Sequence record: PX880099.1
Source: a phage
Direction: 5' to 3' (one strand)
Length of the DNA stretch: 64,000 nucleotides
In this document: positions 1 to 64,000 of the stretch, piece by piece
Layout: each line of letters begins with the position of its first letter
Numbering within the stretch: the stretch's first letter is position 1
Notes under the pieces: model-generated
Database searches by the model: none
What the model was told of the DNA's origin: nothing
Seen by the model: the letters and a program-made list of their open reading frames with translations, nothing else
Position numbers and translations under genes: made by a program

Positions 1-1167
1 ACGATCATATTGGATATAAACTCGCTCCTCGGTTACTTGCACGTCTACCACATTTTTAAATGTGTAGGTCTGTTGCGTAGTGTAGAGGACACGAACGACA
101 CTCTTCTTACCTACCGGAGGCTTCTTACGAGGCTTACGGTAACGTGGTTTAGGGTTGTTAGTTGGAAGCCAACCAACAATATCCCGATCATATCCAACAT
201 GACCCCAAGTGAAATGCGTAGCCGATCCACTATCCGTAGTTCCGTCACGAAAGAGAACTTCTACGTGACCACCACAAGGGCGGTGTCCACCATTATTATA
301 GTTGTATTTTGCCGTGCGCGGGAGAATGAAGTATTCTTTAATCGCCCACTCTTCCAGATTGTCGATATTCCAAGTGAATACTGTTCCCTTAGCAACATCT
401 GTTTGACCATTGTTGAAGCGAACCTGCACGAAATCTTCCGAAGGCATAACACCTGTGTTCGGCAGATATTCAAATGCAGTATCTTCCGCTACAAACTGTT
501 CTTCCTCTTGCTCCTCAATACTTGGCACAGGCGCAGCTTCATCGTATTTCGCAGCAAACATATTTTTAAATTCTTGAGCCGTGACTTCTACAAGGCCGCG
601 ATCACCAGTAGCAGCAGAGTGTGGGCGTGGTAAATCCCCAACTTCAATATGCATTGCATCTAAGCCTGCTTGACGATCAAAGAAGATAACCTTGCGGAAT
701 TGTTTATCTTTATATTGTGGCAGTTCATACATACTTGGATCGATTGTCTTCAAACGTTCAGCATCTTCTGGCTTCCAGAAGCTTTTACCTGTTGCAAATC
801 TAAAGTCTACCAGTAGTTTAACAACATCTCCTAATGATAAACTATCTGCATCTACGAAAACGTCTTCGATTCCCAATAACCCTGATTTCTTAAGAATCAA
901 ATCTAACATGTAACCTCCTGTGGTTTGTTCTGCGTCTGGATAACGATCAACACTGGTGCTGGTTACACCGTTTATTTCACCAGTGGAGGCATTGTAGGAA
1001 ATATATGGGAAGGTCATATCGTTCATTGCAAAATCACCTGAACAGGTTGGATCATCTTCTCCCTCCCAGCCATACACCTTCACAATACCTTCACACAATT
1101 TGTCATACACACCAGCGCGACGTGCTGCTTCAGCAACTTCCTGTTTACGGGCAAATTTATTAATCAT
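1..1167 (-). CDS. hypothetical protein, N-terminal 389 codons (gene continues beyond window start)
   Basis: Reverse-strand frame open from ATG at 1165-1167 (AGGAGG upstream) to the window edge, translated by hand without a stop; absent from ORF track because no in-window stop. Confidence 0.55.
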   Translation of the reverse strand, partial: MINKFARKQEVAEAARRAGVYDKLCEGIVKVYGWEGEDDPTCSGDFAMNDMTFPYISYNASTGEINGVTSTSVDRYPDAEQTTGGYMLDLILKKSGLLGIEDVFVDADSLSLGDVVKLLVDFRFATGKSFWKPEDAERLKTIDPSMYELPQYKDKQFRKVIFFDRQAGLDAMHIEVGDLPRPHSAATGDRGLVEVTAQEFKNMFAAKYDEAAPVPSIEEQEEEQFVAEDTAFEYLPNTGVMPSEDFVQVRFNNGQTDVAKGTVFTWNIDNLEEWAIKEYFILPRTAKYNYNNGGHRPCGGHVEVLFRDGTTDSGSATHFTWGHVGYDRDIVGWLPTNNPKPRYRKPRKKPPVGKKSVVRVLYTTQQTYTFKNVVDVQVTEERVYIQYDR

Positions 1168-1717
1168 GATTCCTCCTGTTAATTGCCATAGATGCACGAG
1201 GTTCGGCTATGGCTGTTGCATAAATATATGGATGACCTTGTGGGGACAATCTTGTTCCGAATGACCCTAATTCTAAACCATTCATGTCTTCCACGTCAAG
1301 CCCTATTTCTGTTTCTACAATTCTTGTTTGGACTTTGTAGTAGGTCCAGAAGAAGTATCGCATTTCTTCGGCATACTCTTTCACTTCACCAAAGCTGGGA
1401 TAGAACTCAATCAACTCCAGCTTCAAGAAGATGTTGAAGTGAGAATCATCCAACACTTCCTCTGTGCGGTAACATGGTGTCAGGGCCATGTAGGGATGAC
1501 CAGCGATAAACTCGTAGCCATCCTTTTCCATTTGCAAGAATGATTGCTCGGCACTGGCAACATAAAACTTCCCATTAGGATGCCCCAAAGGAGCATCTTC
1601 TTTGCCAGGTGGCAGTGTGAATGCCAAAATATCTGCATCCACTAAATAAGGAACATCTAACATTTCAGCAAAGCGTCCATAACTCTGGATGGCTTCGGCA
1701 ATCACACCTGTGTTCAT
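1160..1717 (-). CDS. class II aminoacyl-tRNA-synthetase-like catalytic-core protein (function unknown)
   Basis: 185 aa; motif-2-like CYRTEE...ELIEF and motif-3-like GLELGSFGTRL; SD before ATG; start overlaps upstream stop. Confidence 0.4.
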   Translation of the reverse strand: MNTGVIAEAIQSYGRFAEMLDVPYLVDADILAFTLPPGKEDAPLGHPNGKFYVASAEQSFLQMEKDGYEFIAGHPYMALTPCYRTEEVLDDSHFNIFLKLELIEFYPSFGEVKEYAEEMRYFFWTYYKVQTRIVETEIGLDVEDMNGLELGSFGTRLSPQGHPYIYATAIAEPRASMAINRRNHD

Positions 1718-1965
1718 GACCTTCCTCCTGTGCGGAAAGCGCGTTTAGTAATGTTGGACATAATGATTAAATCTTGTAAAGTCATATCTGGGAACTGTTG
1801 TTCTAAAACTCCCTCGACAGCCCCTATAATATCTGACAATTCAACAAGTTGCATTATTTTGCAATCCTGCTCAACAGCATCAAAAAGTTCTTCTACTTCC
1901 TCTTTAATCTTTTCTATGCTGCCATAAGGTTGTTTCTTAATGTCTGTTATGTGATACCCTGCCAT
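1714..1965 (-). CDS. small protein, possibly MazG-like NTP pyrophosphohydrolase fold
   Basis: 83 aa, EEVEELFDAVEQD...LSDIIG pattern; SD before ATG. Confidence 0.3.
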   Translation of the reverse strand: MAGYHITDIKKQPYGSIEKIKEEVEELFDAVEQDCKIMQLVELSDIIGAVEGVLEQQFPDMTLQDLIIMSNITKRAFRTGGRS

Positions 1966-3558
1966 TTAACGATCCTCTCTGATTTGATTAATCTTACGAG
2001 CAAGGGCAGCTATAAGCTTATCTTCTTCAGATACAGGAGCCGTGCTCTTACCTAAACGATGCATGTCTAAAATCTCTTGAACAGTTCGGTTCCATTGCAG
2101 ACATTTAATACAACGTGTATGTGCAACATACAGAAGATTTCGTTCTGATTCTTCAAGACCTACCCACTCACCCTTCTTATCGTAATTAGAAGGGAAGTCA
2201 TTTGCAACAATAACCTGATCCCATTCCAAACCTTTTGATTTGTGGGCTGTAGTTAAAGTAACTTTAGCCGTTGGAGAGTTACGGTGCATACGTAAAGTGT
2301 ATGCAATATTATTAGCTTTACCAGAAACAACAATGTTTAAAAGTCGTTTTGCATCAGGATCTGATTCTGCACACTCTACAAATTCTTCCCAAGAAGTGTA
2401 AGGTAGAACTGTCTCATGCTTAACTTTGTCCAAATCACCTCTACGTAAAGCATTAACACTATCAACCATAGAAATGAAATCTTTGGTATCTACGTTAATA
2501 ATAATCTCTTCTCCGTTAGCGATTCGGTCCATAGCTTCGAGCAACAGGGTCAAATTCTTACGGAAAATAATGGTGTAAGGTTTACTATAATCTACCACAT
2601 CAGAATGAAAACTTCCAGTGACAGTATCATAACCTTTCCCTACCAGCGGATGCTTCAGAGGTGAGCGATCAGAAAGGATCGCATTAGCAATGTCCGCAAC
2701 TTTAGGACCAAAGCGAAAACAAGCTGTCAGAGGCAACTCAACCCCATATGTAGCCGTTTGCTTCATCATGTTCTGGCTTCCACGGAACTGATAAATACTC
2801 TGAAACTCATCACCCACAACAACAATACGTTTAGCCGATTTAGCATTGCGAAGGATAGACAGGAATGCAGGGTTAACATCCTGGAATTCATCTCCAAAAA
2901 TAATATCGTATCCTAAATCTTCTTTACTCAATTCAAAGAGTTTCACATAGGTGTCATGAGTCATAATGGTTTCTGATTTAGGATCAATACGCTCACGCCA
3001 AAGTTGCTTCGCATATTTAACAACTTCGTTAATAAGTTTTTGTTCGTTGATGTTCTTACGTTTAAGATCTGACATATGCACTTTAGGAAAATGTTTATGT
3101 CCAATATGTTCATCGTCAGAAAACTCGTATTTAGCTAAAGTTTGTTTTACCATTAACCCGATCATTGCACGAGTCAGTAGCACTTTACCATTCTTATCAA
3201 TCAAGTTCTGAATCTTGAATTTTTTGGCAATCTCACTACCAGTTCCAGCTACGTTAACATATTGACCTTCTGGACGAGACAATTTGTGTCGAAGGTTTTG
3301 TGGAAGACGCTGGTAACAGATTGAATGTAGCGTTCGGCACATAACATTAGGCGGCATTTTACGTCGAGCTTCCTCTGCCATACTTTTGTTAAACGCCAAG
3401 TATAGAATACTATCATTTGTGCCATTAGCCAACATATACAGCGTTGACGTTTTACCTGATCCAGATTTAGCTTGAATTGTAACGAAACGATTTTCTTGAT
3501 ACCCACTTTCAATAGCGTATTGTTCGTCGGTAGGTGTAAAACTCAATTGTGTAGACAC
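1966..3558 (-). CDS. UvrD/Rep-family SF1 DNA helicase
   Basis: 530 aa; Walker A AKSGSGKT, DEFQD box, VGDEFQSIYQFRGS, KSKGLEWDQV, VAHTRC; GTG start with strong SD. Confidence 0.85.
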   Translation of the reverse strand: MSTQLSFTPTDEQYAIESGYQENRFVTIQAKSGSGKTSTLYMLANGTNDSILYLAFNKSMAEEARRKMPPNVMCRTLHSICYQRLPQNLRHKLSRPEGQYVNVAGTGSEIAKKFKIQNLIDKNGKVLLTRAMIGLMVKQTLAKYEFSDDEHIGHKHFPKVHMSDLKRKNINEQKLINEVVKYAKQLWRERIDPKSETIMTHDTYVKLFELSKEDLGYDIIFGDEFQDVNPAFLSILRNAKSAKRIVVVGDEFQSIYQFRGSQNMMKQTATYGVELPLTACFRFGPKVADIANAILSDRSPLKHPLVGKGYDTVTGSFHSDVVDYSKPYTIIFRKNLTLLLEAMDRIANGEEIIINVDTKDFISMVDSVNALRRGDLDKVKHETVLPYTSWEEFVECAESDPDAKRLLNIVVSGKANNIAYTLRMHRNSPTAKVTLTTAHKSKGLEWDQVIVANDFPSNYDKKGEWVGLEESERNLLYVAHTRCIKCLQWNRTVQEILDMHRLGKSTAPVSEEDKLIAALARKINQIREDR

Positions 3559-3572
3559 GTATTTCTCCTCTC

Positions 3573-4082
3573 TTAATAAAAACTCTTGACAATCCTCATC
3601 ATTTCCTTAGCTCTGCTGGCATAAGGTTCTTTTAGATTAGGTGGCAAATGTGCATTAATGTATCCCATTTGTTTTTCCCATGTCCACTTATCTTTAAATC
3701 TTGGCATGGTATCTCCTGCTAAACTGTTTTCTTTTCGTGTTTGAATAATCCAATTACATGGAAAATGCACACCACCTTTACGGAAGGGAATATAATGTCC
3801 CAATGTGAATGCCTTATTGTTCTTTAAACGTCCAGCTAAATTAAGATTAACAATAAGACTACGAAACACATAGTATTGATAAAGATTGTCAACAGTATAT
3901 ACAGAGTAGTATGCTCTAAGTGCATTATCTCTACTAAGATTACCAACATCCAAACTGCACCAGTTTAAATTACTTGGATCATAGTTGTGATTATCAATCC
4001 ATTCTTCTCTTTCCTCAAATTCTGCATTAACAGCAGATTGCCCTGCTGTAGATACAAAAAGAGAATTTGCATCAAAGAACAT
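3573..4082 (-). CDS. hypothetical protein
   Basis: 169 aa ORF, SD AAGGAGGGAG before ATG. Confidence 0.55.
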   Translation of the reverse strand: MFFDANSLFVSTAGQSAVNAEFEEREEWIDNHNYDPSNLNWCSLDVGNLSRDNALRAYYSVYTVDNLYQYYVFRSLIVNLNLAGRLKNNKAFTLGHYIPFRKGGVHFPCNWIIQTRKENSLAGDTMPRFKDKWTWEKQMGYINAHLPPNLKEPYASRAKEMMRIVKSFY

Positions 4083-4092
4083 ACTCCCTCCT

Positions 4093-4446
4093 TTAGTTTA
4101 CATCGTTTAGAGCATTACCAATCTTTAAGATAATAACATCGTTAAGGGCTTCTTCTCCATTAAGGCCAGAGAAAGCAGGAGTAACGAAAGTTACCATATA
4201 ATAATGGTCTTCTTGTAGGATTGCGATAACGCCGTCTAGTTTAACATCTCCTGTGAAACGAAAAACTTTCAACTTTTGTTCTAAAGGAAGATCTCCTTCA
4301 ACATTTAAAACCATATCTCCAACACCAAACTTTTCTGCCCCGATGTAGATGTAAGCTTGGTCCTCTTTTTTATGATAATACAGTGTTGCTTGTTTGTCTT
4401 GTAGTGTTGTGATACCAAACACATCTACATCAATAATATTTTTCAA
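4093..4446 (-). CDS. hypothetical protein (probable TTG start)
   Basis: Track ORF 4093-4503 overlaps upstream gene by 61 nt; GGAGGAG followed by TTG at 4444-4446 gives a TTGA-coupled start. Confidence 0.4.
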   Translation of the reverse strand: MKNIIDVDVFGITTLQDKQATLYYHKKEDQAYIYIGAEKFGVGDMVLNVEGDLPLEQKLKVFRFTGDVKLDGVIAILQEDHYYMVTFVTPAFSGLNGEEALNDVIILKIGNALNDVN

Positions 4447-4811
4447 AAATTCTCCTCCCAAATCCAATAATTGTCTACATAAGTAGGATGCCTTTTGTCC
4501 CACTCTTTTCTAGCCCAAGCCACGGCTGCTATCAATACATCTCCATGACAAGGTTGAGGGGAGCAGAAGCAAACTAAATCTTTCCCTTCTAGCTCTAATA
4601 AATCTTCAAGAGTGATCTTACCACAACGAATTTGCTCCCACAACCACTCTTTATACCTTTGTATAGTTGATCCTCGTGGTTCATCATCTTTTAACTTAAA
4701 AGGGTTTGCAAACTTGGAGGCTTTTAGTCCCATATGTGGCATTGCTCTACCAATATAAACAGCACCTTCTGGGATTGTTTTGCCTAAATGGTAAAAGTTT
4801 AATACCTTCAT
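4443..4811 (-). CDS. DUF4326-family protein
   Basis: 122 aa; VYIGR...ANPF...CFCSPQPCHGDVL pattern typical of DUF4326. Confidence 0.65.
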   Translation of the reverse strand: MKVLNFYHLGKTIPEGAVYIGRAMPHMGLKASKFANPFKLKDDEPRGSTIQRYKEWLWEQIRCGKITLEDLLELEGKDLVCFCSPQPCHGDVLIAAVAWARKEWDKRHPTYVDNYWIWEENF

Positions 4812-4812
4812 A

Positions 4813-5175
4813 TTAACCTAAACACATACGTGCGATCAGACCTTGAATTAGTTTATCTGCTTCTTCTCGATCATAGTCGGTATCTTCTATACCACCATCT
4901 TCGTCACGATAAACTTTACCTTCCAGGTACCCAGCATCGATCAAACCAATAATCAAATCGAACTGCCAACAAGAATTACCGAAAGGACGTTTTCCACTGA
5001 AACTGTCTTCTTCTTCCCAAAGTGTAGAGAGCAGTCGTCTGAAATATTCACGCACAGTAACAGTGCCAAGATCATCGTCTTCAAAAACAACATCTAAAGC
5101 ATCTGGTTCAGCTTTATCTACAACAGGCACATAACGTTGACCATTAATAACAACATCTACAATCGTTTCTCTCAT
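4813..5175 (-). CDS. hypothetical protein
   Basis: 120 aa ORF, SD GAAGGAGG before ATG. Confidence 0.55.
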   Translation of the reverse strand: MRETIVDVVINGQRYVPVVDKAEPDALDVVFEDDDLGTVTVREYFRRLLSTLWEEEDSFSGKRPFGNSCWQFDLIIGLIDAGYLEGKVYRDEDGGIEDTDYDREEADKLIQGLIARMCLG

Positions 5176-5531
5176 TTTTCCTCCTTCTTGTATTCTAAGA
5201 ACATGTCAACTTCATAAGCTGCCCGTTCATTAAATTTACTAGGATCTACTAAAATAAAAAGTTGTTTATTTATATCTTGAAACTCTTTTACTACAATGTA
5301 AAGGTGTTTCTTACAAGAGAAGCCTGTTGCTTGATAAGCATCGCCCCAATCATCCACACCTTTTAATGTTTCTACATACTTACATTTTATTTTATCTTTA
5401 CCGTCTTGGTAAAGTGCTTCACCTCCGAACCATGTGAAGAATTTAGTGCGATCTGCCCCAACCTTAAAGCCGTCACGAGCAAAAACACCAGTAGAGGCTA
5501 ATAACAGCAAGGCAAACAGCACTTTTCTCAT
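5172..5531 (-). CDS. secreted protein with N-terminal signal peptide
   Basis: MRKVLFALLLLASTGVFA signal-like N-terminus; ATG at 5529-5531 with GAGGAG SD (track start is an upstream GTG). Confidence 0.55.
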   Translation of the reverse strand: MRKVLFALLLLASTGVFARDGFKVGADRTKFFTWFGGEALYQDGKDKIKCKYVETLKGVDDWGDAYQATGFSCKKHLYIVVKEFQDINKQLFILVDPSKFNERAAYEVDMFLEYKKEEK

Positions 5532-5839
5532 CACATCTCCTCGTCGGACTTCAAGGCTTTAGAGAATACTACATTAAACATTTCACCGCAACCATTATTA
5601 ACATAATACATGATGTAATTATCATCTTCGTCTACAGGCGCACGATACTCCAATTCATAACTATACAGATTAGAATTACTTGTGCAACCTTGTGGATACC
5701 AAAAGTAAAGTTCACCACAAGATTCTACCCATTTAAGACCAGTCCGATCTTCAAACACCAATGTAGAAGGGTTTTCTGAATCTTTCACAGCTTCTTCATA
5801 CTGTTGATGTACCATAACTGCTAATGATAATGTACTCAT
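5531..5839 (-). CDS. hypothetical protein
   Basis: ORF with GGAGG SD; start re-picked to ATG (MSTLSL). Confidence 0.5.
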   Translation of the reverse strand: MSTLSLAVMVHQQYEEAVKDSENPSTLVFEDRTGLKWVESCGELYFWYPQGCTSNSNLYSYELEYRAPVDEDDNYIMYYVNNGCGEMFNVVFSKALKSDEEM

Positions 5840-6012
5840 CACGCCTCCAAATAGTGTTTACAAATGACAAAACGCCATGTTTGTTTATAATAGTCTCTTT
5901 TTTCAAGAGCCTCTTTGTAAGAGGGTATACGTTGCGACAGAAGCATCCATTCACAATCTGCACCCATTCTTCCATAAAGCGCGTAACGGATGTTACTTTG
6001 TTTATCTCCCAT
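5839..6012 (-). CDS. small hypothetical protein (57 aa)
   Basis: Hand-translated ORF MGDKQSNIRYALYGRMGADCEW..., AAGGAGG SD; below track length cutoff. Confidence 0.4.
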   Translation of the reverse strand: MGDKQSNIRYALYGRMGADCEWMLLSQRIPSYKEALEKRDYYKQTWRFVICKHYLEA

Positions 6013-6055
6013 AAATGCCTCCTTAATCTTGTTTACAAGTATACCCTCTAATTAG

Positions 6056-6253
6056 TTACACTTTTTCCCAAGTACCAAAAGCACAGGAAGGGTAGATTCC
6101 AACTTGAGGGTTTCCGTTATCATCTTTGAAAGTAAAACTGTTGTTGTCTTTATCAAGAACTGTAGAATAAATCTTACCAACAGTAACGCAGTTGGAAGCT
6201 TGACCCAGTTCAGTAAGAGTAAGACATTTCATTTTCTGTTTCTTTGTAGCCAT
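6056..6253 (-). CDS. hypothetical protein
   Basis: 65 aa ORF, SD AAGGAGAC before ATG. Confidence 0.5.
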   Translation of the reverse strand: MATKKQKMKCLTLTELGQASNCVTVGKIYSTVLDKDNNSFTFKDDNGNPQVGIYPSCAFGTWEKV

Positions 6254-6335
6254 TTATAAAGTCTCCTTAGTAAGTGAATCTTTATTCTCCACAAAGAGCT
6301 TTGCACATGTCAAGTAACTCTTTGTGAGATTAATC

Positions 6336-6605
6336 TTAATGATTGATGATGTTGATGACGATCTTAGTTTCAACCTTAGCCCAACAGGAATCTGCTTCAT
6401 TAAAACGACTATTTGCAATGTATTCTCCTGCACGAGAACCTGTTAAGCAAACTGCACCTGTATCTGTAGCTAAGTAGTAGTCCCGTTCTTGTTCATTTAC
6501 TTCTGAGTTGTAGTAATAGAAAACAGACATAGGTTCAATTTCAGATAAACGGTATAACTTTGGAACAGGGGATTTCTCGATAAACTCAACAGAAGTTTTA
6601 CTCAT
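6336..6605 (-). CDS. hypothetical protein
   Basis: 89 aa ORF, SD AGGAGAA. Confidence 0.5.
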   Translation of the reverse strand: MSKTSVEFIEKSPVPKLYRLSEIEPMSVFYYYNSEVNEQERDYYLATDTGAVCLTGSRAGEYIANSRFNEADSCWAKVETKIVINIINH

Positions 6606-6799
6606 TTGTTTTCTCCTAGATCTAAACTAATTAAGAAGTCACGAAGGATGATCATTTGTTCTGTAGACAATGATAATACACCTTCTCCATAAATATCACC
6701 AGACCATTCAGCAGTTAGATCTAGTGTACCAGTACCAGGAAACCAATCAATAGTGATCTGATTACCATTAGAGTCAGGTAGTATTTCACTGACTAACAT
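6602..6799 (-). CDS. hypothetical protein
   Basis: Start re-picked to internal ATG (MLVSEIL) which has a strong SD AATAGGAGAG; track start lacks SD. Confidence 0.45.
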   Translation of the reverse strand: MLVSEILPDSNGNQITIDWFPGTGTLDLTAEWSGDIYGEGVLSLSTEQMIILRDFLISLDLGENK

Positions 6800-6915
6800 A
6801 ACACACTCTCCTATTATTGTTCTTGATCTTACGATCATCTACCGATAAGAACAAGTACTTAAATCTCTGTTCTTCGAACATCTAACGATAGAGATTAATC
6901 TATTACATAATCTAT

Positions 6916-6972
6916 ACTCGCTATCGCTCGACCCTTCGGGGTTAGGGTAGCATATTTTTTGAAAAAAGTCAA
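6916..6972. repeat. conserved 57-bp element, copy 1 (ACTCGCTATCGCTCG - hairpin - TAGGGTAGCATATTTTTTGAAAAAAGTCAA)
   Basis: About 88 percent identical to 43085-43141; internal hairpin ACCC-TTCG-GGGT differs in sequence but not position from copy 2. Confidence 0.6.
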
Positions 6973-7292
6973 CACTTATTTTTGGTAAGTAGATAAATCA
7001 ATTGTTCACCTGCTTCTGGTGCATATAGTGCTTTAGTATCGAAGTCAAAGAAGTGAGTGACTCCTGTTACTTTGGATGCCTGAATAGATAATCGTGCAAG
7101 CTTAAGCAGATTATCCATTTCTGCAATCTTTGCACGAAACACTGCACGTGTAGCGTCAAAAGCTGCATGTGGCATGTATTTACGATTTAGACTACTACGT
7201 TTAAATTTACGATAATCTGCAATGATCTTGTTACGTTCTTTGTTCAAGTGCTTTACCAGTGCAGTGTATACATGTGGTTCTTTGTTAGCCAT
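6969..7292 (-). CDS. hypothetical basic protein
   Basis: Start re-picked to ATG (MANKEPH) preceded by GAGGAG. Confidence 0.5.
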   Translation of the reverse strand: MANKEPHVYTALVKHLNKERNKIIADYRKFKRSSLNRKYMPHAAFDATRAVFRAKIAEMDNLLKLARLSIQASKVTGVTHFFDFDTKALYAPEAGEQLIYLLTKNKC

Positions 7293-7497
7293 TGTTAATC
7301 TCCTCTTCATATGTTGGTAGTGCATGGTATGCGATCACAGGTGCCAAGTCAAAATAAAAATGACCATTGATAACAGCTATCGTGCCATTGCGTGTTTTGT
7401 TAACTTCACAAAATCCCTTCTTGCCGTTTGCCATGATTACAAGCCACTCTCCGATAGGAACATCCTCGGTACCAGATACTTTAATCCATCCACTCAC
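7285..7497 (-). CDS. hypothetical protein (GTG start)
   Basis: 70 aa ORF, AGGGGAAG SD before GTG. Confidence 0.45.
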   Translation of the reverse strand: MSGWIKVSGTEDVPIGEWLVIMANGKKGFCEVNKTRNGTIAVINGHFYFDLAPVIAYHALPTYEEEINNG

Positions 7498-7751
7498 TTT
7501 ACTTCCCCTTTGTAATCGGACACTATACCAGGTCTTACTTTTGCCTTAAGATGTTTCAACTCTACCATAGGAGTTGCCACTTGTATAGGGCTAACTTCAA
7601 CCTTGTAGATAGTATATTCATAAGTCGCATATTTACCGATGGAATGCAAATACTTAATTGCGTGTTCAGGGGAATCTGCTTCAACATACCCTAAATCTTT
7701 CGTAGTACGACCTTCGGTATCGCCTTCAGTGGTTACGTGATAAAGTGTCAT
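7494..7751 (-). CDS. hypothetical protein
   Basis: 85 aa ORF, SD GAAGGAGG. Confidence 0.5.
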   Translation of the reverse strand: MTLYHVTTEGDTEGRTTKDLGYVEADSPEHAIKYLHSIGKYATYEYTIYKVEVSPIQVATPMVELKHLKAKVRPGIVSDYKGEVK

Positions 7752-8071
7752 AAAACCTCCTTCTGGTTGGCTGCTTCAATCATAACGTTAAGAGTCTCCA
7801 TACCGCTTTCAACTGCTTGAGCAATCTCTTGGAACACTGTTTTCTTAAAGATGTATAAAGATCCTGCCTGTAAGCGTTGCACACAGCATAAGAGGGTTTG
7901 GTGATCCATAACAAAGTCTCCATAAGCACAATCAATTTTCCCTGTGATTGGGTTGTCTCGTGAGCGAGGATCGTATTCTAATGTGATATGCGTTACACCA
8001 GGTAAAGTAACAAACTGACAACGGATGTTGACACGTGGTGCAATTGACACGCTAAACAAACTGTTTGACAT
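7748..8071 (-). CDS. hypothetical protein
   Basis: 107 aa ORF, SD GAGGAGG. Confidence 0.5.
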   Translation of the reverse strand: MSNSLFSVSIAPRVNIRCQFVTLPGVTHITLEYDPRSRDNPITGKIDCAYGDFVMDHQTLLCCVQRLQAGSLYIFKKTVFQEIAQAVESGMETLNVMIEAANQKEVL

Positions 8072-8218
8072 TTAAACCTCCTCGTAGTAAGGCAAAGTTT
8101 TGATCAGCTGTTCTGAAGTGCCATTCTCTGTCCATGTAACCCCGTTGTCAAGAGAAACATACCCTTTCTTATCGATAAATTTACGGAGACAACCAGTGAA
8201 CTTGTTTTTGTAGATCAT
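8072..8218 (-). CDS. small hypothetical protein (48 aa)
   Basis: Hand-translated MIYKNKFTGCLRKF..., fills the gap between flanking genes, ATGA overlap. Confidence 0.4.
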   Translation of the reverse strand: MIYKNKFTGCLRKFIDKKGYVSLDNGVTWTENGTSEQLIKTLPYYEEV

Positions 8219-8649
8219 TTCTTCTTTCCTTTCTTTAATTTGTTGTGACCTTTACCCTTATAAAGCTTGTGATTACGAGCAGATGGGTTATTTTGGTTCT
8301 CCAGTCGGCTAACAGGTGTATTCCAAAGATTTCCTGCTACAAAAGATGCTGCCACAAGTTCTTCCAGGTATACAAAATCCAAAGCAGGTATCTTTGTTTC
8401 CCTCATCTTGCGTTCTACATTAGACAACACGCCTTCTTCCTTACTGTCTTCTTTTTCAATTACAGACCAACCCTCTTCCTGCCAAGCTTCCCCTCTGAAC
8501 CAAGTTTCCATGTTATAACCTTGTTCGTCGAGAATAACACCATCTCGCATCTCAAACCATTCACCACCGCAAAAATAACTGTGCTCAACACGTCTACCTT
8601 CCTTCATTGCTTCTTTAGCTTCGGTCCAAGTCAGTTTGATGTTTTGCAT
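8215..8649 (-). CDS. DUF2829-like protein (possible Tad2-type signal-sequestering anti-defence protein) with basic C-terminal tail
   Basis: N-terminal WTEAKEAMKEGRRV...GEW and later EEGWSVIE resemble DUF2829; first gene after the promoter at 8680-8707. Confidence 0.45.
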   Translation of the reverse strand: MQNIKLTWTEAKEAMKEGRRVEHSYFCGGEWFEMRDGVILDEQGYNMETWFRGEAWQEEGWSVIEKEDSKEEGVLSNVERKMRETKIPALDFVYLEELVAASFVAGNLWNTPVSRLENQNNPSARNHKLYKGKGHNKLKKGKKK

Positions 8650-8679
8650 TTGTTTTCTCCTCTTGTTTTGTATGAGTTG

Positions 8680-8707
8680 ATCTTAACAGGACTAAAAAGC
8701 ATGTCAA
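8680..8707 (-). promoter_or_regulatory. sigma70-type promoter for the minus-strand operon (TTGACA-16-TAAGAT)
   Basis: Reverse complement reads TTGACATGCTTTTTAGTCCTGTTAAGAT, same architecture as the PeSL promoters. Confidence 0.45.
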
Positions 8708-8763
8708 TACTTGATCTGAAATTATTTTCAGGTATCATATATGAACATTAACAAGAGAGGTAG

Positions 8764-9057
8764 ATGATGAACATTACTTTAGCAACTAAGAATATTTCTG
8801 AGACAATTAACGGTTTTGGTGTCATTGTAGCCTTACACGGTAACAACGAGAAATGGTTGGCTTCTTTTGAAGAGGATCGTCAGCACAACATTATTTTAGA
8901 TGCTCCTATAAAAGTTATGCATATCGTTGGTGAAAGCAAAGTGCTCACTTCCTCCCGTTCAAAAGAACAAATTACAAATGAATTAGTAAAACTGCTTGAC
9001 AATGTTCTTAACATGTTTGATAATGCACCCATCGATACAAAACGTGTCTTAATGTGA
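8764..9057 (+). CDS. hypothetical protein
   Basis: 97 aa ORF, SD AGAGAGG. Confidence 0.5.
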   Translation: MMNITLATKNISETINGFGVIVALHGNNEKWLASFEEDRQHNIILDAPIKVMHIVGESKVLTSSRSKEQITNELVKLLDNVLNMFDNAPIDTKRVLM

Positions 9058-9069
9058 GAGGAGAACCAA

Positions 9070-9357
9070 ATGTATTATTCACAAAATGAAGTAGCAAACA
9101 TTAAACTGGCAGTTGGCGATCTTATTGTGTCACCTAACTACCATTGGGATAACACAGACTTGGTTGAAGTAGTAACTCATGTTGGGTTTGAGGGTGTTGT
9201 GCTCTACACCCTGGGTGGAGGTGTTGTTGGGGAAATGGAACGTTATACAACGACCAAGAAACTGGTAAGTTCTTATCGTATGTTCTTGCATCAAGGCTCA
9301 GAAGAGTATGCAACCTTCTTGTTGAAATTGGACGCAGATCGGGAGAAGGCACGATGA
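9070..9357 (+). CDS. hypothetical protein
   Basis: 95 aa ORF, SD GAGAGGAG. Confidence 0.5.
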   Translation: MYYSQNEVANIKLAVGDLIVSPNYHWDNTDLVEVVTHVGFEGVVLYTLGGGVVGEMERYTTTKKLVSSYRMFLHQGSEEYATFLLKLDADREKAR

Positions 9358-9710
9358 AAATTGTACACGATGAAATTCAAATAGAAGAAAGTGACCTGAT
9401 GGATTTGGATGCAGCTTTGGGGAAGGTAATCTATGCAGGAATTAAAGCCTTCCGTGAGAAGGCAAACAATAGCACGTTTGTCATGATCCCCACTAAACTG
9501 ATGCGTGTTTTGTATCCAAATAGAAGTGCGCCGTATACAGATGAAGAAGAGGAGACAGGTAGAAGAGAGTGGTTAAATATTTTAGAAAAGATGGAGAATG
9601 CTTTTATTGATAGTGGTAATCCAGAAATCGTGTATACTGAAGATCAAAGGAAGGCACGGTTAGAGGGCCGTCTTTTATTCGCTAGTTATTTTGATAATCT
9701 TTGGAGCTAA
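9354..9710 (+). CDS. hypothetical protein
   Basis: 118 aa ORF, ATGA overlap with upstream stop. Confidence 0.5.
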   Translation: MKIVHDEIQIEESDLMDLDAALGKVIYAGIKAFREKANNSTFVMIPTKLMRVLYPNRSAPYTDEEEETGRREWLNILEKMENAFIDSGNPEIVYTEDQRKARLEGRLLFASYFDNLWS

Positions 9711-9712
9711 AT

Positions 9713-9889
9713 ATGTCTGAATTCTTCACAATGGCTTTCTTAGGGATCTATCTGATTATTAGTGCTGTTGGCTTAATCATGTCTCTAATAGAGGAAATGG
9801 GAATTAAGTGGAATTGTGCATTCGGTATAGCTCTTATGCTCACTCCGGTTTGGATCTACATCTGCAAAGCAGTTGAACTCATTGGTTAA
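9713..9889 (+). CDS. small membrane protein
   Basis: Hydrophobic MSEFFTMAFLGIYLIISAVGLIM...; start re-picked to ATG after GGAG. Confidence 0.45.
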   Translation: MSEFFTMAFLGIYLIISAVGLIMSLIEEMGIKWNCAFGIALMLTPVWIYICKAVELIG

Positions 9890-9899
9890 TGGAGGTAAT

Positions 9900-10238
9900 A
9901 TGTTTAGTAAAGAAATGAGAGAGGTGATCGCTACTCTGGTAGTAGATCATGGTGTTGAAGTTGAGCGTCACGTTTGGAAAGATGAGCCTCCTTTCTTTGA
10001 TTTGGCATCACGGGCTAAAAGTCACATGTATCTCCTTGAAGATGATAAGGATTTTATTCTGCGTATGCGTTATGATCGAGAGTTTAGAATTCCTCTTGAC
10101 ACAGATCCTGATGATGTAGTATTGTGGTTGGCAGAGCATTTCGCATTTAACGCTCTACATGGAAGAAGTTTTGGTAATGAACGTTGGGATACCATTTGTC
10201 GTAAACATAATATTGAACCAGAATACGGGAGTATGTAA
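9900..10238 (+). CDS. hypothetical protein
   Basis: Start re-picked to ATG (MFSKEM) after AATGGAGG. Confidence 0.5.
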   Translation: MFSKEMREVIATLVVDHGVEVERHVWKDEPPFFDLASRAKSHMYLLEDDKDFILRMRYDREFRIPLDTDPDDVVLWLAEHFAFNALHGRSFGNERWDTICRKHNIEPEYGSM

Positions 10239-10489
10239 TGTTAAGTATCAAACCTAAAATGATTACTGAAGATCAAAAAGATTACATTTATAAATGTGGT
10301 CGGGTGTGGAAAGAATACACTAAAGGTAATGAAGTTATTGTAGTTACGGAACATGCTATTTCTTTATCAGATCTTTTTGGTGATTATTTGCAAGTCATTA
10401 AAATTGGTATTGACAGAGGTTTGGTGCAGGTGTTAACATTATCCCAAGTTGAAGCAGAACACTTAGACAAAATCATTGTCGAGTTCTAA
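10238..10489 (+). CDS. hypothetical protein
   Basis: 83 aa ORF, TAATG overlap. Confidence 0.5.
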   Translation: MLSIKPKMITEDQKDYIYKCGRVWKEYTKGNEVIVVTEHAISLSDLFGDYLQVIKIGIDRGLVQVLTLSQVEAEHLDKIIVEF

Positions 10490-10502
10490 GAGGAGAAAGA
10501 AT

Positions 10503-10667
10503 ATGATCTCTTTAGAATCAATAGCTTTTAAGAAGGGGTATACCGCAGGGTTCAAGTTTGGTATGTTTAATAAAGTAAATCCATATTGTCCAATGACACA
10601 CAAAAAGGAATTCGAAGAATGGGAAGATGGATTTTCTAAAGGCTATCAGGCAAAAGGTTGGTTGTAA
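10503..10667 (+). CDS. small hypothetical protein
   Basis: Start re-picked to ATG (MISLES) after AGAGGAGAAAG. Confidence 0.45.
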   Translation: MISLESIAFKKGYTAGFKFGMFNKVNPYCPMTHKKEFEEWEDGFSKGYQAKGWL

Positions 10668-10676
10668 GGAGAGAAT

Positions 10677-10841
10677 ATGATTTTAAACTTCATCATCAAC
10701 TTGTGTTTGACATTGGGGTTACTCTGTGCAATAGTATCCCCTTTGGTTGGTGAATATTGTTCTGAACTGGCGATGTTTATAGTTCTTGGTGCGGCTATTG
10801 CTAATATGTTTGTCGCTGCGATTTGTATGTTGTGGGAATAG
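10677..10841 (+). CDS. small hydrophobic membrane protein (54 aa)
   Basis: Hand-translated MILNFIINLCLTLGLLCAIV..., SD AAGGAGAG. Confidence 0.4.
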   Translation: MILNFIINLCLTLGLLCAIVSPLVGEYCSELAMFIVLGAAIANMFVAAICMLWE

Positions 10842-10852
10842 GAGGGAAGTTT

Positions 10853-11209
10853 ATGAAAAAACTAATCTTAGCCACATTGCTGGCTACCGTAAGCTTCACC
10901 ACTTACGCTCAAAAATTTGTAGCAGTTAAAACAGATATTGGTAAAGATGTTGTGATCACAGGCAACAAGTTTTACTATACACCTGGGAATGGTGTTCTAG
11001 AAGAGTGTAAAGATGTTGAGGCATATACGGGAAAAGAAGATAACACGGAACGTCCTTTTTATTCGATTATAGCTACTTGCAAAAATGAAATAGTAGCTAT
11101 TAAACAATACAAAGATGCCCCTGGAGGAGAATACTTATTAGTCAAGAATATTAAGAGTGAAAAAACTGCAAAGTTTACAGTAATTATTTTAAAAGGAGAA
11201 ACGTTCTAA
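10853..11209 (+). CDS. secreted protein with signal peptide
   Basis: MKKLILATLLATVSFTTYA signal-like N-terminus; SD GGAGGGAAG. Confidence 0.55.
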   Translation: MKKLILATLLATVSFTTYAQKFVAVKTDIGKDVVITGNKFYYTPGNGVLEECKDVEAYTGKEDNTERPFYSIIATCKNEIVAIKQYKDAPGGEYLLVKNIKSEKTAKFTVIILKGETF

Positions 11210-12348
11210 TGAAATACACTATTTTTGGAGATGTAGCTGTTGTAAATAAGGAATATGGCGTTGAAGCTAATAAACTTCCTGCTGGAGTTTGGGTTGTCAA
11301 CTGCGATCCGCACGGTAACTACTCTTTAGTGCGTGGTGAAAGTTTCTCTCTTCCGAACACTCTTTATGGGGAAACTAAAGATCGCGCCGCACATGTTATT
11401 AAAACATTTGCTCGTCGTAGTAAAGAAGGTAAAAATACTGGGGTGTTACTGACAGGGACAAAAGGCAGTGGTAAGACGATGTTAGCTAAACTTATTAGCA
11501 TGTCTCTAATGTCCACAGAAGGTTTAGGTATTCCAACCATTTTGGTTACACAGCCTTACACAGATGCTGGCTTCTTAGAATTTATGAGTAAAATTACAGA
11601 TCGTGCTGTTGTTTTATTTGACGAATTTGATAAAGTGTACGCTAAGAAAGAAGATCAGGAAGCACTGTTGACCTTGTTGGATGGAACAGGAAGTGGGAAT
11701 AAACTTTACATCCTCACTAAAAATAGTGGTTATATCTCGGAATATTTTGTAAACCGTCCTAGTCGTATCTACTACAGTTTCAATTACGATAAACTGTCTA
11801 GTGAAACTATGTTAGATTACTTGGATAAGAACTTGGTAAATAAAAAGCACGTAGATAACTTCCAACGTTTATGGGATGTTAGCACAGAGTTGTCTTTCGA
11901 TGTTATTCAAGGCATTGTAGAAGAATTGAATTTCTATCCAAAAATGACTTTTAAAGAATGTCTTGAAATGATGGGTATTTCTTTAGGGAACGATGCTAAA
12001 TGGAATGTGGCTTCTATCGTAGCTAATGGCAAAACCTTGAAGGTGAATTGGATCAATAACTGGCACGACTTCACCCCTACTAAGTTTTTGTCGGGCGCTT
12101 GTTCCCTGAACATCTATCTACAAAGTTTGAAAGATGATGAAGTGGAAGCAATGGAAACCAACAGTTATGTTATCCTGGATGAAGATGGTGATCCACATAT
12201 TGATCTATGTGCAACGGCTGATGGTCTAACTTGTGATCTGATTGAAGGTGGTAAGATTCTGGTTATGAGCACTACACCAGGAAACACTTTGCGAGTGGTG
12301 CTGGAGCCTGTAACACAACGTTCCACTACACTTGGTAGCGTGTTCTAA
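11209..12348 (+). CDS. AAA-type ATPase
   Basis: 379 aa; Walker A GTKGSGKT, Walker B VVLFDEFDK. Confidence 0.6.
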   Translation: MKYTIFGDVAVVNKEYGVEANKLPAGVWVVNCDPHGNYSLVRGESFSLPNTLYGETKDRAAHVIKTFARRSKEGKNTGVLLTGTKGSGKTMLAKLISMSLMSTEGLGIPTILVTQPYTDAGFLEFMSKITDRAVVLFDEFDKVYAKKEDQEALLTLLDGTGSGNKLYILTKNSGYISEYFVNRPSRIYYSFNYDKLSSETMLDYLDKNLVNKKHVDNFQRLWDVSTELSFDVIQGIVEELNFYPKMTFKECLEMMGISLGNDAKWNVASIVANGKTLKVNWINNWHDFTPTKFLSGACSLNIYLQSLKDDEVEAMETNSYVILDEDGDPHIDLCATADGLTCDLIEGGKILVMSTTPGNTLRVVLEPVTQRSTTLGSVF

Positions 12349-12353
12349 TAAAG

Positions 12354-12378
12354 ATGCCCCGCAAGGGGCATTTGTTAT
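12354..12378 (+). terminator. rho-independent terminator-like hairpin
   Basis: ATGCCCC-GCAA-GGGGCAT followed by TTGTTAT. Confidence 0.5.
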
Positions 12379-12438
12379 GGAGGGATTTTAGTTATTCTTT
12401 TGTTGTAGGCTCGCACTAATAGCTAAAGGGGGGGAGGT

Positions 12439-13899
12439 GTGCCAAAAATAGTCACTTGGGAACAATATAAAACAGATATAAAACAAGCTTATCAAGGTAA
12501 GTCTTGGACTGTTGTAGATTATATTGAGCCGTGGAACGGCAATAAAACTAAACTTAGATGCATCTGTGCTCTGCATGGAGAATGGAAAACAACAAGCATA
12601 AATACCGCTAAACTAGGGAGGGGTTGTCCAGAATGCGGTAGGGAGATTATAAGTAAAGCAGTATCTATAAACAAATCAAAAACCTGGGAGCAATATAAAG
12701 AAGAAGTGCAAACCACTTACAATCAGGCAGGTAAGTTTTGGACTGTTACAGGATGGCACGGAGAATGGAAAGGATGGAATACTAAACTGGTTTGTTGTTG
12801 TGCTTTACATGGGGAGTGGAGGTCTACTTCTATATCTTCTGCGAAAAACGGGAGTGGATGCAGGAAGTGTATGGGAGAAGCAAACAGAGAAAGAACATCG
12901 ATTGCATGGGAGCAATATAAAGAAGAAGTAGAAGAAGCTTATAAAGAAAAACCCTGGATTGTTAGAGGCTATGTGGAACCGTGGAACGGTTCCCGCACTA
13001 AGTTGATTTGTGAGTGTAAGGTTCATGGTCAATGGTGCACTACCACTGTAAACAGTGCTAAACAAGGGACTGGATGCTACAGTTGTCAAAGAGAAATGAC
13101 GAAACAAAGGAATACAATGGAGGATAAACAACATGTTGAAGATTTTATAAAAGCTTGTCCTGATAATGTAGAGCGTAAATATTATCGTAGCGATAGAGTA
13201 GATAGATTAGGTCGTCAGGTTTACTGGATTGTAGAATGTCCTATATGTGCAGAGGATGATTATTGTAAAGAAGGCTTATGCGATAATAAATTTGAGATGA
13301 AGATGAGTCATTTGAAAAGGGGTGGCCTTCCTTGCCGTTGTTCTAAATATTATCATTACACTCCTGAACAATGGGCCTACCGTATGACCAAAGCTTGCCA
13401 GGAACGAGGGGATCAATTTATAGGATTCATTGATAAGGTAAGCAATAACAGCAAGTTTAAATATCTATGTAGGGAGCATGGAGAGCAAACGATCACACCT
13501 ACCGATTATCTCAATGGGAAAGGTTGTCCAGGCTGTAAGAACAGAAATATGCAAGAATTTTACATCAATATTATTCTTGATGAGTACGGAGAAGACACGG
13601 GAGCTTACAAGTTGGGGATTGCAAAGGACAGTGATATCAGGATCAAAGGGCAGAATGCAAACAACAATTACTCTATGCGCCGTATAGCATTGTTCGATCT
13701 GCCGTCCTACCAAGCTTGCAGGGCGTTAGAGAGTAAGCTAAAGTCTAAGACTGATCAGATTCTACCGTCTATTGGCTGTGTAGAACGCTTGCACATGAAA
13801 GATGGTCATAGTGAAACCTTCCTGCGCGAGGATTTGGCTATCGTCTTAAGTGCTATCAACCAAGCAGGTGGAATAATGAGAGAGGAGGAAACATGTTAG
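12439..13899 (+). CDS. cysteine-rich protein with three tandem about 70-aa modules, probable zinc-binding (GTG start)
   Basis: Module WEQYK...EPWNG..TKL.C.C..HGEW.T......G.GC..C repeated three times, then a Cys-rich C-terminal half. Confidence 0.55.
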   Translation: MPKIVTWEQYKTDIKQAYQGKSWTVVDYIEPWNGNKTKLRCICALHGEWKTTSINTAKLGRGCPECGREIISKAVSINKSKTWEQYKEEVQTTYNQAGKFWTVTGWHGEWKGWNTKLVCCCALHGEWRSTSISSAKNGSGCRKCMGEANRERTSIAWEQYKEEVEEAYKEKPWIVRGYVEPWNGSRTKLICECKVHGQWCTTTVNSAKQGTGCYSCQREMTKQRNTMEDKQHVEDFIKACPDNVERKYYRSDRVDRLGRQVYWIVECPICAEDDYCKEGLCDNKFEMKMSHLKRGGLPCRCSKYYHYTPEQWAYRMTKACQERGDQFIGFIDKVSNNSKFKYLCREHGEQTITPTDYLNGKGCPGCKNRNMQEFYINIILDEYGEDTGAYKLGIAKDSDIRIKGQNANNNYSMRRIALFDLPSYQACRALESKLKSKTDQILPSIGCVERLHMKDGHSETFLREDLAIVLSAINQAGGIMREEETC

Positions 13900-14258
13900 T
13901 TGACGTTCAAATTATGCGCAACGAAAGAATGGACTTCTTTGAAGCAGTAGAGAAACATCTGATCAGATGGGACTATGAATTTGTTCCTGCTGGATGTGGA
14001 CCAGTAGAGCATTTAGCGGAAGACGACGATGTATACATGATCATTCGTCAAGTGTACCAGACAGACCAGTGTGAAGAAACTCCCGAACTGATTTTGTTTG
14101 AGTGTAAAGATCTTGCAAAATATTTTGACTATGGCGGAAAAGAGGGTCATAATCTCTCCAGATACAATAAACGTCTACTTATCTTAGACTACATGCGGAA
14201 CAACAAACACAAACTCATCGACGCAGACGCAGTTTATGGCTACTGGTGGATGGACTAA
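13893..14258 (+). CDS. hypothetical protein
   Basis: 121 aa ORF, SD GAGAGGAGG. Confidence 0.5.
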   Translation: MLVDVQIMRNERMDFFEAVEKHLIRWDYEFVPAGCGPVEHLAEDDDVYMIIRQVYQTDQCEETPELILFECKDLAKYFDYGGKEGHNLSRYNKRLLILDYMRNNKHKLIDADAVYGYWWMD

Positions 14259-14271
14259 CAAAGGAGAAACT

Positions 14272-14451
14272 ATGGCACGTTTAGCAGATCATGAAATCTT
14301 TAAACCTATTCTGAACCACTATGATGAACTTAAAGCAGTGTTGGATTGTTATAGAGAGGATGAAGAACGTTTGGAAGTCAATCTTAAGATAGTTCTGATG
14401 AAAGCTTTTCAAGACGGGCAAGCTAAAGTTTTAGAAGGCATGAAAAAATGA
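14272..14451 (+). CDS. small hypothetical protein
   Basis: Start re-picked to ATG (MARLADHE) after AAAGGAGAA. Confidence 0.45.
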   Translation: MARLADHEIFKPILNHYDELKAVLDCYREDEERLEVNLKIVLMKAFQDGQAKVLEGMKK

Positions 14452-14990
14452 GAATAACTGATGAATATGTATTCTTCTTTTCACATAAAGATGTGTTTAG
14501 TAATTGGTATATTGCACCCTTTACAGAAACTGAACCAGGTTACAATGAGACTTTCTGTTGTGTTGAGCAATATATGATGTGGCGTAAGGCTTTGCTGTTC
14601 AAGGATCATGCGATTGCAGCAGCTATCCTTGATCACTCAACTATACGTGACAACGAGAGGAAACAAGCATACTACAAACGTATGGGTCGAGCGGTATCTG
14701 GTTTTAATAATGATATGTGGGAAGAGAACCGTGAGCGTATTGTTATGCGAGGCTTATGCTTGAAATATGTACAGAATCCAGATTTGTATGCAGACTTACA
14801 CCTTTACCAATACAAAACGTTTGTTGAAGCAAATCCTTACGATAAGGTTTACGGTATTGGAATGGGAATGTATGAACCAGGGGTGCTAAACCCTGCTACC
14901 TGGAAAGGGCAGAATCTTTTAGGCAAATATCATAATAAACTGATCGAAATACTTTTCCCAGACAAAATACCGCAAAGACGATATTTGTGA
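14448..14990 (+). CDS. NADAR-domain (YbiA/DUF1768-like) protein, candidate ADP-ribose-processing enzyme
   Basis: 180 aa; FFFSHKDVFSNWYIAPF, CVEQYMMWRKALLF, W..NRERIVMRGLCLKY.QNPDL, GIGMG...W.GQNLLGK match the NADAR pattern. Confidence 0.7.
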   Translation: MRITDEYVFFFSHKDVFSNWYIAPFTETEPGYNETFCCVEQYMMWRKALLFKDHAIAAAILDHSTIRDNERKQAYYKRMGRAVSGFNNDMWEENRERIVMRGLCLKYVQNPDLYADLHLYQYKTFVEANPYDKVYGIGMGMYEPGVLNPATWKGQNLLGKYHNKLIEILFPDKIPQRRYL

Positions 14991-15233
14991 TATTTTAACT
15001 TTTTTCATTTTTAGAACAAAGGTGTCACTTTGTAGCACAGAAATAAGGCTCCTACAGCACCGTAGAGAGCCTGTTATTTTGTCCTATACAAACCCTTGTC
15101 TTTTTCAGTTTGCATCACTAGGATTCGATCTGAGTGGGTTCCTGAAGGTTTACCAATAAGATTAAAGGTTATATCAAATTCCCACTATCTTTTATCTCAA
15201 AAATCCCTCAAATTATTTAAACTTTTTAAGAAT

Positions 15234-15418
15234 TTACAAAAGTGAAAGTTGAAAACCAAAATTTAAAGTTTAGGAAAATTATCTTAAAATGTTAGATACA
15301 AAACAAAACTCAAAAGTCAAGGAAAATTTTAAAAATTTTGCGCGCCCACAGTATTTAAAGTTTTTTTGCTTTTACAAAAATGAAAGTACAAAAGCAAAAT
15401 TTAAAGTTTACAAAAATT
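15234..15418. repeat. pair of about 48-bp direct repeats (15234-15280 and 15371-15418) in an AT-rich non-coding region
   Basis: TTTACAAAAGTGAAAGTTGAAAACCAAAATTTAAAGTTTAGGAAAATT vs TTTACAAAAATGAAAGTACAAAAGCAAAATTTAAAGTTTACAAAAATT. Confidence 0.6.
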
Positions 15419-15433
15419 TTTATGCAGGTGAAA

Positions 15434-15548
15434 ATGAGAAGAGTTCTCATATGGAAATGCAAATGATAATGATTCGCATTTAAGTTTATAAATGAGATTG
15501 ATTCTTATTTAATAAGGTAAATGACAATCATTCTCATTTAGAGAATGA
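15434..15548. promoter_or_regulatory. cluster of palindromic hairpin or operator-like sites built on ATGAGAA/TTCTCAT and AATGAnAAT..ATTCTCAT (Fur-box-like)
   Basis: ATGAGAA-GAG-TTCTCAT (15434-15450), AAATGC-N15-GCATTT (15455-15481), TCATTCTC-ATTTA-GAGAATGA (15528-15548). Confidence 0.45.
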
Positions 15549-15761
15549 CGCGCAGGGGCGGTGTTTGTCTCGCGCTCCCGTGTCCACTCGCCATGTAATA
15601 AGAATAACAGATCCAGCCAGGAAAGCAAGCGATTATTTTATCTTTACATTTCTTTACAAATATATAGCACCCAGCCTACCGGCGATCAACCTTCCAACCA
15701 GTGCCCCCTGGTATGTTAGCCCCGCCTTTACGCCGTGGGGTGGCGCTTCCTCTTCTGTATG
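15541..15761 (-). ncRNA. candidate structured non-coding transcript from a GC-rich island
   Basis: Strong minus-strand promoter at 15768-15796, then about 220 nt of GC-rich sequence with several short stems and no ORF of 60 aa or more on that strand. Confidence 0.25.
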
Positions 15762-15767
15762 TAAAAC

Positions 15768-15796
15768 AGTATAAGCCCGATCCCTGGGCTTGTCAA
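15768..15796 (-). promoter_or_regulatory. sigma70-type promoter on minus strand (TTGACA-17-TATACT)
   Basis: Reverse complement reads TTGACAAGCCCAGGGATCGGGCTTATACT. Confidence 0.5.
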
Positions 15797-15798
15797 GA

Positions 15799-16065
15799 TT
15801 ATTTTTTGTTTTCTTGCCAGGATAGGACACCTAACCAAAAATACATATCGCCCCGCGCCCCTGGTGGTATCTTGCTTTCCCCGCCGCCACTGCAAGCCCA
15901 TAGATAACCATTTGCGAACGTATCAAAATGATCTATCTCTTCCACCTTATGATCGCCCAGGTTGAGAACGGTTTCAACCTTTAAGCCCGTTGCGCTTGCT
16001 ACCTGGTGCACCGTGCCGCCTTGCCAGCCCAATGAGTGCATAAGGTGTAATGTAGTATTTGTCAT
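15799..16065 (-). CDS. hypothetical protein (GC-rich, compositionally atypical)
   Basis: 88 aa ORF with upstream minus-strand TTGCTA-17-TATTAT promoter and a GCGCC..GGCGC hairpin in the leader. Confidence 0.35.
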   Translation of the reverse strand: MTNTTLHLMHSLGWQGGTVHQVASATGLKVETVLNLGDHKVEEIDHFDTFANGYLWACSGGGESKIPPGARGDMYFWLGVLSWQENKK

Positions 16066-16173
16066 GATATCGCCCTTTCTTTGTTGTGCGCCCTGGTTGG
16101 CGCGGTAGAAAGATAATAGCCCTTTTCTTTATATATAGCAAGCAAAAAGAAAATAAAAAAGATTGAAAAATGG

Positions 16174-16230
16174 TTGACGTTAACCAGGCGGCGGCGTAGT
16201 ATTCATCTTGTAGGGCGGCAATGGTGCCGC
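16174..16230 (+). promoter_or_regulatory. PeSL-like cassette 1: early promoter plus GC hairpin
   Basis: TTGACG-N17-TAGTAT, then GCGGCA-ATGG-TGCCGC. Confidence 0.6.
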
Positions 16231-16251
16231 TCACTATTTGGAGTTAAGATC

Positions 16252-16449
16252 ATGGCAACATTGCACATTGTGGCGAAAGCTGGACAAATCAACGTAGTGG
16301 TAAACGGTTTTACTGAGTTCAGTCACCCCCAGGATGATCATGAAACGGTTTTATCTTTCATTGATTCCCTGTTAGAAATGGGAGTCATTACAGAAGACCA
16401 GCACGCTACAAAATGCAAGCGCGTTAATCAAATTGTAGGAATAGAATAA
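16252..16449 (+). CDS. small early protein
   Basis: 65 aa; start at ATG (MATLHIV); track extension is read-through of the hairpin. Confidence 0.5.
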   Translation: MATLHIVAKAGQINVVVNGFTEFSHPQDDHETVLSFIDSLLEMGVITEDQHATKCKRVNQIVGIE

Positions 16450-16455
16450 AAAGTA

Positions 16456-16515
16456 TTGACAACAAACAACAACCTGATAAGATGTATCACATAGGGCGGC
16501 GGAATGGTCCACCGC
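16456..16515 (+). promoter_or_regulatory. PeSL-like cassette 2
   Basis: TTGACA-16-TAAGAT, hairpin GCGGCGG-AATGGT-CCACCGC, conserved leader CACAACAGAAGAGAGATTATCA. Confidence 0.65.
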
Positions 16516-16540
16516 TCACAACAGAAGAGAGATTATCATC

Positions 16541-16813
16541 ATGGCATCATATAGCGCAACAATGATCGTAGCTGGCACCACTGGTAAACCTATGCGCGGT
16601 GGCGGATCTTTCGCTAATATCAATATTGACGGGCGTTTATCCCTGGACGCAGCGATCACCGTGGCGCGGGAAACATTTAAGAAAGAATGTAAATTCAATA
16701 AACAAGATTATCTCGGTTTTGCTATTGAAAAAACCGCGCGCTTTGTTGATTATAAAAGCCCGAAAATGGTTGACACTACATTAAAAGCGCAAGATGTAGC
16801 GTTTTTGCTTTAA
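16541..16813 (+). CDS. small early protein
   Basis: 90 aa ORF behind PeSL leader. Confidence 0.55.
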   Translation: MASYSATMIVAGTTGKPMRGGGSFANINIDGRLSLDAAITVARETFKKECKFNKQDYLGFAIEKTARFVDYKSPKMVDTTLKAQDVAFLL

Positions 16814-16816
16814 GGC

Positions 16817-16871
16817 TTGACATTAACGAATAATTTGTTAATATGTTACATAAAGCGGGAATAGTTCCCGC
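16817..16871 (+). promoter_or_regulatory. PeSL-like cassette 3
   Basis: TTGACA-16-TAATAT, hairpin GCGGGAA-TAG-TTCCCGC. Confidence 0.65.
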
Positions 16872-16889
16872 TATTTGTAAGGTGGTAGA

Positions 16890-17147
16890 ATGTTTTACAT
16901 CAAATTAAAAGGTCACGTGATCGCGTTCAAAGATAACGCTTTTTACAGATTAGCAAAATATGCGTTAATACATCCCCACTATGTTTATATAAGGGGGCGT
17001 GATGAAATAAATATCTTTGATCAAACAACATGCGAGAACATCGAGATCCGCAAGGTTGGCGTACGTGATTATCGTACATCTTTCTACCCTTGCAAGGATT
17101 CAGCAAGTCTTTTTAAAGTATGCCAATTGTTGAAAAAAGGTGGTTAA
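16890..17147 (+). CDS. small early protein
   Basis: 85 aa ORF. Confidence 0.5.
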   Translation: MFYIKLKGHVIAFKDNAFYRLAKYALIHPHYVYIRGRDEINIFDQTTCENIEIRKVGVRDYRTSFYPCKDSASLFKVCQLLKKGG

Positions 17148-17148
17148 T

Positions 17149-17706
17149 ATGGGCCGCGAATATGTGATCCAGTCTTGGGTAAAACATGAAGCAGATGATC
17201 CGCGCATCATTCCCGATCATCTTATCGATGAATCCACGGGATATAGTGGTGAGCAAATAGGTAACAGATTAGCACGTAGTAACGGCAACGTAAAAGCGCG
17301 TTATGTGCGCCCTGGCTGGCTGGCAAATGGTAACGCTGATTTATCCAGTGCGGAAGATGCGAGCGACGGCGCGAAAGATAATCCTTTGTACAAAGTTGAT
17401 CCAGCTTTTCGTGTCCTGGATGAATACCCCAGCAAGATAGCGGCGCTCGATCAGGCCCTGGAAAGTAAGCGCATCACCTGGACCGCTTACAACATGGCAA
17501 AAAACGTACTTGATGGTAAATTGATTCAAGCTGAAAGAAAATTAGCCAAAATTGCAGCCATAGCCCAGGAGGAAGACGAGGAGACAACGGAAGAGGAAGA
17601 GTACGAAGAGATCCCGCCGTTGTTGTGTGTTGATGCTTTTCCTGATTATCAGCCGACAGAGGAAGAAAAAAGGATCGCACTAGAAAACTTTGAAAATAGT
17701 CTTTGA
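17149..17706 (+). CDS. hypothetical protein with acidic C-terminal tail
   Basis: 185 aa; ATG after AAAGGTGG. Confidence 0.5.
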   Translation: MGREYVIQSWVKHEADDPRIIPDHLIDESTGYSGEQIGNRLARSNGNVKARYVRPGWLANGNADLSSAEDASDGAKDNPLYKVDPAFRVLDEYPSKIAALDQALESKRITWTAYNMAKNVLDGKLIQAERKLAKIAAIAQEEDEETTEEEEYEEIPPLLCVDAFPDYQPTEEEKRIALENFENSL

Positions 17707-17760
17707 CATATCGCCGCCACTGGCATAATATTTACCACGTAGGGCGGCAATGGTGCCGCT
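17704..17760 (+). promoter_or_regulatory. PeSL-like cassette 4
   Basis: TTGACA-17-TAATAT, hairpin GCGGCA-ATGG-TGCCGC. Confidence 0.65.
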
Positions 17761-17788
17761 CATAGTGAAATTATGCAAGAGGCTTACA

Positions 17789-17884
17789 ATGATTAATAAA
17801 GAAAATAGCTTGACGGTTGGAACGATTAACGCTATCATTCTAGCCGTTCCATTTTGGGTTGTAGTAGCGGCTATTATTTTCTAA
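17789..17884 (+). CDS. hydrophobic micro-protein (31 aa)
   Basis: Hand-translated MINKENSLTVGTINAIILAVPFWVVVAAIIF between two PeSLs. Confidence 0.3.
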   Translation: MINKENSLTVGTINAIILAVPFWVVVAAIIF

Positions 17885-17892
17885 AAATATTC

Positions 17893-17953
17893 TTGACAAC
17901 GTTTTTTAATCTGATAAGATGTATCACGTAGGGCGGCGGAATACTTCCCCGCC
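17893..17953 (+). promoter_or_regulatory. PeSL-like cassette 5
   Basis: TTGACA-16-TAAGAT, hairpin GGCGG(C)GGAA-TAC-TTCCCCGCC. Confidence 0.65.
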
Positions 17954-17974
17954 AAAACAAAAAAGGGTAACACA

Positions 17975-18337
17975 ATGAGCAAGCAAATCAATACTATCAT
18001 GTTTAATCTGGTATCTTTCCGCGATGATATGAAAAATTTACCACGTGAAACGGTTGATATTCATGTTTCAGCTTATCGCGCCCTTATTGACATGTTACCG
18101 CTAAAACGTGATCAACATGCCGCTAATATGATGCTTAATGCTATGCTTAAAAAGATGATTCAAACGGATCTTACTCTGGCGTATGAGTATCAAGGGCGCT
18201 TATATGCGACTTACAACAAAGCGGTACCTGGTCTGGGAAGTACCGAAGAGTTGCACGGCTTAAACCTGGATCAAAACACTTGGGATAGTATGCGCCGCGT
18301 TATGGTATGGGCCGAAAGCGGTAAAATTTACGAATAA
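17975..18337 (+). CDS. small early protein
   Basis: 120 aa ORF. Confidence 0.55.
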   Translation: MSKQINTIMFNLVSFRDDMKNLPRETVDIHVSAYRALIDMLPLKRDQHAANMMLNAMLKKMIQTDLTLAYEYQGRLYATYNKAVPGLGSTEELHGLNLDQNTWDSMRRVMVWAESGKIYE

Positions 18338-18343
18338 AAACGG

Positions 18344-18400
18344 TTGACACTGTTTAAACTTCTGGTATAGTTTATCACGTAGGGCGGCAATGGTGCCGCC
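18344..18400 (+). promoter_or_regulatory. PeSL-like cassette 6
   Basis: TTGACA-16-TATAGT, hairpin GGCGGCA-ATGG-TGCCGCC. Confidence 0.65.
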
Positions 18401-18420
18401 AACAATAAAAGGTTAACATC

Positions 18421-18600
18421 ATGGCTATCATTGCAAAAACTGAGATTATAGGTTTAGATTCGATCCTCCTGGCTTATGAGGAAACTTTAAAAATGTATGT
18501 AGTGACCTATGGTGATTATGTGCGTGAATACGAATACATTGATCTTGCTTTCGAATGTTACATTCGCCAGGTCAATAAAGCCTATAATGATTATCGTTAA
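18421..18600 (+). CDS. small early protein (59 aa)
   Basis: Hand-translated MAIIAKTEIIGLDS...; conserved ATGGCTATC start. Confidence 0.45.
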   Translation: MAIIAKTEIIGLDSILLAYEETLKMYVVTYGDYVREYEYIDLAFECYIRQVNKAYNDYR

Positions 18601-18619
18601 AAGTTTTAGTCTTATACTA

Positions 18620-18671
18620 TTGACAATGAGTGATAGTATAAGCATAATAACTTTTATCGGGAATACTTCCC
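18620..18671 (+). promoter_or_regulatory. PeSL-like cassette 7 (shortened hairpin)
   Basis: TTGACA-17-CATAAT, hairpin GGGAA-TAC-TTCCC. Confidence 0.5.
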
Positions 18672-18697
18672 ACTAACCAAAAAGAGAGAGTGACACC

Positions 18698-19063
18698 ATG
18701 GCTATTAATATCAATGTTTCCGCTTATGCTACCCTGGCTAACACGGCTAAAATTGAATTATCCAGCATTGAGGCGGTGCATATTAGCGCCCGTCGCTGGT
18801 TTCAACAGTCCTACGGTAACACATATTTTTCTTTAATGGTTGACGTTGAGATCGGCGGTAAACTGATCGAGGTGGTTAACGTTCCGTTTCAATATGGCTA
18901 TGGTGATCATTTTGATACCGTCGCCCTGGAAGAATTTAGCAAGGTTATCAACCTTGAGGGCAAGGAATTTTCACGCGGCGCGTATCTTTCCCGTTTTTGC
19001 CGTGACAATGGGATCACTGTATACAGTCATGCAAGCGATGTAAAACGTAAAAAAGATTTATAA
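18698..19063 (+). CDS. small early protein
   Basis: 121 aa ORF, MAIN start. Confidence 0.55.
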   Translation: MAININVSAYATLANTAKIELSSIEAVHISARRWFQQSYGNTYFSLMVDVEIGGKLIEVVNVPFQYGYGDHFDTVALEEFSKVINLEGKEFSRGAYLSRFCRDNGITVYSHASDVKRKKDL

Positions 19064-19069
19064 AAAGCA

Positions 19070-19128
19070 TTGACAGCACGAATAAAAAGAGTAAACTGTA
19101 TTACATAGAGAGCGGGAATAGTTCCCGC
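19070..19128 (+). promoter_or_regulatory. PeSL-like cassette 8
   Basis: TTGACA-16-TAAACT, hairpin GCGGGAA-TAG-TTCCCGC. Confidence 0.65.
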
Positions 19129-19152
19129 CTCATTCAAAGAGAGATTATCATC

Positions 19153-19392
19153 ATGGCTATTACTAAAACTTACAACGGTCACAAAAACAAAACTCACTGG
19201 AATGTAAGCCTTTGGATTAATAACGACGAATCATTATATCGGTTGGCGAAAGAATTTATCGCCGCTAATACTAATCGTAATGATGCTGCCCGTGATATGA
19301 TGTTATTCCTGGAACAAACTGGACAAGATAAAACTCCAGACGGTTTCAAGTATAGCACTACAGCGATCCGCGCCGCGATGGTTGGAATGTAA
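19153..19392 (+). CDS. small early protein
   Basis: 79 aa ORF, MAIT start. Confidence 0.55.
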   Translation: MAITKTYNGHKNKTHWNVSLWINNDESLYRLAKEFIAANTNRNDAARDMMLFLEQTGQDKTPDGFKYSTTAIRAAMVGM

Positions 19393-19401
19393 TAAAAACA
19401 G

Positions 19402-19461
19402 TTGACAACGTTTAAAATTAGTGTAAGATGTATCACATAGGGCGGGAAGTGGTTTCCCGCC
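19402..19461 (+). promoter_or_regulatory. PeSL-like cassette 9
   Basis: TTGACA-16-TAAGAT, hairpin GGCGGGAA-GTGGT-TTCCCGCC. Confidence 0.65.
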
Positions 19462-19483
19462 AACAACAGAGAGATTAAAGATT

Positions 19484-19711
19484 ATGGCTATCAATATTGT
19501 TCGCGTATCCGGCACCGTTGGCACTTCCCAGGTTATTGCAGTTGTAACAAACAAAAAGATTAATGATGTATGTGAGATCTTGAATAAGTGGGCTATTGCT
19601 AATTTTGGGGAATATGCAAGCGTCGAGTACATCGAATCCTACCAGGTGCCAACCATCAGCCTGACCGATCTCAACGTTGATCGCCTGTTATGCCTGGATG
19701 AATTAATCTGA
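19484..19711 (+). CDS. small early protein
   Basis: 75 aa ORF, MAIN start. Confidence 0.55.
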   Translation: MAINIVRVSGTVGTSQVIAVVTNKKINDVCEILNKWAIANFGEYASVEYIESYQVPTISLTDLNVDRLLCLDELI

Positions 19712-19720
19712 AAAAGATTG

Positions 19721-19776
19721 TTGACACGGGAAAGAAAAAGAGTAAACTGTATTACGTAGGGCGGCAATAGTGCCGC
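19721..19776 (+). promoter_or_regulatory. PeSL-like cassette 10
   Basis: TTGACA-16-TAAACT, hairpin GCGGCA-ATAG-TGCCGC. Confidence 0.65.
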
Positions 19777-19801
19777 TCACAACAGAAGAGAGATTATCAC
19801 G

Positions 19802-20014
19802 ATGGCTAATATCCGCACACTGTTAAAAAATGCAAGTCAAGTTTTATTTTCTGATCACGATCATTTTAATAAAGATATTACAGGCGTGAAGAATATCAAA
19901 GATGTAAAAAGTGTTATGGGTATATATTGCAATGTTAAACGTGTTGGAACGTTCGGTGATAAAGTATTGTACCAATCAGGTGATTACAATTTTACTTTGA
20001 CGATTATTTCATAA
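19802..20014 (+). CDS. small early protein
   Basis: 70 aa ORF. Confidence 0.55.
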   Translation: MANIRTLLKNASQVLFSDHDHFNKDITGVKNIKDVKSVMGIYCNVKRVGTFGDKVLYQSGDYNFTLTIIS

Positions 20015-20019
20015 AACGC

Positions 20020-20081
20020 TTGCAATACTGCAAAAATAAAGTAAACTGTATTACATCAAGGCGGCGGAATGGTCCACCGCC
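20020..20081 (+). promoter_or_regulatory. PeSL-like cassette 11
   Basis: TTGCAA-16-TAAACT, hairpin GGCGGCGGA-ATGG-TCCACCGCC. Confidence 0.6.
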
Positions 20082-20105
20082 TAACAAAGAGAAGAGGAAA
20101 ATATT

Positions 20106-20273
20106 ATGATCACTTTCGCTACCCGTGAAGCCGCTCGCAACGTTGCACGTAAAGTTAACGCCGCCAACCTGGGCGCTACGCTTAAAGCCCCTGTAAAAGA
20201 TGAATCAGGAAAATGGATCTTCCCTGGTCTACGTCATGCTGACAAGTTAGGTACTTTAAGCCTTAAAAAATAA
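20106..20273 (+). CDS. small early protein (55 aa)
   Basis: Hand-translated MITFATREAARNVARKVNAANLG...; shares its first 16 nt with the gene at 20526. Confidence 0.45.
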   Translation: MITFATREAARNVARKVNAANLGATLKAPVKDESGKWIFPGLRHADKLGTLSLKK

Positions 20274-20276
20274 TCG

Positions 20277-20313
20277 TTGACTTTTCGTTATAGCGCCTTA
20301 TAATGGGCGCTAT
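20277..20313 (+). promoter_or_regulatory. promoter with palindrome overlapping the -10 (operator-like)
   Basis: TTGACT-16-TATAAT; inverted repeat ATAGCGCC-N8-GGCGCTAT spans the -10. Confidence 0.45.
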
Positions 20314-20350
20314 AGAGAAGAGAAACCAGTCACAACAGAGAGAAAATATC

Positions 20351-20512
20351 ATGACCAATAAAGAAAAAGCCATCATTAAAGCACATTATCCACATCTAAC
20401 ATTACGTTTTAAAGCCGATGGATCTGTTATGGCCTCCAGTGGGCGCGGGTATGCTTACGGTTTACTTTACACCGCACAACAAGCGCAAGATCATTTAAAC
20501 GCAGTAAAATAA
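20351..20512 (+). CDS. small early protein (53 aa)
   Basis: ATG (MTNKEKAII) after AGAGAGA; track start is upstream read-through. Confidence 0.45.
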   Translation: MTNKEKAIIKAHYPHLTLRFKADGSVMASSGRGYAYGLLYTAQQAQDHLNAVK

Positions 20513-20525
20513 CAAGGAAACCATT

Positions 20526-20747
20526 ATGATCACTTTCGCTATTGTCGCCGTTGTTGCTGGTCAAGTTTACGTAAATGAGACATTTACTACAGAAGACAAG
20601 GCAGCAGGAGATATAACCGCCGTTTACAATGAGTGCAAGGCAGTAGAAAGGATGTTAGCGCCTTGTATGCTAATGAGTGAACGCCAGGACGGAATAACAG
20701 TATTTACTAACATTGGAACAGGGTACCAAATGGTAGTAACAAAATAA
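20526..20747 (+). CDS. small early protein
   Basis: 73 aa ORF, hydrophobic N-terminus MITFAIVAVVAG. Confidence 0.5.
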   Translation: MITFAIVAVVAGQVYVNETFTTEDKAAGDITAVYNECKAVERMLAPCMLMSERQDGITVFTNIGTGYQMVVTK

Positions 20748-20750
20748 AGC

Positions 20751-20807
20751 TTGACACCGATTTAATTTTTAGTAAACTGTTACAGGTAGGGCGGGAATAG
20801 TTCCCGC
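20751..20807 (+). promoter_or_regulatory. PeSL-like cassette 13
   Basis: TTGACA-16-TAAACT, hairpin GCGGGAA-TAG-TTCCCGC. Confidence 0.65.
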
Positions 20808-20826
20808 TCAAAAAGAGAGAAAGACC

Positions 20827-21180
20827 ATGAAAGCACAAAATGCAATTAAAGAGTACATCCTTGCCGCTATCGATTTTAATGATTACGGTATTACAACCGA
20901 AAAAGAGAAGATCGCGGAATTGATGCGCCGTTTTAATTCCGAGTACTGGTACCCTGATAACCAATCACGTTTTAATTATAGTATTGTTAAAGCACTTGCA
21001 TCATGGTTACAAGGTTTGCCATCAGATATCAATATCGCTTTCGAATATTGGGAAATTGATCGCTTGTTAACATCCTGGGGATACATTAAAGAGAATAGCA
21101 GCGATGATAAAATCCAACGAGAAAGGGAAAATTATTGGCTTTATATTGCAGGCGTGATCCTTGCTTGCTCTTATGAATGA
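20827..21180 (+). CDS. small early protein
   Basis: 117 aa ORF. Confidence 0.55.
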   Translation: MKAQNAIKEYILAAIDFNDYGITTEKEKIAELMRRFNSEYWYPDNQSRFNYSIVKALASWLQGLPSDINIAFEYWEIDRLLTSWGYIKENSSDDKIQRERENYWLYIAGVILACSYE

Positions 21181-21186
21181 TAAACC

Positions 21187-21240
21187 TTGACAATTTTACA
21201 AAACAGTTTAAATTAACAATATAGCGGCAATGGTGCCGCT
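21187..21240 (+). promoter_or_regulatory. PeSL-like cassette 14
   Basis: TTGACA-16-TAAATT, hairpin AGCGGCA-ATGG-TGCCGCT. Confidence 0.6.
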
Positions 21241-21259
21241 CATATGAAGAGGAAACAAA

Positions 21260-21406
21260 ATGAATACATCTAATCGCGCAGAAAAAATTCAATCTTCCAA
21301 GATCCGCAAAGCCTGGAACGAGGAAGTGATCCGCAAAGGCGACAAGCGTAATAAAACAAAGCGCGGGAAGAGTGACAAATATAATTGGATGGATTTAGAG
21401 GATTAA
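21260..21406 (+). CDS. small basic protein (48 aa)
   Basis: Hand-translated MNTSNRAEKIQSSKIRKAWN... Confidence 0.4.
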   Translation: MNTSNRAEKIQSSKIRKAWNEEVIRKGDKRNKTKRGKSDKYNWMDLED

Positions 21407-21414
21407 CATAACAA

Positions 21415-21440
21415 GGGCGCATCAAGCGCCCTTTCTTTTT
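21415..21440 (+). terminator. rho-independent terminator
   Basis: GGGCGC-ATCAA-GCGCCC followed by TTTCTTTTT. Confidence 0.65.
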
Positions 21441-21461
21441 ACATGTAGAGGATAAACAAAA

Positions 21462-21647
21462 ATGACTTTAAACGAGCTTAAAACAGCCTACAACGCAACA
21501 TTAAAAATAGCCGTGCGTTACCGTGATGCGTATGGTTTTATCGCGCAGGGCGTGATCCTGGGCTTTTCTGACGATGGTTTGATCTATGTTGATGCACATC
21601 ACAACAAGGTTAAACCTGAAAACGTCATTAGCATAAAATATCTTTAA
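21462..21647 (+). CDS. small early protein
   Basis: 61 aa ORF. Confidence 0.5.
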   Translation: MTLNELKTAYNATLKIAVRYRDAYGFIAQGVILGFSDDGLIYVDAHHNKVKPENVISIKYL

Positions 21648-21653
21648 AAACGG

Positions 21654-21709
21654 TTGACAGCATAACCAAGTATGATAAGATGTATCACATAGGGCGGGAA
21701 TAGTTCCCG
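21654..21709 (+). promoter_or_regulatory. PeSL-like cassette 15
   Basis: TTGACA-16-TAAGAT, hairpin CGGGAA-TAG-TTCCCG. Confidence 0.6.
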
Positions 21710-21732
21710 ACCACATAAAAGAGAAAAACATT

Positions 21733-21945
21733 ATGACCACTATCACAACAAAACAAGAAAAAATTATTACAGACATTGCCGCAGTAGCCGCTATTGCTAT
21801 TATTGGTACCTACTATGACACCGCGCGACCTTCCTCCTTACATGAGATCGCCGCCGTTGCATCAGTTGGCGTACTGTTTTACGTTGGTAAACGCTATTTA
21901 TCACCAATGATTAACAAGCTGACACCGTGGAAAAATAAAGGTTGA
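21733..21945 (+). CDS. small membrane protein
   Basis: 70 aa, hydrophobic core IAAVAAIAIIGTYY...VGVLFYVG. Confidence 0.5.
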   Translation: MTTITTKQEKIITDIAAVAAIAIIGTYYDTARPSSLHEIAAVASVGVLFYVGKRYLSPMINKLTPWKNKG

Positions 21946-21996
21946 TCCTGTTTTATATTGTGTTATAGTTATCGTGTAGGGCGGCAATGGTGCCGC
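21942..21996 (+). promoter_or_regulatory. PeSL-like cassette 16
   Basis: TTGATC-16-TATAGT, hairpin GCGGCA-ATGG-TGCCGC. Confidence 0.6.
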
Positions 21997-22016
21997 GCCC
22001 CTTTGAGGATGCAATC

Positions 22017-22301
22017 ATGCGTAAAGCTAACACCGTGCTAATGTTTTCCCTGATTAATAATGCCGCTTACTTGTCCAACATGACGCAGGAGGGTAACACA
22101 TTAACGGCAACATTCACCAATAAGCTTGACCGAGTGATCATAATCTCACTGAAAACAGTTAGTAAAGGCTTTTACTCGTTAGCTTATCATTGTATCACTG
22201 ACACCGACGAGACAAGCCAGGACTATAGCGCCCCTTTCCCTGAATCAATGGCACGGGAGATCATCGCCGCCGTTGTAAATGATGGTTTGTTTACTGCATA
22301 A
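22017..22301 (+). CDS. small early protein
   Basis: Start at ATG (MRKANTV); track extension is hairpin read-through. Confidence 0.5.
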   Translation: MRKANTVLMFSLINNAAYLSNMTQEGNTLTATFTNKLDRVIIISLKTVSKGFYSLAYHCITDTDETSQDYSAPFPESMAREIIAAVVNDGLFTA

Positions 22302-22318
22302 AATAATTCAGAAAAGGC

Positions 22319-22375
22319 TTGCAATAATTTTCAGACCGTGTATATTTAATTCATAGGGCGGCGGGAATAGTTTCC
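22319..22375 (+). promoter_or_regulatory. PeSL-like cassette 17 (degenerate hairpin)
   Basis: TTGCAA-16-TATATT, weak GGAA..TTCC stem. Confidence 0.4.
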
Positions 22376-22398
22376 TAAGCAAACGAGAGGATTACACG

Positions 22399-22518
22399 AT
22401 GAGCAAGTATACAGTAGAATACACGGTAGAAAATCCGGCAGTATCCGAAGGTAAAAAGATGACATTTGCCATCAGTATAATCGCTTTCGTTATCACTATC
22501 TTATCAATCATCTTATAA
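22399..22518 (+). CDS. hydrophobic micro-protein (39 aa)
   Basis: Hand-translated MSKYTVEYTVENPAVSEGKKMTFAISIIAFVITILSIIL. Confidence 0.35.
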   Translation: MSKYTVEYTVENPAVSEGKKMTFAISIIAFVITILSIIL

Positions 22519-22528
22519 GGTGCGTACT

Positions 22529-22690
22529 ATGAAAACAACAGACATTATCAAAGAGATCGCCCTTGCCGCTGACGTTGAGATCGAGGAAGTGATCGCGCTC
22601 AACCTTACAGAAAACGATCTGCGCAACTATGAAGCGGAAAGCGTGAAAGCAAGCGGCGCGGTCCTGGCATATAATCCGGCTAACAAGTAA
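22529..22690 (+). CDS. small protein (53 aa)
   Basis: Hand-translated MKTTDIIKEIALAADVEIEEV... Confidence 0.4.
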   Translation: MKTTDIIKEIALAADVEIEEVIALNLTENDLRNYEAESVKASGAVLAYNPANK

Positions 22691-22699
22691 GGGGATAAC

Positions 22700-22810
22700 A
22701 TGAATCCAAAAGATATGCAAGCATGGAAAGGGTACGACGATCTAAGCGCCTTGCGCAATAAGTCAAGCCGTAACCTTAGACGGTTGGAAGCAAAGAAAAA
22801 GAAAAAATAG
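22700..22810 (+). CDS. small basic protein (36 aa)
   Basis: Hand-translated MNPKDMQAWKGYDDLSALRNK...KKKKK. Confidence 0.3.
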   Translation: MNPKDMQAWKGYDDLSALRNKSSRNLRRLEAKKKKK

Positions 22811-22811
22811 T

Positions 22812-22867
22812 TTGACAAGTCCGCCTAGTCTGATAATATGTATCTTGTAGGGCGGCAATGGTGCCGC
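22812..22867 (+). promoter_or_regulatory. PeSL-like cassette 18
   Basis: TTGACA-16-TAATAT, hairpin GCGGCA-ATGG-TGCCGC. Confidence 0.65.
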
Positions 22868-22888
22868 TCACAAGAAGAGAGAAAAATC

Positions 22889-23173
22889 ATGAAAATCACA
22901 AAAAGCCTAACTAATTATGCAGCACGTCGCGGATTATGTTTAACCGTTGAAAACTTAGGGAAAGAAGACTTTTTGTGTTTTTGGGAGCTTGAAAATGATT
23001 GCGAGTGGATGTTTTCTTATTCTATCTGCGAAGATCAAAACGGTTGTTTGTTAACCTGGCGCGGTAATATCTATTTACCGGAAGAAATTAAAGAAGAGTT
23101 ACCAGGTACGATCATGACAGAGAGACAGCTTAAGGAAGTGATCAATTTTGTAGGGCAAAACATTAAAAAATAA
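22889..23173 (+). CDS. small early protein
   Basis: Start at ATG (MKITKSL). Confidence 0.5.
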   Translation: MKITKSLTNYAARRGLCLTVENLGKEDFLCFWELENDCEWMFSYSICEDQNGCLLTWRGNIYLPEEIKEELPGTIMTERQLKEVINFVGQNIKK

Positions 23174-23174
23174 T

Positions 23175-23235
23175 TTGACAGTAGGCAAACAACGTAGTAA
23201 AGTTTATTACATAGAGCGGCGGAATGGTCCACCGC
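23175..23235 (+). promoter_or_regulatory. PeSL-like cassette 19
   Basis: TTGACA-17-TAAAGT, hairpin GCGGCGG-AATGGT-CCACCGC. Confidence 0.6.
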
Positions 23236-23258
23236 TCACAACAGAAGAGAAACAAATC

Positions 23259-23429
23259 ATGATCCCGACTATGTTTTATGTATCGCGCAAAGGTCACAAT
23301 ATTTTTTGGTCTGAAGATTTAAATGAAGCTATGACGTTTGCCCGTGATCGTGTTGCTATCGGTGGCGTTAATATCACCGTGACCGATGAAAACGGCATTG
23401 AATACTATAACGGCGATGATGAAGAGTAA
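23259..23429 (+). CDS. small early protein (56 aa)
   Basis: Start at ATG (MIPTMFYV). Confidence 0.45.
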   Translation: MIPTMFYVSRKGHNIFWSEDLNEAMTFARDRVAIGGVNITVTDENGIEYYNGDDEE

Positions 23430-23473
23430 TCAACAAGGCGGGATTAATTCCGCCTATATTAAAGGGTAATACA

Positions 23474-23611
23474 ATGAAAACTTTCAACGCAACAGCCTCG
23501 ACAATTGGTTATATTATTACAGTGCAAGCCGTGGATCTGGTAGCAGCAGCAAACAAGATTAAAAAGATGATCCCGCCAGGTAGTGAATTTTCCGTTTGGG
23601 AAGTAAAATAA
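23474..23611 (+). CDS. small protein (45 aa)
   Basis: Hand-translated MKTFNATASTIGYIITVQAV... Confidence 0.35.
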   Translation: MKTFNATASTIGYIITVQAVDLVAAANKIKKMIPPGSEFSVWEVK

Positions 23612-23614
23612 ACC

Positions 23615-23676
23615 TTGACAATAATTTGTTATCTGGTAAAGTGTATTACGTAGGGCGGGGCAATGGTGCAACGCCC
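23615..23676 (+). promoter_or_regulatory. PeSL-like cassette 20 (variant hairpin)
   Basis: TTGACA-16-TAAAGT, hairpin GGGCG-N13-CGCCC. Confidence 0.5.
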
Positions 23677-23694
23677 ATTAATGAGGGTAGAATC

Positions 23695-23799
23695 ATGTTA
23701 GAGAAAATTTTCACGGTTGTAATAGTGGGCCTGGCGTTATCGGTTGGAGTGGTTGCAACTATGGCTAACATGATCCTATCTTCCCACGGTATCGGTTAA
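23695..23799 (+). CDS. hydrophobic micro-protein (34 aa)
   Basis: MLEKIFTVVIVGLALSVGVVATMANMILSSHGIG. Confidence 0.35.
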   Translation: MLEKIFTVVIVGLALSVGVVATMANMILSSHGIG

Positions 23800-23809
23800 G
23801 GTGAAACAA

Positions 23810-23971
23810 ATGATCACGAACAAAACAGGCAAAACGGAATTTTTACGCGGCTTACAAGTTGGTAAGCCTGAGATCTGGCATTGCACGAAGTCCGCGCATA
23901 ATGAAATGAAAGATTTCACCGCTACTTTACAACGTGTTAAAATATCTATTACGCAGAAAAAGCCTTATTAG
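23810..23971 (+). CDS. small protein (53 aa)
   Basis: Hand-translated MITNKTGKTEFLRGLQVGKP..., SD AAGGTGA. Confidence 0.4.
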   Translation: MITNKTGKTEFLRGLQVGKPEIWHCTKSAHNEMKDFTATLQRVKISITQKKPY

Positions 23972-24020
23972 TAGTAGAAAACGAGATCCCGCAAACCATT
24001 ATTATTGTCGAGCGTACAGC

Positions 24021-24407
24021 ATGAAAACAGAAATCATTAACGAAATCATCAACGGCTATAAAGAAGCCTTTATTTTTGCTGAATCAGCAAGGGATCATGA
24101 AGGTAATTTTATAGATGACATGACTGATTATGATTTTTCAGATCAAGCCCATCAACGGATCGCCCAGGATGTAACAGCCTTTATTAATGCTAATCTTGCC
24201 GCTATCTCTGAGGCAATGAGCGACGGCGCAACAGCCAACCAGATCGGGAATGATTTACATTTTACCCGTAACGGTCACGGCGTAGGATTTTGGGATCGCC
24301 CTGAAATATACACCACTAACACGGCGAACCGCCTAACAAATGCAGCTAAGTTTATGCCGAACGTGTCGGCTTACATTGGTGAAGATAATTTGATTTATAT
24401 TGAATAA
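24021..24407 (+). CDS. hypothetical protein
   Basis: 128 aa from ATG (MKTEIINEI); weak RBS. Confidence 0.45.
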   Translation: MKTEIINEIINGYKEAFIFAESARDHEGNFIDDMTDYDFSDQAHQRIAQDVTAFINANLAAISEAMSDGATANQIGNDLHFTRNGHGVGFWDRPEIYTTNTANRLTNAAKFMPNVSAYIGEDNLIYIE

Positions 24408-24413
24408 AAAGTA

Positions 24414-24470
24414 TTGACACAGATCGCCAGTGTGCTAATATTTACCACGTAGGGCGGCAATGGTGCCGCC
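24414..24470 (+). promoter_or_regulatory. PeSL-like cassette 21
   Basis: TTGACA-16-TAATAT, hairpin GGCGGCA-ATGG-TGCCGCC. Confidence 0.65.
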
Positions 24471-24488
24471 GATAATGAGGAAAATAAA

Positions 24489-24788
24489 ATGGAAACTATC
24501 GCTATTGTTACCGTAGAAAAACTGGTTGTTGGTGATGTGTTCGCGTTAATGGTGCCTAACAGCAGCAAACTGGGCGCTTATGAAGTGATGGACCATAAAA
24601 ATGAATCATTTGGCGACGGTTGCACAATGGCGGTAAAATCCTTAAAGGATGGAATCATCCGCCAGGCTAACTGGCACAAAGGGAATCAAGTCGGTTTAAT
24701 ATCAGCTAATTTCTTGCCAGAAGAGCAAACGTTAGACCAACTATCAGGCGGTAAGACGTTAGCCGAACTACTGGAAACAGCGATCTAA
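24489..24788 (+). CDS. small early protein
   Basis: 99 aa ORF. Confidence 0.55.
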   Translation: METIAIVTVEKLVVGDVFALMVPNSSKLGAYEVMDHKNESFGDGCTMAVKSLKDGIIRQANWHKGNQVGLISANFLPEEQTLDQLSGGKTLAELLETAI

Positions 24789-24796
24789 TCAACAAA

Positions 24797-24812
24797 GGGG
24801 CGGCAACGCCCC
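24797..24812 (+). other. GNRA-loop hairpin (GGGGCG-GCAA-CGCCCC), intergenic
   Basis: Same design as 25079-25094; no T-tract, so RNA stability or processing element rather than a classical terminator. Confidence 0.45.
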
Positions 24813-24832
24813 ACATCAGAAAGGAAAAGATT

Positions 24833-25069
24833 ATGAGTATTGCAACAGTATTAAACGCCGTTAAAACCGCTGAATCATCCGGCTTGCATGTTGAGCTTAT
24901 AGATCAACCAGGTGGCGATCTCCTTGTCCAGGTTTACCCGCCGAAAGTAGGGGATGATTATTATTGGGCTTATTCTGATACGTTCGAACAAGTAGACACG
25001 AAAGCGATCACGGCTTTTATTTTAAAAGCTATTGAAGAAAATAACTTTCATCATAACATCAATCAATAA
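24833..25069 (+). CDS. small early protein
   Basis: 78 aa ORF, SD AAAGGAAAAG. Confidence 0.55.
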   Translation: MSIATVLNAVKTAESSGLHVELIDQPGGDLLVQVYPPKVGDDYYWAYSDTFEQVDTKAITAFILKAIEENNFHHNINQ

Positions 25070-25078
25070 ACCATAAGC

Positions 25079-25094
25079 GGGGCGGTAACGCCCC
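25079..25094 (+). other. GNRA-loop hairpin (GGGGCG-GTAA-CGCCCC), intergenic
   Basis: Paralogous to 24797-24812. Confidence 0.45.
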
Positions 25095-25123
25095 ATTAAA
25101 CGCAATAGGAAGAGGATAGACGC

Positions 25124-25414
25124 ATGAAAAACATGATCGCAGTAGTTGCCCTAGTTGTTGGTATTAACGCGCCTGTACTGGCTAATGAGTTGTCAGAATC
25201 CATCACGCTAACCGATATCAACGCAATAAACCGGATCGGCGTTAATTATCGCCTATGCCTTGCCGCTAAAACTTTCCAGGACGGCACGACAGAATACCAC
25301 GGATTCGAGGGTATCCGCTGCGGTGAGCTTGCACGCGACCTTAAAGAAGATCCAGACCTTGAGGCCATACCGATGACCGTAAACGGTAAAGCTTACGTAA
25401 ACCGCCAACAATGA
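25124..25414 (+). CDS. secreted small protein (signal peptide)
   Basis: MKNMIAVVALVVGINAPVLA signal-like N-terminus. Confidence 0.55.
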   Translation: MKNMIAVVALVVGINAPVLANELSESITLTDINAINRIGVNYRLCLAAKTFQDGTTEYHGFEGIRCGELARDLKEDPDLEAIPMTVNGKAYVNRQQ

Positions 25415-25545
25415 GAAAGGTAATCATCACAATGGGGATCGTAGTAGCAACGCTGGCGCTTATCCCCTTCATGGTTGAACATGTGCTGATCAGTGTTGTC
25501 CTTGTAGTCAGTGACCTATTGGAAACGGTTGGCACCTGGTTTTAA
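25411..25545 (+). CDS. hydrophobic micro-protein (44 aa)
   Basis: Hand-translated MRKVIITMGIVVATLALIPFMVEHVLISVVLVV..., ATGA-coupled. Confidence 0.35.
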   Translation: MRKVIITMGIVVATLALIPFMVEHVLISVVLVVSDLLETVGTWF

Positions 25546-25719
25546 GATAATAAATAGGGCTTGCAATAGTCCTATTTTTTGTTATACTTATTGAACGGGC
25601 GGCACCTGGGAGCAGGTGAAGATAATCACCGGAAGATCCCGCTATATATCGATAGCTAATACCTATCAAACAACAAAACATCAAAGAGATAAACTATCAA
25701 ATCTTTACAATCCTACCTA

Positions 25720-25778
25720 TTGACACCGGATCACGCTTACATTATTATTTATCACGTAGGGCGGGAATGTTTCCCGCC
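25720..25778 (+). promoter_or_regulatory. PeSL-like cassette 22
   Basis: TTGACA-16/17-TATTAT, perfect hairpin GGCGGGAA-TGT-TTCCCGCC. Confidence 0.65.
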
Positions 25779-25796
25779 TGATTTAGGAGTCATATC

Positions 25797-26030
25797 ATGA
25801 TCGAACAAATTAAAAGCACTAAACCAAATGTTAACGGTAATGTTTCTCACTTTATCGGGGATAATGAAAGAGGTACACCGTACGCCGCCGTAACCGTTCA
25901 ACCGAACGGGGATTATTGGTTTACCGTGTACGGATCTTACTCTTTTGGACGTTCGGCACATGATAAGATCTTGCAAGTGGTTAAGCCTACTGGGAAGAAT
26001 ATCACAGCAGAAAAATTTTATAAAAAATAG
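25797..26030 (+). CDS. small early protein
   Basis: 77 aa ORF, SD AGGAG. Confidence 0.55.
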   Translation: MIEQIKSTKPNVNGNVSHFIGDNERGTPYAAVTVQPNGDYWFTVYGSYSFGRSAHDKILQVVKPTGKNITAEKFYKK

Positions 26031-26031
26031 C

Positions 26032-26089
26032 TTGCTTTATATACCCTGTTAACTTATAGTTATTGCGTAGGGCGAGCAATACAGCAAGC
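26032..26089 (+). promoter_or_regulatory. degenerate PeSL-like promoter
   Basis: TTGCTT-17-TATAGT; flanking inverted repeat GCTTGCT...AGCAAGC. Confidence 0.35.
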
Positions 26090-26108
26090 CCACAAAGAGG
26101 AAAATAAA

Positions 26109-26477
26109 ATGAGCAAATCAGCAATTAAAGCACTTGAAAAAGCACAAGAAGTGATCGCAACGTCAACCACTGGCGCAAAGGTTAATCTCGTTTGTTATCT
26201 GACAGATGAAACTATCCGTAAAAATTGGCGTAATGCTGATTTACTGGCTTGCTTATTGATTAATAGTGTCGCTAATGCTTTCCAGTGTGAAACAGCCGAG
26301 AGCCTGGAGGAAAACTTGTTTGATAATATGGATCAAGCCATTGAAACCTATATACAATCAAACCTGGATAGCTGGAACAGTAAAACATGGCCCGACAATT
26401 TACGCGATACAACTGATCAACTGATCCGCCTTGCCCTGATGGTTGAACGCGATAACGTTTACAACAGCACAAAGTAA
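26109..26477 (+). CDS. small early protein
   Basis: 122 aa ORF, SD AAGAGGAAAA. Confidence 0.55.
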   Translation: MSKSAIKALEKAQEVIATSTTGAKVNLVCYLTDETIRKNWRNADLLACLLINSVANAFQCETAESLEENLFDNMDQAIETYIQSNLDSWNSKTWPDNLRDTTDQLIRLALMVERDNVYNSTK

Positions 26478-26487
26478 GATTATACAA

Positions 26488-26507
26488 GGGCGCACTAAGC
26501 GCCCTTT
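26488..26507 (+). terminator. terminator-like hairpin
   Basis: GGGCGC-ACTAA-GCGCCC followed by TTT. Confidence 0.5.
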
Positions 26508-26542
26508 AACGTAAAGAAATGTAAATAATGCGCTATCCCCTA

Positions 26543-26571
26543 TTGACAGGGGATCGGCGTTATATTATATT
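26543..26571 (+). promoter_or_regulatory. sigma70-type promoter with palindrome over the -35
   Basis: TTGACA-17-TATATT; ATCCCCT-ATTGAC-AGGGGAT inverted repeat. Confidence 0.45.
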
Positions 26572-26616
26572 TAACTTACTGGCAGCAAACAACGAAACGA
26601 AACAAAGGACAACATC

Positions 26617-27036
26617 ATGAACATTAAATCAAATAATCCAGCTTACTCCTTCGATAACGCTTTTTGTCACGGTAGCGCCGCCAAAGGCTTCGAAATCGAT
26701 GGTAAATTGGTTATCGTGAACGTTGACGGGGAAGAGGTTGCAGTGTATCCGGTAAACGATGTTAAAAGCCGTTTACAATGCCGCATGGATGTTACCGCAT
26801 ATCAGCTTGATCCGGTCCGTGTAGTTGCCTTGGTGTTAGAGGAAGAGATCAAAGCAATGCATCACAGTAATAAGTTTATTGGTGACGCGCAGGATAATAT
26901 GAACGTTTGCCGCCATAAAGTTAATGAAGCATTGAAAGAATGCGGTTTTAAGGATCTGATGATTAAACGTGATGAAAAATTCCGCTTTCGTAATGACCTG
27001 GCAAACCGGATCTACTCAATCTATGAAGCGTTATAA
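26617..27036 (+). CDS. hypothetical protein
   Basis: 139 aa ORF, SD AAAGGACAA. Confidence 0.55.
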   Translation: MNIKSNNPAYSFDNAFCHGSAAKGFEIDGKLVIVNVDGEEVAVYPVNDVKSRLQCRMDVTAYQLDPVRVVALVLEEEIKAMHHSNKFIGDAQDNMNVCRHKVNEALKECGFKDLMIKRDEKFRFRNDLANRIYSIYEAL

Positions 27037-27051
27037 TTGACAACAAAACAA

Positions 27052-27077
27052 GGGCGCACCAAGCGCCCTTTCTTTTT
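27052..27077 (+). terminator. rho-independent terminator
   Basis: GGGCGC-ACCAA-GCGCCC followed by TTTCTTTTT; closes the PeSL gene cluster. Confidence 0.65.
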
Positions 27078-27283
27078 GCCCGAACAATATTGATAGCTTT
27101 CGCCTATGAAAAACCGACACAGAACAAAACTGAATAAATCGCGGTATCGAGCTAATCAACCAGCAAACGAATAACCATACCTCCCAGGGTTACAGGCTGT
27201 TAGAGAGCCATTTAGAGCGGTTAAAATCGATCAACAACCAACAACAAACCATCAAAAACACCCTTTTACCTCCTTTCTAGTGC

Positions 27284-27302
27284 AATGATAACCATTATCA
27301 TC
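27284..27302. promoter_or_regulatory. near-consensus Fur-box-like site
   Basis: AATGATAACCATTATCATC, 15 of 16 positions match the core of GATAATGATAATCATTATC. Confidence 0.4.
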
Positions 27303-28037
27303 TACCCATGATTATCTATGCAATATAAGCGCATAATTATAATGTTGATAATAGTTCGCAACAACTAACCAACAAACAACATAAAACAATAAGCAAACTA
27401 ATCATAATCAAAGGAATAATAGCAAGATGATTGATAACGACAAACAATCAAACCATGATGAATACTAAGCAAGATAACGATAACACGACAAAACAACCAA
27501 CTAACGAACAATAACAAACGAAACCATTAAAATAATAACTATTAGCAAAATAGTGCATGAATGAAATCATTACAAAACGAATCATTCATAGAGTCATCAT
27601 TAGCACGCTATGCCGGACACATAGCGAGCTAATAATAAGCCAACTACACCCCAACAATCATAACCATCGGTGATGGTTATTTCTTGTTACTGCGTAGCTT
27701 GCAATAATTGCAAGCGTAATGACGCTTACACTTATTGCGCTGGCTTATTATTAGCATTATATGTAATTACCAAGATCATAACATTAGCGCAATAACAATA
27801 ATCATTGTGGTAATTACGTAAGGAAACAATTAGCATGGCAATAATTATGGGGGCAATGGGAGGATGATTATCATCATTCCGATACATTGCACACTATGCA
27901 CATAATAGAATAAAAAGCAATAATTTTGGGGGCGAAATGTTACCGCCACAGGCGGGAATGTTGAGCAAGTTCTCTTAAACGTAAATAAAATCAGAATAAT
28001 CTTGATTTATTTTAGTTTTTATGTTAATAAACGTTTA

Positions 28038-28056
28038 AATAATAATCATTCTCATA
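28038..28056. promoter_or_regulatory. AATGAnAAT..ATTCTCAT motif copy
   Basis: AATAATAATCATTCTCATA. Confidence 0.35.
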
Positions 28057-28215
28057 TAAATAATAGTCTGCTTGTCATGAGCGGGATTAGTTGACAATGT
28101 TCCGTCATATGATGAGGTTGCCAAGCCATTGATAAATAAGTGTTTGTGTGATTTATAATCAGGTGGCCCACCTTGTCGCTATGTTGGCATGAGCCTTGCA
28201 TAAGTCATTGAATAC

Positions 28216-28236
28216 GAATGATAATTATTCTCATTC
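28216..28236. promoter_or_regulatory. palindromic AATGAnAAT..ATTCTCAT motif copy
   Basis: GAATGA-TAATTATTC-TCATTC. Confidence 0.4.
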
Positions 28237-28576
28237 GCATGATATTTGGGAATTGTCGCTGCGTGGACCTGACGGCCCGAAAATTCGCGTTAAGCACTTC
28301 TTACGTATGCACCATGATTTTTGCCATATCATATTGATTCTATTAGATATTCTTGCCATGATTGCCATGAAACAGGGTGTCCCGAAATAATCTCTCCCCG
28401 TAGATATTTTGGGTTACTTTTTATACAAGAGTGGGGTGTCAAAAATAATCGGTATATATGGGATAATTGATAGGAATCCCCTATGATAATTCGATTGTAA
28501 TTCCCTAAGATTGATCGTATGATGTTGGTGATTAATGATTGCCATGAAAGATGGCTAACGATGAGAGGAGATTATC

Positions 28577-28951
28577 ATGCAAGAGAGTAAAAATGTTCCG
28601 TTGAGCAGTGCAACATTGCTTCGCTTCTATAAAGCATGGATTGCCAACTATCCTGCAATGAATCGCACAACGAGTGGCTTATGTGGTTGTCTGGTAGATT
28701 ATGTAGATGATTTTGTTGGTGAGACAACTAGAGAAGAAGATAGAAGATGGCGTGATCATTTGTTGGACCGTTTGAAATATGAAATGAGGAAACAATTTAC
28801 ATGTGCAGGGTTGGACTACAATCTTCCGTTCAATGCAGATTGCATGGATTACCTTTCAGAGTGTATAAACTTGGCGTGTCATACCAACACGTTACGTCTT
28901 CAATGGGTGAAAGACAGAATTGAAGATGCAAATAATGCTTGCATTGAATAA
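28577..28951 (+). CDS. paralog family A member 1
   Basis: FYKAWI...GLCGCL...NLPF...RLQWVKDRI shared with four other genes. Confidence 0.6.
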   Translation: MQESKNVPLSSATLLRFYKAWIANYPAMNRTTSGLCGCLVDYVDDFVGETTREEDRRWRDHLLDRLKYEMRKQFTCAGLDYNLPFNADCMDYLSECINLACHTNTLRLQWVKDRIEDANNACIE

Positions 28952-29000
28952 AGATGTTTGTATAATGGATGACATAACAGATAGCCAATGAGGAGATGAA

Positions 29001-29210
29001 ATGAAGAATTTGAAAACTGTCACAATGTTCTTGACTAATCCTACACGTGTGCAAGCACTGGCTAAAGCCAGCCGTGTAGCTGTAGAATTCCAAAACTTTA
29101 AGCCGTCCGTTGTGACAGGCAGTGAAACGTGTGTTATCGATTTCATTAACGAATACTTCCGAGGGAATCCGGTTGGTCGTTACTTTATTAAGGGTCTGAA
29201 GGATGCATAG
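29001..29210 (+). CDS. hypothetical protein
   Basis: 69 aa ORF, SD GAGGAG. Confidence 0.5.
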   Translation: MKNLKTVTMFLTNPTRVQALAKASRVAVEFQNFKPSVVTGSETCVIDFINEYFRGNPVGRYFIKGLKDA

Positions 29211-29211
29211 C

Positions 29212-29433
29212 ATGAAACGCATGAAAATTCGTATTGAGAATGATGGTGGTTATAAAGGACTTACCCGTGCAAAATTCCCACTTGTGTTGGAAGCTACGGT
29301 GGAATACAGTGGGCTTGCTCATGTGCGATTCTCGAAGATGATGGAAGTGCAGGAATGGTTTTGGGACGAGATAGATGCACGAGAAGGGGAAGATTATGTT
29401 TTCTTTCCTCACGAATATGAAATTGTTTATTAA
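29212..29433 (+). CDS. hypothetical protein
   Basis: ATG (MKRMKIR) after AAGGA. Confidence 0.45.
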   Translation: MKRMKIRIENDGGYKGLTRAKFPLVLEATVEYSGLAHVRFSKMMEVQEWFWDEIDAREGEDYVFFPHEYEIVY

Positions 29434-29445
29434 AGGTTGTATGCA

Positions 29446-29685
29446 ATGATCACACCACAACAAAATGAAGCAGCAATGGATCTTCTTGATAGTTTGTATT
29501 TCGATAATTGGTACTCTGAATGTGAATGGATGAATATGCAAACTCTGAAAGAGAAGACAAAAGCGTTGATTACAGTAGATCAATTTCTTGCAGAGACGGA
29601 AAGAATGAATTATGATATGGCATCTCGCGCACGACGCGTTTCCATTTTCAATAAAATGTTAGCATTATGGGGAGGTAGAAAATGA
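29446..29685 (+). CDS. hypothetical protein
   Basis: ATG (MITPQQN); track start is TTG. Confidence 0.45.
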   Translation: MITPQQNEAAMDLLDSLYFDNWYSECEWMNMQTLKEKTKALITVDQFLAETERMNYDMASRARRVSIFNKMLALWGGRK

Positions 29686-30143
29686 GACAATTCACTATAC
29701 TGGCAGCTTATGTGCAATGTGTTCACGATTATGTTAGTGCTCATACAGGTTTGCTGGAAGTTACCAGTAAAATTGAAGGTAATATGGGTACTGTCTGTGT
29801 GCAACATACTTTATCCAATGTGCCGTTTAAAGTGTTCACTGTTGTAGCTGCCGATTACAATCGTGTAGATGTGCGTTTCTTGGATCATAATTTTCGTAAC
29901 GCACTAGATAATATCGAAGATTATCTTCCCGTGAAACCTTTGTCATTTCCACCAAGTCGTGCAAATAATGTAGTGACAAATCTTAATGAAAGAAATGTGG
30001 CTATGCACAAAAAAGTCCGTCAACTGAAAATGCTGATGGAAATGCAAGAAGAGATTGAAAAAGAACTGAAAGAAGATTTTGGTATGCTTCCAAAAGACGC
30101 TTTGAAATGGTATGATGAACTAGGAGGAGAAAGTTATGAATAA
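29682..30143 (+). CDS. hypothetical protein
   Basis: 153 aa ORF, SD GGGGAGG. Confidence 0.55.
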   Translation: MRQFTILAAYVQCVHDYVSAHTGLLEVTSKIEGNMGTVCVQHTLSNVPFKVFTVVAADYNRVDVRFLDHNFRNALDNIEDYLPVKPLSFPPSRANNVVTNLNERNVAMHKKVRQLKMLMEMQEEIEKELKEDFGMLPKDALKWYDELGGESYE

Positions 30144-30330
30144 AGGAACTACTGTATATTTAGTGACTAAGAACACCCCAGGTTGGAATCAGTGCACAAC
30201 GACTCCATATAAGATTTGTGCAACACTGGAACTAGCACAACGTGCAGAAGCGGAAGTTGATGCTATGCGATACAGCTACGGGGAGATCATTCCTTTCACT
30301 CTGGAACAAGAAGGAGCACATAGTGTTTAA
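30136..30330 (+). CDS. stand-alone copy of the family-B C-terminal module
   Basis: VYLVTK...LELAQRAEAE...YGEIIPF resembles C-termini of the four family-B genes. Confidence 0.5.
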   Translation: MNKGTTVYLVTKNTPGWNQCTTTPYKICATLELAQRAEAEVDAMRYSYGEIIPFTLEQEGAHSV

Positions 30331-30778
30331 GGTAGGGTTTACTTATAAATTCAAAAGCGTTGCTGACCAAGGAGATATGGCAACACATGACAAAGCAAAT
30401 ATTGCTGTTTGCCAAGCGATTGGAAACGAAGTTTTCAAAGTTATGAATACAGATGATAAGTATGGTCATGTTCTTGAGTTTTATATCAATGGTACCCTCT
30501 ATACAGCAGGTGTTACCCCAGGGTTTAATTCGTATACTTATTTGATTGATAACGAAGAATTTAAATATTTTGAAGAAGTAAAGGAGGAAACAATGGGTAA
30601 AGCAGAACCACAATGGCATGTTGTGATCGTAGGATCAGAGTGTGTAGATGTTTGTTCTAGTTTTGAAAAAGCTTCTGAAGTCGCTACAAAAGCTAAGAAG
30701 GACTATCCGTCGAAGACGGTTGAGATTTACGCTCGTGTTGCAGTAGCAAACGCCACAATCACTATTGATAAGGAGTAA
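30323..30778 (+). CDS. paralog family B member 1 (GTG start)
   Basis: N-terminus (M)FKVGFTYKFKS after AAGGAG; conserved C-terminal VEIYARV. Confidence 0.55.
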   Translation: MFKVGFTYKFKSVADQGDMATHDKANIAVCQAIGNEVFKVMNTDDKYGHVLEFYINGTLYTAGVTPGFNSYTYLIDNEEFKYFEEVKEETMGKAEPQWHVVIVGSECVDVCSSFEKASEVATKAKKDYPSKTVEIYARVAVANATITIDKE

Positions 30779-30783
30779 AGCCA

Positions 30784-31242
30784 ATGTTCAAAGAAGGTCA
30801 TGTCTACCGTTTCCAGGATGAGGATTATATGCGACTATATTCTACCTTTGATAACAGTATTGCGGCTATCATTGGAGAGAATTTTTTCGAGGTGTTGAGC
30901 ACTGATGCAAATGGTAATATCTTGTCAATGGTTGTAATAGGTATGAGAGATGGTATTATCACTGCTGGTGATGGGGATCGTTACATAATCAATTCTGCTC
31001 ATATAGATTATTTTGTTGACGGTGGTGTTCGTGGTGGTCGTGGAAAACCCCAAGAAGAACCTGTTGATACGACAAAAGAAGAGTGGTATGTTGTAATGAC
31101 TGATGACACCTGTATTTCTGGATTTGAAAGTTATGAAGAAGCTTTGAAAGAAGCAGCAGAGCATAAAATGGCTAATCCTACAGAAGAGGTTGAAGTTTAT
31201 AAACGTCTGGTTGTTGCTACCATCGGCGTATCTTTTGTTTAA
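30784..31242 (+). CDS. paralog family B member 2
   Basis: MFKEGHVYRFQ...VEVYKRL. Confidence 0.55.
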   Translation: MFKEGHVYRFQDEDYMRLYSTFDNSIAAIIGENFFEVLSTDANGNILSMVVIGMRDGIITAGDGDRYIINSAHIDYFVDGGVRGGRGKPQEEPVDTTKEEWYVVMTDDTCISGFESYEEALKEAAEHKMANPTEEVEVYKRLVVATIGVSFV

Positions 31243-31254
31243 AAGGGGAATGTT

Positions 31255-32040
31255 ATGTTTAAAGTAGGTTTTGTTTATAATTTCAAATCGGAAGATACCA
31301 AAAAGAATTTTGGTAAAGCTAGTATTCGTAACGCTTTCTTTGTAGGTTGCATTCAAGATAGCAAGTTTAAAGTTTTAGATGTTGATTTTCTAGGTTCTGT
31401 GTCAAAGGTGAAGGTATTAGACACAAATAAGATCATCGAAGGTAGTTCTGGGCTTTTTCCTGAAGGCTATAAGCTTGTAAGTTGTATAGATTATAGTCGT
31501 TTTGAAGAACATCCTCCTGAAGATTATGAGGATTCTCCTACAGGAGGTTGTGTCTTTGTAGAAGGTGGTGTCTATAAGTTTGCAAGTGAACAAGATCGTA
31601 AGCTTTTCGCCAATTATATTGACGGCGGACAAACGACAAACAATGTAAACCGAAAAATTTCCGATCTTATTGGAGATGATCCTTTCGTGATCACAAAGAT
31701 GGTTGGACAAGATGTAACAGCAATCCGTAGGCTTGTATGTAATACAAATCATGTAGCAGGTGAAGGTTGGTTCAAAGAAGCTTGTGCACTGCTAATCAAA
31801 AGCGATAACCCTTACTTTAAAAATATTAAAAATGCTGTTGAGCCTAAACAAGAGGAACCCGCAGCGAATTTTAAACACTATGCTATTGTTAAAGGTATGA
31901 ATGTCCAACTGGTGTCACATTCTTACGAAGAGATCGCCACAGAAGCAAAAAAGATGAAGGAAGAATACCCAATTTCTACTGTTGAGATCTATGAGCGTAT
32001 TGGTGTTGTTAGTATTGAGCCTACTGCGGTAATAAAATAA
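31255..32040 (+). CDS. paralog family B member 3 (internally duplicated)
   Basis: MFKVGFVYNFKS...GGVYKFAS...VEIYERI. Confidence 0.55.
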   Translation: MFKVGFVYNFKSEDTKKNFGKASIRNAFFVGCIQDSKFKVLDVDFLGSVSKVKVLDTNKIIEGSSGLFPEGYKLVSCIDYSRFEEHPPEDYEDSPTGGCVFVEGGVYKFASEQDRKLFANYIDGGQTTNNVNRKISDLIGDDPFVITKMVGQDVTAIRRLVCNTNHVAGEGWFKEACALLIKSDNPYFKNIKNAVEPKQEEPAANFKHYAIVKGMNVQLVSHSYEEIATEAKKMKEEYPISTVEIYERIGVVSIEPTAVIK

Positions 32041-32049
32041 GGAGCTATT

Positions 32050-32487
32050 ATGTTCAAAGCTAATGCTGTTTACTGTTTCAAAAGTAAAGCTGCCTGTGAA
32101 GCTTTCTCTGTGATCTCGGATGAAAATTTCAAAATGGCAGCTTTGATTGAAGGGTCTTGTTTCCGCGTCGAAGATGTTAGTGAATCAGGGTCTGTTTGCT
32201 CATTGACTTTATTGGACAGCGGGGATATTATTGAAGCTGGACAGTATCCGTTCAGAAGTTGGGAGATATTGTTAGCTCGCGGAGAGCGTAACTTTTTTAT
32301 GTGTGTGTCTGCGGGGGAAGTTGTGAAAGAAACTAATGATGTTTCTGTTTACAATTCTGAATTTATAAGTTATAGTGAGTATCAACATCTGGAAGGCATT
32401 GTTGGTCACTTGTTATCTCTGATTGACGTTGAATGTGACCTGCCTGAATCATTGAAAGAAGAATTGAAAGCATTAGATCTGTTATAA
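32050..32487 (+). CDS. paralog family B member 4
   Basis: MFKANAVYCFKS... Confidence 0.55.
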   Translation: MFKANAVYCFKSKAACEAFSVISDENFKMAALIEGSCFRVEDVSESGSVCSLTLLDSGDIIEAGQYPFRSWEILLARGERNFFMCVSAGEVVKETNDVSVYNSEFISYSEYQHLEGIVGHLLSLIDVECDLPESLKEELKALDLL

Positions 32488-32514
32488 TGTTTCGCACAAC
32501 GAAAGGAGAATAAG

Positions 32515-32814
32515 ATGAATCTGACCGAACAGTTACGCCGTATTGCAAAAGAAACTTCCTTCAACTTCCCTGTTGAAGAAGTGATCGAGACATGTTTTGC
32601 TGAAGCACGAGCGGGAAACTTTTCAAGGAATTTCACGCCCTCTGATTTTGGTCTGGATAATTCCCCTACCCACCCAGGGGAGATCTACAATCAGGTGAAG
32701 TGGATGGATGAAGCAGTAGCAATTCTTCGTGAGCGTGGGCTTATTGTTTATAAAGAAATGGATCTGAATGGGGCATACGAGTGGATCACTATTGACTGGT
32801 CGGAGGTGAAATAA
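32515..32814 (+). CDS. hypothetical protein
   Basis: 99 aa ORF, SD AAAGGAGAA. Confidence 0.55.
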   Translation: MNLTEQLRRIAKETSFNFPVEEVIETCFAEARAGNFSRNFTPSDFGLDNSPTHPGEIYNQVKWMDEAVAILRERGLIVYKEMDLNGAYEWITIDWSEVK

Positions 32815-33023
32815 TGGTTACTATCACATTGACAGTTACACAAGAGCAAGCAGAAGAATTACGTGATGCAGTAGCATATATGGGGCGCTCTTATTATATG
32901 CCTCATAAATCACAAGATGTTTTTGCTACAGCCGTTGAGAAAGCTTTAAACAAATACCGAGAAACTCATGCCGTTCCTAAAGTATCAGTAGAAGAGTTTG
33001 GCACTTGGCACGAAGTTCACTAA
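32814..33023 (+). CDS. hypothetical protein
   Basis: 69 aa ORF, SD GGAGGTG. Confidence 0.5.
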   Translation: MVTITLTVTQEQAEELRDAVAYMGRSYYMPHKSQDVFATAVEKALNKYRETHAVPKVSVEEFGTWHEVH

Positions 33024-33033
33024 GGAGGTTTCG

Positions 33034-33267
33034 ATGAAAGGTAACAAGATGAAAGTTAATCAGGTACCGAGCGCATACACTCTGTGGCTTGCGCGAGCGT
33101 TAAACCAGACGATCAAAAATCCTAAGAAGCCAATGAAGAGTGGGAAGAAGTTTATGTCTAAGGGCAAAACAACCTTTGGCTTCACTCGTATGTCTGTTAA
33201 GATGAAAAGACTGGGGTATAAGCCAAACTACGCTCGTTACCCTTCCGAATACAACTGGTTTGATTAA
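33034..33267 (+). CDS. small basic protein
   Basis: ATG (MKGNKMKV) after AAGGAGG. Confidence 0.5.
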   Translation: MKGNKMKVNQVPSAYTLWLARALNQTIKNPKKPMKSGKKFMSKGKTTFGFTRMSVKMKRLGYKPNYARYPSEYNWFD

Positions 33268-33282
33268 AGAGGAGAACAAAAC

Positions 33283-33567
33283 ATGAAAACATCTATTCGC
33301 GTGAAACATGATCCAAACAGCAGTTACCCATACGCGTATGTTGAACGTCATGAAGGAGACTATTACACCATAAAACGTAAAGTCCCAACTGATACAGGGT
33401 TTAACTTCGATGTTATCGCACTGGATGATCAAGGTGTTGATAATCTGGTGAACGCATTACTCGCATTGAAGGAAGTACGACATGAAAATCAGACTAAAGG
33501 TAAAGTGGCTTTCGATTCTTGTGATCGTTTAGCCGAAGAGATTGCCGAATGGCGTGACACTAACTAA
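33283..33567 (+). CDS. hypothetical protein
   Basis: 94 aa ORF, SD AAGAGGAGAA. Confidence 0.55.
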   Translation: MKTSIRVKHDPNSSYPYAYVERHEGDYYTIKRKVPTDTGFNFDVIALDDQGVDNLVNALLALKEVRHENQTKGKVAFDSCDRLAEEIAEWRDTN

Positions 33568-33582
33568 AACAGGAGAAAGATT

Positions 33583-33759
33583 ATGGCTACTTTTCAACAA
33601 CTGAAAGATGTTTCACGTTTAGTAAGAAAAATCCGAGAAGCAGACGCTGCTGTGCGAAATGCACTAACGCCAGCAGAGCGTGAAGATCTTGAAGAGGAGG
33701 TGAAAACAGCCGAGAATGCTTTTGCTGCGTATCTTTCAACACTGTATACAGGAGGTTAA
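33583..33759 (+). CDS. small protein (58 aa)
   Basis: Hand-translated MATFQQLKDVSRLVRKIREAD..., SD CAGGAGAAAG. Confidence 0.45.
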   Translation: MATFQQLKDVSRLVRKIREADAAVRNALTPAEREDLEEEVKTAENAFAAYLSTLYTGG

Positions 33760-34074
33760 ATGTCAGAAGAACTTAAAGAATTTTATCAGGCATATCATAA
33801 CTGGCTATTAGCTGGTGCTCCAGATAATAATCCTTTCTGGCATGATAAAGGGTTATGTAGCTGCCTATATCTTTGGTCTGGTGGTTATGATGACCTAAAT
33901 TATGAAATGCAAATGCAATTCCGCGAAGCAGGTTTGTCTGAAGAATACCCGTTTGATGATGGGGATTGGTTTAAATATGATTTTGCACAAAGAAACGGGC
34001 TGCTACATTTGAATGCTGCTCGTATAAAATGGGTAAAAGATCATGTCACACAGGAGGATGTGCAATGCCTATAG
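33760..34074 (+). CDS. paralog family A member 2
   Basis: FYQAYHNWL...GLCSCL...EYPF...RIKWVKDHV. Confidence 0.6.
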   Translation: MSEELKEFYQAYHNWLLAGAPDNNPFWHDKGLCSCLYLWSGGYDDLNYEMQMQFREAGLSEEYPFDDGDWFKYDFAQRNGLLHLNAARIKWVKDHVTQEDVQCL

Positions 34075-34265
34075 TGTTTGTTTTCTTGGCAATTGTTATG
34101 GTGGTTCTTTTCGCTGTATGGCTTTGGGATTTTGACCCAGGAGCCGCGCAGCAAAGAGCTACAGACTTGAAAGAACAATGTATTGTGCTCAAACATGAAC
34201 GAAATGCGGAGAAATTTCTTGACCTGGAGTGTGATCGCCTTGTAAGATACAAGCAAGATAAATAA
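34065..34265 (+). CDS. small membrane protein
   Basis: MPIVFVFLAIVMVVLFAVWLW after CAGGAGG. Confidence 0.45.
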   Translation: MPIVFVFLAIVMVVLFAVWLWDFDPGAAQQRATDLKEQCIVLKHERNAEKFLDLECDRLVRYKQDK

Positions 34266-34279
34266 CCTTGAGGTGCAAA

Positions 34280-34468
34280 ATGGTAATTGAGATTAAACTT
34301 GAATATGCTGGGGCTGTTGCCTTGATCGCACAAATGCTTGGAGCAAAGATTGAAGAAGTGTATATCAACGCCTGGAGCGTAGAGATTGATGTTCCTATGG
34401 ACAACATTGCTAATCGCTTGCTGGTGGCAGAGTGTGAACGCACCAACATAATCTACAAAGGAACATAA
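34280..34468 (+). CDS. small hypothetical protein
   Basis: ATG (MVIEIKL) after GAGGTG. Confidence 0.45.
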   Translation: MVIEIKLEYAGAVALIAQMLGAKIEEVYINAWSVEIDVPMDNIANRLLVAECERTNIIYKGT

Positions 34469-34469
34469 T

Positions 34470-34691
34470 ATGAAAATTAGAGTTTGTGATGTATTGGGTT
34501 ATGTTGGTTTTGAGAATGTTCAGATTCCTTTTGTTGTTGAAGCACATCTTGTTAGTGAGGATATGACAACATTCTTTGTTACGATAGAAGAAATGTCCAA
34601 AGTTGAGGGATGGGAGTGGTTTGAAGAAGATGTTTGGGAAGGTTGTGATTACGTATTTTTCTCTGACGAAGTGAATGTTCTTGCGGAGTAG
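34470..34691 (+). CDS. hypothetical protein
   Basis: 73 aa ORF. Confidence 0.5.
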   Translation: MKIRVCDVLGYVGFENVQIPFVVEAHLVSEDMTTFFVTIEEMSKVEGWEWFEEDVWEGCDYVFFSDEVNVLAE

Positions 34692-34693
34692 GT

Positions 34694-34900
34694 ATGTCTT
34701 GTTTTACAAAAGCAGTCTCCATATGTAAGAAACAGTATGAAAGTGATTACGGAATATTTAATATTCCAGTAGATCATACAGTGTATTGTTCATGTGGTGG
34801 CAGAATGAAGAAAACAGTGATTTATGCGGATAATGGAGATGAACTTGTTCCAGTTATGGTTTGCAAAGCTTGTCATTCTGTTAAAACATTAAAAGCGTAA
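34694..34900 (+). CDS. small zinc-ribbon-like protein
   Basis: CSCGG...CKACH cysteine pairs. Confidence 0.5.
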   Translation: MSCFTKAVSICKKQYESDYGIFNIPVDHTVYCSCGGRMKKTVIYADNGDELVPVMVCKACHSVKTLKA

Positions 34901-34996
34901 GGAGTCGGGACACCCGACGATTGGAGCTAAAAATTTTGCGTACAACCCTTTCCGCCCAACAGGGGGCGCATCGGGTAAACAAAGAGGAGAGTTTAT

Positions 34997-35395
34997 ATGA
35001 AAAAGATTATCGTAGGTTTATTGTTACTCATTGCATCTCTTGGAACAGCGAATGCATCTCAAGTTTATGAGTGTGTATCAGACGTAGTTGTTAAAAATCT
35101 GAAAGGTGAAGTGATTTCTGGTCCTAAGAAAATGGCTTCTGTTGTCATTAATAAAGACAACTCCTTTATCCTTAAAAATTCGGGTGGTGCTTTGATGAGC
35201 GGTATTCTTCAAAACACAGGAGGAAAGAGTAAAGATGGAAGTTCTATGTACGGTTCACAGCAGTTTATTGGCACTACCGAAGTTGTGATGATGCGCACAG
35301 AGTATCGAGATACTTTAGCTTGGTTTGCATTTCTAAAAAATGATAAAACAATAACGAATGTTCTTACTCTAGAAGCTGATTGTACGCAACGATAA
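34997..35395 (+). CDS. secreted protein (signal peptide)
   Basis: MKKIIVGLLLLIASLGTANA. Confidence 0.55.
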   Translation: MKKIIVGLLLLIASLGTANASQVYECVSDVVVKNLKGEVISGPKKMASVVINKDNSFILKNSGGALMSGILQNTGGKSKDGSSMYGSQQFIGTTEVVMMRTEYRDTLAWFAFLKNDKTITNVLTLEADCTQR

Positions 35396-35403
35396 GGGGA
35401 TTT

Positions 35404-35850
35404 ATGACTAAAGTGAGGCATTACGCTGTAAACTGCAACGATGCTTGGCGTTTGTGTCCTGATGATCCGACAGAAGGCACATTTGTAAGATATGAGGATT
35501 ATAAAGAGTTATCGGATGCTGTGATCGCATTGTTAACTGATATCCGTTCACGTTATCCAGGACAAGATTTCACTTGCCCTCACATCAAACTTCTTGCTTG
35601 TCTGGTAGAAGGTGAGAAAGAAGTGGAAGATGGCTTCAAGCGTGTAGAGTATCAAGGTGAAACTTTAGAGGTTCCTGAATTTGTTAATTATATTGCAACA
35701 GATTCGAGTGGCGAGCGTTATGGCTACAGCCATAAGCCAGAGATTCCTGATTGGATTCCCGCTTGGAGATATTCCGTTAGGACCGGAGACTATATCTTCC
35801 TTGGTGTAGGTAGTAGTAAGGATTGGCGTTTCTCTTTGACAGAGGTTTAA
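35404..35850 (+). CDS. hypothetical protein
   Basis: ATG (MTKVRHY) after AAGGGGA. Confidence 0.5.
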   Translation: MTKVRHYAVNCNDAWRLCPDDPTEGTFVRYEDYKELSDAVIALLTDIRSRYPGQDFTCPHIKLLACLVEGEKEVEDGFKRVEYQGETLEVPEFVNYIATDSSGERYGYSHKPEIPDWIPAWRYSVRTGDYIFLGVGSSKDWRFSLTEV

Positions 35851-35854
35851 TAAT

Positions 35855-36118
35855 ATGGAAGAAACATTACCAGCAGCATATCGTTTGAATGATGAGCGTA
35901 TTTGGGAGTGGACCGACGTTTCTTGTTTTTACCCTGAAATAGTTCAGTATTGGCGAGCGAAAGGGTGTGTTGTAGTTATCAACCCTTGTGGACCAGTGGA
36001 TGAAGATTGCTTGTATCTCGATGGAAAGTGGCACAGTTATTGTCGCTGGCCTTTTGAGTGGATGTGTAAAGAAGATCTCCCAGAGGGTTGGGAGTATCCA
36101 AAAGCAAATAGGAGATAA
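35855..36118 (+). CDS. hypothetical Cys/Trp-rich protein
   Basis: 87 aa ORF. Confidence 0.5.
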   Translation: MEETLPAAYRLNDERIWEWTDVSCFYPEIVQYWRAKGCVVVINPCGPVDEDCLYLDGKWHSYCRWPFEWMCKEDLPEGWEYPKANRR

Positions 36119-36119
36119 T

Positions 36120-36482
36120 ATGTCTAAAGATTTTGTTGAAGTGTTTGTCAAAGATGAAGAAACTGGTTTAGGCACGGGTTTCATTTGTGAAGAAACTTTT
36201 AAACGTGAACAAGAAAAAGCTATCCTTATGCGAAACTATGATCATGCACTAGAACAATGGAAAAATGCAGAACAAAAATGCAAAAACCTTTATGCAGAAA
36301 ATAGAAAACTACAAGATCAAATGGAGTTGTTAGCTATCAGTTTACGATCTCTCATTTTGGCTGTAGAAGATGGTTTTAAAAATCCAGATGGTTTTCCTGT
36401 GAGCGATATTGAACATGATTTGTATCTTGCTCGTGGTGCTTACTTTTATGTTAAACAGAAGTCTGTAGAAGGAGAGAAGTGA
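36120..36482 (+). CDS. hypothetical protein, coiled-coil-like
   Basis: ATG (MSKDFVEV) after AGGAGA. Confidence 0.5.
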   Translation: MSKDFVEVFVKDEETGLGTGFICEETFKREQEKAILMRNYDHALEQWKNAEQKCKNLYAENRKLQDQMELLAISLRSLILAVEDGFKNPDGFPVSDIEHDLYLARGAYFYVKQKSVEGEK

Positions 36483-36679
36483 TGGAAGAAAAACTGGAAC
36501 GTATTATCGAGTTAGCCATGTCTATTGGCTACGACGATTGTTTTCTCCAAACTATTGGAGAAACACAGAACGATTACGACTCTTGGGTGAAAGAGTTGGA
36601 AGAACTCAAAACTTCCTTGATTGCTGACTTTGCTGAAGCAGAGGATAAAGCGGATCGTTACAACTATCTGTGTCGATAA
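36479..36679 (+). CDS. hypothetical protein
   Basis: 66 aa ORF, SD GGAGAG. Confidence 0.5.
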   Translation: MMEEKLERIIELAMSIGYDDCFLQTIGETQNDYDSWVKELEELKTSLIADFAEAEDKADRYNYLCR

Positions 36680-36683
36680 ACCT

Positions 36684-36712
36684 TGACATTTCTTTTATGT
36701 ATGGTATACATA
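36684..36712 (+). promoter_or_regulatory. sigma70-type promoter
   Basis: TTGACA with A/T-rich -10 region (TATACA/TACATA) 15-17 bp downstream. Confidence 0.4.
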
Positions 36713-36740
36713 CATTATCAACACAGATAAGGAGAGAAAA

Positions 36741-37085
36741 ATGATTAAACTCTTATGTGCAGAGTCTTCTGTCGAGTTCCTTAAAGAGGGTAAGCAGTAT
36801 CTAGCTTCCCAAGTTATAGATAATCCAGGTTTGTTTTATATTACAGACGAAGAAGGGGATACCCTGTGTATCTCTTTGATTATGGATTGTGGTCGGTTTC
36901 ATGTAATTGAGGATGACACTATTCGTCTCTTTGAGGTTTCCTACACAAAAGACAATGGTCCTGTCCGTAAATATCAAATTCCAGCAAAATCCGCCTTTAA
37001 CGCATGTGTACGATTAGGTCAAATCTACGGGGACGATAAAGATTGTCGTGAAGATGTATTTATCAACGTGATCGAGGTAAAATAA
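36741..37085 (+). CDS. hypothetical protein
   Basis: 114 aa ORF, SD AAGGAGAG. Confidence 0.55.
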   Translation: MIKLLCAESSVEFLKEGKQYLASQVIDNPGLFYITDEEGDTLCISLIMDCGRFHVIEDDTIRLFEVSYTKDNGPVRKYQIPAKSAFNACVRLGQIYGDDKDCREDVFINVIEVK

Positions 37086-37411
37086 TGAAAACAAGTAAAG
37101 ATTTGATGGAGTTTTATAAAATTTATCTAGCATGGATTGATGTTGGTGCTCCTGATGGTAAACCTTTTCGGCGGGATTGTGGTTTGTGTGCCAACTTGTT
37201 CGATTATGTGCACAGAGGTAATTACAACCCCATTATAACAACCTTGTCAGATGAAATGCACGCACAGTTTTACCATAAAGGGTTGAATCAAGGACTCCCT
37301 TTCAATGAGAACTACGATGCATATGTCTTAGAGTCAGATGCAGATGCCTGTCACCTGAACGTGGACAGAATTAATTGGGTAAGAGATCGTATTGCAGAGG
37401 AGGATGAATAA
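37085..37411 (+). CDS. paralog family A member 3
   Basis: FYKIYLAWI...GLCANL...GLPF...RINWVRDRI. Confidence 0.6.
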   Translation: MKTSKDLMEFYKIYLAWIDVGAPDGKPFRRDCGLCANLFDYVHRGNYNPIITTLSDEMHAQFYHKGLNQGLPFNENYDAYVLESDADACHLNVDRINWVRDRIAEEDE

Positions 37412-37638
37412 TGTCGGATTATAACTGGTATGAACTTGAAGCTGTTTGTCAGTTTTATGATTCAATAGTTCTACGTGATCCAATCTGTCAAGAATTGAGT
37501 CGCCGTGCAAGTGCATTGGCAATCCGTGTTAAAATAAATGGTTGGAACCCAGACTTGGAAAAAGAGTTGGAATTTCTCTTAGAAACAACACGTGTCTTCC
37601 ACAAAGTGTTCCCTGAATGGTTTGAGATGGAAGAATGA
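37411..37638 (+). CDS. hypothetical protein
   Basis: 75 aa ORF, SD GAGGAGGA. Confidence 0.5.
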   Translation: MSDYNWYELEAVCQFYDSIVLRDPICQELSRRASALAIRVKINGWNPDLEKELEFLLETTRVFHKVFPEWFEMEE

Positions 37639-37856
37639 TCATGTGGATTGTGCGTCTTAAGTATGATGGCCCTAATCCTTGGGTGAGAACAGTTTGCGGA
37701 TGTGATACTAAAGAGTCAGCAGATAAAGCTGGAAGAATGATAAGTGCCTTTTATAATAGTAAACCTCTTTGTTTAGAAATGTCTGGTGTGGTTTGTATGA
37801 GCATGTTCGAATACTACTCTTATGAGATCAAAGAACACCAAGGAGAATGGAAATAA
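37635..37856 (+). CDS. hypothetical protein
   Basis: 73 aa ORF, ATGA-coupled. Confidence 0.5.
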   Translation: MIMWIVRLKYDGPNPWVRTVCGCDTKESADKAGRMISAFYNSKPLCLEMSGVVCMSMFEYYSYEIKEHQGEWK

Positions 37857-37860
37857 ATCG

Positions 37861-37889
37861 TTGACAGAAGGATCTGTCTTTGTCATAAT
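37861..37889 (+). promoter_or_regulatory. sigma70-type promoter with GACAGA..TCTGTC palindrome
   Basis: TTGACA-17-CATAAT. Confidence 0.45.
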
Positions 37890-37918
37890 CATCTCATCGA
37901 AACAAAGAGGAGAAAATC

Positions 37919-38332
37919 ATGAAAAAGTTTATTTGCACCCGTTCCACTAACAGTGATATCCTTGTAGGTAAGGTTATCAAAGGAGAACTCTTCCATGCAA
38001 ACGGTAAGAAATATATTCTGCTGAAAGATTCTTTCAACGGGGAATATCCGCGCTGCACTTTCTTCAATTACAACACTCCGTTTGCTTTAGAAGGAGATGC
38101 TTGGGAATGGGCTGAACTCAATCCTTGTTGTGAGGAAGAAGAATCTATGTTCTTAGGTTTAAACGTTTACCGTGTAGATTACACCATGTGCGGAGCGGAA
38201 CATTCTGTTCGCGTAGAAGCCGAATCCAAACTACAAGCACCTTTCAAGGCAGGATTGACTTTGGGTCATTGTTTGGCAAACATTGAAGATGTTGTGATCC
38301 AAAGAGTTGTTTTAGAGAAAGAGGCTATTTGA
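37919..38332 (+). CDS. hypothetical protein
   Basis: 137 aa ORF, SD AGAGGAGAAAA. Confidence 0.55.
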   Translation: MKKFICTRSTNSDILVGKVIKGELFHANGKKYILLKDSFNGEYPRCTFFNYNTPFALEGDAWEWAELNPCCEEEESMFLGLNVYRVDYTMCGAEHSVRVEAESKLQAPFKAGLTLGHCLANIEDVVIQRVVLEKEAI

Positions 38333-38384
38333 GAGAAGACGGCACAATATTTAAATATAAAGATTAACCACAAAGGAGATAGAT

Positions 38385-38684
38385 ATGCAAGTTGAAGACC
38401 TGATCAAAATTTTGAATGAAGCCAAAGAGAAAGGTGCTATCAAGGACTGGAAACGTGAAACAAGTGAAGACCTATCTCACTGTTGCCGAGAATTTTACAT
38501 CGAAGGTATTGCTAACGATCATTATACTATTGAATGGTATATTAACTTAATGACTCTTAAACACGGTTCATTTGAGGTTTGGTTTGATGACATTGATGTA
38601 AATGGTTTTCATCCTGGCTATAAAATCGCTATGCAGTTATCTTATCGTAGAGAAGTTGTAGCACATTTGGGTTTACATAACTAA
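38385..38684 (+). CDS. hypothetical protein
   Basis: 99 aa ORF, SD AAAGGAGA. Confidence 0.55.
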   Translation: MQVEDLIKILNEAKEKGAIKDWKRETSEDLSHCCREFYIEGIANDHYTIEWYINLMTLKHGSFEVWFDDIDVNGFHPGYKIAMQLSYRREVVAHLGLHN

Positions 38685-38694
38685 GGAGAAAAGA

Positions 38695-39018
38695 ATGCAA
38701 GCAGTTGTTAACGAAGCTATTATGAACTTATCCTTCTTGTTAGCTGGTTTAGGAGGTGTTCTCATAGGTTTGGCTCTTATCTGGTGTATTCGTCGATTAA
38801 TCGGGTACCGACAAAAAGGTGTTTCATGTTTTGTATCTTACAATTTTACAACTGCTTACAGCAATGAGGTTGGATCTGGTAATGCTCAAGCATTTTTACC
38901 AACATATCCTCCTACGGTGGAAGATATTCGAAACTTGGAAGTAGAACTTATGGGACTAAGTGATAACTATACATCTCTCGTTATTCAAAATATTTTTCGA
39001 CTAAAACAGGAGGCGTGA
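38695..39018 (+). CDS. membrane-anchored hypothetical protein
   Basis: N-terminal hydrophobic LSFLLAGLGGVLIGLALIWCI. Confidence 0.5.
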   Translation: MQAVVNEAIMNLSFLLAGLGGVLIGLALIWCIRRLIGYRQKGVSCFVSYNFTTAYSNEVGSGNAQAFLPTYPPTVEDIRNLEVELMGLSDNYTSLVIQNIFRLKQEA

Positions 39019-39231
39019 ATGAAGGCACATTACCCTCATCCCTTTGATCCTAAAAACAAAGCCGTAATTCTTCGTCAGTGGCAACGGGTTTGTCGTACTA
39101 AATGTCCAATTAATAGCCAACACAATGTGGACAAGGACTATCTTGGGACATTTGTTGAATACACTTACATAGACAAAAACAAGCGTAAACAACATGTCGA
39201 GGAATACTGTTTAAGAGTAGAATGGCTGTAA
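39019..39231 (+). CDS. hypothetical protein
   Basis: 70 aa ORF, SD CAGGAGG. Confidence 0.5.
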   Translation: MKAHYPHPFDPKNKAVILRQWQRVCRTKCPINSQHNVDKDYLGTFVEYTYIDKNKRKQHVEEYCLRVEWL

Positions 39232-39243
39232 ATAATAAATACC

Positions 39244-39272
39244 TTGACAAGTGTTTATTCGTTTTGTAAAGT
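39244..39272 (+). promoter_or_regulatory. sigma70-type promoter upstream of the recombinase gene
   Basis: TTGACA-17-TAAAGT. Confidence 0.45.
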
Positions 39273-39301
39273 GAGAATACAGCAATGGTTTAGGAGTGGT
39301 T

Positions 39302-39973
39302 ATGAAAAAGTTTGTTGTTTACAGTCGTCTTTCTAAACAGAAAAAAGGTGAGGCACAATATGGTATGGAGAGCCAAGAGAATGATATCCGTTACTTCTTA
39401 GACTCTGTGCCTGATGCGGAAGTTATTGGTCAATTTTCTGAATACTATTCTGGTAAGGGCGATTGGAAGCAACGTAAGGAACTGGTTAAAGCGGTTGAAA
39501 TGTGTAAAGCTACCGGAGCAACTTTATTGGTAGCTAAAGTTGACCGCTTGGGTCGTAACAACGCCTCCGTAGCAACTCTTCTGGAGATGATCGATGTTAA
39601 GATAGCCATCATGCCAGACGCAGATAAAATGGTTATACAGCTTCTATCTGTTCTGGCTGAACAAGAAGTTAGAGGTATTGCTGATCGTATTAAAAAGGGT
39701 CTTGCTGTAGCAAAAAGTAAAGGTGTTTTATTAGGTAGTGCTAATCCTAAAACTGCCGCTGCACGTAGAAAAGGAAAAATGGAATACAACTCTGTTAAAG
39801 CAGACGCTTTTGCAGAGACATTCCGTGAACGCTTGGAGATCCTTAGAGATTTAAATACACCTTACAAAACTATTGCTGAAAAATTCAATAGTAAGAAAAT
39901 AGCAACAGCACGTGGTGGTAAATGGGATGCTAAAACTGTTTCTCGTTTGTGTGCCAGACTTAACATTAAATAG
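39302..39973 (+). CDS. serine recombinase (resolvase/invertase family)
   Basis: 223 aa; VVYSRLSKQ catalytic-serine region, LLVAKVDRLGRN, C-terminal HTH-like segment; ATG after AGGAG. Confidence 0.6.
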   Translation: MKKFVVYSRLSKQKKGEAQYGMESQENDIRYFLDSVPDAEVIGQFSEYYSGKGDWKQRKELVKAVEMCKATGATLLVAKVDRLGRNNASVATLLEMIDVKIAIMPDADKMVIQLLSVLAEQEVRGIADRIKKGLAVAKSKGVLLGSANPKTAAARRKGKMEYNSVKADAFAETFRERLEILRDLNTPYKTIAEKFNSKKIATARGGKWDAKTVSRLCARLNIK

Positions 39974-39981
39974 GAGAGGAT

Positions 39982-40392
39982 ATGAAACAAGAAAATGAAT
40001 CTGTAGATCACTTAATCATGCTGTCAACCCTTTTTGCCGGATGGGACGTATTTTTTGAAAATTTGTTCAATTCTGCTACAGATGGTTCCGATTTTATGCG
40101 GCAGTTTAAACGACGAACTGTTGAGGACTATGCTTTCTATTCAGGTCGGATTGAAAAAGGTTACGAAGATACAAATACAACACTCACCATTAAAGTTTTA
40201 GATGTGATGTTTAGTGTTATAGATGCTATCGACGAAAGTCTTCCGATCCTGGACAATTGTAATACGAAAGCCTATGTTTACAAAATAGCCCGTGCTTATG
40301 TGTCTGCAAACAGTTGTCTTCTTTCCACGCAGATTGCCGTGAACAATCTTGCCAACTTGTTCGACGAAGGAGAAACTTTTTATGACAATTGA
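39982..40392 (+). CDS. hypothetical protein
   Basis: 136 aa ORF, SD AGGAGAGGA. Confidence 0.55.
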   Translation: MKQENESVDHLIMLSTLFAGWDVFFENLFNSATDGSDFMRQFKRRTVEDYAFYSGRIEKGYEDTNTTLTIKVLDVMFSVIDAIDESLPILDNCNTKAYVYKIARAYVSANSCLLSTQIAVNNLANLFDEGETFYDN

Positions 40393-40747
40393 TTTGAAGT
40401 GTAAAAGGATTCTTTTAGATTTCTATAATAATTGGTTAGAACACCTCCGTCTCTTTCCAAGAGAAAGTGGTTACGCTGATGTTGGCTTATGCCGAGGTCT
40501 ACGTATGTATATAAGTGATGAATTTCGGGCCGAGCATTCTTTAGCATATTCTGTTTATGGTATGCAATTAGCCAGTTTTGAAAACGCTGGCTTAGATACA
40601 ACTTTCCCATTTAACACAGCAAAATCTTTTGAGCAAGAGTGTAAGGAAAAACGTTGCATGTTTAATGAAAAACGTGTACAGTGGGTTAAGGATCGAGTTA
40701 AACAACTGGAACAAGAGTTGGATTTCTTCTATGATGAGGCAGAATAA
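40382..40747 (+). CDS. paralog family A member 4
   Basis: ATG (MTIDLKC) after GAAGGAGAA; FYNNWL...GLCRGL...TFPF...RVQWVKDRV. Confidence 0.55.
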   Translation: MTIDLKCKRILLDFYNNWLEHLRLFPRESGYADVGLCRGLRMYISDEFRAEHSLAYSVYGMQLASFENAGLDTTFPFNTAKSFEQECKEKRCMFNEKRVQWVKDRVKQLEQELDFFYDEAE

Positions 40748-41019
40748 TGGATAGACAAACCTTAAAAACAATGGCAGATGCCACTAATTCCCCGTACTTT
40801 GAAAAAGTAAGTAAATTGGTAGCTCAAGCCGCAGAGGAAGGATATTATAACATAAACATCCACAACCCAAGTCTTATACTAGAAATGCCAAGTGATAAGA
40901 AGATACAAGAAAGTATCTGTGAAGGTATTGTTAGTTACTGGCGCGAGCGTGGGTGTGGTGCAAACATGGCTTTAGACAGTGCAAACATTGTAAGATATAT
41001 AAATATTTCTTGGGGGTGA
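40747..41019 (+). CDS. hypothetical protein
   Basis: 90 aa ORF. Confidence 0.5.
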   Translation: MDRQTLKTMADATNSPYFEKVSKLVAQAAEEGYYNINIHNPSLILEMPSDKKIQESICEGIVSYWRERGCGANMALDSANIVRYINISWG

Positions 41020-41023
41020 TTTT

Positions 41024-41635
41024 ATGATTCAATGCACTCATATCCAAATTACTTGGAGAGATGAACTTTACCATTTGGGACAATTTACTGTAGGGGAAAC
41101 ATACCCTATCATTAAACATAATCCTAACATCGCAAACTTTGACAGGATGGTTCTTGTTGAGGACGATCTAGGTCAAACTTATTCTTTAGATCTAAAATAT
41201 CCGTTTTCTTACGGCTACGATTGGATCGTTACTTTTGAAGACGTGGAGGAAAATAAAACAATGAACGAAAAAAATTCTTGGTATTATCGTTGTGAACTGC
41301 CGCCAGTAGGTGAAAAGGTTATCTTTGTTCCTGATTTGGAAAGATATTCTTGGGACAGTTCTTATTCTGTTCCTAAAGAAGGCACCGAAGTTGAAGTTAT
41401 TGCACATCGCACAACTTCGCATGGTAACGATGTAGCAGTTGTTTTCTGGGATGATGAAGGCGCTGCTTGTGCAGGTGGCTTTGTTGCAGGTAATTTTGAA
41501 CCCCTGCCAGATCCTTTGAAGGAGGCAATTTTAGGCGTAGCTTCTTTTGGACTCTCTTACACATCTGCACAGGAGATCGTAGAAGGTATTTTAAACGGTA
41601 CCGTTCCAAACGAAATTTTCAAACAGATTAAATAA
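41024..41635 (+). CDS. hypothetical protein
   Basis: 203 aa ORF. Confidence 0.55.
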   Translation: MIQCTHIQITWRDELYHLGQFTVGETYPIIKHNPNIANFDRMVLVEDDLGQTYSLDLKYPFSYGYDWIVTFEDVEENKTMNEKNSWYYRCELPPVGEKVIFVPDLERYSWDSSYSVPKEGTEVEVIAHRTTSHGNDVAVVFWDDEGAACAGGFVAGNFEPLPDPLKEAILGVASFGLSYTSAQEIVEGILNGTVPNEIFKQIK

Positions 41636-41640
41636 CAGTT

Positions 41641-41668
41641 GCACCCCGTTCTTCGGGGTGTTATTGTA
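41641..41668 (+). terminator. terminator-like hairpin
   Basis: GCACCCCG-TTCTT-CGGGGTG followed by TTATTGTAT. Confidence 0.5.
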
Positions 41669-41686
41669 TACGTAAAGGAGGAGATA

Positions 41687-42025
41687 ATGTATTACACTGA
41701 AGACTACATACTGTATAACTTTTTTAAAGGCTGGTTGAAATGGGCTGAACAAGCTCCTGTCGGAGATTGTGTTTTTCCTTGGGATTCTCGTCAAGGTTTG
41801 TGTCGTTGTTTGGAAGATTGGCTTATAACCACAAACTACAACTCAGAAACTAAGAAATCTACATCACAGAGACTAAAAATGTTATTTGAAGAAGATGGTT
41901 TAGATCCGATTTATCCTTTCGGTGAGGAAAGTTTCCACAATGGTCTTTTCCTTGGCACTCAACATTATGATAAAGATCGTGTAGATTGGGTAAAAGAAAA
42001 GGTAGCACAGTATGAATGGGGTTAA
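41687..42025 (+). CDS. paralog family A member 5
   Basis: ATG (MYYTEDY) after AAGGAGGAG; FFKGWL...GLCRCL...IYPF...RVDWVKEKV. Confidence 0.55.
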   Translation: MYYTEDYILYNFFKGWLKWAEQAPVGDCVFPWDSRQGLCRCLEDWLITTNYNSETKKSTSQRLKMLFEEDGLDPIYPFGEESFHNGLFLGTQHYDKDRVDWVKEKVAQYEWG

Positions 42026-42215
42026 GAATTATCACCGCTGGTTAGAAAGCTATCTTAAGAAATGTGAACTTGGTGTTCCAGGTTATACTTACGACACGGA
42101 CGAGATTCTTGATGAAATGGAAGTTTGGTTTAAAGAGCCTCGTGAACTATTGGCAAATATTCTAATGGCTTGGGATGGTACGGCACAAAGCATCGGAGGA
42201 GGTAGAAATGAGTAA
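42012..42215 (+). CDS. hypothetical protein
   Basis: 67 aa ORF. Confidence 0.45.
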   Translation: MNGVKNYHRWLESYLKKCELGVPGYTYDTDEILDEMEVWFKEPRELLANILMAWDGTAQSIGGGRNE

Positions 42216-42342
42216 GAAATTGTTTAATATTCGTGAGAACCGTGATGGATCGTTCTCTGTAGTCAATGAGTTTAACGTTTCGGTTGGGACTTTTATTACT
42301 AAACGTCAAGCAGAACAAGTAAGAGATACTTTAAACAAGTAA
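42208..42342 (+). CDS. small protein (44 aa)
   Basis: Hand-translated MSKKLFNIRENRDGSFSVVNEF..., SD GGAGGAGG. Confidence 0.4.
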   Translation: MSKKLFNIRENRDGSFSVVNEFNVSVGTFITKRQAEQVRDTLNK

Positions 42343-42359
42343 GTTTTTAAGGGGGACTT

Positions 42360-42779
42360 ATGTTAGGTAACATCAAAGCTTTTTTCAAACGTATTGTTGA
42401 AGGAAGTCCAACAGAAGGTGCATTAGGAAGATCTCTAACAGGAGAACCCCTTGCCATAATTTCTATCAGTCGGCATGGTGGATATTCCATTCGACAAACA
42501 CCTTTAGGTATAGAAGGTAGTATGCTTTCTTGGACAATATCTCAAGTTGGTGATAACAGACTTGCAGCTATAGCGTTACTTCGTGGGGAGTATGACTATT
42601 GTTTATCAGCATCTTGTAAAAAGCACCTCATAGAGCACATTAGAGACAGAGTAGAAAGAGAAGGCGGATACTTCTTCGAAACTAAGAGAAACGAACAAGG
42701 AACTCTTGACTTCACTAAGGTTTACTGGGACAATCATACTCGTCAAACTGTTGAACAACTTCTGGAGGAAAGATGTTAA
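42360..42779 (+). CDS. hypothetical protein
   Basis: 139 aa ORF, SD AAGGGGGA. Confidence 0.55.
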   Translation: MLGNIKAFFKRIVEGSPTEGALGRSLTGEPLAIISISRHGGYSIRQTPLGIEGSMLSWTISQVGDNRLAAIALLRGEYDYCLSASCKKHLIEHIRDRVEREGGYFFETKRNEQGTLDFTKVYWDNHTRQTVEQLLEERC

Positions 42780-42982
42780 AAGCTTTTGCTGTATACTCTA
42801 CTGTAGGATTCTTTTATTGGATTATAGTTATTGTCGGATGTTGGTTAGGTTCTTGTGTTGTGATGGGAGAATGGTTAACATACAATGTATTCGAATGGGA
42901 TGTAGTTTGTAGATCATTACTTGTTATATGGACTGCTATTGTTTGTTGGATAACTGTTAGTCTAACATTAGATCTATATTGA
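42773..42982 (+). CDS. small membrane protein
   Basis: Hydrophobic FAVYSTVGFFYWIIVIVGCWLGSCVVMG. Confidence 0.5.
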   Translation: MLKAFAVYSTVGFFYWIIVIVGCWLGSCVVMGEWLTYNVFEWDVVCRSLLVIWTAIVCWITVSLTLDLY

Positions 42983-43084
42983 TTAATAGATGGTAGATAG
43001 ATGATCATAGTTTATCTACCTTCACTTACGTTTCATACCTCACTATCGTGAGTAACATGAAACATTATTATATAGAAATCTACT

Positions 43085-43141
43085 ACTCGCTATCGCTCGT
43101 AAACATATGTTTAGGGTACCATACTTTTTTGAAAAAGTCAA
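43085..43141. repeat. conserved 57-bp element, copy 2
   Basis: ACTCGCTATCGCTCG - AAACAT/ATGTTT hairpin - TAGGGTACCATACTTTTTTGAAAAAGTCAA; matches 6916-6972. Confidence 0.6.
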
Positions 43142-43275
43142 TGGTGACTCACCTATCAATTATCTGTTTAAGATAAGTCTTACCTATCAATCTAACTCTT
43201 AACTAGTATTGCACCTATAGTAAGACTATTCCTATAGTTATTAACCCTCTTCTTCTGTAGAATGTAATTAGATCC

Positions 43276-43304
43276 TTGACAAACTCACAAAACTTGTGTT
43301 ACAT
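43276..43304 (+). promoter_or_regulatory. sigma70-type promoter
   Basis: TTGACA-17-TTACAT. Confidence 0.4.
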
Positions 43305-43342
43305 TGTGTCTCACAGGTGAATAATACCGAACAGGAGGAAGA

Positions 43343-43558
43343 ATGAGTTCCAATTTTCTATACAAAGCAAAAGATTCACGAGATGGAGAGAACCATTGGT
43401 GGTTGATCACAGAAGATGGTGTTATCATCCTACCGTGGGACGGAGAGACGAAAGTTCAAATATTAGAGAAAGTAAAAGGTGTTAGTTTTAATGTTAGTCA
43501 TGACATAACAACTTTCAAAGCTTTTGCTGTGAATCCTAGTCTTGTTGCTGAATGGTAA
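43343..43558 (+). CDS. hypothetical protein
   Basis: 71 aa ORF, SD CAGGAGGAAG. Confidence 0.55.
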   Translation: MSSNFLYKAKDSRDGENHWWLITEDGVIILPWDGETKVQILEKVKGVSFNVSHDITTFKAFAVNPSLVAEW

Positions 43559-43571
43559 TCCAGGAGAAAAT

Positions 43572-43790
43572 ATGACTAAAATGTATGCAGCCGTTGATAA
43601 GCTGGATGGGTCTGATTCTGTTTTTATTTTGAATAAAATGGGTGTCTTAGTTTATGCCCGAACTTCTCAAAACATAGAACACCAAGTGGAAGCAGCACAA
43701 ATTTTAGAGCAAATAACCCCTCCATACCTATACTCAAATGTTGAGCGTTTTAACGATGCACTTGGTTTGACGTTAATAGCGGAATGGTAA
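43572..43790 (+). CDS. hypothetical protein
   Basis: ATG (MTKMYAAV) after CAGGAGAAAA. Confidence 0.5.
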   Translation: MTKMYAAVDKLDGSDSVFILNKMGVLVYARTSQNIEHQVEAAQILEQITPPYLYSNVERFNDALGLTLIAEW

Positions 43791-43792
43791 TA

Positions 43793-43978
43793 ATGGCGAA
43801 AATGTTGGAAATTGATAATGTCGTAACAATCAACTTTACGTCCATACCTTGCCCCTATTGTGGTGGTGCAGGATATGTTATGGCGGATGTAGGTCAAATT
43901 TACGAGTGTAACCCGTGCAAAACCACAGGCTATATCGAAATAGAATCAGAGGAGAAACACTATGAGCCAAAACGCTAA
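43793..43978 (+). CDS. small zinc-ribbon-like protein
   Basis: CPYCGG...CNPCK. Confidence 0.5.
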   Translation: MAKMLEIDNVVTINFTSIPCPYCGGAGYVMADVGQIYECNPCKTTGYIEIESEEKHYEPKR

Positions 43979-44411
43979 AGAAAAAGAAGTAATCACGGTA
44001 ATCCGTCAGATGGAAGGTGCCGAAAACAACGCTTTTGTTACTAAGATTCTTCTTAATATCTTTGAAGATATTATTTTAAACAATCCTGGTCATAAAGATT
44101 ATCAGTATGATGTTATGATGGGTGCTTTGCTTGAGATTAACAAAAACACTTTTGCTGAATATGAGCAACACATGCTTTTACCAGAGGAAGATCAGGATTA
44201 TTTGTTATCTGGTGCTTTAAGTGCACAAGAAAATTTCTACCACGTTCTTAATATGGCTTATGCAGATGAACTTGCTGTTTCCCTTGAAGAGCGTATTCAA
44301 ATGGTTCGTGATGTGATGAATGAACAAATCCAAGAAGTTGAAGACTTGGTAGCAGAACCTTTAGCAGAAATTCGTGCAGCTATTGAAAAACAAAAAGGAA
44401 CTCAATCATGA
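43962..44411 (+). CDS. hypothetical protein
   Basis: 149 aa ORF, SD AGAGGAGAAA. Confidence 0.55.
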   Translation: MSQNAKEKEVITVIRQMEGAENNAFVTKILLNIFEDIILNNPGHKDYQYDVMMGALLEINKNTFAEYEQHMLLPEEDQDYLLSGALSAQENFYHVLNMAYADELAVSLEERIQMVRDVMNEQIQEVEDLVAEPLAEIRAAIEKQKGTQS

Positions 44412-44575
44412 TGCAAGTAGGTGATGTGGTTTGCCTTAAAGGTGCAAACAAACAAATGACAGTAATAGAAAGTTATGGTGAATCTTGTAAAGTAACTTGG
44501 TTCGATGAAAACGGGGAATTGCAACACGCCATATTCGATCAAAAAGCTTTGAGGAAGGTTGAAGAAAAAGAATGA
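44408..44575 (+). CDS. YodC/DUF2158-like small protein (55 aa)
   Basis: Hand-translated MMQVGDVVCLKGANKQMTVIESYGE... Confidence 0.45.
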   Translation: MMQVGDVVCLKGANKQMTVIESYGESCKVTWFDENGELQHAIFDQKALRKVEEKE

Positions 44576-44835
44576 GCCATCCGTCAATATTTTTCTGTTT
44601 TGTAGATCTTGAAAACGAGTCTTTAATCGTTGATAGTGAGGGTTACTTCACTTATTGGGAATCCGAGCACGAAACTATAAGTGTAGTGAAAGAAATTATG
44701 CAAACCAATCCAAGCCTACCAGCGCATAAGTACGGTATTGCAAAAGTGTTTGTTACTAAAACAGAGTACACAAAAGAGCGAAGCACTTTGTACCATAATA
44801 TTGAAGTGATTCACTATTTCAAAGATGTTATTTAG
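44572..44835 (+). CDS. hypothetical protein
   Basis: 87 aa ORF, ATGA-coupled. Confidence 0.5.
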   Translation: MSHPSIFFCFVDLENESLIVDSEGYFTYWESEHETISVVKEIMQTNPSLPAHKYGIAKVFVTKTEYTKERSTLYHNIEVIHYFKDVI

Positions 44836-44843
44836 GAGGTTAT

Positions 44844-45452
44844 ATGGAAGAGAAGATTTGGGATGGTAAAGATCCTTTAGAAGTTGGACACGTAGCGCGT
44901 GTCAAAAAATCTACTACGGGTCCTGGTTTTTCTGGTTTGTATCATATACCAGAAGAAGGTCAGCACGTTACAATTTTGGCTCGTGACAAACAAAACGGAG
45001 CAACGCCTGTGTGGATTGTTCGTTGGTATGACAAAGATCTTAACATTTGCTTGTCACCTATTATGGCTCATTTGCTGGAAGCCCCTTGCTCTGAAGAAGC
45101 TCTCATTTTTGTTTCTGCTTTTCAGAAAGCCACAGGTTTAACATTAGATGCAAAAGATGTGCAAAAAGCACTTGACATTATTGAGGAAGACAACGATACT
45201 ACATCTAACGACGAACTGGTTGAAGTTACAATATTATCTTCAGCAGATATCCGAGAGATTGAGAATTGTGATTTTCCAATCACATTTAAAATGTCGCAGA
45301 AAGACGTGCAGTCATCTGGAAGTTGTTTTGGCATACCTCGTTGGTTTTTTGATTCTATCAAAAATTCTACTACAGAGGGATCAGACTATGATCAAGATGA
45401 CATGCTTTGGTTCTTAAAAAACCGAGAGATTGTTCTCTCACCACTTAAGTAA
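44844..45452 (+). CDS. hypothetical protein
   Basis: 202 aa ORF, SD TAGGAGGTT. Confidence 0.55.
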   Translation: MEEKIWDGKDPLEVGHVARVKKSTTGPGFSGLYHIPEEGQHVTILARDKQNGATPVWIVRWYDKDLNICLSPIMAHLLEAPCSEEALIFVSAFQKATGLTLDAKDVQKALDIIEEDNDTTSNDELVEVTILSSADIREIENCDFPITFKMSQKDVQSSGSCFGIPRWFFDSIKNSTTEGSDYDQDDMLWFLKNREIVLSPLK

Positions 45453-45461
45453 GGAGAAATA

Positions 45462-45563
45462 ATGGTTTCATTTATCGTAGGTGTAGTTGTAGGCTATCTT
45501 ATTAACAAATATCAAGACGTTATCACGGCAAAAGTAAAAGACATTTTAGACTCATCTAAATAA
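45462..45563 (+). CDS. micro-protein (33 aa) with hydrophobic N-terminus
   Basis: Hand-translated MVSFIVGVVVGYLINKYQDVITAKVKDILDSSK, SD AAGGAGAAA. Confidence 0.35.
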   Translation: MVSFIVGVVVGYLINKYQDVITAKVKDILDSSK

Positions 45564-45572
45564 TCTATCAAA

Positions 45573-45600
45573 GCTGCATCTTCAATAGGTGCAGCCTTTT
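45573..45600 (+). terminator. rho-independent terminator
   Basis: GCTGCA-N11-TGCAGC followed by CTTTT. Confidence 0.5.
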
Positions 45601-45615
45601 AAAAGGAGATATGGC

Positions 45616-45789
45616 ATGACTAAACGCACTGATTTTAAATGTATGCATTGTGGGAAATCTTTTGGGGATCATCAAGCTCGCACATTCAACTGTCCACGTA
45701 AAGGTCGCGGAAATTTTAAAGGTTTTAATCCCGCACATGTTTATTCTCCAGATTACGATAAGCCAGAAGAAGAAAAATTTGTTATTTAA
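45616..45789 (+). CDS. small zinc-finger-like protein
   Basis: ATG (MTKRTDF) after AAAAGGAGA; CMHCGKSF...H...CPRKG. Confidence 0.45.
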   Translation: MTKRTDFKCMHCGKSFGDHQARTFNCPRKGRGNFKGFNPAHVYSPDYDKPEEEKFVI

Positions 45790-45801
45790 TAAGGAGGTCA
45801 T

Positions 45802-46083
45802 ATGGAACTCGTTCAAGAATTGTATAATGCTTTAGGAGCAAAAGGAAAAGATTGGCCCGAACATGCGCTTATTGCTATAAGAGACTCCGATGGTGAGATT
45901 AAGTTTTCAAGCGTAAGTAAAGAGCACATCGTAGAAACAAAACTGGGTATTTACATGCGTGGAACTTATTGCTTATTCAACACCAGAATGGTAGAAGCCC
46001 CTGTTATCGAGGATGGAACAAAAGGTTGCCCCACAATCGTAACAAAATCTGAATATGAGAAGTTTTTCTACGCTAAGGCTTGA
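45802..46083 (+). CDS. hypothetical protein
   Basis: 93 aa ORF, SD AAGGAGGT. Confidence 0.55.
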   Translation: MELVQELYNALGAKGKDWPEHALIAIRDSDGEIKFSSVSKEHIVETKLGIYMRGTYCLFNTRMVEAPVIEDGTKGCPTIVTKSEYEKFFYAKA

Positions 46084-46127
46084 CACAGAAACAATACTAT
46101 AGGATAGTGATCCTATCGTAGCAATAG

Positions 46128-46150
46128 AACCCGCTTCGGCGGGTTTTTTC
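46128..46150 (+). terminator. strong rho-independent terminator
   Basis: AACCCGC-TTCG-GCGGGTT followed by TTTTT; same hairpin recurs at 50869-50890 on the other strand. Confidence 0.7.
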
Positions 46151-46174
46151 ATATCTGTAGCAATAGGAGGTCGT

Positions 46175-46405
46175 GTGTTAAATAAAATCGAAGAAGGTTG
46201 TATGGCATTTTTGGTAGATAACCCGTTTCCCTTTATGGTTAAGGTCCATGTAGGAGAGTATTTAGGTTATGACGAATGGGATTGTAGTATCAATAGTGAA
46301 ATGCACCACTACCAACCAACAATACTTAAGACGGATCAAATGGCGCGTATTACAGTAGAGGATGAATTGATCATTGAGTTATACGAGAGAGCACTACACA
46401 AGTAA
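46175..46405 (+). CDS. hypothetical protein (GTG start)
   Basis: 76 aa ORF, AGGAGG before GTG. Confidence 0.45.
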   Translation: MLNKIEEGCMAFLVDNPFPFMVKVHVGEYLGYDEWDCSINSEMHHYQPTILKTDQMARITVEDELIIELYERALHK

Positions 46406-46450
46406 GCTAGAACCCACCTAAATCGAACAGAGACGCTCTAAAATAGAAAA

Positions 46451-46479
46451 GGCACCCACTTGGGTGCCTTTGTTTTATT
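46451..46479 (+). terminator. terminator at the convergence of plus and minus blocks
   Basis: GGCACCC-ACTT-GGGTGCC followed by TTTGTTTTATT. Confidence 0.6.
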
Positions 46480-46747
46480 CTTCGTTAGATTGCGTCTCAG
46501 ACGCGTTAAATTCGGTTTCAGTACAACTTGCTAGGTAACTTATATTTTGCATCACTACGACTACAGGTGTTTGAAGTTTATCTTCTAGCCCCGCAGCCAC
46601 TTGAGCCAAGGCATTATCAATATTTGATTTCCTAACGCCTGTTCCATGTCCTGTTGCCAAGTAAAGATTACCTTCCCCTTTTTGTGTAGCATTAGCAAAG
46701 TAGTAAACGTAATGTGCAAGGTAGTAATCACGGATTTCTTCAGTCAT
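46475..46747 (-). CDS. hypothetical protein
   Basis: 90 aa ORF, SD AGGAG. Confidence 0.5.
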   Translation of the reverse strand: MTEEIRDYYLAHYVYYFANATQKGEGNLYLATGHGTGVRKSNIDNALAQVAAGLEDKLQTPVVVVMQNISYLASCTETEFNASETQSNEE

Positions 46748-46758
46748 TTTATTCTCCT

Positions 46759-46781
46759 AATAAGAAAGGGGCCGAAGCCCC
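46759..46781 (-). terminator. terminator-like hairpin GGGGC-CGAA-GCCCC
   Basis: On the minus strand followed by TTTCTTATT; identical stem-loop recurs at 58868-58886. Confidence 0.5.
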
Positions 46782-46790
46782 TTGAGTGGT

Positions 46791-47606
46791 TTATTTGTTT
46801 AAGTGGTCTTCGACCATTTTAATGAAACCTTCATTGCTGAAGGCTGTTGCAGCTTTTTCTCGGTAAACAAAAACTCCACGATCTTCATAGAGAAGTGTTT
46901 CTTCGTAATTAACTCCAGGGTTAACTACAACCATTTTTGTACCCATACTAAGCGCAGGGAATAATTCCCAATTAAAATTGATAACTTGGTTTGAACATCC
47001 TACTACTACAACCAAATCTTGCATGGTCAAAGTATCGAACAAGTGAGCCATATCTGCATACAAAGGTGCAGCCTCACCAAAAAATACAACATTAGGCTTC
47101 ACCCAGTTATAATCATCTATGTTTATACTATTGTAACCAATATCTACCAGTGTTTTGTAATCTCCAGGATGCATACGGTAAACTACTTCAGGAAGATATC
47201 CGTGCACGTGAATAACAGAATCTCTGTCTACACCTGCTCGCTCTAATAGATCATCAACGTTTGTCGTCAAGTTTACTACTTGGTTAGGATATTCCTTAAA
47301 CCACTTTGCTATTTGAATATGTGCAGCATTAGGTTGTACATCTTTAAGCTCAACACGTCTTTTGTTATAAAATTCGTGTGTTTTGGCATACAAATCCATA
47401 CCGTTCTCGTCTACACCACCGACCACTGGAAGATCTGGAGATGTTCTAACACGATAACCTGCTTGGAAAGCTCCAATATCGCAGACCTCTTCTAAATCAT
47501 ATTCTTCCCATAAGGCACGACCACTATCGGTGTCTGTTCGGAATGTTCTAATCCCACTATCTGCACTTAAACCTGCACCGCTTACAAAAATCACTCGTCT
47601 TGGCAT
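46791..47606 (-). CDS. Sir2-family (sirtuin-like) NAD-dependent enzyme lacking an obvious zinc ribbon
   Basis: 271 aa; FVSGAGLSADSGIRTFR, TTNVDDL, VIHVHG, VVFFGE, VVVVGCS. Confidence 0.7.
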   Translation of the reverse strand: MPRRVIFVSGAGLSADSGIRTFRTDTDSGRALWEEYDLEEVCDIGAFQAGYRVRTSPDLPVVGGVDENGMDLYAKTHEFYNKRRVELKDVQPNAAHIQIAKWFKEYPNQVVNLTTNVDDLLERAGVDRDSVIHVHGYLPEVVYRMHPGDYKTLVDIGYNSINIDDYNWVKPNVVFFGEAAPLYADMAHLFDTLTMQDLVVVVGCSNQVINFNWELFPALSMGTKMVVVNPGVNYEETLLYEDRGVFVYREKAATAFSNEGFIKMVEDHLNK

Positions 47607-48082
47607 TCTTCCTCCTCATAATCATCATAATCTTCGTCATCCAAATCGTACACTTCGTCTTGAGAATAACTCACTTCAAAGTAAATATCAAACTCCGCAA
47701 ACAAACGTAGAATGTTGGACATGCTATAATAATTATCGTAGGCAGATTCAGCTTCATAGTAAACATAAAGCAAATGGTTAGCCTTATCATCTTCCAAATA
47801 TTTCCCGTCTGCATACGCATAGTCTGCATATGCTTTACCTGCATCTTCCACAAGAGAACGATCAAGCAGAGTAGGAAATGGTTTCTCTTTTTCTTTTAGT
47901 TTGCTCACCAACCAGTGTGCAATATCATGCCAATCTGCATCCTCTCCGCTGAAGCAGCTTGCGATTTCGCCAAACTTGGCATCTCCTAAGTCTCCGCTAA
48001 TAGTGATCATGGTTGAACTATTGTAACCACAAGTTTCGCAATTTGAACAACTGTTGTGCACATGAATTTCTACTTGAAACAT
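47591..48082 (-). CDS. hypothetical protein with Cys-rich N-terminus and acidic C-terminal tail
   Basis: 163 aa ORF, SD AGGAGGGAAT. Confidence 0.5.
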   Translation of the reverse strand: MFQVEIHVHNSCSNCETCGYNSSTMITISGDLGDAKFGEIASCFSGEDADWHDIAHWLVSKLKEKEKPFPTLLDRSLVEDAGKAYADYAYADGKYLEDDKANHLLYVYYEAESAYDNYYSMSNILRLFAEFDIYFEVSYSQDEVYDLDDEDYDDYEEEECQDE

Positions 48083-48140
48083 ATTCCCTCCTATAAAAGA
48101 AAAGCCCCCTGAAACAGGAGGCTTTGTTCAGATATCGGCA

Positions 48141-48794
48141 CTATACCAGACTTTCAAGGTATTTGTCAAGGGCTTCTTGATCACCTTGACAAACATAGCA
48201 ACGGAAGTCTTGAGCCGAAGGTTGTTTATTTTCATCCCAGTCCCAATAAACATTACCCTTATAACGTGAACCAGGAAACTCAAAAGAGGCTGTATGTGTA
48301 ATGTATCCTGGGCCACCAGTGAAATCACAGAATGAGAATTGGGGGTATGCCGCCTTTACTGCCTCAATAAACCAAGCTTTACGATCTAAAGCTTCATTGA
48401 TGCTATACGCATGTCTCTCCATTTCTTCCCACGTTTTCCAGACACTTCTTTCATCAGGAGAAAAGACAAGCCATTCTGGAAGGTAGAGAGTGTCATAGTA
48501 ATCATCATATTCGATCTCGGAGGCGCACGAGGCTGACTCCTCCAGTCTTGAGTAATCAAAAGCAGAATATACCCACCAACCATCTTCCAGTAAGGCTTTG
48601 ATAGGGACGAAGCCTTTATCAGCATATTGATCGAATTGTTTGACACGGTGGCTTGTGCAGTCTTCAAACTCACATTCTAAACGATATGACCCTTTTCGAC
48701 GAGCCTCAAGACCGTGTGTACTGAAAATAACAACACTTCCTTCACCATCATTACGATCTACTTGATAAGCAACTACTGGTTTTGAATTTGACAT
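48141..48794 (-). CDS. hypothetical protein
   Basis: 217 aa ORF, SD AAGGAGAAA. Confidence 0.55.
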   Translation of the reverse strand: MSNSKPVVAYQVDRNDGEGSVVIFSTHGLEARRKGSYRLECEFEDCTSHRVKQFDQYADKGFVPIKALLEDGWWVYSAFDYSRLEESASCASEIEYDDYYDTLYLPEWLVFSPDERSVWKTWEEMERHAYSINEALDRKAWFIEAVKAAYPQFSFCDFTGGPGYITHTASFEFPGSRYKGNVYWDWDENKQPSAQDFRCYVCQGDQEALDKYLESLV

Positions 48795-49477
48795 TATTTC
48801 TCCTTATCTAGAAGATTATTAGACAAAAACACTGCACGGGCAAAACCACGTGCTGTTAGTGATCTAAGTTGTTTTGTTTTTGCACTAGCTCCACCTAAGC
48901 TTTTCCAACCCCAGAAGCAGCCTATATGATCTACTGGTTTCTTCACTGGTTGAACAAAACCATTGCCGTGCCAAATACAAGTTTTCTTTGTATACCCATC
49001 ACGGGTAGGCATTTTAGGATGAAAGCTTCCTTCCTCTTCAAACAAATACCCACCATACTCATAAGGATCAAAGTAAAAATCGGGTTTACGCCATAAGGTT
49101 GAAAGTTTACCTACTGGGTTCTCAATCATCCAAGGAACATTATATTTGTTACCCAAAGCTTCCACTACACGAATATTAGCTAAAGCTTCATCTAATTCCT
49201 CTGTGCTACGTTCGTGTTTGCTACCACTACCTGCTAACATAGTGCAAGGTGGAAATCCAAAAATAATATCGGGTTTAGGTATCCCATAATCTTCAGGGTT
49301 GAATGTAGAATCTATCCAGGCATTCACATAGGTTATGTTTGGGTGCTCCATCCTAACCTCGTATTTACCGTGATCCCCTTCATCAGCGTTTACACAAAAA
49401 CACTTGTGACCTGCTTCGGCATAACGTAACACCATGATCCCAGATCCGTCAAACATAGACAAAACTGTTTTACTCAT
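48794..49477 (-). CDS. compact DNA (cytosine-5)-methyltransferase-like protein
   Basis: 227 aa from ATG (MSKTVL) after GGAGGGG; motif I LSMFDGSG, motif IV FGFPPC, ENPVG. Confidence 0.55.
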   Translation of the reverse strand: MSKTVLSMFDGSGIMVLRYAEAGHKCFCVNADEGDHGKYEVRMEHPNITYVNAWIDSTFNPEDYGIPKPDIIFGFPPCTMLAGSGSKHERSTEELDEALANIRVVEALGNKYNVPWMIENPVGKLSTLWRKPDFYFDPYEYGGYLFEEEGSFHPKMPTRDGYTKKTCIWHGNGFVQPVKKPVDHIGCFWGWKSLGGASAKTKQLRSLTARGFARAVFLSNNLLDKEK

Positions 49478-49865
49478 TACCCCTCCATTCAAGACAAGCC
49501 ATAACTTTACGCCAATCACTTTCTGTAAGAAAAATCTCGTTTGCTTTCTTCCACAAATCTAAATCGTGAAGGGTTGGAATACGATATGTTAGTTCACAGA
49601 ATCTATGCTCTTCTTCTGTAATATAACCAAAATGCAGAGCCACATCGTGAAACCAACACCAACCATGCATCTCTCGAACAACATGGTCATGTTGAGACAT
49701 TGTTTTATGCCGTAAACCTAACCAACAAGGAACGGATACTTTAGTAGTCTTTAATCTGTGATCAACAGTATTAGAGTATTCAATAATAGCTGTCAGTTTC
49801 AATCGTGCTTTTTCTAAATCCTCATGCGTCACTTTGAAATAACTTTCTGAAAGATATCCACACAT
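49470..49865 (-). CDS. hypothetical protein
   Basis: ATG (MCGYLSE) after GAAGGAGG; track start is TTG. Confidence 0.5.
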   Translation of the reverse strand: MCGYLSESYFKVTHEDLEKARLKLTAIIEYSNTVDHRLKTTKVSVPCWLGLRHKTMSQHDHVVREMHGWCWFHDVALHFGYITEEEHRFCELTYRIPTLHDLDLWKKANEIFLTESDWRKVMACLEWRGNE

Positions 49866-49866
49866 A

Positions 49867-50808
49867 TTAATAACCTCCTTCAAAAGGCTTTACTACATGT
49901 TGATTAGCTTTAAAACGTTCAACATAGTCGTTTTCACCCATGTTTTCATATAGTTTAGTAACAACATAAAAGTTTTCCCAAGCATATTCCCTAAACCAAC
50001 CACTAGTGATGGATGTGCAGACTTTAGATAAAGCCATTATAAAACTTTGCTTAGGGGTTGGACCTCCGATCTCTTCACCGAAAGGAATTTGTGAACGTTC
50101 CAAAGCCAAAACACACGCTTCTTCATAAACACCTAACAGGCGCACATGTTTTGGTTGAGCAAAAAACTTTTCTTTGCTGGTCATAACTTCACTTCCATCT
50201 TTCATATAAGATTTATATGCTGGAGCATCCATTACCGCGATTGCTTCATGGATAGAATCATGATCATAAACATACGGAACCTCATCACCTTTAAAGAAGT
50301 CTTTACTTTTTACGTTTAAGTTTGGATGAGAGTAAGTGTATGTTTCTTTCTCACGCAACTCATAAATACTCTTAAGATTTTCTGGGATCTTTGCGCCCAG
50401 TGATCGCATGAAATGAATATCTTTCATAGTTTTAAAGAAGTGAGGACTATCCTTTTTAAAACGATGACTCATTTTAAGAAGGTAGAGCACATCTAAAGGA
50501 GCAACAACGTGTCCAGCGTAAGTTCGACGAATATCATCAGAGTCTTCACAATAACTAATCAAAGCTTCTGTGCTATCTCCTTGAGAAGCAATATCGTATT
50601 CCAAATGTGCACCAGCTATCATTTTGACATGGCCTTTGTTCCCTTTACGTTCTACAAGTTCAACAAACTCATCTTGAGAGAACATTTTTGATAATTCTTC
50701 CCACTCTTGTTCTGTACACAGGTAATCTAGATCTACACAAGGGCGATACAAGTCTTTTCCCATGTCCATAGCATGAATTTGTAATGCACGGCTACCAATT
50801 AACACCAT
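49867..50808 (-). CDS. hypothetical protein, fold unassigned
   Basis: 313 aa ORF, SD GAGGAGAAA; N-terminal IGSRAL...DLD loosely reminiscent of a nucleotidyltransferase motif. Confidence 0.5.
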   Translation of the reverse strand: MVLIGSRALQIHAMDMGKDLYRPCVDLDYLCTEQEWEELSKMFSQDEFVELVERKGNKGHVKMIAGAHLEYDIASQGDSTEALISYCEDSDDIRRTYAGHVVAPLDVLYLLKMSHRFKKDSPHFFKTMKDIHFMRSLGAKIPENLKSIYELREKETYTYSHPNLNVKSKDFFKGDEVPYVYDHDSIHEAIAVMDAPAYKSYMKDGSEVMTSKEKFFAQPKHVRLLGVYEEACVLALERSQIPFGEEIGGPTPKQSFIMALSKVCTSITSGWFREYAWENFYVVTKLYENMGENDYVERFKANQHVVKPFEGGY

Positions 50809-50838
50809 AATATTTCTCCTCTATTGGTTGATAGGTTA

Positions 50839-50868
50839 AGTTTATCAAGCTTCCAGATTCCTGTCAAT
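50839..50868 (-). promoter_or_regulatory. sigma70-type promoter (TTGACA-17/18-TAAACT) on minus strand
   Basis: Reverse complement TTGACAGGAATCTGGAAGCTTGATAAACT just downstream of the terminator. Confidence 0.45.
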
Positions 50869-50890
50869 AAAAAACCCGCCGAAGCGGGTT
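50869..50890 (-). terminator. rho-independent terminator (ACCCGC-TTCG-GCGGGT plus T-run)
   Basis: Same sequence as the plus-strand terminator at 46128-46150. Confidence 0.65.
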
Positions 50891-50898
50891 ATTATTTA

Positions 50899-51171
50899 CT
50901 AACACATTGAGGAAGAAGAGATCCAAACACCTCTTGTGGTTAAACCATTTTCATCCAACTCTACACCATAATCTTCACAAATGAAATCAATATAGTGATC
51001 TGCGGCTGGCGTTCCTGTAGGGTAATAAGTTTCTCCGTTACCGTAGTCACCTATCCAAGCTTGTTCCTGGAACTGTTCACAAAGTTCTTCAATTTCCTTA
51101 CGAAACTTTCTTTGTGCTTGTTCCATCTCTTTAACTTTCTTTTTTATCAGCAGTTCGCCTTCAGATTCCAC
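50899..51171 (-). CDS. paralog family C member 1, small acidic protein (GTG start)
   Basis: C-terminus GVWISSSSMC shared with two neighbours. Confidence 0.5.
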   Translation of the reverse strand: MESEGELLIKKKVKEMEQAQRKFRKEIEELCEQFQEQAWIGDYGNGETYYPTGTPAADHYIDFICEDYGVELDENGLTTRGVWISSSSMC

Positions 51172-51180
51172 AATCTCTCC

Positions 51181-51399
51181 TTAACAGCTACTACTGTGCC
51201 AAACGCCTTGAGAATTAACGACGAAACCATCATCACCTTCACCATAACAAGAAGAGGATTGCCAATCTTCAAAACAGATTGCGTCATTTTCTAAACTAAG
51301 ACCAAAACCAGCATCTTCAGCTTCTTTTGTAAGTTCGTCCACTAAAGCCATAATAGCTTGGGCTTTTTCAGTTAATTCTTCAACATTACGATCACTCAT
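51181..51399 (-). CDS. paralog family C member 2, small acidic protein
   Basis: ATG (MSDRNVEE) after GGAGGAG; C-terminus GVWHSSSC. Confidence 0.5.
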   Translation of the reverse strand: MSDRNVEELTEKAQAIMALVDELTKEAEDAGFGLSLENDAICFEDWQSSSCYGEGDDGFVVNSQGVWHSSSC

Positions 51400-51674
51400 T
51401 AGTATTTCTCCTCCGGTTGGAAAACTGAACGACAAGCCCACATACTAGCTTCTTTTAAATGTTTAATAGCACAACGGATTTGATCAATACGTTCGTATGC
51501 AAGATCTAATTCTTTTTCTGTGCCGTCAAAAGACCCATGATATGCTTCACAATACTCTTCCTCTAAAGCTTTGAAGATTAAACCTAAACGCTCTTCTGCA
51601 TCTTTAATAGCGTTAACCTTGCCAATCTTATCGTCAGTATGCGCCTTATAACCTTTGATATCTTCGATTCCCAC
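51399..51674 (-). CDS. hypothetical protein (GTG start)
   Basis: GTG after TAGGAGG; track start is TTG. Confidence 0.4.
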   Translation of the reverse strand: MGIEDIKGYKAHTDDKIGKVNAIKDAEERLGLIFKALEEEYCEAYHGSFDGTEKELDLAYERIDQIRCAIKHLKEASMWACRSVFQPEEKY

Positions 51675-51685
51675 TTTACCTCCTA

Positions 51686-51883
51686 TTAACAACTTAAAGA
51701 AGATGGATGCCAATTTGTTCCAGTATTCTCATTTTCATCTTCTGGATCATAATAACCACCCATCCCATATTCAGGGGAGAAACGGAAACCTTTACCAGTC
51801 TCATCTGCTAACTGCTCTGCTTCCGCTAAAGCCTCATAAGCTGCTTTTACGGCTTCTTCTACTGTTTTAAACTTGGTCGTCAT
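51686..51883 (-). CDS. paralog family C member 3, small acidic protein
   Basis: C-terminus NWHPSSLSC; SD GGAGAGGAG. Confidence 0.5.
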   Translation of the reverse strand: MTTKFKTVEEAVKAAYEALAEAEQLADETGKGFRFSPEYGMGGYYDPEDENENTGTNWHPSSLSC

Positions 51884-52157
51884 AAAATTTCTCCTCTCCT
51901 AAAGACATGTTGACATGAAATGCACGATATGTAAATTCGTTGTCCGTTGTGTTTGAATAAAACTCAAATTGAACAACACCGTCTTGAGAAGACAGATACA
52001 TGCCAATTTGAACTGTTCCTTCTGGTACCAGGTAAGCATACTCTGGACGTAGTGTTACATTGTAAAAATAAAGTTCCCCAACACCCATTTCATCCCAAGC
52101 TTCCCAAGCGGTAACGAAGTTACTTTCAAAACTTGTTACTGATCCGAACTCTGCCAT
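51867..52157 (-). CDS. hypothetical protein
   Basis: 96 aa ORF, SD GAGGAGG. Confidence 0.5.
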   Translation of the reverse strand: MAEFGSVTSFESNFVTAWEAWDEMGVGELYFYNVTLRPEYAYLVPEGTVQIGMYLSSQDGVVQFEFYSNTTDNEFTYRAFHVNMSLGEEKFYDDQV

Positions 52158-52648
52158 AAAACCTCCTCAATCTTGTAGTTTGACTCCATCTCCAACACAT
52201 TTCCACGAACGTCTCTCCGAAGAAAGGCATAAGCTTTATTAGGTATTGTAGACTCATATTTAACCATATCTGGCACAGCAAAAGATACTACTACTCCTGC
52301 TGGGCTTCTGTCAAGAGCCTTATTAATATTTCTAAGGATATCGTTAGCCAAGATTTCTGCCAATTCTCCAAGAACAGTTTCGGTTATATCTTTATATCCC
52401 ATTAAGTATTTGTTGATATCTTTCATCTCTGTATTGTTCAGAGTATAGTCCAAAGGATAGAAATTCAAAGCGGAGTCACTTTTATGTGTCCACATGAAAT
52501 GCACCCGATCCGAGCAGAATCGTAACCCTCTGTGAAGAATATCTTCTACAACAGGGAGAATTTCTTTTGTCACATCATTAACCATGTTGTAATCTAAGAT
52601 TTCTGCCAAGTTTGTTCTTTGTTCACCACGTTTACGTTTAGGAATCAC
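52136..52648 (-). CDS. hypothetical protein (GTG start)
   Basis: 170 aa ORF. Confidence 0.45.
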   Translation of the reverse strand: MIPKRKRGEQRTNLAEILDYNMVNDVTKEILPVVEDILHRGLRFCSDRVHFMWTHKSDSALNFYPLDYTLNNTEMKDINKYLMGYKDITETVLGELAEILANDILRNINKALDRSPAGVVVSFAVPDMVKYESTIPNKAYAFLRRDVRGNVLEMESNYKIEEVLWQSSDQ

Positions 52649-53219
52649 TTGTTATTGCCCTCATTACCAAAGGTCGTAGAAAATCGTAAATCTCTTGTTT
52701 TGTTTTCCCACGAATGTTTAAACAAGGAACATTATTGGCTTTAGCTATCTTCCAAGCCGTAGCTGTTCCACCTTTTGCATCTCCATGTTTATCAGTATTA
52801 GCACAAGCCAACAAGAAACATGATGGAGCAGGATTCTCCAAATCTCTACCTAACACTTGATGCACATTACGTTGGTGCAATTTTCTAGCACCCTGCTTAA
52901 GCTTTTCATAGGCTGGGTGAACATCTTTGATCCATTGCACAGAGATAGCATAGTTCATTGTATCTGGTTTTGCAAGAACAATAACATCCCCTGGAATCTG
53001 ATTACCTTTGAAATTTTCCCAAGGAACATAAATCTCCTTGTTAGTAGGATTTTCAGACTCTTGGACACCTGTTTCAAAAGCAGAATCACTACCCTCTGCC
53101 TTCCCAGACCTTAATTTAAACCCAAGGTTTGAAAGCCATTTCCCTATGCCTACCATCAAAGCCCACTCTTCTTCGGATATGTCTCTACTTCCAACTCCCG
53201 TATAGAACAGTTCTGCCAT
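52638..53219 (-). CDS. DprA/SLOG-like Rossmann-fold protein
   Basis: ATG (MAELFYTGVGSR) after GAGGTG; TGVGSRDIS and LRSGKAEGSDSAFETG resemble the DprA nucleotide-binding core. Confidence 0.4.
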   Translation of the reverse strand: MAELFYTGVGSRDISEEEWALMVGIGKWLSNLGFKLRSGKAEGSDSAFETGVQESENPTNKEIYVPWENFKGNQIPGDVIVLAKPDTMNYAISVQWIKDVHPAYEKLKQGARKLHQRNVHQVLGRDLENPAPSCFLLACANTDKHGDAKGGTATAWKIAKANNVPCLNIRGKTKQEIYDFLRPLVMRAITSDS

Positions 53220-53226
53220 AATCACC

Positions 53227-53535
53227 TCAACAAGTAATTTCAAAAGGTGTATAGGGTTCCGTATTTCTCATGATCCAAGGACTGCTAGGATTGCTCGGAT
53301 CATAAGGACCGAAAGGTTTTATGGTAGGTTGTGTTTCTTTCTTCTGAATCTCTTCAAAAATACGACGAAGTTCAGAATATTCTTGATCCACCATAAGATT
53401 CGGTGCATCTGATTCTACAGCTTGCAGGTTATTTTCCTTAAAAACAACCTCACGAACAAGATTAACATCCTCTGTTTCTAAGATAACTTCTTTACGGATA
53501 TTACCTACACTTTGAATAATTGTAATCTTATACAT
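53227..53535 (-). CDS. hypothetical protein
   Basis: 102 aa ORF, SD GAGGAGG. Confidence 0.5.
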   Translation of the reverse strand: MYKITIIQSVGNIRKEVILETEDVNLVREVVFKENNLQAVESDAPNLMVDQEYSELRRIFEEIQKKETQPTIKPFGPYDPSNPSSPWIMRNTEPYTPFEITC

Positions 53536-54278
53536 TAATCCTCCTCAAGAGTTGAATAAAATTGAAGACCACCGTCCATATCGAAATAAGCAAATGTTAA
53601 GTTATTATTGAACACAGATCCAGTATCCATATAAACACGATTCGCATTGATAATAGGTGTTTTTACATAAGAGTGTCCATGAAACACATAATCCACACCC
53701 ATCACAACAGGAAGTTTCATTCCCTCTTTAGCACAGTCTACCATGTCTCTGTCCCACATAAGTGCTTCAGCAAAACGGTTTTCCTGTGTTTTTGTCATCT
53801 TCAAAATGTATTCTGGAATATCTGTTACAGGGAGATATTCCAAAGAAGATGGATACCCACCATGAATAAACGCAAGTTTCATGCCTCTGTAGTTAACAAT
53901 GAGAACAACAGGTAAATCTTCTGTCATCATTGCTAAGGCTGTAGCTCCTTCTTCACCACATTCTTCAAGGACCGTATATCCTCCATTTTGATACCAACAC
54001 TCGAAGTAGCTACGATCTCCTTCCAGCATACCTTTAATCATCATATCTTCATGATTTCCACGAACAGCGTAGCGATTGTGTTTACGAGTAAATTCTAAAA
54101 CACAACGAAAGTTTTGCTTTCCACGGTCAGTAAGATCTCCTAAAGATACAACTACATCTGTATCTCGGATACCTAACTTTGCCTTTCCTTTTTCATACAA
54201 ATTATAACAACCGTGTAGATCTCCAATTATAAAAAGATCTTGATCGCTTTTAACAGTAATTTCTCTGTGTATGATCAC
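53535..54278 (-). CDS. Ser/Thr protein phosphatase (calcineurin-like metallophosphoesterase)
   Basis: GDLHG, GDLTDRG, GNHE motifs; GTG start after GAGGAGGA. Confidence 0.8.
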   Translation of the reverse strand: MIIHREITVKSDQDLFIIGDLHGCYNLYEKGKAKLGIRDTDVVVSLGDLTDRGKQNFRCVLEFTRKHNRYAVRGNHEDMMIKGMLEGDRSYFECWYQNGGYTVLEECGEEGATALAMMTEDLPVVLIVNYRGMKLAFIHGGYPSSLEYLPVTDIPEYILKMTKTQENRFAEALMWDRDMVDCAKEGMKLPVVMGVDYVFHGHSYVKTPIINANRVYMDTGSVFNNNLTFAYFDMDGGLQFYSTLEED

Positions 54279-54604
54279 TTATCCTCCTCAAAATCTAAGA
54301 AAATAAAAATATTTACCTTTCCTTCAATCTCTTGTTCTAAAACAAGATCGGCAAATTCTGCATAAGCTTTCTCTTCAACTTTTTCAATATGTTCTGCGGC
54401 ATCTTTAAAAGGTGTATCCCCATCCACCTTTACTAATAAGAAAAGAGATCGCATTTCGACGCTTTTACTGTTACGAGGAAGGAAATCTACAGCTTCAACA
54501 ATTCTCCAACCCAAATAGCCAGGGGTTTTATGAATCTCCCCTAAATACTTTTCTAAGATTTTACGACCCTCGTCGATAAGGGCTTGTTCTGTAGTAATTT
54601 CCAT
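54275..54604 (-). CDS. hypothetical protein
   Basis: 109 aa ORF, SD GAGGAGGAAGG. Confidence 0.5.
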   Translation of the reverse strand: MEITTEQALIDEGRKILEKYLGEIHKTPGYLGWRIVEAVDFLPRNSKSVEMRSLFLLVKVDGDTPFKDAAEHIEKVEEKAYAEFADLVLEQEIEGKVNIFIFLDFEEDK

Positions 54605-54614
54605 TCCTTCCTCC

Positions 54615-55205
54615 TCAAATTATTAACGAAACCGCATGACTAAATCTTGGTTCAGATATAACCTCTGCTACAGTCACATATGTATCGTGCAGCCAAAAAG
54701 ATTCTACTCTACAAACACAAATACCGTTGATAATGAAATCTACACAGGATTTATTATTTTCGCACACCTGTTGACTATAAACAACCCCTAAAGAGTCATA
54801 AAGTGATCTCACTGTTGCTATCATTTCATCTGTTTCGTCTTCCTGTGAAACAAAGAAAACGAATACAGACAAGTTATTAGCGAAAGTATTGCTATTCTCT
54901 ACTTCAACCGACTTACAAGGTAAAAAGGAGTAATATTTACCGCTAGGTATCAATTTCGCCTCAACCTGGTTAAGTATGCTTTGAGATGGTTTTGTTACAT
55001 AAAAAAGATTTTCTGTTGGGTTTTCAACATTACTCCTTACTATGCAACGAGTGGGGTTCGAAGGATCAAAAACATGATCGAAATCGACACACACAGGTAA
55101 GTTAACAACTTTAAACTTTTTGCTAAGAATGCTTACTGCTGTAAAAATCAAACCAGCATTTATTTTGCCAGTGAAAGTTGAACGCATAACTACTCCTCGG
55201 ATCAT
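54615..55205 (-). CDS. hypothetical protein
   Basis: 196 aa ORF, ATGA-coupled. Confidence 0.5.
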   Translation of the reverse strand: MIRGVVMRSTFTGKINAGLIFTAVSILSKKFKVVNLPVCVDFDHVFDPSNPTRCIVRSNVENPTENLFYVTKPSQSILNQVEAKLIPSGKYYSFLPCKSVEVENSNTFANNLSVFVFFVSQEDETDEMIATVRSLYDSLGVVYSQQVCENNKSCVDFIINGICVCRVESFWLHDTYVTVAEVISEPRFSHAVSLII

Positions 55206-55396
55206 TCTACCAAAGAGAATTCCGCCTCTTCCAGGTAGATTACAGACCTTGTTGCATGATATTTAACGCTCCAGAAATTACCTTCGCGCCGTAAAAGTAT
55301 CTCATTCACATCAAGATTGCTTAGAAAAACCATATAACTTAAAGCTTGTTGACGCGTTGAGAATTGTTTCTCTAAAAGTTCTTCTCCGCTCTGCAT
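55202..55396 (-). CDS. hypothetical protein
   Basis: 64 aa ORF, SD AAGGAGGG. Confidence 0.5.
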   Translation of the reverse strand: MQSGEELLEKQFSTRQQALSYMVFLSNLDVNEILLRREGNFWSVKYHATRSVIYLEEAEFSLVE

Positions 55397-55407
55397 AATC
55401 CCTCCTT

Positions 55408-55434
55408 AAAATACTCCCTCCGAAAAGGGAGTAT
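55408..55434 (-). terminator. terminator-like hairpin
   Basis: ATACTCCC-N8-GGGAGTAT; followed on minus strand by ATTTTAAGG. Confidence 0.4.
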
Positions 55435-55441
55435 AAGTATA

Positions 55442-55645
55442 TCACGTAGTTGTTATGTTGTCTTCTTGGATACTAGAATCCACTTCTGCAAACATATCTT
55501 CTGCACTGTAATTATTTCCAGTCCAGCGTGATAAAAGGACAGCACCAATCTCTTTTGCATGAGATTCGGACTCCGCATAAACGTTAGTCCCAGTGTCACC
55601 TTTTTTCTTTTCATGTGCATAAATGCAGTAATAATTGTAAGCCAT
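55442..55645 (-). CDS. hypothetical protein
   Basis: 67 aa ORF. Confidence 0.5.
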   Translation of the reverse strand: MAYNYYCIYAHEKKKGDTGTNVYAESESHAKEIGAVLLSRWTGNNYSAEDMFAEVDSSIQEDNITTT

Positions 55646-55881
55646 TAGTCTTCCCAGTCATTGTCCTCGGTAGAGTGAACCAAAGCTCGCACGATACCAC
55701 CGTAATCTACTGCCTGATTTGCAGCATGTTCGGCATAAACTTCAATGGCTTTTTTGAAGAAAAGAGCAGTAGCTGCTTCAATATTATCCATTTCGCCATC
55801 TACATCAGTAGAAAGTGAAAGGTTGAGGCTTTCATCTACTTCATCAAAATCAATAGCCACTGTCATAATTAGTTTACCCAT
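55645..55881 (-). CDS. hypothetical acidic protein
   Basis: 78 aa ORF, SD AAGGAGTG. Confidence 0.5.
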   Translation of the reverse strand: MGKLIMTVAIDFDEVDESLNLSLSTDVDGEMDNIEAATALFFKKAIEVYAEHAANQAVDYGGIVRALVHSTEDNDWED

Positions 55882-55893
55882 AGTTCACACTCC

Positions 55894-56403
55894 TTAAACA
55901 AAATAAAATGGTTGAGAGAGGCCCAAACGATTCTTTGGGTCGTATACATACCAAGCGTATGCTGTCTTATCTGTTCCACCTGCAACAAACGAAGGCCGTT
56001 CTGAAAGGACTATAAGGTTCGTTGGTGGATTCTTTTGATGGAACTCTCGTCGTTTCTTTGACTCCAAGAAGCCCAACCGAAGAAGATAAATACAAACATC
56101 CGCCTCTTTTAAGCTCTTTTCCAAGAACTCCATTGCTAACTTGAATGGAGGATTTGTGATTATAATGTCGGGACGATTTTCCCATTCATGACTAAAATAA
56201 TCTTTACCTTCTTCAAGTTCACAATATTCTGAACCTTCAGGAAAATGGCGATAAATCGCTTCAGCTTCACCTCTACAAGGTTCTGCAAAAACCCAACCTT
56301 CTTCCTTTAGATTTTTGAAATCTATAACACTAAACAAACTATTGATTGCTTTTTGCGGTGTCGGATAATAATCGCTCGTTGGGCGATCATAATCTAATGC
56401 CAT
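55894..56403 (-). CDS. small SAM-dependent methyltransferase-like protein with NPPF motif (candidate N6-adenine or N4-cytosine DNA MTase)
   Basis: 169 aa; IIITNPPF catalytic-type motif; SD AGAGGAGA. Confidence 0.45.
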   Translation of the reverse strand: MALDYDRPTSDYYPTPQKAINSLFSVIDFKNLKEEGWVFAEPCRGEAEAIYRHFPEGSEYCELEEGKDYFSHEWENRPDIIITNPPFKLAMEFLEKSLKEADVCIYLLRLGFLESKKRREFHQKNPPTNLIVLSERPSFVAGGTDKTAYAWYVYDPKNRLGLSQPFYFV

Positions 56404-56821
56404 CTAAAATCTCCTCTTTTGTAATATTATCCAACTCTTTAAAGGATGAAATCTCATTTAATAATCCTATTTGATCAGCCTCTAGAGGATAAGTGTTTTT
56501 ATCTGTTTTTCTAGACAGAATATCTTCAACAAACTTATCAATAGCCAAAGAAGAATCATAAAATTTTAAAAGTTGGTAATCCATAGGAGATATTTTGTCA
56601 TCTCTTAGAAATATTTCTAACATGTTTTCAGGAGTATCGTGGTTTAGTTTATGTTCACCAAAAATATTAACTTCGTAAACATCTTTGCCAAACCAACGTT
56701 TTTTCTTTTCAACAGTATAGGTTTTTGCCACCAGACCATCTAAACAGTTTCTTGCCCTCTTACATGTTTGACGGTAAGAGTGGATAGCGCCTTCAACAAA
56801 CTTAGCAGGAACTTGTAACAT
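56387..56821 (-). CDS. hypothetical protein
   Basis: 144 aa ORF, SD TAGGAGA. Confidence 0.5.
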   Translation of the reverse strand: MLQVPAKFVEGAIHSYRQTCKRARNCLDGLVAKTYTVEKKKRWFGKDVYEVNIFGEHKLNHDTPENMLEIFLRDDKISPMDYQLLKFYDSSLAIDKFVEDILSRKTDKNTYPLEADQIGLLNEISSFKELDNITKEEILDGIRL

Positions 56822-56837
56822 TATTAATCTCCTATGT

Positions 56838-56861
56838 TTAAGAAATGCCCCCGAAGGGGCA
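56838..56861 (-). terminator. terminator hairpin GCCCC-TTCG-GGGGC (minus strand)
   Basis: Followed on minus strand by TTTCTTAAA. Confidence 0.5.
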
Positions 56862-56866
56862 GTTTG

Positions 56867-57559
56867 TTAAATAGCGGTTCCTTCGAAATCCGCCACATTT
56901 ACGAGATTAATATTTTCAGATTTAGAAGTCAAGTTGTTTTCTGCAACAGATTTTTCTTCAGTATCCGCCTCGTTACCTGCCACGTTACGAGGTTCTTCTT
57001 CACCGTAGGGATTACCGAATTTCAAAAGATTGATTAATTCTTCTTTGGAGAAGTTTTCTAAATCATCGTCTGTTAATTCAATAATCTCGTCTTGTTCTTC
57101 AATAAATGTTTCACCACCAGAAAAAGCATCTCGCTTTTTAGCTACTTCCATAGCCTGTTCTGGTGTTGCCCCTGCATCAAGAGCAGCTAAAGCAAAGTCT
57201 GACCCACTCCCCACTGCATAATATTCTTCATCAATCGGATATGCACGTGTTGGGTTGTTACCTTCGTGCAGGAAAATACGTCCGTCTGGATGAACAACAA
57301 GTGCAATAAACTCTTCATCTTCTTTGTCTGGATCAGAATGAATCATCAAACCAGGGACAGCATCGCGTGCTGCTTCGCACTGTAGATTTTGTTCAAACCA
57401 TTGAAAGAAAGAAAGCACGGAGGTCAGACGACCAGCACCACCTACAAGGTAATCTCCAATTTTTCGGACCTTTTTGAAATTAATAGAATCTACACGTCCA
57501 CCAAAAGTTACCTTACCATCACTCAAAATCTTATTTTTGGTTGCAATAATTGTCGTCAC
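56867..57559 (-). CDS. HslV/proteasome-beta-like Ntn hydrolase with acidic C-terminal extension
   Basis: N-terminus M-TTIIATKNKI (Thr right after initiator), KVRKIG, GGAGR, VGSGSDFALAA pattern; GTG start after GAGGAGG. Confidence 0.55.
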   Translation of the reverse strand: MTTIIATKNKILSDGKVTFGGRVDSINFKKVRKIGDYLVGGAGRLTSVLSFFQWFEQNLQCEAARDAVPGLMIHSDPDKEDEEFIALVVHPDGRIFLHEGNNPTRAYPIDEEYYAVGSGSDFALAALDAGATPEQAMEVAKKRDAFSGGETFIEEQDEIIELTDDDLENFSKEELINLLKFGNPYGEEEPRNVAGNEADTEEKSVAENNLTSKSENINLVNVADFEGTAI

Positions 57560-58059
57560 TATTCTTCCTCCTCTGTTAATGTTTTAAGAACCGCTTTCCC
57601 GCCATTCACATATTTGCAGATGTATTCTATCGCACGTAGTGTCTCTTTGTCAACAAAAATTTGATCAGACGTTGCGAGCGGGTTATTAAGAAGATCACTG
57701 CAATCACGAACAAGCAGTGCTTTCTTATTAAACAAATTACTTAAGAACAGTAACTTCGCCTCTTCTTCTGTTATATGCAGAAGGCTAGGATCGGAGCCAG
57801 CTATTCCTATTATACAATCAAACAAGCTTTCTTTACTATCAGAAAGTTCTTGAAAATGGTTTAAAAGCCAATCTTCTCCTAGACACCAACATTTAAACAT
57901 TTCCAGTTTATCTCGGAGGGTCATATTCTCTAAAGTAAGAGCAATCTCTTTTTCAATATGGTTTACACAAATTTGACGAAATTCGTTAGGTTTTACGAGT
58001 CCCGTTTGATAGCACTCATCTATACCGCTTCTTCCGATAGCTATTGTTGCTACACCCAT
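57559..58059 (-). CDS. hypothetical protein
   Basis: ATG (MGVATIA) after AAGGAGG; track start is TTG. Confidence 0.5.
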   Translation of the reverse strand: MGVATIAIGRSGIDECYQTGLVKPNEFRQICVNHIEKEIALTLENMTLRDKLEMFKCWCLGEDWLLNHFQELSDSKESLFDCIIGIAGSDPSLLHITEEEAKLLFLSNLFNKKALLVRDCSDLLNNPLATSDQIFVDKETLRAIEYICKYVNGGKAVLKTLTEEEE

Positions 58060-58094
58060 CAATCCTCCTTATAAATGGCTTCCCTGCCATGTTA

Positions 58095-58853
58095 TTAAAT
58101 AAACACTTCAGTAATCAGTTTAGACAAACGTCCACGTTTATTATCGTCCGTTGTCAGTTCAACGTATCCAATAAAATCTACAATTGGCTCACGAACACCT
58201 TCTTCATTTTCTGGATACAAAAGTTCCAAAATTTGATGCAGACCATTGCTACGTTTTTTAATTGCATATGTCTGGCGAACATCGCCTAATACAATAACAT
58301 GCGTATTAATACCTGCACGTTCAATAAGAAGTTTAAGTGTTTCTGTTGACATAAGTTGTGCTTCGTCAATAATGACGATTGTATTATCCAGGGTAGCCCC
58401 CAACAAATAGTTAGGAATATTCAATTCGATCTTACCTGATCCAATATCGTTTTCCAATTTGTTGGCTGTCATGAATTGCTGGAAAATACGTTTTGTAGAT
58501 TCATAGTGTGCTGCTAGTTTATCTGTTTTATCCCCAGACAAGAAACCAATCTGGTCATCTCCGACTTCAGTAGGGTTCTTAATAAAAAGTAGTTTACGGA
58601 AGTCTCCTGAACGAAGCATCTGCAAAGCTTTCCATAAAGCAACAGAGGTTTTACCAGTCCCTGCCGGAGCATTTACAACAGTCAGATCATTCCAAATCAT
58701 ACTTTGAACAATCTTATTTTGGTCCCCTTCAGGCATAAATTCATCTAAACGGTAATCGTCATTACCTACCGCTTTTGCTGCATAACGGCTTTCAATCTTT
58801 GCTGAATTAGCCAGTTTCTGCCGTTGTGTTTTAGCTGCGGTTTTATTTCCCAT
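58095..58853 (-). CDS. phoH: PhoH-like ATPase
   Basis: APAGTGKTSVAL Walker A, IVIIDEAQLMS Walker B; ATG (MGNKTAA) after AAGGAG; track N-terminal extension overlaps a terminator hairpin. Confidence 0.8.
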   Translation of the reverse strand: MGNKTAAKTQRQKLANSAKIESRYAAKAVGNDDYRLDEFMPEGDQNKIVQSMIWNDLTVVNAPAGTGKTSVALWKALQMLRSGDFRKLLFIKNPTEVGDDQIGFLSGDKTDKLAAHYESTKRIFQQFMTANKLENDIGSGKIELNIPNYLLGATLDNTIVIIDEAQLMSTETLKLLIERAGINTHVIVLGDVRQTYAIKKRSNGLHQILELLYPENEEGVREPIVDFIGYVELTTDDNKRGRLSKLITEVFI

Positions 58854-58867
58854 AGTAGCACTCCTTT

Positions 58868-58886
58868 TAGAAGGGGCCGAAGCCCC
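58868..58886 (-). terminator. hairpin GGGGC-CGAA-GCCCC downstream of lysozyme gene
   Basis: Identical stem-loop to 46759-46781. Confidence 0.45.
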
Positions 58887-58890
58887 TTTA

Positions 58891-59391
58891 TTAGTTGTAA
58901 GCATCTAAAGTTCCAGAAGTCAGAACTTTAATTACTCGTTCAGCACGGTTTGGCGTCTGGCTATACCATCGGCTTTTACGCATGTTTTTACCTGCTTGAG
59001 TATAATATGCATTGCTGATTAAAGTCAAGCTATTTTGAAACCCTTCAGCACCTTTTAACCCCAACTGGAAAACCATGTTGATTATTCCCAATTTACGAGT
59101 ATCACTAACCTTATCATAGATTGGTGATAAGATAGTACTGTTTTTTATGTCTCTCTTCACTTTTGCAACATCGTCAGCAAAGATTTGACGGGCTTCTTTT
59201 TCTGTGATAACTCCATTAGTCTTACGACCAAGAAGATTATCTAAGATTTGAATAGCCTTTGCTTTATCTTTTATTTTAGTCAGAAGGTGTCCTATGCCGA
59301 CTGTCCAATAACCAAGATGGTCTTGATAAACAGTAAGCTTCAGTCCTTCATCGACTCGTAGCATATCAAACTCATCTACTACTTTAGCCAT
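58891..59391 (-). CDS. T4-type lysozyme (endolysin, GH24-like)
   Basis: LRVDEGLKLTVYQDHLGYWTVGIGHLLTK, INMVFQLG, KSRWYSQTPNRAERV closely parallel T4 lysozyme. Confidence 0.85.
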   Translation of the reverse strand: MAKVVDEFDMLRVDEGLKLTVYQDHLGYWTVGIGHLLTKIKDKAKAIQILDNLLGRKTNGVITEKEARQIFADDVAKVKRDIKNSTILSPIYDKVSDTRKLGIINMVFQLGLKGAEGFQNSLTLISNAYYTQAGKNMRKSRWYSQTPNRAERVIKVLTSGTLDAYN

Positions 59392-59398
59392 TTACTTC

Positions 59399-59548
59399 CT
59401 ATTCGTCGTCTCCTACTCCGTGATCCAACTCGTTAAACAACAGATGTTCTGGAGAAGTTTCACGTTTTGGTTTCGTTTTCTTTATGTTGGACTTCAGCTC
59501 ATTTGCCAAAGCACGAGAAAAGATCTTACGTTTCTGTTTACTTTTCAT
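59399..59548 (-). CDS. small basic protein (49 aa)
   Basis: Hand-translated MKSKQKRKIFSRALANELKS..., SD GGAGTAA. Confidence 0.4.
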   Translation of the reverse strand: MKSKQKRKIFSRALANELKSNIKKTKPKRETSPEHLLFNELDHGVGDDE

Positions 59549-59553
59549 AATTG

Positions 59554-59814
59554 TTACTCCGCAATTTGAGCCATGAGATCACGCAGTTCGGTAAAACCGC
59601 CTACGTATGTTACCTCCCCGTTCACTTCAGACAGAATTTGTGGAAATGTGCGTGGAGGAACTCCGGTAAGATCAACAACTGTTTTAGTCATTGATTCTAA
59701 ATCATAGTCTTGGTCAAGACTTAAATATTCAAACTGTTTATTGCGCATAGTCAATAGTTGTTTTGACATTTCACAAAATTGACAGTTAGGTTTACCAAAA
59801 ATTACAAATTCCAT
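59554..59814 (-). CDS. nrdC: glutaredoxin-like protein (NrdC-type)
   Basis: 86 aa; CQFC active-site CxxC, GGF..LR C-terminal region. Confidence 0.7.
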   Translation of the reverse strand: MEFVIFGKPNCQFCEMSKQLLTMRNKQFEYLSLDQDYDLESMTKTVVDLTGVPPRTFPQILSEVNGEVTYVGGFTELRDLMAQIAE

Positions 59815-60656
59815 TACCTCTCCTTATTAAGTAATACTGCTAAAGACTGTTCAATACCTTTATTTAAATCTGATTTTGTAAGATAGTGACTGGTTACTAG
59901 TTGTGACTTCACCGGACGTGCTGCTGGAGCATTATAGGTTGAAGCTGATACCGCCGATATCTTAACAGGTTCTGGCATCTGTGTCAAGATCTTTTCCGCA
60001 AACTCCGCCCAAGAAATAAGATGGCTTCCTGCAAAATGGTAAGTCTTAACAGACCTTGACCAACCTGTTTTTAATACTTCAAAAATAGCTTCTGCTAAAT
60101 CTGGAGCATATGTTGGACAAGAGAACTGATCAGCAACAATAATAAAATCACGTTGTCCATCATTATAGCGAGACAACATGGTTTTTAGAAAGTTATTTCC
60201 AAATTCGCTATATACCGAGGCTGTTCGAATAATATATGCATTTGGGTTAACTCCTCGCACCATTTTTTCACCAAGTTCTTTCGTATACCCATAATTGTTT
60301 ATTGGGTTAGGTGTAGTATCTTCAAAAATAGGATGAGAATAATTAAAAATATAGTCTGTGGAAATATGCACAAAATCAATTTTAAGTTTGCTGCACACTG
60401 CCGCAATATTTGCAGGGCCATAAGCATTAACAGCCAAAGCAGTAGCAAAATCTTGTTCGGCTTTATCTACAGCCGTATAAGCGGCGCAATTAATAACACC
60501 ATCTACATAATCTTCAATAATAGCGTTTCGCACAGCTTCAAAATTTGTAATATCTACACGTTCTTTAGGATAAATTAAAGATACATTTGCAGGGGCAACT
60601 TTACGTAAAGCTTGTCCCAGTTGTCCATTACCACCCAATACCAAATATGTTAGCAT
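59814..60656 (-). CDS. rmlD: dTDP-4-dehydrorhamnose reductase
   Basis: LVLGGNGQLG Rossmann N-terminus, overall RfbD/RmlD pattern; last gene of the four-gene operon. Confidence 0.85.
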   Translation of the reverse strand: MLTYLVLGGNGQLGQALRKVAPANVSLIYPKERVDITNFEAVRNAIIEDYVDGVINCAAYTAVDKAEQDFATALAVNAYGPANIAAVCSKLKIDFVHISTDYIFNYSHPIFEDTTPNPINNYGYTKELGEKMVRGVNPNAYIIRTASVYSEFGNNFLKTMLSRYNDGQRDFIIVADQFSCPTYAPDLAEAIFEVLKTGWSRSVKTYHFAGSHLISWAEFAEKILTQMPEPVKISAVSASTYNAPAARPVKSQLVTSHYLTKSDLNKGIEQSLAVLLNKER

Positions 60657-61216
60657 ACACCCTCGCTACGTAACTGTTGAAAAGATTTAGCCATTGCATC
60701 TTTTGTTGATAGGATAGGTTTAAAACCTTCATCAAAAATCATATCGAAGCCCCAATCGATCCCTATATCAGGATCATCCCAACGTAAACTTTGTTCACTA
60801 GAAGGGTCGTATGGAGTTGTGCATTTGTATTCAAAGATAGCATCCATACTCAAAACTATAAAACCATGTGCCAAACCAGGTGGAAGCCAAAACTGCGTAT
60901 GGTGTCGTGCACGAAGAACAACACCGTCCCAAGCACCGTAAGTAGGACTATCTTTACGTAAGTCTACAGCGAAATCCAATACTTCACCACTTACACAACG
61001 AACAAGCTTACCTTGCGGATTATTTGTTTGAAAGTGCATTCCTCGCAAAACACCGAAGTTTGATTTAGACATGTTATCTTGAACGAAAGTTTGTCTACCA
61101 ATAATATCTTCGTATTTTTGTTCATTATATGTTTCTAAAAAGAAACCACGGTCATCTTTATAAACGTCTGGTTTGATAATTACCGCACCTTCAATTTTTG
61201 TTTTTTCTACTTTCAT
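60650..61216 (-). CDS. rmlC: dTDP-4-dehydrorhamnose 3,5-epimerase
   Basis: ATG ([10 protein letters not shown]) after GGAGGGAAA; [24 protein letters not shown] cupin motifs. Confidence 0.85.
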
Positions 61217-62091
61217 TTTCCCTCCGCTAATTTGAGTAGGTATTGCCCGTACTCTGTTTTCTTCAGTGAGTTTCCATGATAGACCAAAGTCTCTAAAGAA
61301 ATCCACCCTTTTTTGAAAGCAATTTCTTCCAGGCACGCAATCTTCAATCCTTGACAGTTCTCAATAGTCTGCACGAATTGACCAGCTTCCATCAGACTGG
61401 CGTGTGTTCCTGTGTCAAGCCAAGTAAATCCTCGTCCGAGAACTTCTACTTGTAACTTCCTGTCTTCGAGGTAGCTGCGATTGATATCGGTGATCTCCAG
61501 TTCTCCACGCGCGGAAGGGGTTACTTCTAATGCACGTTGAATAACAGAGTTATCATAGAAATACAAACCTGTGACAGCATAATCTGATTTAGGATTTTCA
61601 GGTTTCTCTTCAATAGAAATAACTTGACGATTACTCCCAAATTCAACCACACCGAATCGTTCAGGATCTTTCACCAAACACCCGAAGATACAAGCTCCGC
61701 CCCAAACATCTACCATCTCACTAGCGTTAATCAGTAGTTTACCAAAGCTTTGTCCGAAGAACAGGTTGTCACCTAAAATAAGAGCAACAGAGTCTTCTCC
61801 GATAAAATCTTTACCGATGATGAAAGCGTCCGCAAGACCTCGTGGCTCGGATTGGATTGCGTAAGTGAGTTTTATCCCAAACATAGACCCATCTCCAAGA
61901 AGATGCTCAAAGTCTTCCTGATCGCCTGGTGTGGTGATGATTAAGATATCCTTAATGTCAGCCAACATCAATACCGATAAAGGGTAGTAGATCATGGGTT
62001 TGTCATACACAGGGAGCAATTGCTTGCTCACACTGCGTGTTACCGGATGAAGGCGGGTTCCACTTCCTCCCGCCAAAATAATACCTTTCAT
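61213..62091 (-). CDS. rmlA: glucose-1-phosphate thymidylyltransferase
   Basis: [18 protein letters not shown]...LGDN, full-length RmlA pattern. Confidence 0.9.
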
Positions 62092-62099
62092 AACCCTCC

Positions 62100-63092
62100 T
62101 TAAATCTTCTCACTCCACCATTGAGGGTTGTTTAAGTACCATTCAATCGTTGAGTAGAGATCTTGTTCAAATGTAGAGTTTGCACTCCAACCCAGTTCAG
62201 ACTCTATTTTAGAAGGATTGATTTCATAACGCAAGTCATGTCCTTTACGATCTTCAACAAAAGTTATCAAGTTGGAAGAAGGGTAGGTTCCTGCTTCTGG
62301 ATGTACAGCATCCATGTAGTCACAAACCATATAGATGATCTCCATATTGGTTTTGGGATTACGTGTTCCAACATTATACGTTTGACCTGGTTCTCCACCT
62401 GTTGCCACTTGAAGAATAGCTCGCGCATGATCCTCAACAAAAAGCCAGTCTCGCACCTGATCGCCTTTACCATACACCGGAATCTCTTTATTCGTCAAGA
62501 TACTTGTGATGATTTTTGGGATCAGCTTTTCTGGATGTTGATAAGGTCCAAAGTTATTGGAGCAGTTGGTTATCACAACAGGTAAACCGTAGGTACGGTA
62601 CCAAGCTTTCACAAGATGGTCAGATGCTGCCTTAGACGCACTGTACGGGCTTGAAGGGGCATAAGCTGTCTCTTCGGTAAAGGGAACGCCAGAGTCTGCC
62701 ATATCGCCGTACACTTCGTCTGTGGAGACGTGTACGAACATCTTCAGTTTATTTTTTGGGAGGAGCCTTGCAGCTTCCAATAAATTGTATGTGCCAATAA
62801 TATTGGAGTCGATGAAAACTCGTGGATTCTTGATAGAATTATCCACATGACTCTCTGCCGCTAAGTGAATGATGAAATCGGGATTGCACTCTACTACTAA
62901 ACTTTTGACCTGGGTTTCGTTTGCCAAATCTGTTATGCTTAGTTTAACGTGAGTGATATCGCCTACATTCTCAATATCTGCTGCATAGCCCATCTTATCA
63001 ACGACAAAAACTTCGTTATTGGGATCTTGACAAAGAGAGCGCACCACGGCACTCCCAATAAAACCAAGACCACCTGTTACCAGATAGCGCAT
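62100..63092 (-). CDS. rmlB: dTDP-glucose 4,6-dehydratase
   Basis: [22 protein letters not shown] catalytic triad region. Confidence 0.9.
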
Positions 63093-63101
63093 CAGTTCTC
63101 C

Positions 63102-63428
63102 TTACCAGACATGTTGAGAAATAATAGTTTCCGTTTTAATGTTATATTTTTCAAGTAGCTTTGCATAGGCTTCTTTTGCATTCTCATTCAATTGCTCAAG
63201 ATCTACAGCTATGCTTCCTTCTCCGCCTTCTAAATCAAGGCCATATATGCAATAAGACTCATCCGCATCGTAGAAAGGAGAGATGCGGCTTAAGTCAAGA
63301 CCTTCTTGTAAGAACCAGTTAAAATCTCCGTCAAATTCTTCTTCAATTCTAGGATCTTCTCCTACAGCCTCTTCCCACTTATTAAAAGGTGCACCCTGTA
63401 ACATACGCCATTCGATATCAATACCCAT
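63102..63428 (-). CDS. hypothetical acidic protein
   Basis: 108 aa ORF. Confidence 0.5.
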   Translation of the reverse strand: MGIDIEWRMLQGAPFNKWEEAVGEDPRIEEEFDGDFNWFLQEGLDLSRISPFYDADESYCIYGLDLEGGEGSIAVDLEQLNENAKEAYAKLLEKYNIKTETIISQHVW

Positions 63429-63582
63429 TTTTCATCTCCTCCTCTTCTTGAGCAGCTTTAATAATTGCTTCATAAATATCGTAAGCAATGCCTCCACAAC
63501 ATCTAGCTTCGAAAGCTATTGCTTCTGCAATGTGATCTGTTAATTCTCGTGGAATGCGAACATACTCTTTTTCACTCTCCAT
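63418..63582 (-). CDS. small protein (54 aa)
   Basis: Hand-translated MESEKEYVRIPRELTDHIAEAIAFEARCCGG..., SD GGAGG. Confidence 0.4.
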   Translation of the reverse strand: MESEKEYVRIPRELTDHIAEAIAFEARCCGGIAYDIYEAIIKAAQEEEEMKNGY

Positions 63583-63724
63583 CTTCTACCTCCAACCCTT
63601 CTTTTTCAAAGACTACTACTCGTCCCTCACCATGACAATTCAGGCAAGGAAATGTTACCATAATTTCCACTTCCATCTGTCCCGTCCCACCGCACACAGG
63701 ACAAAAAATAAGTTTTTCAGCCAC
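63572..63724 (-). CDS. small zinc-ribbon-like protein (50 aa, GTG start)
   Basis: Hand-translated (M)AEKLIFCPVCGGTGQMEVEIMVTFPCLNCHGEG..., AAGGAGG before GTG. Confidence 0.35.
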   Translation of the reverse strand: MAEKLIFCPVCGGTGQMEVEIMVTFPCLNCHGEGRVVVFEKEGLEVEDGE

Positions 63725-63933
63725 TATTCCTCCTTAATTATTTCAAATTTGGCAACACCATTTACAATAATATGACCACAAGACATAACTCCTAGCCAAG
63801 GATCGCCGTTTTTCTTCAGGCGTTTACCGAATACATCACAAAAACCATTCTTCATTTCAGAGGCTTCATAAGAAGCCCCTTTATCAAAAACGTCTTTGAA
63901 TGTGTCAATTATACCAACACATTTCAAAATCAT
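63724..63933 (-). CDS. hypothetical protein
   Basis: 69 aa ORF. Confidence 0.5.
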   Translation of the reverse strand: MILKCVGIIDTFKDVFDKGASYEASEMKNGFCDVFGKRLKKNGDPWLGVMSCGHIIVNGVAKFEIIKEE

Positions 63934-64000
63934 TCGAAGTCAAGCTCCTCATCATCAGAGAGATCTTTGTTAGCTGAATTCAATTTGTAGTTAGTTAACT
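63930..64000 (-). CDS. 3' end of a gene that starts beyond the window end
   Basis: Reverse-strand frame open from the window edge to a stop at 63930-63932 (...DDEELDFE*). Confidence 0.3.
   Translation of the reverse strand, partial: LTNYKLNSANKDLSDDEELDFE

Follow-up and report, generated by a model that had tools for sequence, protein, structure and literature searches.

The stretch of DNA analysed here (64,000 nucleotides of an E. coli phage, sequence record PX880099.1; hereafter the window) is from a phAPEC8-like Phapecoctavirus, and encodes a peptidase of the proteasome/HslV superfamily with a C-terminal tail. This tail appears to be a separate, portable module on an interchangeable peptidase chamber, because the same tail is carried by ClpP-family serine peptidases encoded in the same syntenic slot of other phages. 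On balance, the protein is probably a non-structural, chambered Thr1 peptidase that is independent of HslU, with a tail that recruits or targets something. As an annotation the gene is ordinary: it is 99–100% identical to genes annotated as “peptidase HslV family” (PHROG 1040), the annotation is already present in RefSeq, the gene is conserved at 99% in more than 60 Phapecoctavirus genomes, and proteasome-like genes are common in phages (46 proteasome-fold structural clusters in BFVD; 234 GenBank phage records that contain this branch). The portable tail is moderately interesting, and its sharing between PPH-type and ClpP-type phage peptidases appears, on the comparisons below, to be new here. 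Literature on the function of phage HslV/PPH, phAPEC8 gp175 and ICP1 gp211 yielded only annotation and one RNA-seq table.

The start of the gene is well supported: no possible start codon lies between an in-frame stop and the GTG (57559-57557), which shares one base with the TAG stop of the upstream ORF (TAGTG), follows a strong Shine-Dalgarno sequence (Table 1), and gives the N-terminus MTTI that is found in all full-length relatives. The overlap, together with a Shine-Dalgarno sequence inside the upstream ORF, points to translational coupling of the peptidase to that ORF.

Table 1. Features of the peptidase gene and its surroundings in the window (nucleotide positions unless residues are named).
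Feature	Location	Strand	Remarks
Complete CDS of the proteasome-like peptidase	56867..57559	-	230 aa plus stop (TAA/TAG-type) at 56867-56869; corresponds to phAPEC8 gp175, “peptidase HslV family”
Predicted catalytic Ntn-hydrolase core	57095..57559	-	residues 1-155; Thr1 codon ACG at 57554-57556
Core landmarks (precursor numbering)	Asp14, Lys30, GGAG 40-43, GSG 117-119	-	aligned with HslV D17, K33, G45, S124
Acidic “pore-loop” segment DPDKEDEE	57311..57334	-	residues 76-83; aligns with the HslV Arg86/Arg89/Lys90 segment, here K/E/E
Proximal tail	56999..57094	-	residues 156-187; acidic linker and conserved two-helix motif ELTDDDLENFSKEELINLLKFG
Distal tail	56870..56998	-	residues 188-230; poorly conserved, acidic, predicted disordered (pLDDT <50 at 189-214)
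Shine-Dalgarno sequence GAGGAGGA of the peptidase	57566..57573	-	6 nt upstream of GTG, within the end of the upstream ORF
Upstream coupled ORF (putative coupling)	57559..58062	-	167 aa; phAPEC8 gp174, PHROG 14834; all-alpha
PhoH-like P-loop ATPase	58095..58904	-	constant syntenic neighbour of the tailed peptidase
Sigma-70-like promoter match TTGACA-18-TAGAAT	57624..57653	-	11/12; in the upstream ORF, ~65 nt ahead of the peptidase start
Terminator-like GC hairpin TGCCCC-TTCG-GGGGCA, then TTTCTT	56846..56861	-	starts 5 nt past the peptidase stop; consensus match only

Homology of the peptidase to the proteasome/HslV superfamily is far above chance, as judged by its matches to Pfam PF00227 (25.6 bits, cut-off 22.4), to PHROG 1040 (E 1.6e-63), and to HslV structures in the PDB, which are the best PDB matches at the sequence level (E 4.9e-9). 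The AlphaFold2 model (mean pLDDT 83.6; core >90) and its Foldseek matches give an alpha-beta-beta-alpha sandwich fold; the best PDB matches of the model are BPH, HslV and proteasome beta subunits (20S beta), with E ~1e-10 and TM per target of up to 0.69. The N-terminus reads M-TTIIATK, with Thr directly after the initiator Met and no propeptide, and the Gly-rich segment GGAGR (residues 40-44) aligns with GFAGG of HslV, as GSGS (117-120) does with GSGG. T2, T3, D14, K30 and G117-S118-G119 (precursor numbering) are invariant among 33 sequences, and GGAG 40-43 does not vary in relatives either; likewise, the equivalents of Thr1, Asp17, Lys33, Gly45 and Ser124 are invariant in 26 relatives, and 100% conserved in comparison with E. 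coli HslV. An earlier reading of the sequence alone had proposed an HslV/proteasome-like Ntn hydrolase with a threonine at position 1 after initiator removal and with aligned Gly-rich motifs, and had named structure prediction and comparison with HslV as the check; the profile matches, the predicted structure and the catalytic residues bear out this proposal. We infer that the protein would be a catalytically competent N-terminal-threonine enzyme of the superfamily, and that it would assemble into a ring-shaped, self-compartmentalised particle, as its relatives do.

The peptidase is not HslV proper, nor an HslV orthologue: its scores against the NCBIfam HslV equivalog models are low (NF003964, 32.2 bits, cut-off 137; TIGR03692, 31.4 bits, cut-off 157.75), helix H2 is missing, other residues stand at Lys28 and in place of the basic pore cluster, and no phage unfoldase tracks the gene. 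In the AlphaFold2 model, helix H1 comprises residues 45-67, and residues 68-84 are coil, with no helix H2. The pocket of HslV that receives the C-tail of HslU involves helices H1 and H2 and residues Phe54, Phe57, Ala79, Lys80 and Gln114 (PMC6429459); of the corresponding positions in the peptidase, Ala79 and Lys80 are replaced by Met and Ile in coil, Gln114 by Tyr, and only Phe57 is retained. The basic cluster Arg86/Arg89/Lys90, which is required for the activity of HslV (PMC5777263, citing Ramachandran 2002), aligns with an acidic segment (Table 1). At the position of HslV Lys28, the peptidase family has S, T, Q, N, D or A, and never a basic residue. Lys28 is presumably also important for HslU docking, as in the H. 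influenzae HslUV structure. Based on an alignment at ~25% identity and on the predicted structure, the HslU-docking and pore features appear not to be conserved, so that the assay with host HslU suggested by the sequence-only reading would be unlikely to be positive; stimulation of the peptidase by host HslU is unlikely. For the window, the practical value of the comparison is that it corrects the expectation of a peptidase working with host HslU. No hslU annotation was found in the phAPEC8 genome, and no hslU lies beside the peptidase, a result that concerns the phage's own genes and not the use of host HslU. The phAPEC8 annotation includes a single AAA gene (PF00004); the phage AAA ATPase gp014 was rejected as a dedicated unfoldase, as its phyletic spread does not follow that of the peptidase.

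These features bear directly on the possibility that the protein is a surrogate HslV that redirects or poisons host HslUV, either by docking onto the HslU of the host or by forming mixed assemblies with its HslV. The host, E. coli, encodes HslU, the top sequence-level PDB matches are HslV structures, and the TT N-terminus and the equivalents of HslV Arg35 and Phe57 are conserved (in the alignment at ~25% identity). Nevertheless, a surrogate role is unlikely in view of equivalog scores far under the cut-offs, a model that lacks the helix that carries the HslU-pocket residues Ala79 and Lys80 (PMC6429459), a Lys28 position that is never basic, and the exchange of the activity-required basic pore cluster for acidic residues; moreover, the same tail occurs on ClpP-type cores, for which HslV-like docking of HslU is impossible. 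The proximal tail sequence D-D-D-L-E-N-F is loosely similar to the C-terminal activating peptide of HslU, D-E-D-L-S-R-F-I-L (PMC6429459), but the likeness is internal, with no free C-terminus, and the Phe is not conserved in relatives. Mimicry of the activating C-terminal peptide of HslU by the tail itself was rejected on the grounds that the DxDLxxF motif is short, internal and unconserved in relatives.

The absence of helix H2 is the hallmark of PPH and RPC (PMC8665760, Fuchs et al. 2021), and in this respect the model of the peptidase has features of the phage PPH clade. Like PPH, it is a phage-encoded group I (HslV-derived) homolog with no propeptide, with conserved Thr1/Asp17/Lys33, and with no H2; unlike PPH, which has ~140 residues and no extension (PMC8665760), it combines a core of ~155 residues with a tail of 75 residues. 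Tail-less relatives of ~140 aa (P0081-P0083) were recovered by the same search as the other relatives. In its published description, RPC resembles PPH and carries a C-terminal extension; the extension of the window's protein fits this, but RPC is listed for Proteobacteria only, and as non-phage (PMC8665760), and in size the protein matches neither PPH nor RPC exactly. The sharing of a tail with ClpP-type peptidases is absent from that study. HslV (ClpQ), at ~26% identity, shares its fold, its catalytic residues and its GxAG and GSG motifs with the window's protein, as well as a TT N-terminus that removal of Met exposes, whereas it differs in having H2, Lys28 and the basic Arg86/Arg89/Lys90, and no C-terminal tail. 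The Betaproteobacterial proteasome homolog BPH (PDB 5OVS; PMC5777263) is the top Foldseek match of the model, and resembles the window's protein in its HslV-derived chamber, acidic pore loop, absence of an unfoldase partner and of a propeptide, and loss of HslU-interface residues (PMC5777263). By contrast, BPH retains H2, has a long pore loop and no C-terminal tail, and is cellular; in sequence, the similarity between the two is marginal (phmmer E ~1). Because this close structural match is proteolytically inert in standard assays (PMC5777263), activity of the phage peptidase is not to be assumed.

The sequence-only reading called the last 70 residues highly acidic, which is a fair description: they contain 26% D+E, have a net charge of -13, and lie at the 98.6th percentile of acidity for 70-aa segments in the long ORFs of the window, without forming a poly-D/E tract. 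The most acidic stretch comprises residues 151-170 (net -9). The motif of the proximal tail is modelled as helices at 164-169 and 172-181 (pLDDT ~88-90). The distal tail is net-negative in 72 of 73 homologs despite sequence drift; it is variable and lineage-specific, and is swapped for whole domains in relatives. The tail in the window keeps the proximal motif only, and lacks two parts of the long tails, a distal beta-rich domain and a terminal pair of helices, so inferences from long tails transfer only partly to it. The distal ends of long tails look SAP-like by eye, but a nucleic-acid-binding motif of SAP/HeH type is unsupported, as SAP, HeH and Rho_N gave no Pfam match in the tails at E up to 1. 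Separately, the similarity of the proximal motif to the first helix of HNH_repeat, from homing endonucleases (P0089), is only weak.

A profile built from PPH tails only, searched against 1.84 billion proteins, gave 13 matches, including a ClpP-family protein (P0093; tail match at E 3.6e-7; PF00574 at 31.4 bits, cut-off 20.2), the last 144 residues of which are 36% identical (2e-17) to a PPH tail. The tail of this protein is 87% identical to that of Aeromonas phage 2L372D gp211, and the upstream gene is the same; the protein derives from a 1.7-kb metagenomic contig that is possibly chimeric. A second pair is free of this weakness, as both genomes are complete: the distal tail of the ClpP-type peptidase of PWH3a-P1 is 50% identical (1e-15) to that of the PPH-type peptidase of S4-7. 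The motif of ICP1 gp211 also matches the tail profile (E 3.6e-5). Overall, the conserved helix motif of the peptidase tail is found on ClpP-family peptidases as well, and in Vibrio and Aeromonas phages this extends to the entire tail. The tailed ClpP peptidases of large vibriophages (ICP1 gp211 / ADX89162; PWH3a-P1 VPIG_00091) carry the same C-terminal appendage as the window's protein, with the proximal helix motif, and have the whole distal tail in common with Vibrio/Aeromonas PPH-type proteins. However, their fold and nucleophile are unrelated to those of the window's protein (Ser-His-Asp ClpP core vs Thr1 Ntn core), and their tails include the distal beta-rich domain and terminal helix pair that it lacks. 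With two unrelated self-compartmentalising peptidases swapped under one tail in one slot, it is the tail, and not the chamber, that should define the partner or substrate.

The peptidase gene sits in a leftward replication/nucleotide-metabolism arm, near genes for lysozyme, PhoH, glutaredoxin and ribonucleotide reductase (RNR). In every tail-bearing locus examined, PhoH neighbours the tailed peptidase, whether this is PPH-type or ClpP-type. The slot lysozyme–PhoH–x–peptidase holds ClpP-type peptidases in ICP1, PWH3a-P1 and an Aeromonas-phage relative, and the vibriophage loci are like the window in the order RNR, lysozyme, PhoH, one or two small ORFs, peptidase, and then DNA ligase and rIIA. 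The synteny may be constant because these myoviruses descend from a common ancestor, and not for functional reasons. In the clade whose peptidases are at least 47% identical, gp174 occurs directly upstream of the peptidase; it was rejected as a universal partner, being confined to this closer clade. No structural neighbour of the gp174 model was found, and hhalign of gp174 against the upstream ORFs of ClpP-type phages gave E values of 0.2-0.45. Phage VEcB, a viable isolate, has an in-frame PhoH::peptidase fusion without Thr1, Asp17 and Lys33, so loss of the peptidase is tolerated; the peptidase is probably a dispensable accessory gene.

As the HslU-independent chambered peptidase that we favour, the enzyme would work without host HslU and without a phage unfoldase, and it would therefore act on peptides or on proteins that are unfolded and intrinsically disordered; in view of the acidic entrance and acidic tails, these substrates would probably be basic. 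The C-terminal tail would project outward as a recruitment or targeting appendage that specifies what the enzyme is brought to, with the chamber being swappable. The slot-equivalent ICP1 gp211 is classed as “Middle-late” together with nrdB, lysozyme and PhoH in the RNA-seq table; by analogy, the window's peptidase would be expressed middle-late with the nucleotide-metabolism genes, and would have a non-structural role.

A wider proposal, which we regard as tentative and rather doubtful, is that large myoviruses of Enterobacteria, Vibrio and Aeromonas share an unrecognised “tailed chamber peptidase” module, in which the appendage docks a common partner to give unfoldase-independent targeted proteolysis. 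Such a module would consist of a portable appendage (an acidic linker, the conserved helix motif, and a distal part that varies and is mostly acidic) mounted interchangeably on a Thr1 proteasome-type or a Ser ClpP-type chamber, and its gene would always lie just downstream of that for the PhoH-like ATPase. The appendage would be central to function, its common partner possibly being PhoH itself or basic nucleic-acid-binding proteins, and the targeted proteolysis would be phage-specific and take place during the DNA-replication phase. ICP1 is genetically tractable, and gp211 occupies the equivalent slot, which makes the question of the tail directly testable in that phage.

A specialised version of the favoured chambered peptidase would be a counter-defence or host-takeover protease, the tail of which binds one host protein, such as a basic DNA-binding protein or an immune protein, and delivers it into the chamber. 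The variable, lineage-specific distal tail and its replacement by whole domains in relatives, the tolerated loss of an accessory gene, and the suitability of acidic tails and an acidic pore for basic targets would all fit such a protease. We nevertheless consider this specialisation quite improbable, as no target, linkage to defence systems or literature was found for it, and the gene is nearly identical across Phapecoctavirus genomes, whereas anti-defence loci typically turn over fast.

Also very unlikely is a role as a maturation protease of the prohead or virion, with the enzyme directed into the procapsid by its C-terminal tail in the manner of HK97 gp4 and related proteases. Prohead proteases classically combine a peptidase core with a C-terminal tail for targeting (Duda et al. 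2013, as cited in PMC10945586), and the window's protein is like HK97 gp4 in having a core and then an appendage that would determine the location of the enzyme; in addition, the models that give the ClpP-type proteins of the equivalent slot their highest score are those for “ClpP-related head maturation protease” (67.6 bits, under the cut-off of 120), and there are PHROG matches as well. However, HK97 gp4 has a different fold and belongs to a different genome module, and the peptidase gene and the head module are ~30 kb apart and on opposite strands, the former amid nucleotide-metabolism genes. The head module has its own candidate adjoining the portal gene, the XkdF/S78_2-like phAPEC8 gp117 (44.9 bits). 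Similarly, the predicted capsid protease of ICP1 is a different protein, gp125, which belongs to the capsid operon and is late, whereas the tailed ClpP peptidase of that phage is middle-late, and VEcB is viable with the catalytic N-terminus deleted. Location in the head module, late expression and status as the sole capsid protease, which would mark a prohead protease, do not describe the window's peptidase. The suggestion in the sequence-only reading that the enzyme could process phage proteins is thus disfavoured for structural proteins, by the nucleotide-metabolism location and the separate XkdF-type candidate.

The least probable reading is that the protein acts as a ligase/transpeptidase in the way of connectase, as a specific amidase, or chiefly as a structural or regulatory ring: the proteasome family does include the ligase connectase (PMC8665760), and BPH is inert in standard assays (PMC5777263), but the proteasome-type catalytic set stays complete and invariant across widely differing sequences, which argues for retained hydrolytic Thr1 chemistry, and the swap with a ClpP serine peptidase under the same tail is most simply explained by chambered peptide-bond hydrolysis.

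Two signals flank the peptidase start and stop (Table 1). Sigma-70-like matches show no enrichment in the peptidase region, and the promoter match in the upstream ORF is weak evidence. The GC hairpin beyond the stop may mark the end of a transcription unit, or may serve in RNA stabilisation.

The peptidase is an HslV/proteasome-like Ntn hydrolase, as the sequence-only reading had proposed: it matches Pfam Proteasome PF00227 above the gathering score (25.6 vs 22.4 bits) and PHROG 1040 end to end (E 1.6e-63), and the closest solved-structure sequences are HslV proteins (T. maritima, 4.9e-9; E. coli, about 3e-5). An AlphaFold2 model based on 33 relatives (mean pLDDT 83.6; >90 for residues 1-155) returned as top PDB fold matches BPH (Betaproteobacterial proteasome homolog), HslV, and archaeal or eukaryotic 20S beta subunits (E about 1e-10), rather than a fold unrelated to Ntn hydrolases. 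Columns M1, T2, T3, I4, D14, K30 and G117-S118-G119 (precursor numbering) are invariant across the 33 relatives, down to 27% identity, and align with Thr1, Thr2, Asp17, Lys33 and Gly-Ser124-Gly of E. coli HslV (sequence checked against 1E94); Gly45 and Gly48 (HslV numbering) are likewise 100% conserved. Over the 2.5 kb around the gene, more than 60 genomes of Escherichia, Shigella and Klebsiella phages in the genus Phapecoctavirus (Stephanstirmvirinae) reach 99-99.8% identity. Among them is phAPEC8, in which RefSeq names the gene gp175, 'peptidase HslV family'; other depositors use 'ATP-dependent protease subunit HslV' and 'putative proteasome component'. The family assignment is therefore already public, as are the gene itself and the fact that phages encode proteasome homologs (PPH, phage proteasome homolog) (RefSeq, PHROGs, PMC8665760). 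BFVD holds 46 clusters of phage proteins with a proteasome fold, among which we found no characterised member.

The plus-strand reading of the interval is full of stops. On the minus strand, the GTG start is the first possible start beyond the in-frame upstream stop, its G also closes the TAG stop codon of the preceding ORF (TAGTG), and a Shine-Dalgarno sequence (GAGGAGGA) ends 6 nt upstream of it. The product begins M-TTIIATK and lacks a propeptide, consistent with the proposal of a threonine at position 1 once the initiator is removed; host methionine aminopeptidase, cleaving Met-Thr, would expose this nucleophile. A sigma-70-like promoter match (11 of 12) lies within the upstream ORF, and a GC hairpin (UUCG-type loop, T-rich tail) starts 5 nt past the stop; together these consensus matches would make the gene separately transcribable. 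The deposited annotation of the same gene in Escherichia phage vB_EcoM-Ro121c4YLVW (P0023; 159 aa, 'MIHSDPDK...') begins at internal Met72 and loses Thr1, Asp17 and Lys33, either because the start was mis-called or because the copy is frameshifted.

Coordinates of the features discussed (window positions unless another record is named)
Feature	Position	Strand	Basis
Peptidase CDS, 230 codons	56867..57559	minus	ORF translation
Peptidase GTG start	57559-57557	minus	
GC hairpin	56846-56861	minus	consensus match only
Sigma-70-like promoter	57624-57653	minus	consensus match only
AAA ATPase gene (phAPEC8 gp014)	11209-12345	plus	PF00004
196-aa ORF	54615-55205	minus	PHROG 4806
Rml-like cluster (and upstream)	59814-60656	minus	
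phAPEC8 gp117 (outside window)	L005:18670-19149		Peptidase_S78_2/XkdF
2L372D gp210	L002:3432-3983		PHROG 1040
2L372D gp211	L002:4001-4885		
gp210 of metagenomic relative	L008:135-686		
VEcB fusion ORF (P0066)	NC_052663.1 21498-22298		

Kinship with HslV could point to a surrogate HslV that depends on HslU, a role that we consider improbable. The peptidase scores 32 and 31 bits with the NCBIfam HslV equivalog models, whose cut-offs are 137 and 158. In the model, helix H1 (residues 45-67) is followed by 17 residues of coil and helix H2 is absent; among proteasome-like homologs, H2 is lacking only in PPH and in RPC, which are PPH-like with a C-terminal extension (Fuchs, Alva and Lupas, PMC8665760). 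The HslV pocket for the HslU C-terminus draws Ala79 and Lys80 from H2, and also includes Phe54, Phe57 and Gln114 (PMC6429459). At the aligned positions, the peptidase has M/I in coil for Ala79/Lys80, L for Phe54, F for Phe57 and Y for Gln114. HslV Lys28, which forms a salt bridge with the C-terminal carboxylate of HslU, is replaced by S, T, Q, N, D or A in 26/26 relatives. The basic pore cluster Arg86/Arg89/Lys90, required for HslV activity, is K/E/E here, within a conserved DPDKEDEE segment that recalls the acidic pore loop in BPH, a homolog without a partner unfoldase (PMC5777263). No hslU occurs in the complete phAPEC8 annotation. Based on these missing HslV-specific features, cooperation with host HslU is therefore unlikely. 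The sole classical AAA gene of phAPEC8, gp014 (29.9 bits), also occurs in Herelleviridae and other phages without the peptidase, is missing from peptidase-bearing Vibrio and Caulobacter phages, and has no link to the peptidase. Herelleviridae homologs of this ATPase are annotated as clamp-loader-like, and the ORF after gp014 (gp013, annotated 'endonuclease') encodes four CapR-homology domains and a treble-clef zinc finger.

The last 70 residues are highly acidic, as first noticed from the sequence, with 18 D/E and 5 K/R (net -13; 98.6th percentile of 70-residue windows in the long ORFs of the window); the most acidic stretch of the peptidase is residues 151-170 (net -9). The AlphaFold2 model places two short helices in the tail (residues 164-169 and 172-181, pLDDT about 88-90) and predicts residues 189-214 to be disordered. 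Relatives retain the motif '(E/D)-rich ... L-T-x-E-x-x-x-x-[FLM]-[ST]-[KR]-E-[EQ]-L-[LIV]-x-x-[LIM]', followed by 2 to 195 residues, with relatives of about 140 aa being tail-less. The window's peptidase has the proximal motif and the acidic disordered stretch, without the distal beta-rich domain or terminal helix pair of longer tails. Among tail-bearing homologs, the 22 residues preceding the motif have a net charge of -2 to -10, and the distal tail is net-negative in 72 of 73 (mean 26% D+E, 7% K+R). Tails that stay net-negative despite sequence drift indicate that acidity is itself a selected property.

A 37-position tail profile, built from PPH tails alone and searched against 1.84 billion representative proteins, retrieved 13 proteins at E up to 1e-3, mostly of the same family. 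The profile matches P0093 (E 3.6e-7), a ClpP-family serine peptidase (PF00574, 31.4 vs 20.2 bits; PHROG 'ATP-dependent protease', 1e-57) whose final 144 residues show 36% identity (E 2e-17) to one PPH-type tail and 87% identity to the tail of PPH-type gp211 of Aeromonas phage 2L372D, and whose upstream neighbour is an orthologue of 2L372D gp210. From these matches, a ClpP-type core appears to have replaced the proteasome-type core in a close relative of 2L372D, with tail and neighbour retained, although the 1.7-kb contig that carries P0093 could be chimeric. Complete genomes repeat the pattern: the distal tail of the PPH-type protein from Vibrio phage S4-7 is 50% identical over 72 residues (E 1e-15) to the ClpP-type protein from Vibrio phage PWH3a-P1, and the proximal motif of ClpP-type ICP1 gp211 scores E 3.6e-5 against the PPH tail profile in hhalign. 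Our literature search found no description of a conserved C-terminal module that PPH-type and ClpP-type peptidases share at a fixed genome position; this shared module is a lead of moderate interest that can be tested directly, above all in ICP1. In phage 2L372D, two proteasome-like genes lie side by side, tail-less gp210 (start MTCIIA; PHROG 1040 at 1e-25) and tailed gp211; a metagenomic relative retains gp210 beside a tailed gene with a ClpP core. Gp210 may form a hetero-oligomer with the tailed peptidase or divide labour with it.

Every tail-bearing locus examined (phAPEC8 and the window, two metagenomic relatives, Aeromonas 2L372D, Vibrio S4-7, PWH3a-P1 and ICP1) has the same order: ribonucleotide reductase and/or glutaredoxin, lysozyme, PhoH-like ATPase, one to a few small ORFs, and the tailed peptidase, often with DNA ligase and rIIA next. 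The peptidase in that slot is PPH-type or ClpP-type; thus, the two are positional analogues. The tail-less phiCbK homolog has a different gene context. The constant PhoH neighbourhood may reflect either functional linkage or inherited gene order.

The mechanism that we favour, with moderate confidence, is an unfoldase-free Thr1 peptidase that would self-assemble into a chamber, as HslV or BPH do, and act in the replication phase on peptides or on unfolded proteins, probably basic ones, with outward-facing acidic tails as putative recruitment or targeting arms. The fold, the catalytic set, the loss of HslV-specific features, the modular tail and the synteny are shown by the analysis; oligomer, activity, substrate class, tail function and timing are inferred from it. 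The gene lies in the leftward arm, among nucleotide-metabolism and replication genes, and RNA-seq of ICP1 classes gp211 ('ClpP') as Middle-late, as it does nrdB, lysozyme and PhoH (Table S1, PMC7567579); the ICP1 capsid operon is late, with its own predicted protease gp125. A prohead protease is quite unlikely: the head genes are about 30 kb away on the opposite strand, and phAPEC8 gp117, flanked by the portal gene and a scaffold-sized ORF, matches Peptidase_S78_2/XkdF (44.9 bits vs 24) and PHROG head-maturation proteases. Gp117 is thus a head-protease candidate separate from the peptidase, and its RefSeq name, 'DNA methyltransferase', probably mislabels a prohead protease. A specific anti-host or anti-defence protease, a special case of the chamber peptidase, is doubtful to a similar degree, and a non-degradative enzyme is very unlikely in a family with an invariant catalytic set.

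In the viable Escherichia phage VEcB, a natural deletion of ~1.2 kb has left one in-frame ORF joining PhoH residues 1 to ~113 to the peptidase from ~65, with loss of Thr1, Asp17, Lys33, half of PhoH and the whole homolog of gp174, the ORF directly upstream of the peptidase; close relatives have the three as separate genes. If the assembly is correct, this suggests that propagation does not require the trio and that its members can be lost together.

A few genes from the peptidase, an RmlD/RmlC/RmlA-like dTDP-sugar biosynthesis cluster (phAPEC8 gp166-gp169), together with glycosyltransferase genes elsewhere in the phage genome, suggests that the phage directs sugar modification of DNA or of the cell surface. 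The 196-aa ORF matches PHROG 4806 'histidyl tRNA synthetase' and is far below complete HisRS length; phAPEC8 has two such genes, gp181 and gp042.

Follow-up and report, generated by a model that had tools for sequence, protein, structure and literature searches.

A dTDP-L-rhamnose gene cassette inserted in the ribonucleotide-reductase block of phAPEC8-group coliphages, with candidate glycosyltransferases and a possible role in virion glycosylation

Among the closest described counterparts of the locus analyzed here are the bacterial rmlBDAC/rfb operons (rfbBDAC in Escherichia coli K-12, rmlABCD in Salmonella enterica), which encode the same four enzyme families in one tight operon. Among phages, cluster F mycobacteriophages such as Che8 reportedly bear a rhamnose-containing O-glycan on the particle, while mycobacteriophages rely on the sugar nucleotides of their hosts. 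Glycosyltransferases of cluster F have been tied to glycosylated capsids (Freeman et al., 2023, Cell Host Microbe, as represented in a citing paper). GtrABC serotype conversion, expressed from prophages, proceeds with a membrane flippase (GtrA), a bactoprenol glucosyltransferase (GtrB) and a serotype-specific integral-membrane transferase. The glucosylation of DNA in T-even phages and its arabinosylation in RB69 and DLP3 need a ThyA-family enzyme producing 5hmC/5hoC, and the resulting DNA is restriction-resistant (PMC6024577; PMC13326640). Homologues of rmlA, rmlB or rmlC are also carried by Synechococcus phages S-B05 and S-B43, Sphingomonas phage PAU and Bacillus phage G, where identities of 36-56% and partial or differently arranged sets suggest independent acquisitions. 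The cassette considered here is itself already known: it has been annotated since 2012, occurs in more than 100 GenBank phage records reaching back to phAPEC8 and phi92, and was discussed in print in 2020 (Olsen, PMC7552041) and 2021 (Maffei, PMC8594841), as well as in PMC10844046; the literature searches turned up no experiments addressing what its rml genes do. New in the present work are the insertion site between nrdB and a glutaredoxin gene, the age of the cassette and the selection acting on it, about nine variants that have lost rmlB-rmlA, a locus of four glycosyltransferases, the occurrence of part of this locus as a module in eight smaller phages, and the evidence against DNA modification.

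The DNA under study (hereafter the window, a 64,000-nucleotide stretch of record PX880099.1) derives from a virulent phage of E. coli belonging to the phAPEC8 group (Phapecoctavirus) and is 99.9% identical to phage TSP7_1. The phage origin proposed in the initial annotation is upheld, since dozens of complete genomes of virulent Phapecoctavirus phages carry the segment collinearly at 98-99.9% identity; this collinearity, together with the equal position of the cassette in phi92, a member of another genus, rules out host or prophage-flanking DNA. Compared with phAPEC8, phi92 and other Stephanstirmvirinae the locus differs in nothing material, and the window represents a further member of this group.

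The cassette occupies positions 59814-63092 on the minus strand, and the gene order B-A-C-D given by the initial annotation holds (Table 1). Lysozyme and PhoH genes named there as neighbours were both confirmed by Pfam, while the neighbour called nrdC is better described as encoding a glutaredoxin-fold protein. A Shine-Dalgarno site precedes each of the four rml genes, the junctions of which are very short or overlapping: rmlB has AAGGAG 5 nt ahead of its ATG; rmlB and rmlA are separated by an 8-nt spacer containing GGAGG; rmlC starts on the stop codon of rmlA (ATGA, a 4-nt overlap) with GGAGGG ahead of it; rmlC and rmlD overlap by 7 nt. The earlier description of four overlapping genes is thus accurate for rmlA/rmlC and rmlC/rmlD, but not for rmlB/rmlA. 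For rmlC we adopted the ATG preceded by a Shine-Dalgarno site, whereas the mechanically called reading frame begins earlier, at a GTG (61336). The glutaredoxin-like gene is translationally coupled to rmlD through a 1-nt overlap (TAATG). A scan for promoters and terminators around the operon yielded counts near the shuffled expectation and gives no operon boundaries; no tRNA genes were found in the window.

Table 1. Coordinates of the rml genes and of the adjoining genes in the window, with scores against the NCBIfam equivalog models.
Feature	Position	Strand	Length (aa)	Family model	Score (cut-off), bits	Remark
rmlB, dTDP-glucose 4,6-dehydratase	62100..63092	-	330	TIGR01181	430 (365)	
rmlA, glucose-1-phosphate thymidylyltransferase	61213..62091	-	292	TIGR01207	461 (361)	
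rmlC, dTDP-4-dehydrorhamnose 3,5-epimerase	60650..61216	-	188	TIGR01221	225 (156)	
rmlD, dTDP-4-dehydrorhamnose reductase	59814..60656	-	280	TIGR01214	238 (224)	narrow margin
glutaredoxin-like gene	59554..59814	-		PF00462		E=1.8e-9; context, outside the sugar pathway
gene with no function assigned	63102..63428	-	108			directly upstream of rmlB

The identity of the four enzymes was judged by their scores against the curated NCBIfam equivalog cut-offs and by family motifs, those of an extended SDR fold for RmlB, of an SDR fold for RmlD (GxxGxxG and Thr...Tyr-x-x-x-Lys) and of a cupin fold for RmlC. All four proteins scored above the respective cut-offs, and the Pfam assignments were concordant. 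RmlB, whose best solved relative is RmlB of S. enterica (1g1a, 374 bits), possesses the GxxGxxG motif, the Thr-Asp-Glu triad (in STDE) and Tyr-x-x-x-Lys (in YSASK). RmlA aligns end to end with 4ho0 (416 bits) and retains G-G-x-G-T-R-L as GGSGTRL. In RmlC the segments RGMHFQ, GKLVRC, FEYK and STKD align with RmlC of S. enterica (1dzr, 193 bits), the catalytic His and Tyr being kept together with their Lys and Asp partners; we take these residues to be the equivalents of His63, Lys73, Tyr133 and Asp170. The best solved relative of RmlD is 3sc6 (154 bits), presumably the Bacillus anthracis enzyme, ahead of 1kbz (106 bits), presumably that of S. enterica; GGNGQLG, STDY and YGYTK align with 3sc6, the Thr...Tyr-x-x-x-Lys arrangement being kept. 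The full rmlB-rmlA-rmlC-rmlD set proposed at the outset is therefore borne out by equivalog scores and catalytic residues alike, and, as far as sequence can tell, the four genes are an intact, tightly packed dTDP-L-rhamnose cassette. According to the known chemistry of these families, in the infected cell the four enzymes would convert glucose-1-phosphate and dTTP into dTDP-L-rhamnose.

Unlike the bacterial rfb operons, with the order B-D-A-C in K-12, the phage cassette has the order B-A-C-D, is not flanked by O-antigen genes and is placed inside the ribonucleotide-reductase gene block, on the leftward strand between nrdB and the glutaredoxin gene. In Salmonella phage PVP-SE1, the homologous glutaredoxin gene comes after nrdB, separated from it by one gene and by no rml genes, which identifies the cassette as an insertion and the glutaredoxin gene as its downstream edge. 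The same gene order, neighbours and position are found in phi92 (gp64-67) at 54-72% amino-acid identity; between the two cassettes synonymous change has reached saturation (pS 0.63-0.83), with a pN of 0.21-0.30. By these measures the cassette is an old one maintained by purifying selection, and such selection would indirectly support a working pathway unit. At least 60% identity to RmlC was found in 130 phage records and to RmlA in 121, and at least 80% identity to the major capsid protein in 133. Identities of the four proteins to their K-12 counterparts range from 31 to 62% (RmlB/RfbB 50%, RmlA/RfbA 62%, RmlD/RfbD 31%), and RmlD of the phages forms a clade set apart from cellular homologues, the nearest of which are at most 45% identical; both observations indicate that the cassette is not a recent capture from E. 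coli.

Natural variants suggest which part of the pathway is needed by the phage. In phages nepoznato and ZCKP1, rmlB-rmlA are cleanly deleted and rmlC-rmlD retained; the 108-aa upstream gene, which forms the upstream edge of the deletion, is followed by rmlC 9 nt further on, and the junction falls in the ribosome-binding-site sequence GGTAAGGAG. With about seven more phages of this kind, some nine variants lack rmlB-rmlA and keep rmlC-rmlD. By standard accounts, all Enterobacterales make dTDP-4-keto-6-deoxyglucose for the enterobacterial common antigen (ECA) by means of RffH and RffG, whereas rmlC and rmlD are absent from many E. coli; K-12 rfbC was detected in 2348 of 5426 complete E. coli genomes, which is a lower bound. 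The loss of rmlB-rmlA, but not of rmlC-rmlD, would be explained by a host that supplies the ECA intermediate but often not rmlC and rmlD. The last two steps may thus matter most, and the cassette would free the rhamnose supply from the host serotype. A second rmlA/rmlB pair in ESCO5, suspected from the wording of PMC10269720, was rejected, as tblastn finds a single copy; that wording reflects the ESCO37-type phages without rmlB-rmlA rather than an extra copy in ESCO5.

The initial annotation had recognized no glycosyltransferase in the window and had rightly stated that the window leaves both transferase and acceptor open. Pfam likewise detected none among 27 proteins scanned, a set leaving aside ten reading frames of at least 150 aa between 29682 and 47606, nor is any annotated over the same region in phage vB_Ec-G1, which is 99% identical. 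The search of the rest of the genome that had been proposed as a check was productive: in close relatives, about 15 kb to the left of the window, there are four tandem glycosyltransferase genes, found in vB_Ec-G1 and as reading frames of identical length in TSP7_1. Two of the four products are GT-A-fold proteins carrying DxD-type motifs, and the other two are GT4-like GT-B paralogues. A sequence search against solved structures gave nothing meaningful and NCBIfam gave nothing, so that these fold calls rest on predicted structures, namely a high-confidence GT-A model for one protein (GT3), which has an invariant FDDD motif, and a GT4-like model for the GT-B type. The structural matches are generic to the GT-A and GT4 folds; they pinpoint neither donor nor acceptor. 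Probably, dTDP-L-rhamnose is used by these phage-encoded soluble enzymes, the GT-A pair with its DxD-type motifs presumably comprising the likelier rhamnosyltransferases of the four. The phages that carry GT3 are almost exactly those that carry RmlC, and in a distant relative, L024, a dTDP-glucose 4,6-dehydratase-like gene lies inside the glycosyltransferase cassette. Besides the single case of L024, the link between rml genes and glycosyltransferases consists of this shared distribution; as it is confined to one lineage, common descent confounds it.

In vB_Ec-G1 the glycosyltransferase cassette adjoins the primase/helicase and DNA polymerase genes, away from the structural genes. A module of GT3 and GT-B was found in a late, packaging or structural cluster in all eight unrelated smaller phages examined, beside terminase/portal genes, after the Q antiterminator or by the tail tube gene. 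The flanks fetched from these phages contained no rml genes, which suggests that the module has no inherent need for rhamnose.

As for the acceptor, which is the weakest step of the proposed scheme, it would most likely be one or more virion proteins, by analogy with the rhamnose-containing O-glycan ascribed to the cluster F particles. The late or structural setting of the module in the eight smaller phages speaks for such an acceptor, the replication-gene setting of the cassette in vB_Ec-G1 against it. That the cassette and the soluble glycosyltransferases place rhamnose-containing glycans on virion proteins is our best guess, offered tentatively. The fuller proposition, in which the coliphage builds its own virion rhamnose glycan by means of its own pathway and a mobile, phage-specific module of GT-A and GT4-like GT-B enzymes shared with lambdoid phages and other phages of Gram-negative hosts, appears to us possible, though distinctly short of probable. 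As in cluster F, the glycosyltransferases are phage-encoded, soluble and arranged in tandem; unlike cluster F, the phage brings its own dTDP-rhamnose pathway, and its glycan is a candidate predicted from genes. For GT3, matches were found in 327 records of Mycobacterium phages, mainly of cluster F, with about 26% identity over residues 26-155 (E 1e-8 to 1e-5); judged on sequence, this homology is apparently real but remote, and could reflect just a shared GT-A core. No Ser/Thr-rich C-terminal tails, which we take to be a feature of Che8, were found on the major capsid, decoration, tube and sheath proteins of vB_Ec-G1, a check that is uninformative, and the literature searched contained no report of a glycan on any Stephanstirmvirinae virion protein. 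Phages of the phAPEC8 group are widely used in therapy and biocontrol, and the set of four pathway enzymes and four glycosyltransferases is conserved among them. A glycan on the particle, if present, would influence how therapeutic phages are recognized by antibodies, how they are cleared and how stable they are, and virion glycosylation would then be a widespread phage trait extending beyond mycobacteriophages, with a bearing on immune recognition. Phages that naturally lack rmlB-rmlA, along with the four glycosyltransferase genes, are concrete reagents for studying this.

Remodelling of the host envelope, in which phage or host enzymes would put dTDP-L-rhamnose on lipid-linked intermediates of LPS, O-antigen, ECA or capsule, is a reading that we consider doubtful. 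Modification of the host surface was put forward for ZCKP1 (PMC6141743), relatives require the LPS core and glycan receptors to infect (PMC8594841), and rhamnose can be added to the inner core of K-12 LPS (Klein, 2011, as cited in PMC12548472). Among the closest fold neighbours of the modelled GT-B protein there are also enzymes acting on lipid-linked acceptors (the Pgl-pathway enzymes 8dqd and WlaC 6eji of Campylobacter, as well as PimA, WbnH and WaaG). However, the four glycosyltransferases are soluble, with no transmembrane segment in any of them, no flippase, polymerase or Gtr-type membrane protein lies alongside, and no Gtr-like genes are annotated in vB_Ec-G1, which sets the system apart from GtrABC. 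Moreover, the module of temperate relatives resides in the late operon, implying lytic-only expression and thus the wrong timing for lysogenic conversion; the complete vB_Ec-G1 record has no annotated integrase, and the phage group is described as lytic. By our reasoning, a lytic cycle would also leave little time for the export and display of a new surface glycan. If such remodelling did occur, the changed surface of the infected cell would block superinfection or the sticking of progeny to debris; a host-surface change, like a mark on DNA, would represent a new exclusion or anti-defence mechanism.

Some bacteria rhamnosylate the elongation factor EF-P by means of EarP. Another cytoplasmic acceptor or a metabolic role, that is rhamnosylation of a non-structural protein of host or phage, a small-molecule rhamnoside, or diversion of dTDP-4-keto-6-deoxyglucose from ECA synthesis, appears improbable. 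It would agree with the solubility of the glycosyltransferases, and the retention of rmlC-rmlD alone in the deletion variants also fits diversion of the host ECA intermediate. On the other hand, no homologue of EarP or of another specific known system was detected, simple diversion needs neither rmlA nor rmlB, yet most members keep both under purifying selection, and the conserved cassette of four glycosyltransferases would be left unexplained.

Of the three targets named in the initial annotation (host surface polysaccharide, virion proteins, hypermodified DNA), the last has become the least likely: transfer of rhamnose to a hydroxylated base for evasion of nucleases, as with glucosyl-hydroxymethylcytosine in T4, is in our estimation very improbable. 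It was proposed from the position of the cassette in the nucleotide-metabolism region (Olsen, 2020, PMC7552041) and repeated in PMC10844046. Insertion into the nrd operon accounts for that position. As in T-even phages, RB69 and DLP3, sugar-nucleotide supply and glycosyltransferases are encoded amid nucleotide-metabolism and replication genes, and the glycosyltransferase cassette lies next to primase/helicase and DNA polymerase; the same module is, however, present in small lambdoid-type phages. Residues 32-70 of GT3 gave weak local matches to a TET-associated glycosyltransferase (PF20691, E=1.2e-3, below the gathering score) and to the beta-glucosyl-HMC alpha-glucosyltransferase family phrog_842 (E=7.5e-6), whereas among the fold matches of the GT-B model AGT and BGT of T4 rank only 18th and 30th, generic GT4 enzymes matching better. 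In contrast to the DNA-glycosylating phages, no recognisable ThyA-type hydroxymethylase/hydroxylase or TET/JBP oxygenase was found in the complete annotation of vB_Ec-G1 or by Pfam in the scanned window proteins, many small reading frames being without assignment, and the sole thymidylate synthase is of the ThyX type, common to PVP-SE1, whose nrdB-grx block is without rml. Members of the phi92-like sister genus share these genes and were described as "exceptionally susceptible" to restriction-modification (Maffei, 2021, PMC8594841). Blanket DNA glycosylation is unlikely on these grounds and on that of restriction-site avoidance, a pattern to be expected where type II enzymes have access to the DNA: palindromic hexamers are absent in 13 of 56 cases in vB_Ec-G1, as against 10 of 3922 non-palindromes, and in 11 of 53 cases in the window, as against 8 of 3842, with PstI and BamHI sites numbering 0 each where 28.7 and 23, respectively, were expected.

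Each of the four consecutive rml genes scores above its curated NCBIfam equivalog cut-off: rmlB (TIGR01181, 430 bits vs 365), rmlA (TIGR01207, 461 vs 361), rmlC (TIGR01221, 225 vs 156) and rmlD (TIGR01214, 238 vs 224). Pfam is concordant on all four identities, and alignment to solved enzymes revealed that the catalytic residues are kept, namely Thr-Asp-Glu and Tyr-x-x-x-Lys in RmlB, GGSGTRL in RmlA, the His/Lys/Tyr/Asp set in RmlC and Thr...Tyr-x-x-x-Lys in RmlD. The four-gene dTDP-L-rhamnose pathway proposed in the initial annotation is thus present. The possibility that the segment is host or prophage-flanking DNA falls away, since it shares 99.9% identity with Dompiswa phage TSP7_1 and 98-99.5% with ESCO13, phAPEC8 and tuntematon, as with dozens more complete genomes of Phapecoctavirus (subfamily Stephanstirmvirinae). 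Annotations of all four genes already exist in those genomes; the observation is genuine and was interpreted correctly, but it was known before. A Shine-Dalgarno sequence precedes every rml gene. The genes had been described as overlapping, which holds for rmlA/rmlC (ATGA) and rmlC/rmlD (7 nt), whereas rmlB and rmlA are separated by an 8-nt spacer; rmlD meets the glutaredoxin gene at TAATG. A longer GTG-initiated ORF was rejected as the start of rmlC in favor of an ATG. Downstream, Pfam recognized lysozyme and phoH, as annotated, while the supposed nrdC is a glutaredoxin-fold gene. Further along, one ORF has the position and length of what relatives annotate as an HslV-family peptidase gene.

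Coordinates of the features discussed in the text
Feature	Sequence	Position	Strand
rmlB-rmlA-rmlC-rmlD	window	59814-63092	-
rmlC start (ATG)	window	61216	-
Stretch deleted in nepoznato and ZCKP1	window	61217-63092	
HslV-family peptidase counterpart	window	56867-57559	-
DNA methyltransferase of relatives' annotation	window	55894-56403	-
ORFs outside the Pfam scan	window	29682-47606	
NADAR-domain protein	window	14448-14990	+
CapR-repeat protein	window	12439-13899	+
AAA/STAND-like protein	window	11209-12348	+
Segment without match in vB_Ec-G1	window	148-1170	
Four glycosyltransferase genes	vB_Ec-G1	87984-91128 (L003 37984-41128)	-
ORFs of the same lengths	TSP7_1	48767-51911	
Deletion junction	nepoznato (L007)	3991-4001	
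Deletion junction	ZCKP1 (L008)	3991-4001	
SDR gene	L024	8622-9686	

Comparison with phi92, a phage of a different genus, shows that the cassette has been inherited vertically under purifying selection. The order in phi92 is nrdA, HNH, nrdB, five small genes, rmlB-rmlA-rmlC-rmlD, glutaredoxin, a small gene, lysozyme, phoH, one gene and hslV, and this gene order is common to phi92 and the window. Amino acid identity between the two is 63, 72, 63 and 54% for RmlB, RmlA, RmlC and RmlD and 56-78% for flanking genes; synonymous sites are saturated (pS 0.63-0.83), and non-synonymous differences are 0.21-0.30. Salmonella phage PVP-SE1 (Vequintavirinae) has a single gene between nrdB and glutaredoxin, and no rml genes there; the cassette is thus an insertion into the ribonucleotide reductase gene block, which suffices to explain its ‘DNA metabolism’ address. 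The cassette is not a recent capture from E. coli: identity to K-12 RfbB, RfbA, RfbC and RfbD is 50, 62, 50 and 31%, respectively. RmlD scored 154 bits against the solved structure 3sc6, which we take to be the B. anthracis enzyme, and 106 bits against 1kbz, presumably that of S. enterica. In a search of 5.8 billion proteins, a gap divided the phage RmlD clade (at least 50% identity, mostly contigs of ~113-157 kb) from cellular homologues, which reach at most 45%. RmlC of at least 60% identity occurs in 130 phage records and the major capsid protein of at least 80% identity in 133, and RmlC is effectively a core gene of Stephanstirmvirinae; no Vequintavirinae (capsid proteins ~41% identical) were among the RmlC matches.

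RmlA of at least 60% identity was found in only 121 records vs 130 for RmlC, and a clean loss of rmlB and rmlA was detected in about 9 Phapecoctavirus genomes. In nepoznato and ZCKP1, rmlC comes 9 nt after the 108-aa gene otherwise found upstream of rmlB, with the junction within ribosome-binding-site sequence and rmlC, rmlD and all else in place. This deletion type explains the report that ESCO37 is devoid of these two genes (PMC10269720). Phages lacking rmlB and rmlA are ready natural mutants for probing the purpose of the pathway. As far as is known, dTDP-4-keto-6-deoxyglucose is an intermediate that all Enterobacterales produce via RffH and RffG for their enterobacterial common antigen, and rmlC and rmlD occur only in strains with rhamnose-containing O antigens. 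A match to K-12 rfbC was detected by sensitive blastn in at least 2348 of 5426 complete E. coli genomes, the count being a lower bound. Probably, then, the indispensable contribution of the phage is the last two steps, catalyzed by RmlC and RmlD. The phage would require L-rhamnose itself irrespective of the host serotype, which suggests a phage-specified use for it.

The initial annotation saw no glycosyltransferase in the window, and Pfam likewise recognized none among 27 proteins, ten ORFs of at least 150 aa lying outside the scan; the search beyond the window that it proposed yielded four such genes in tandem in the complete genome of the 99%-identical relative vB_Ec-G1. They lie ~15 kb to the left of the window's first base, between endolysin on one side and primase/helicase, a DNA methyltransferase-like gene and DNA polymerase on the other, and ORFs of the same lengths occur in TSP7_1. 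Two of the enzymes, GT3 and GT4 (187 aa, phrog_14179, with a D-T-D motif), are GT-A-like, and the other two are GT4-like GT-B paralogues; all four are soluble, with no transmembrane segment found in any of them. GT4-family enzymes are retaining, and most L-rhamnosyltransferases are inverting enzymes of GT-A or GT-B fold, so GT3 or GT4 may be the likelier users of rhamnose. The enterobacterial phages with GT3 are essentially those with RmlC, a co-occurrence confounded by shared descent. We infer that dTDP-rhamnose made by the Rml enzymes is used by this glycosyltransferase cassette.

A scan of IMG/VR with a GT3 alignment returned 27 loci, in 22 of which GT3 is paired with a GT-B protein (GTB2-type in 21); only Stephanstirmvirinae-like loci have the second GT-B, which arose by duplication. 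The pair is a mobile module: unrelated smaller phages and a Serratia prophage also carry it, in late or structural regions, and in 8/8 of the smaller unrelated phages examined it resides in the late gene cluster.

Gene order around the glycosyltransferase module in other phage loci
Locus	Gene order
L006 (Serratia sp. M24T3 prophage)	lysis genes, GT4-GT3-GTB, HNH, terminase
L010	terminase, GTB, one gene, GT3, portal
L025	Ig-like domain protein, GT3-GTB, terminase, portal
L026	GT3-GTB, terminase, head-morphogenesis genes
L028	GT3-GTB-GT4, tail tube, tape measure
L032	tail-repeat protein, GTB-GT3, terminase, portal
L036	Q antiterminator, GT3-GTB, lysozyme, terminase, portal
L038	GT3-GTB, HNH, terminase, portal

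In L024, a distant myovirus contig, an SDR gene resembling dTDP-glucose 4,6-dehydratase (195 bits with TIGR01181, below the cut-off) lies between GT4 and GT3 homologues, a physical link, in this single case, between deoxy-sugar synthesis and the module. Remote relatives of GT3 (~26% identity) comprise 327 Mycobacterium phage records, mostly of cluster F, whose glycosyltransferases are associated with glycosylated capsids (PMC11256854, citing Freeman 2023; PMC12619734).

We infer the acceptor in every reading that follows, and no experimental test of any proposed function was found in the published literature searched. Considering the position of the module in late gene clusters, late-expressed virion proteins are its simplest acceptor and would receive the sugar from the glycosyltransferases; virion proteins are, tentatively, the acceptor we favor. 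Host envelope glycans are a rather unlikely one: the ZCKP1 paper proposed alteration of surface polysaccharides of infected cells (PMC6141743), but for lysogenic conversion the late-only expression in lambdoid-type phages has the wrong timing. Another cytoplasmic acceptor or a metabolic role is more doubtful.

Glycosylation of DNA is improbable. Olsen et al. (2020) called the place of the cassette in the DNA-metabolism region peculiar and proposed rhamnosylation of hydroxymethylated nucleotides (PMC7552041), but exceptional sensitivity to restriction-modification has been noted in phi92-like relatives that carry these genes, despite a ‘putative dTDP glycosylation machinery’ (Maffei et al., 2021; PMC8594841); both points were restated by Vitt et al. 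(2024; PMC10844046). Neither the ThyA-family hydroxylase/hydroxymethylase used by T4 and RB69/DLP3 nor a TET/JBP oxygenase is annotated in vB_Ec-G1 or was detected among the window proteins scanned, and PVP-SE1, whose nrdB-glutaredoxin block is free of rml genes, has the ThyX-type thymidylate synthase as well. Lambdoid-type phages are not known to make hydroxylated bases. Restriction sites, moreover, are strongly avoided genome-wide: among hexamers with adequate expectation, 13/56 palindromes vs 10/3922 non-palindromes are absent from vB_Ec-G1 (150 kb), and 11/53 vs 8/3842 from the window alone (64 kb), the missing palindromes of the latter including CTGCAG, GGATCC, CGATCG, GGCGCC and GCATGC. 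In vB_Ec-G1, PstI and BamHI sites number 0 (28.7 and 23 expected), and GTAC, GGCC and CCGG reach 0.33-0.41 of expectation. Such avoidance is expected only with DNA exposed to type II enzymes and so counts against DNA glycosylation, though a sparse, sequence-specific modification may be compatible with it. A 169-aa window protein without a Pfam match is annotated as a DNA methyltransferase in relatives, and vB_Ec-G1 has four genes so annotated altogether; protection of the DNA by methylation, not by glycosylation, would fit with this.

Elsewhere in the window, a NADAR-domain protein (E=1.7e-34), whose family is linked to the reversal of ADP-ribosylation, neighbors an AAA/STAND-like ATPase and a protein of 486 aa that has three CapR-homology repeats; the trio may be an anti-defence cluster, and at the CapR position vB_Ec-G1 has instead a 330-aa gene annotated as an endonuclease. 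Near the window's left end, a segment flanked on both sides by 93-95% identity has no nucleotide match in vB_Ec-G1, where its counterpart is part of a ribonucleotide reductase gene by annotation; the segment may have been replaced or have diverged strongly. Finally, MG065650, MG065645, MG065639 and MG065689 (‘Campylobacter phage’), OP562383 (‘Acinetobacter phage’) and OR584014 (‘Pseudomonas phage’) are coliphage-type Stephanstirmvirinae, some with rml genes up to 99-100% identical to those of the window, and these host labels in GenBank may be wrong or reflect contaminating phages.
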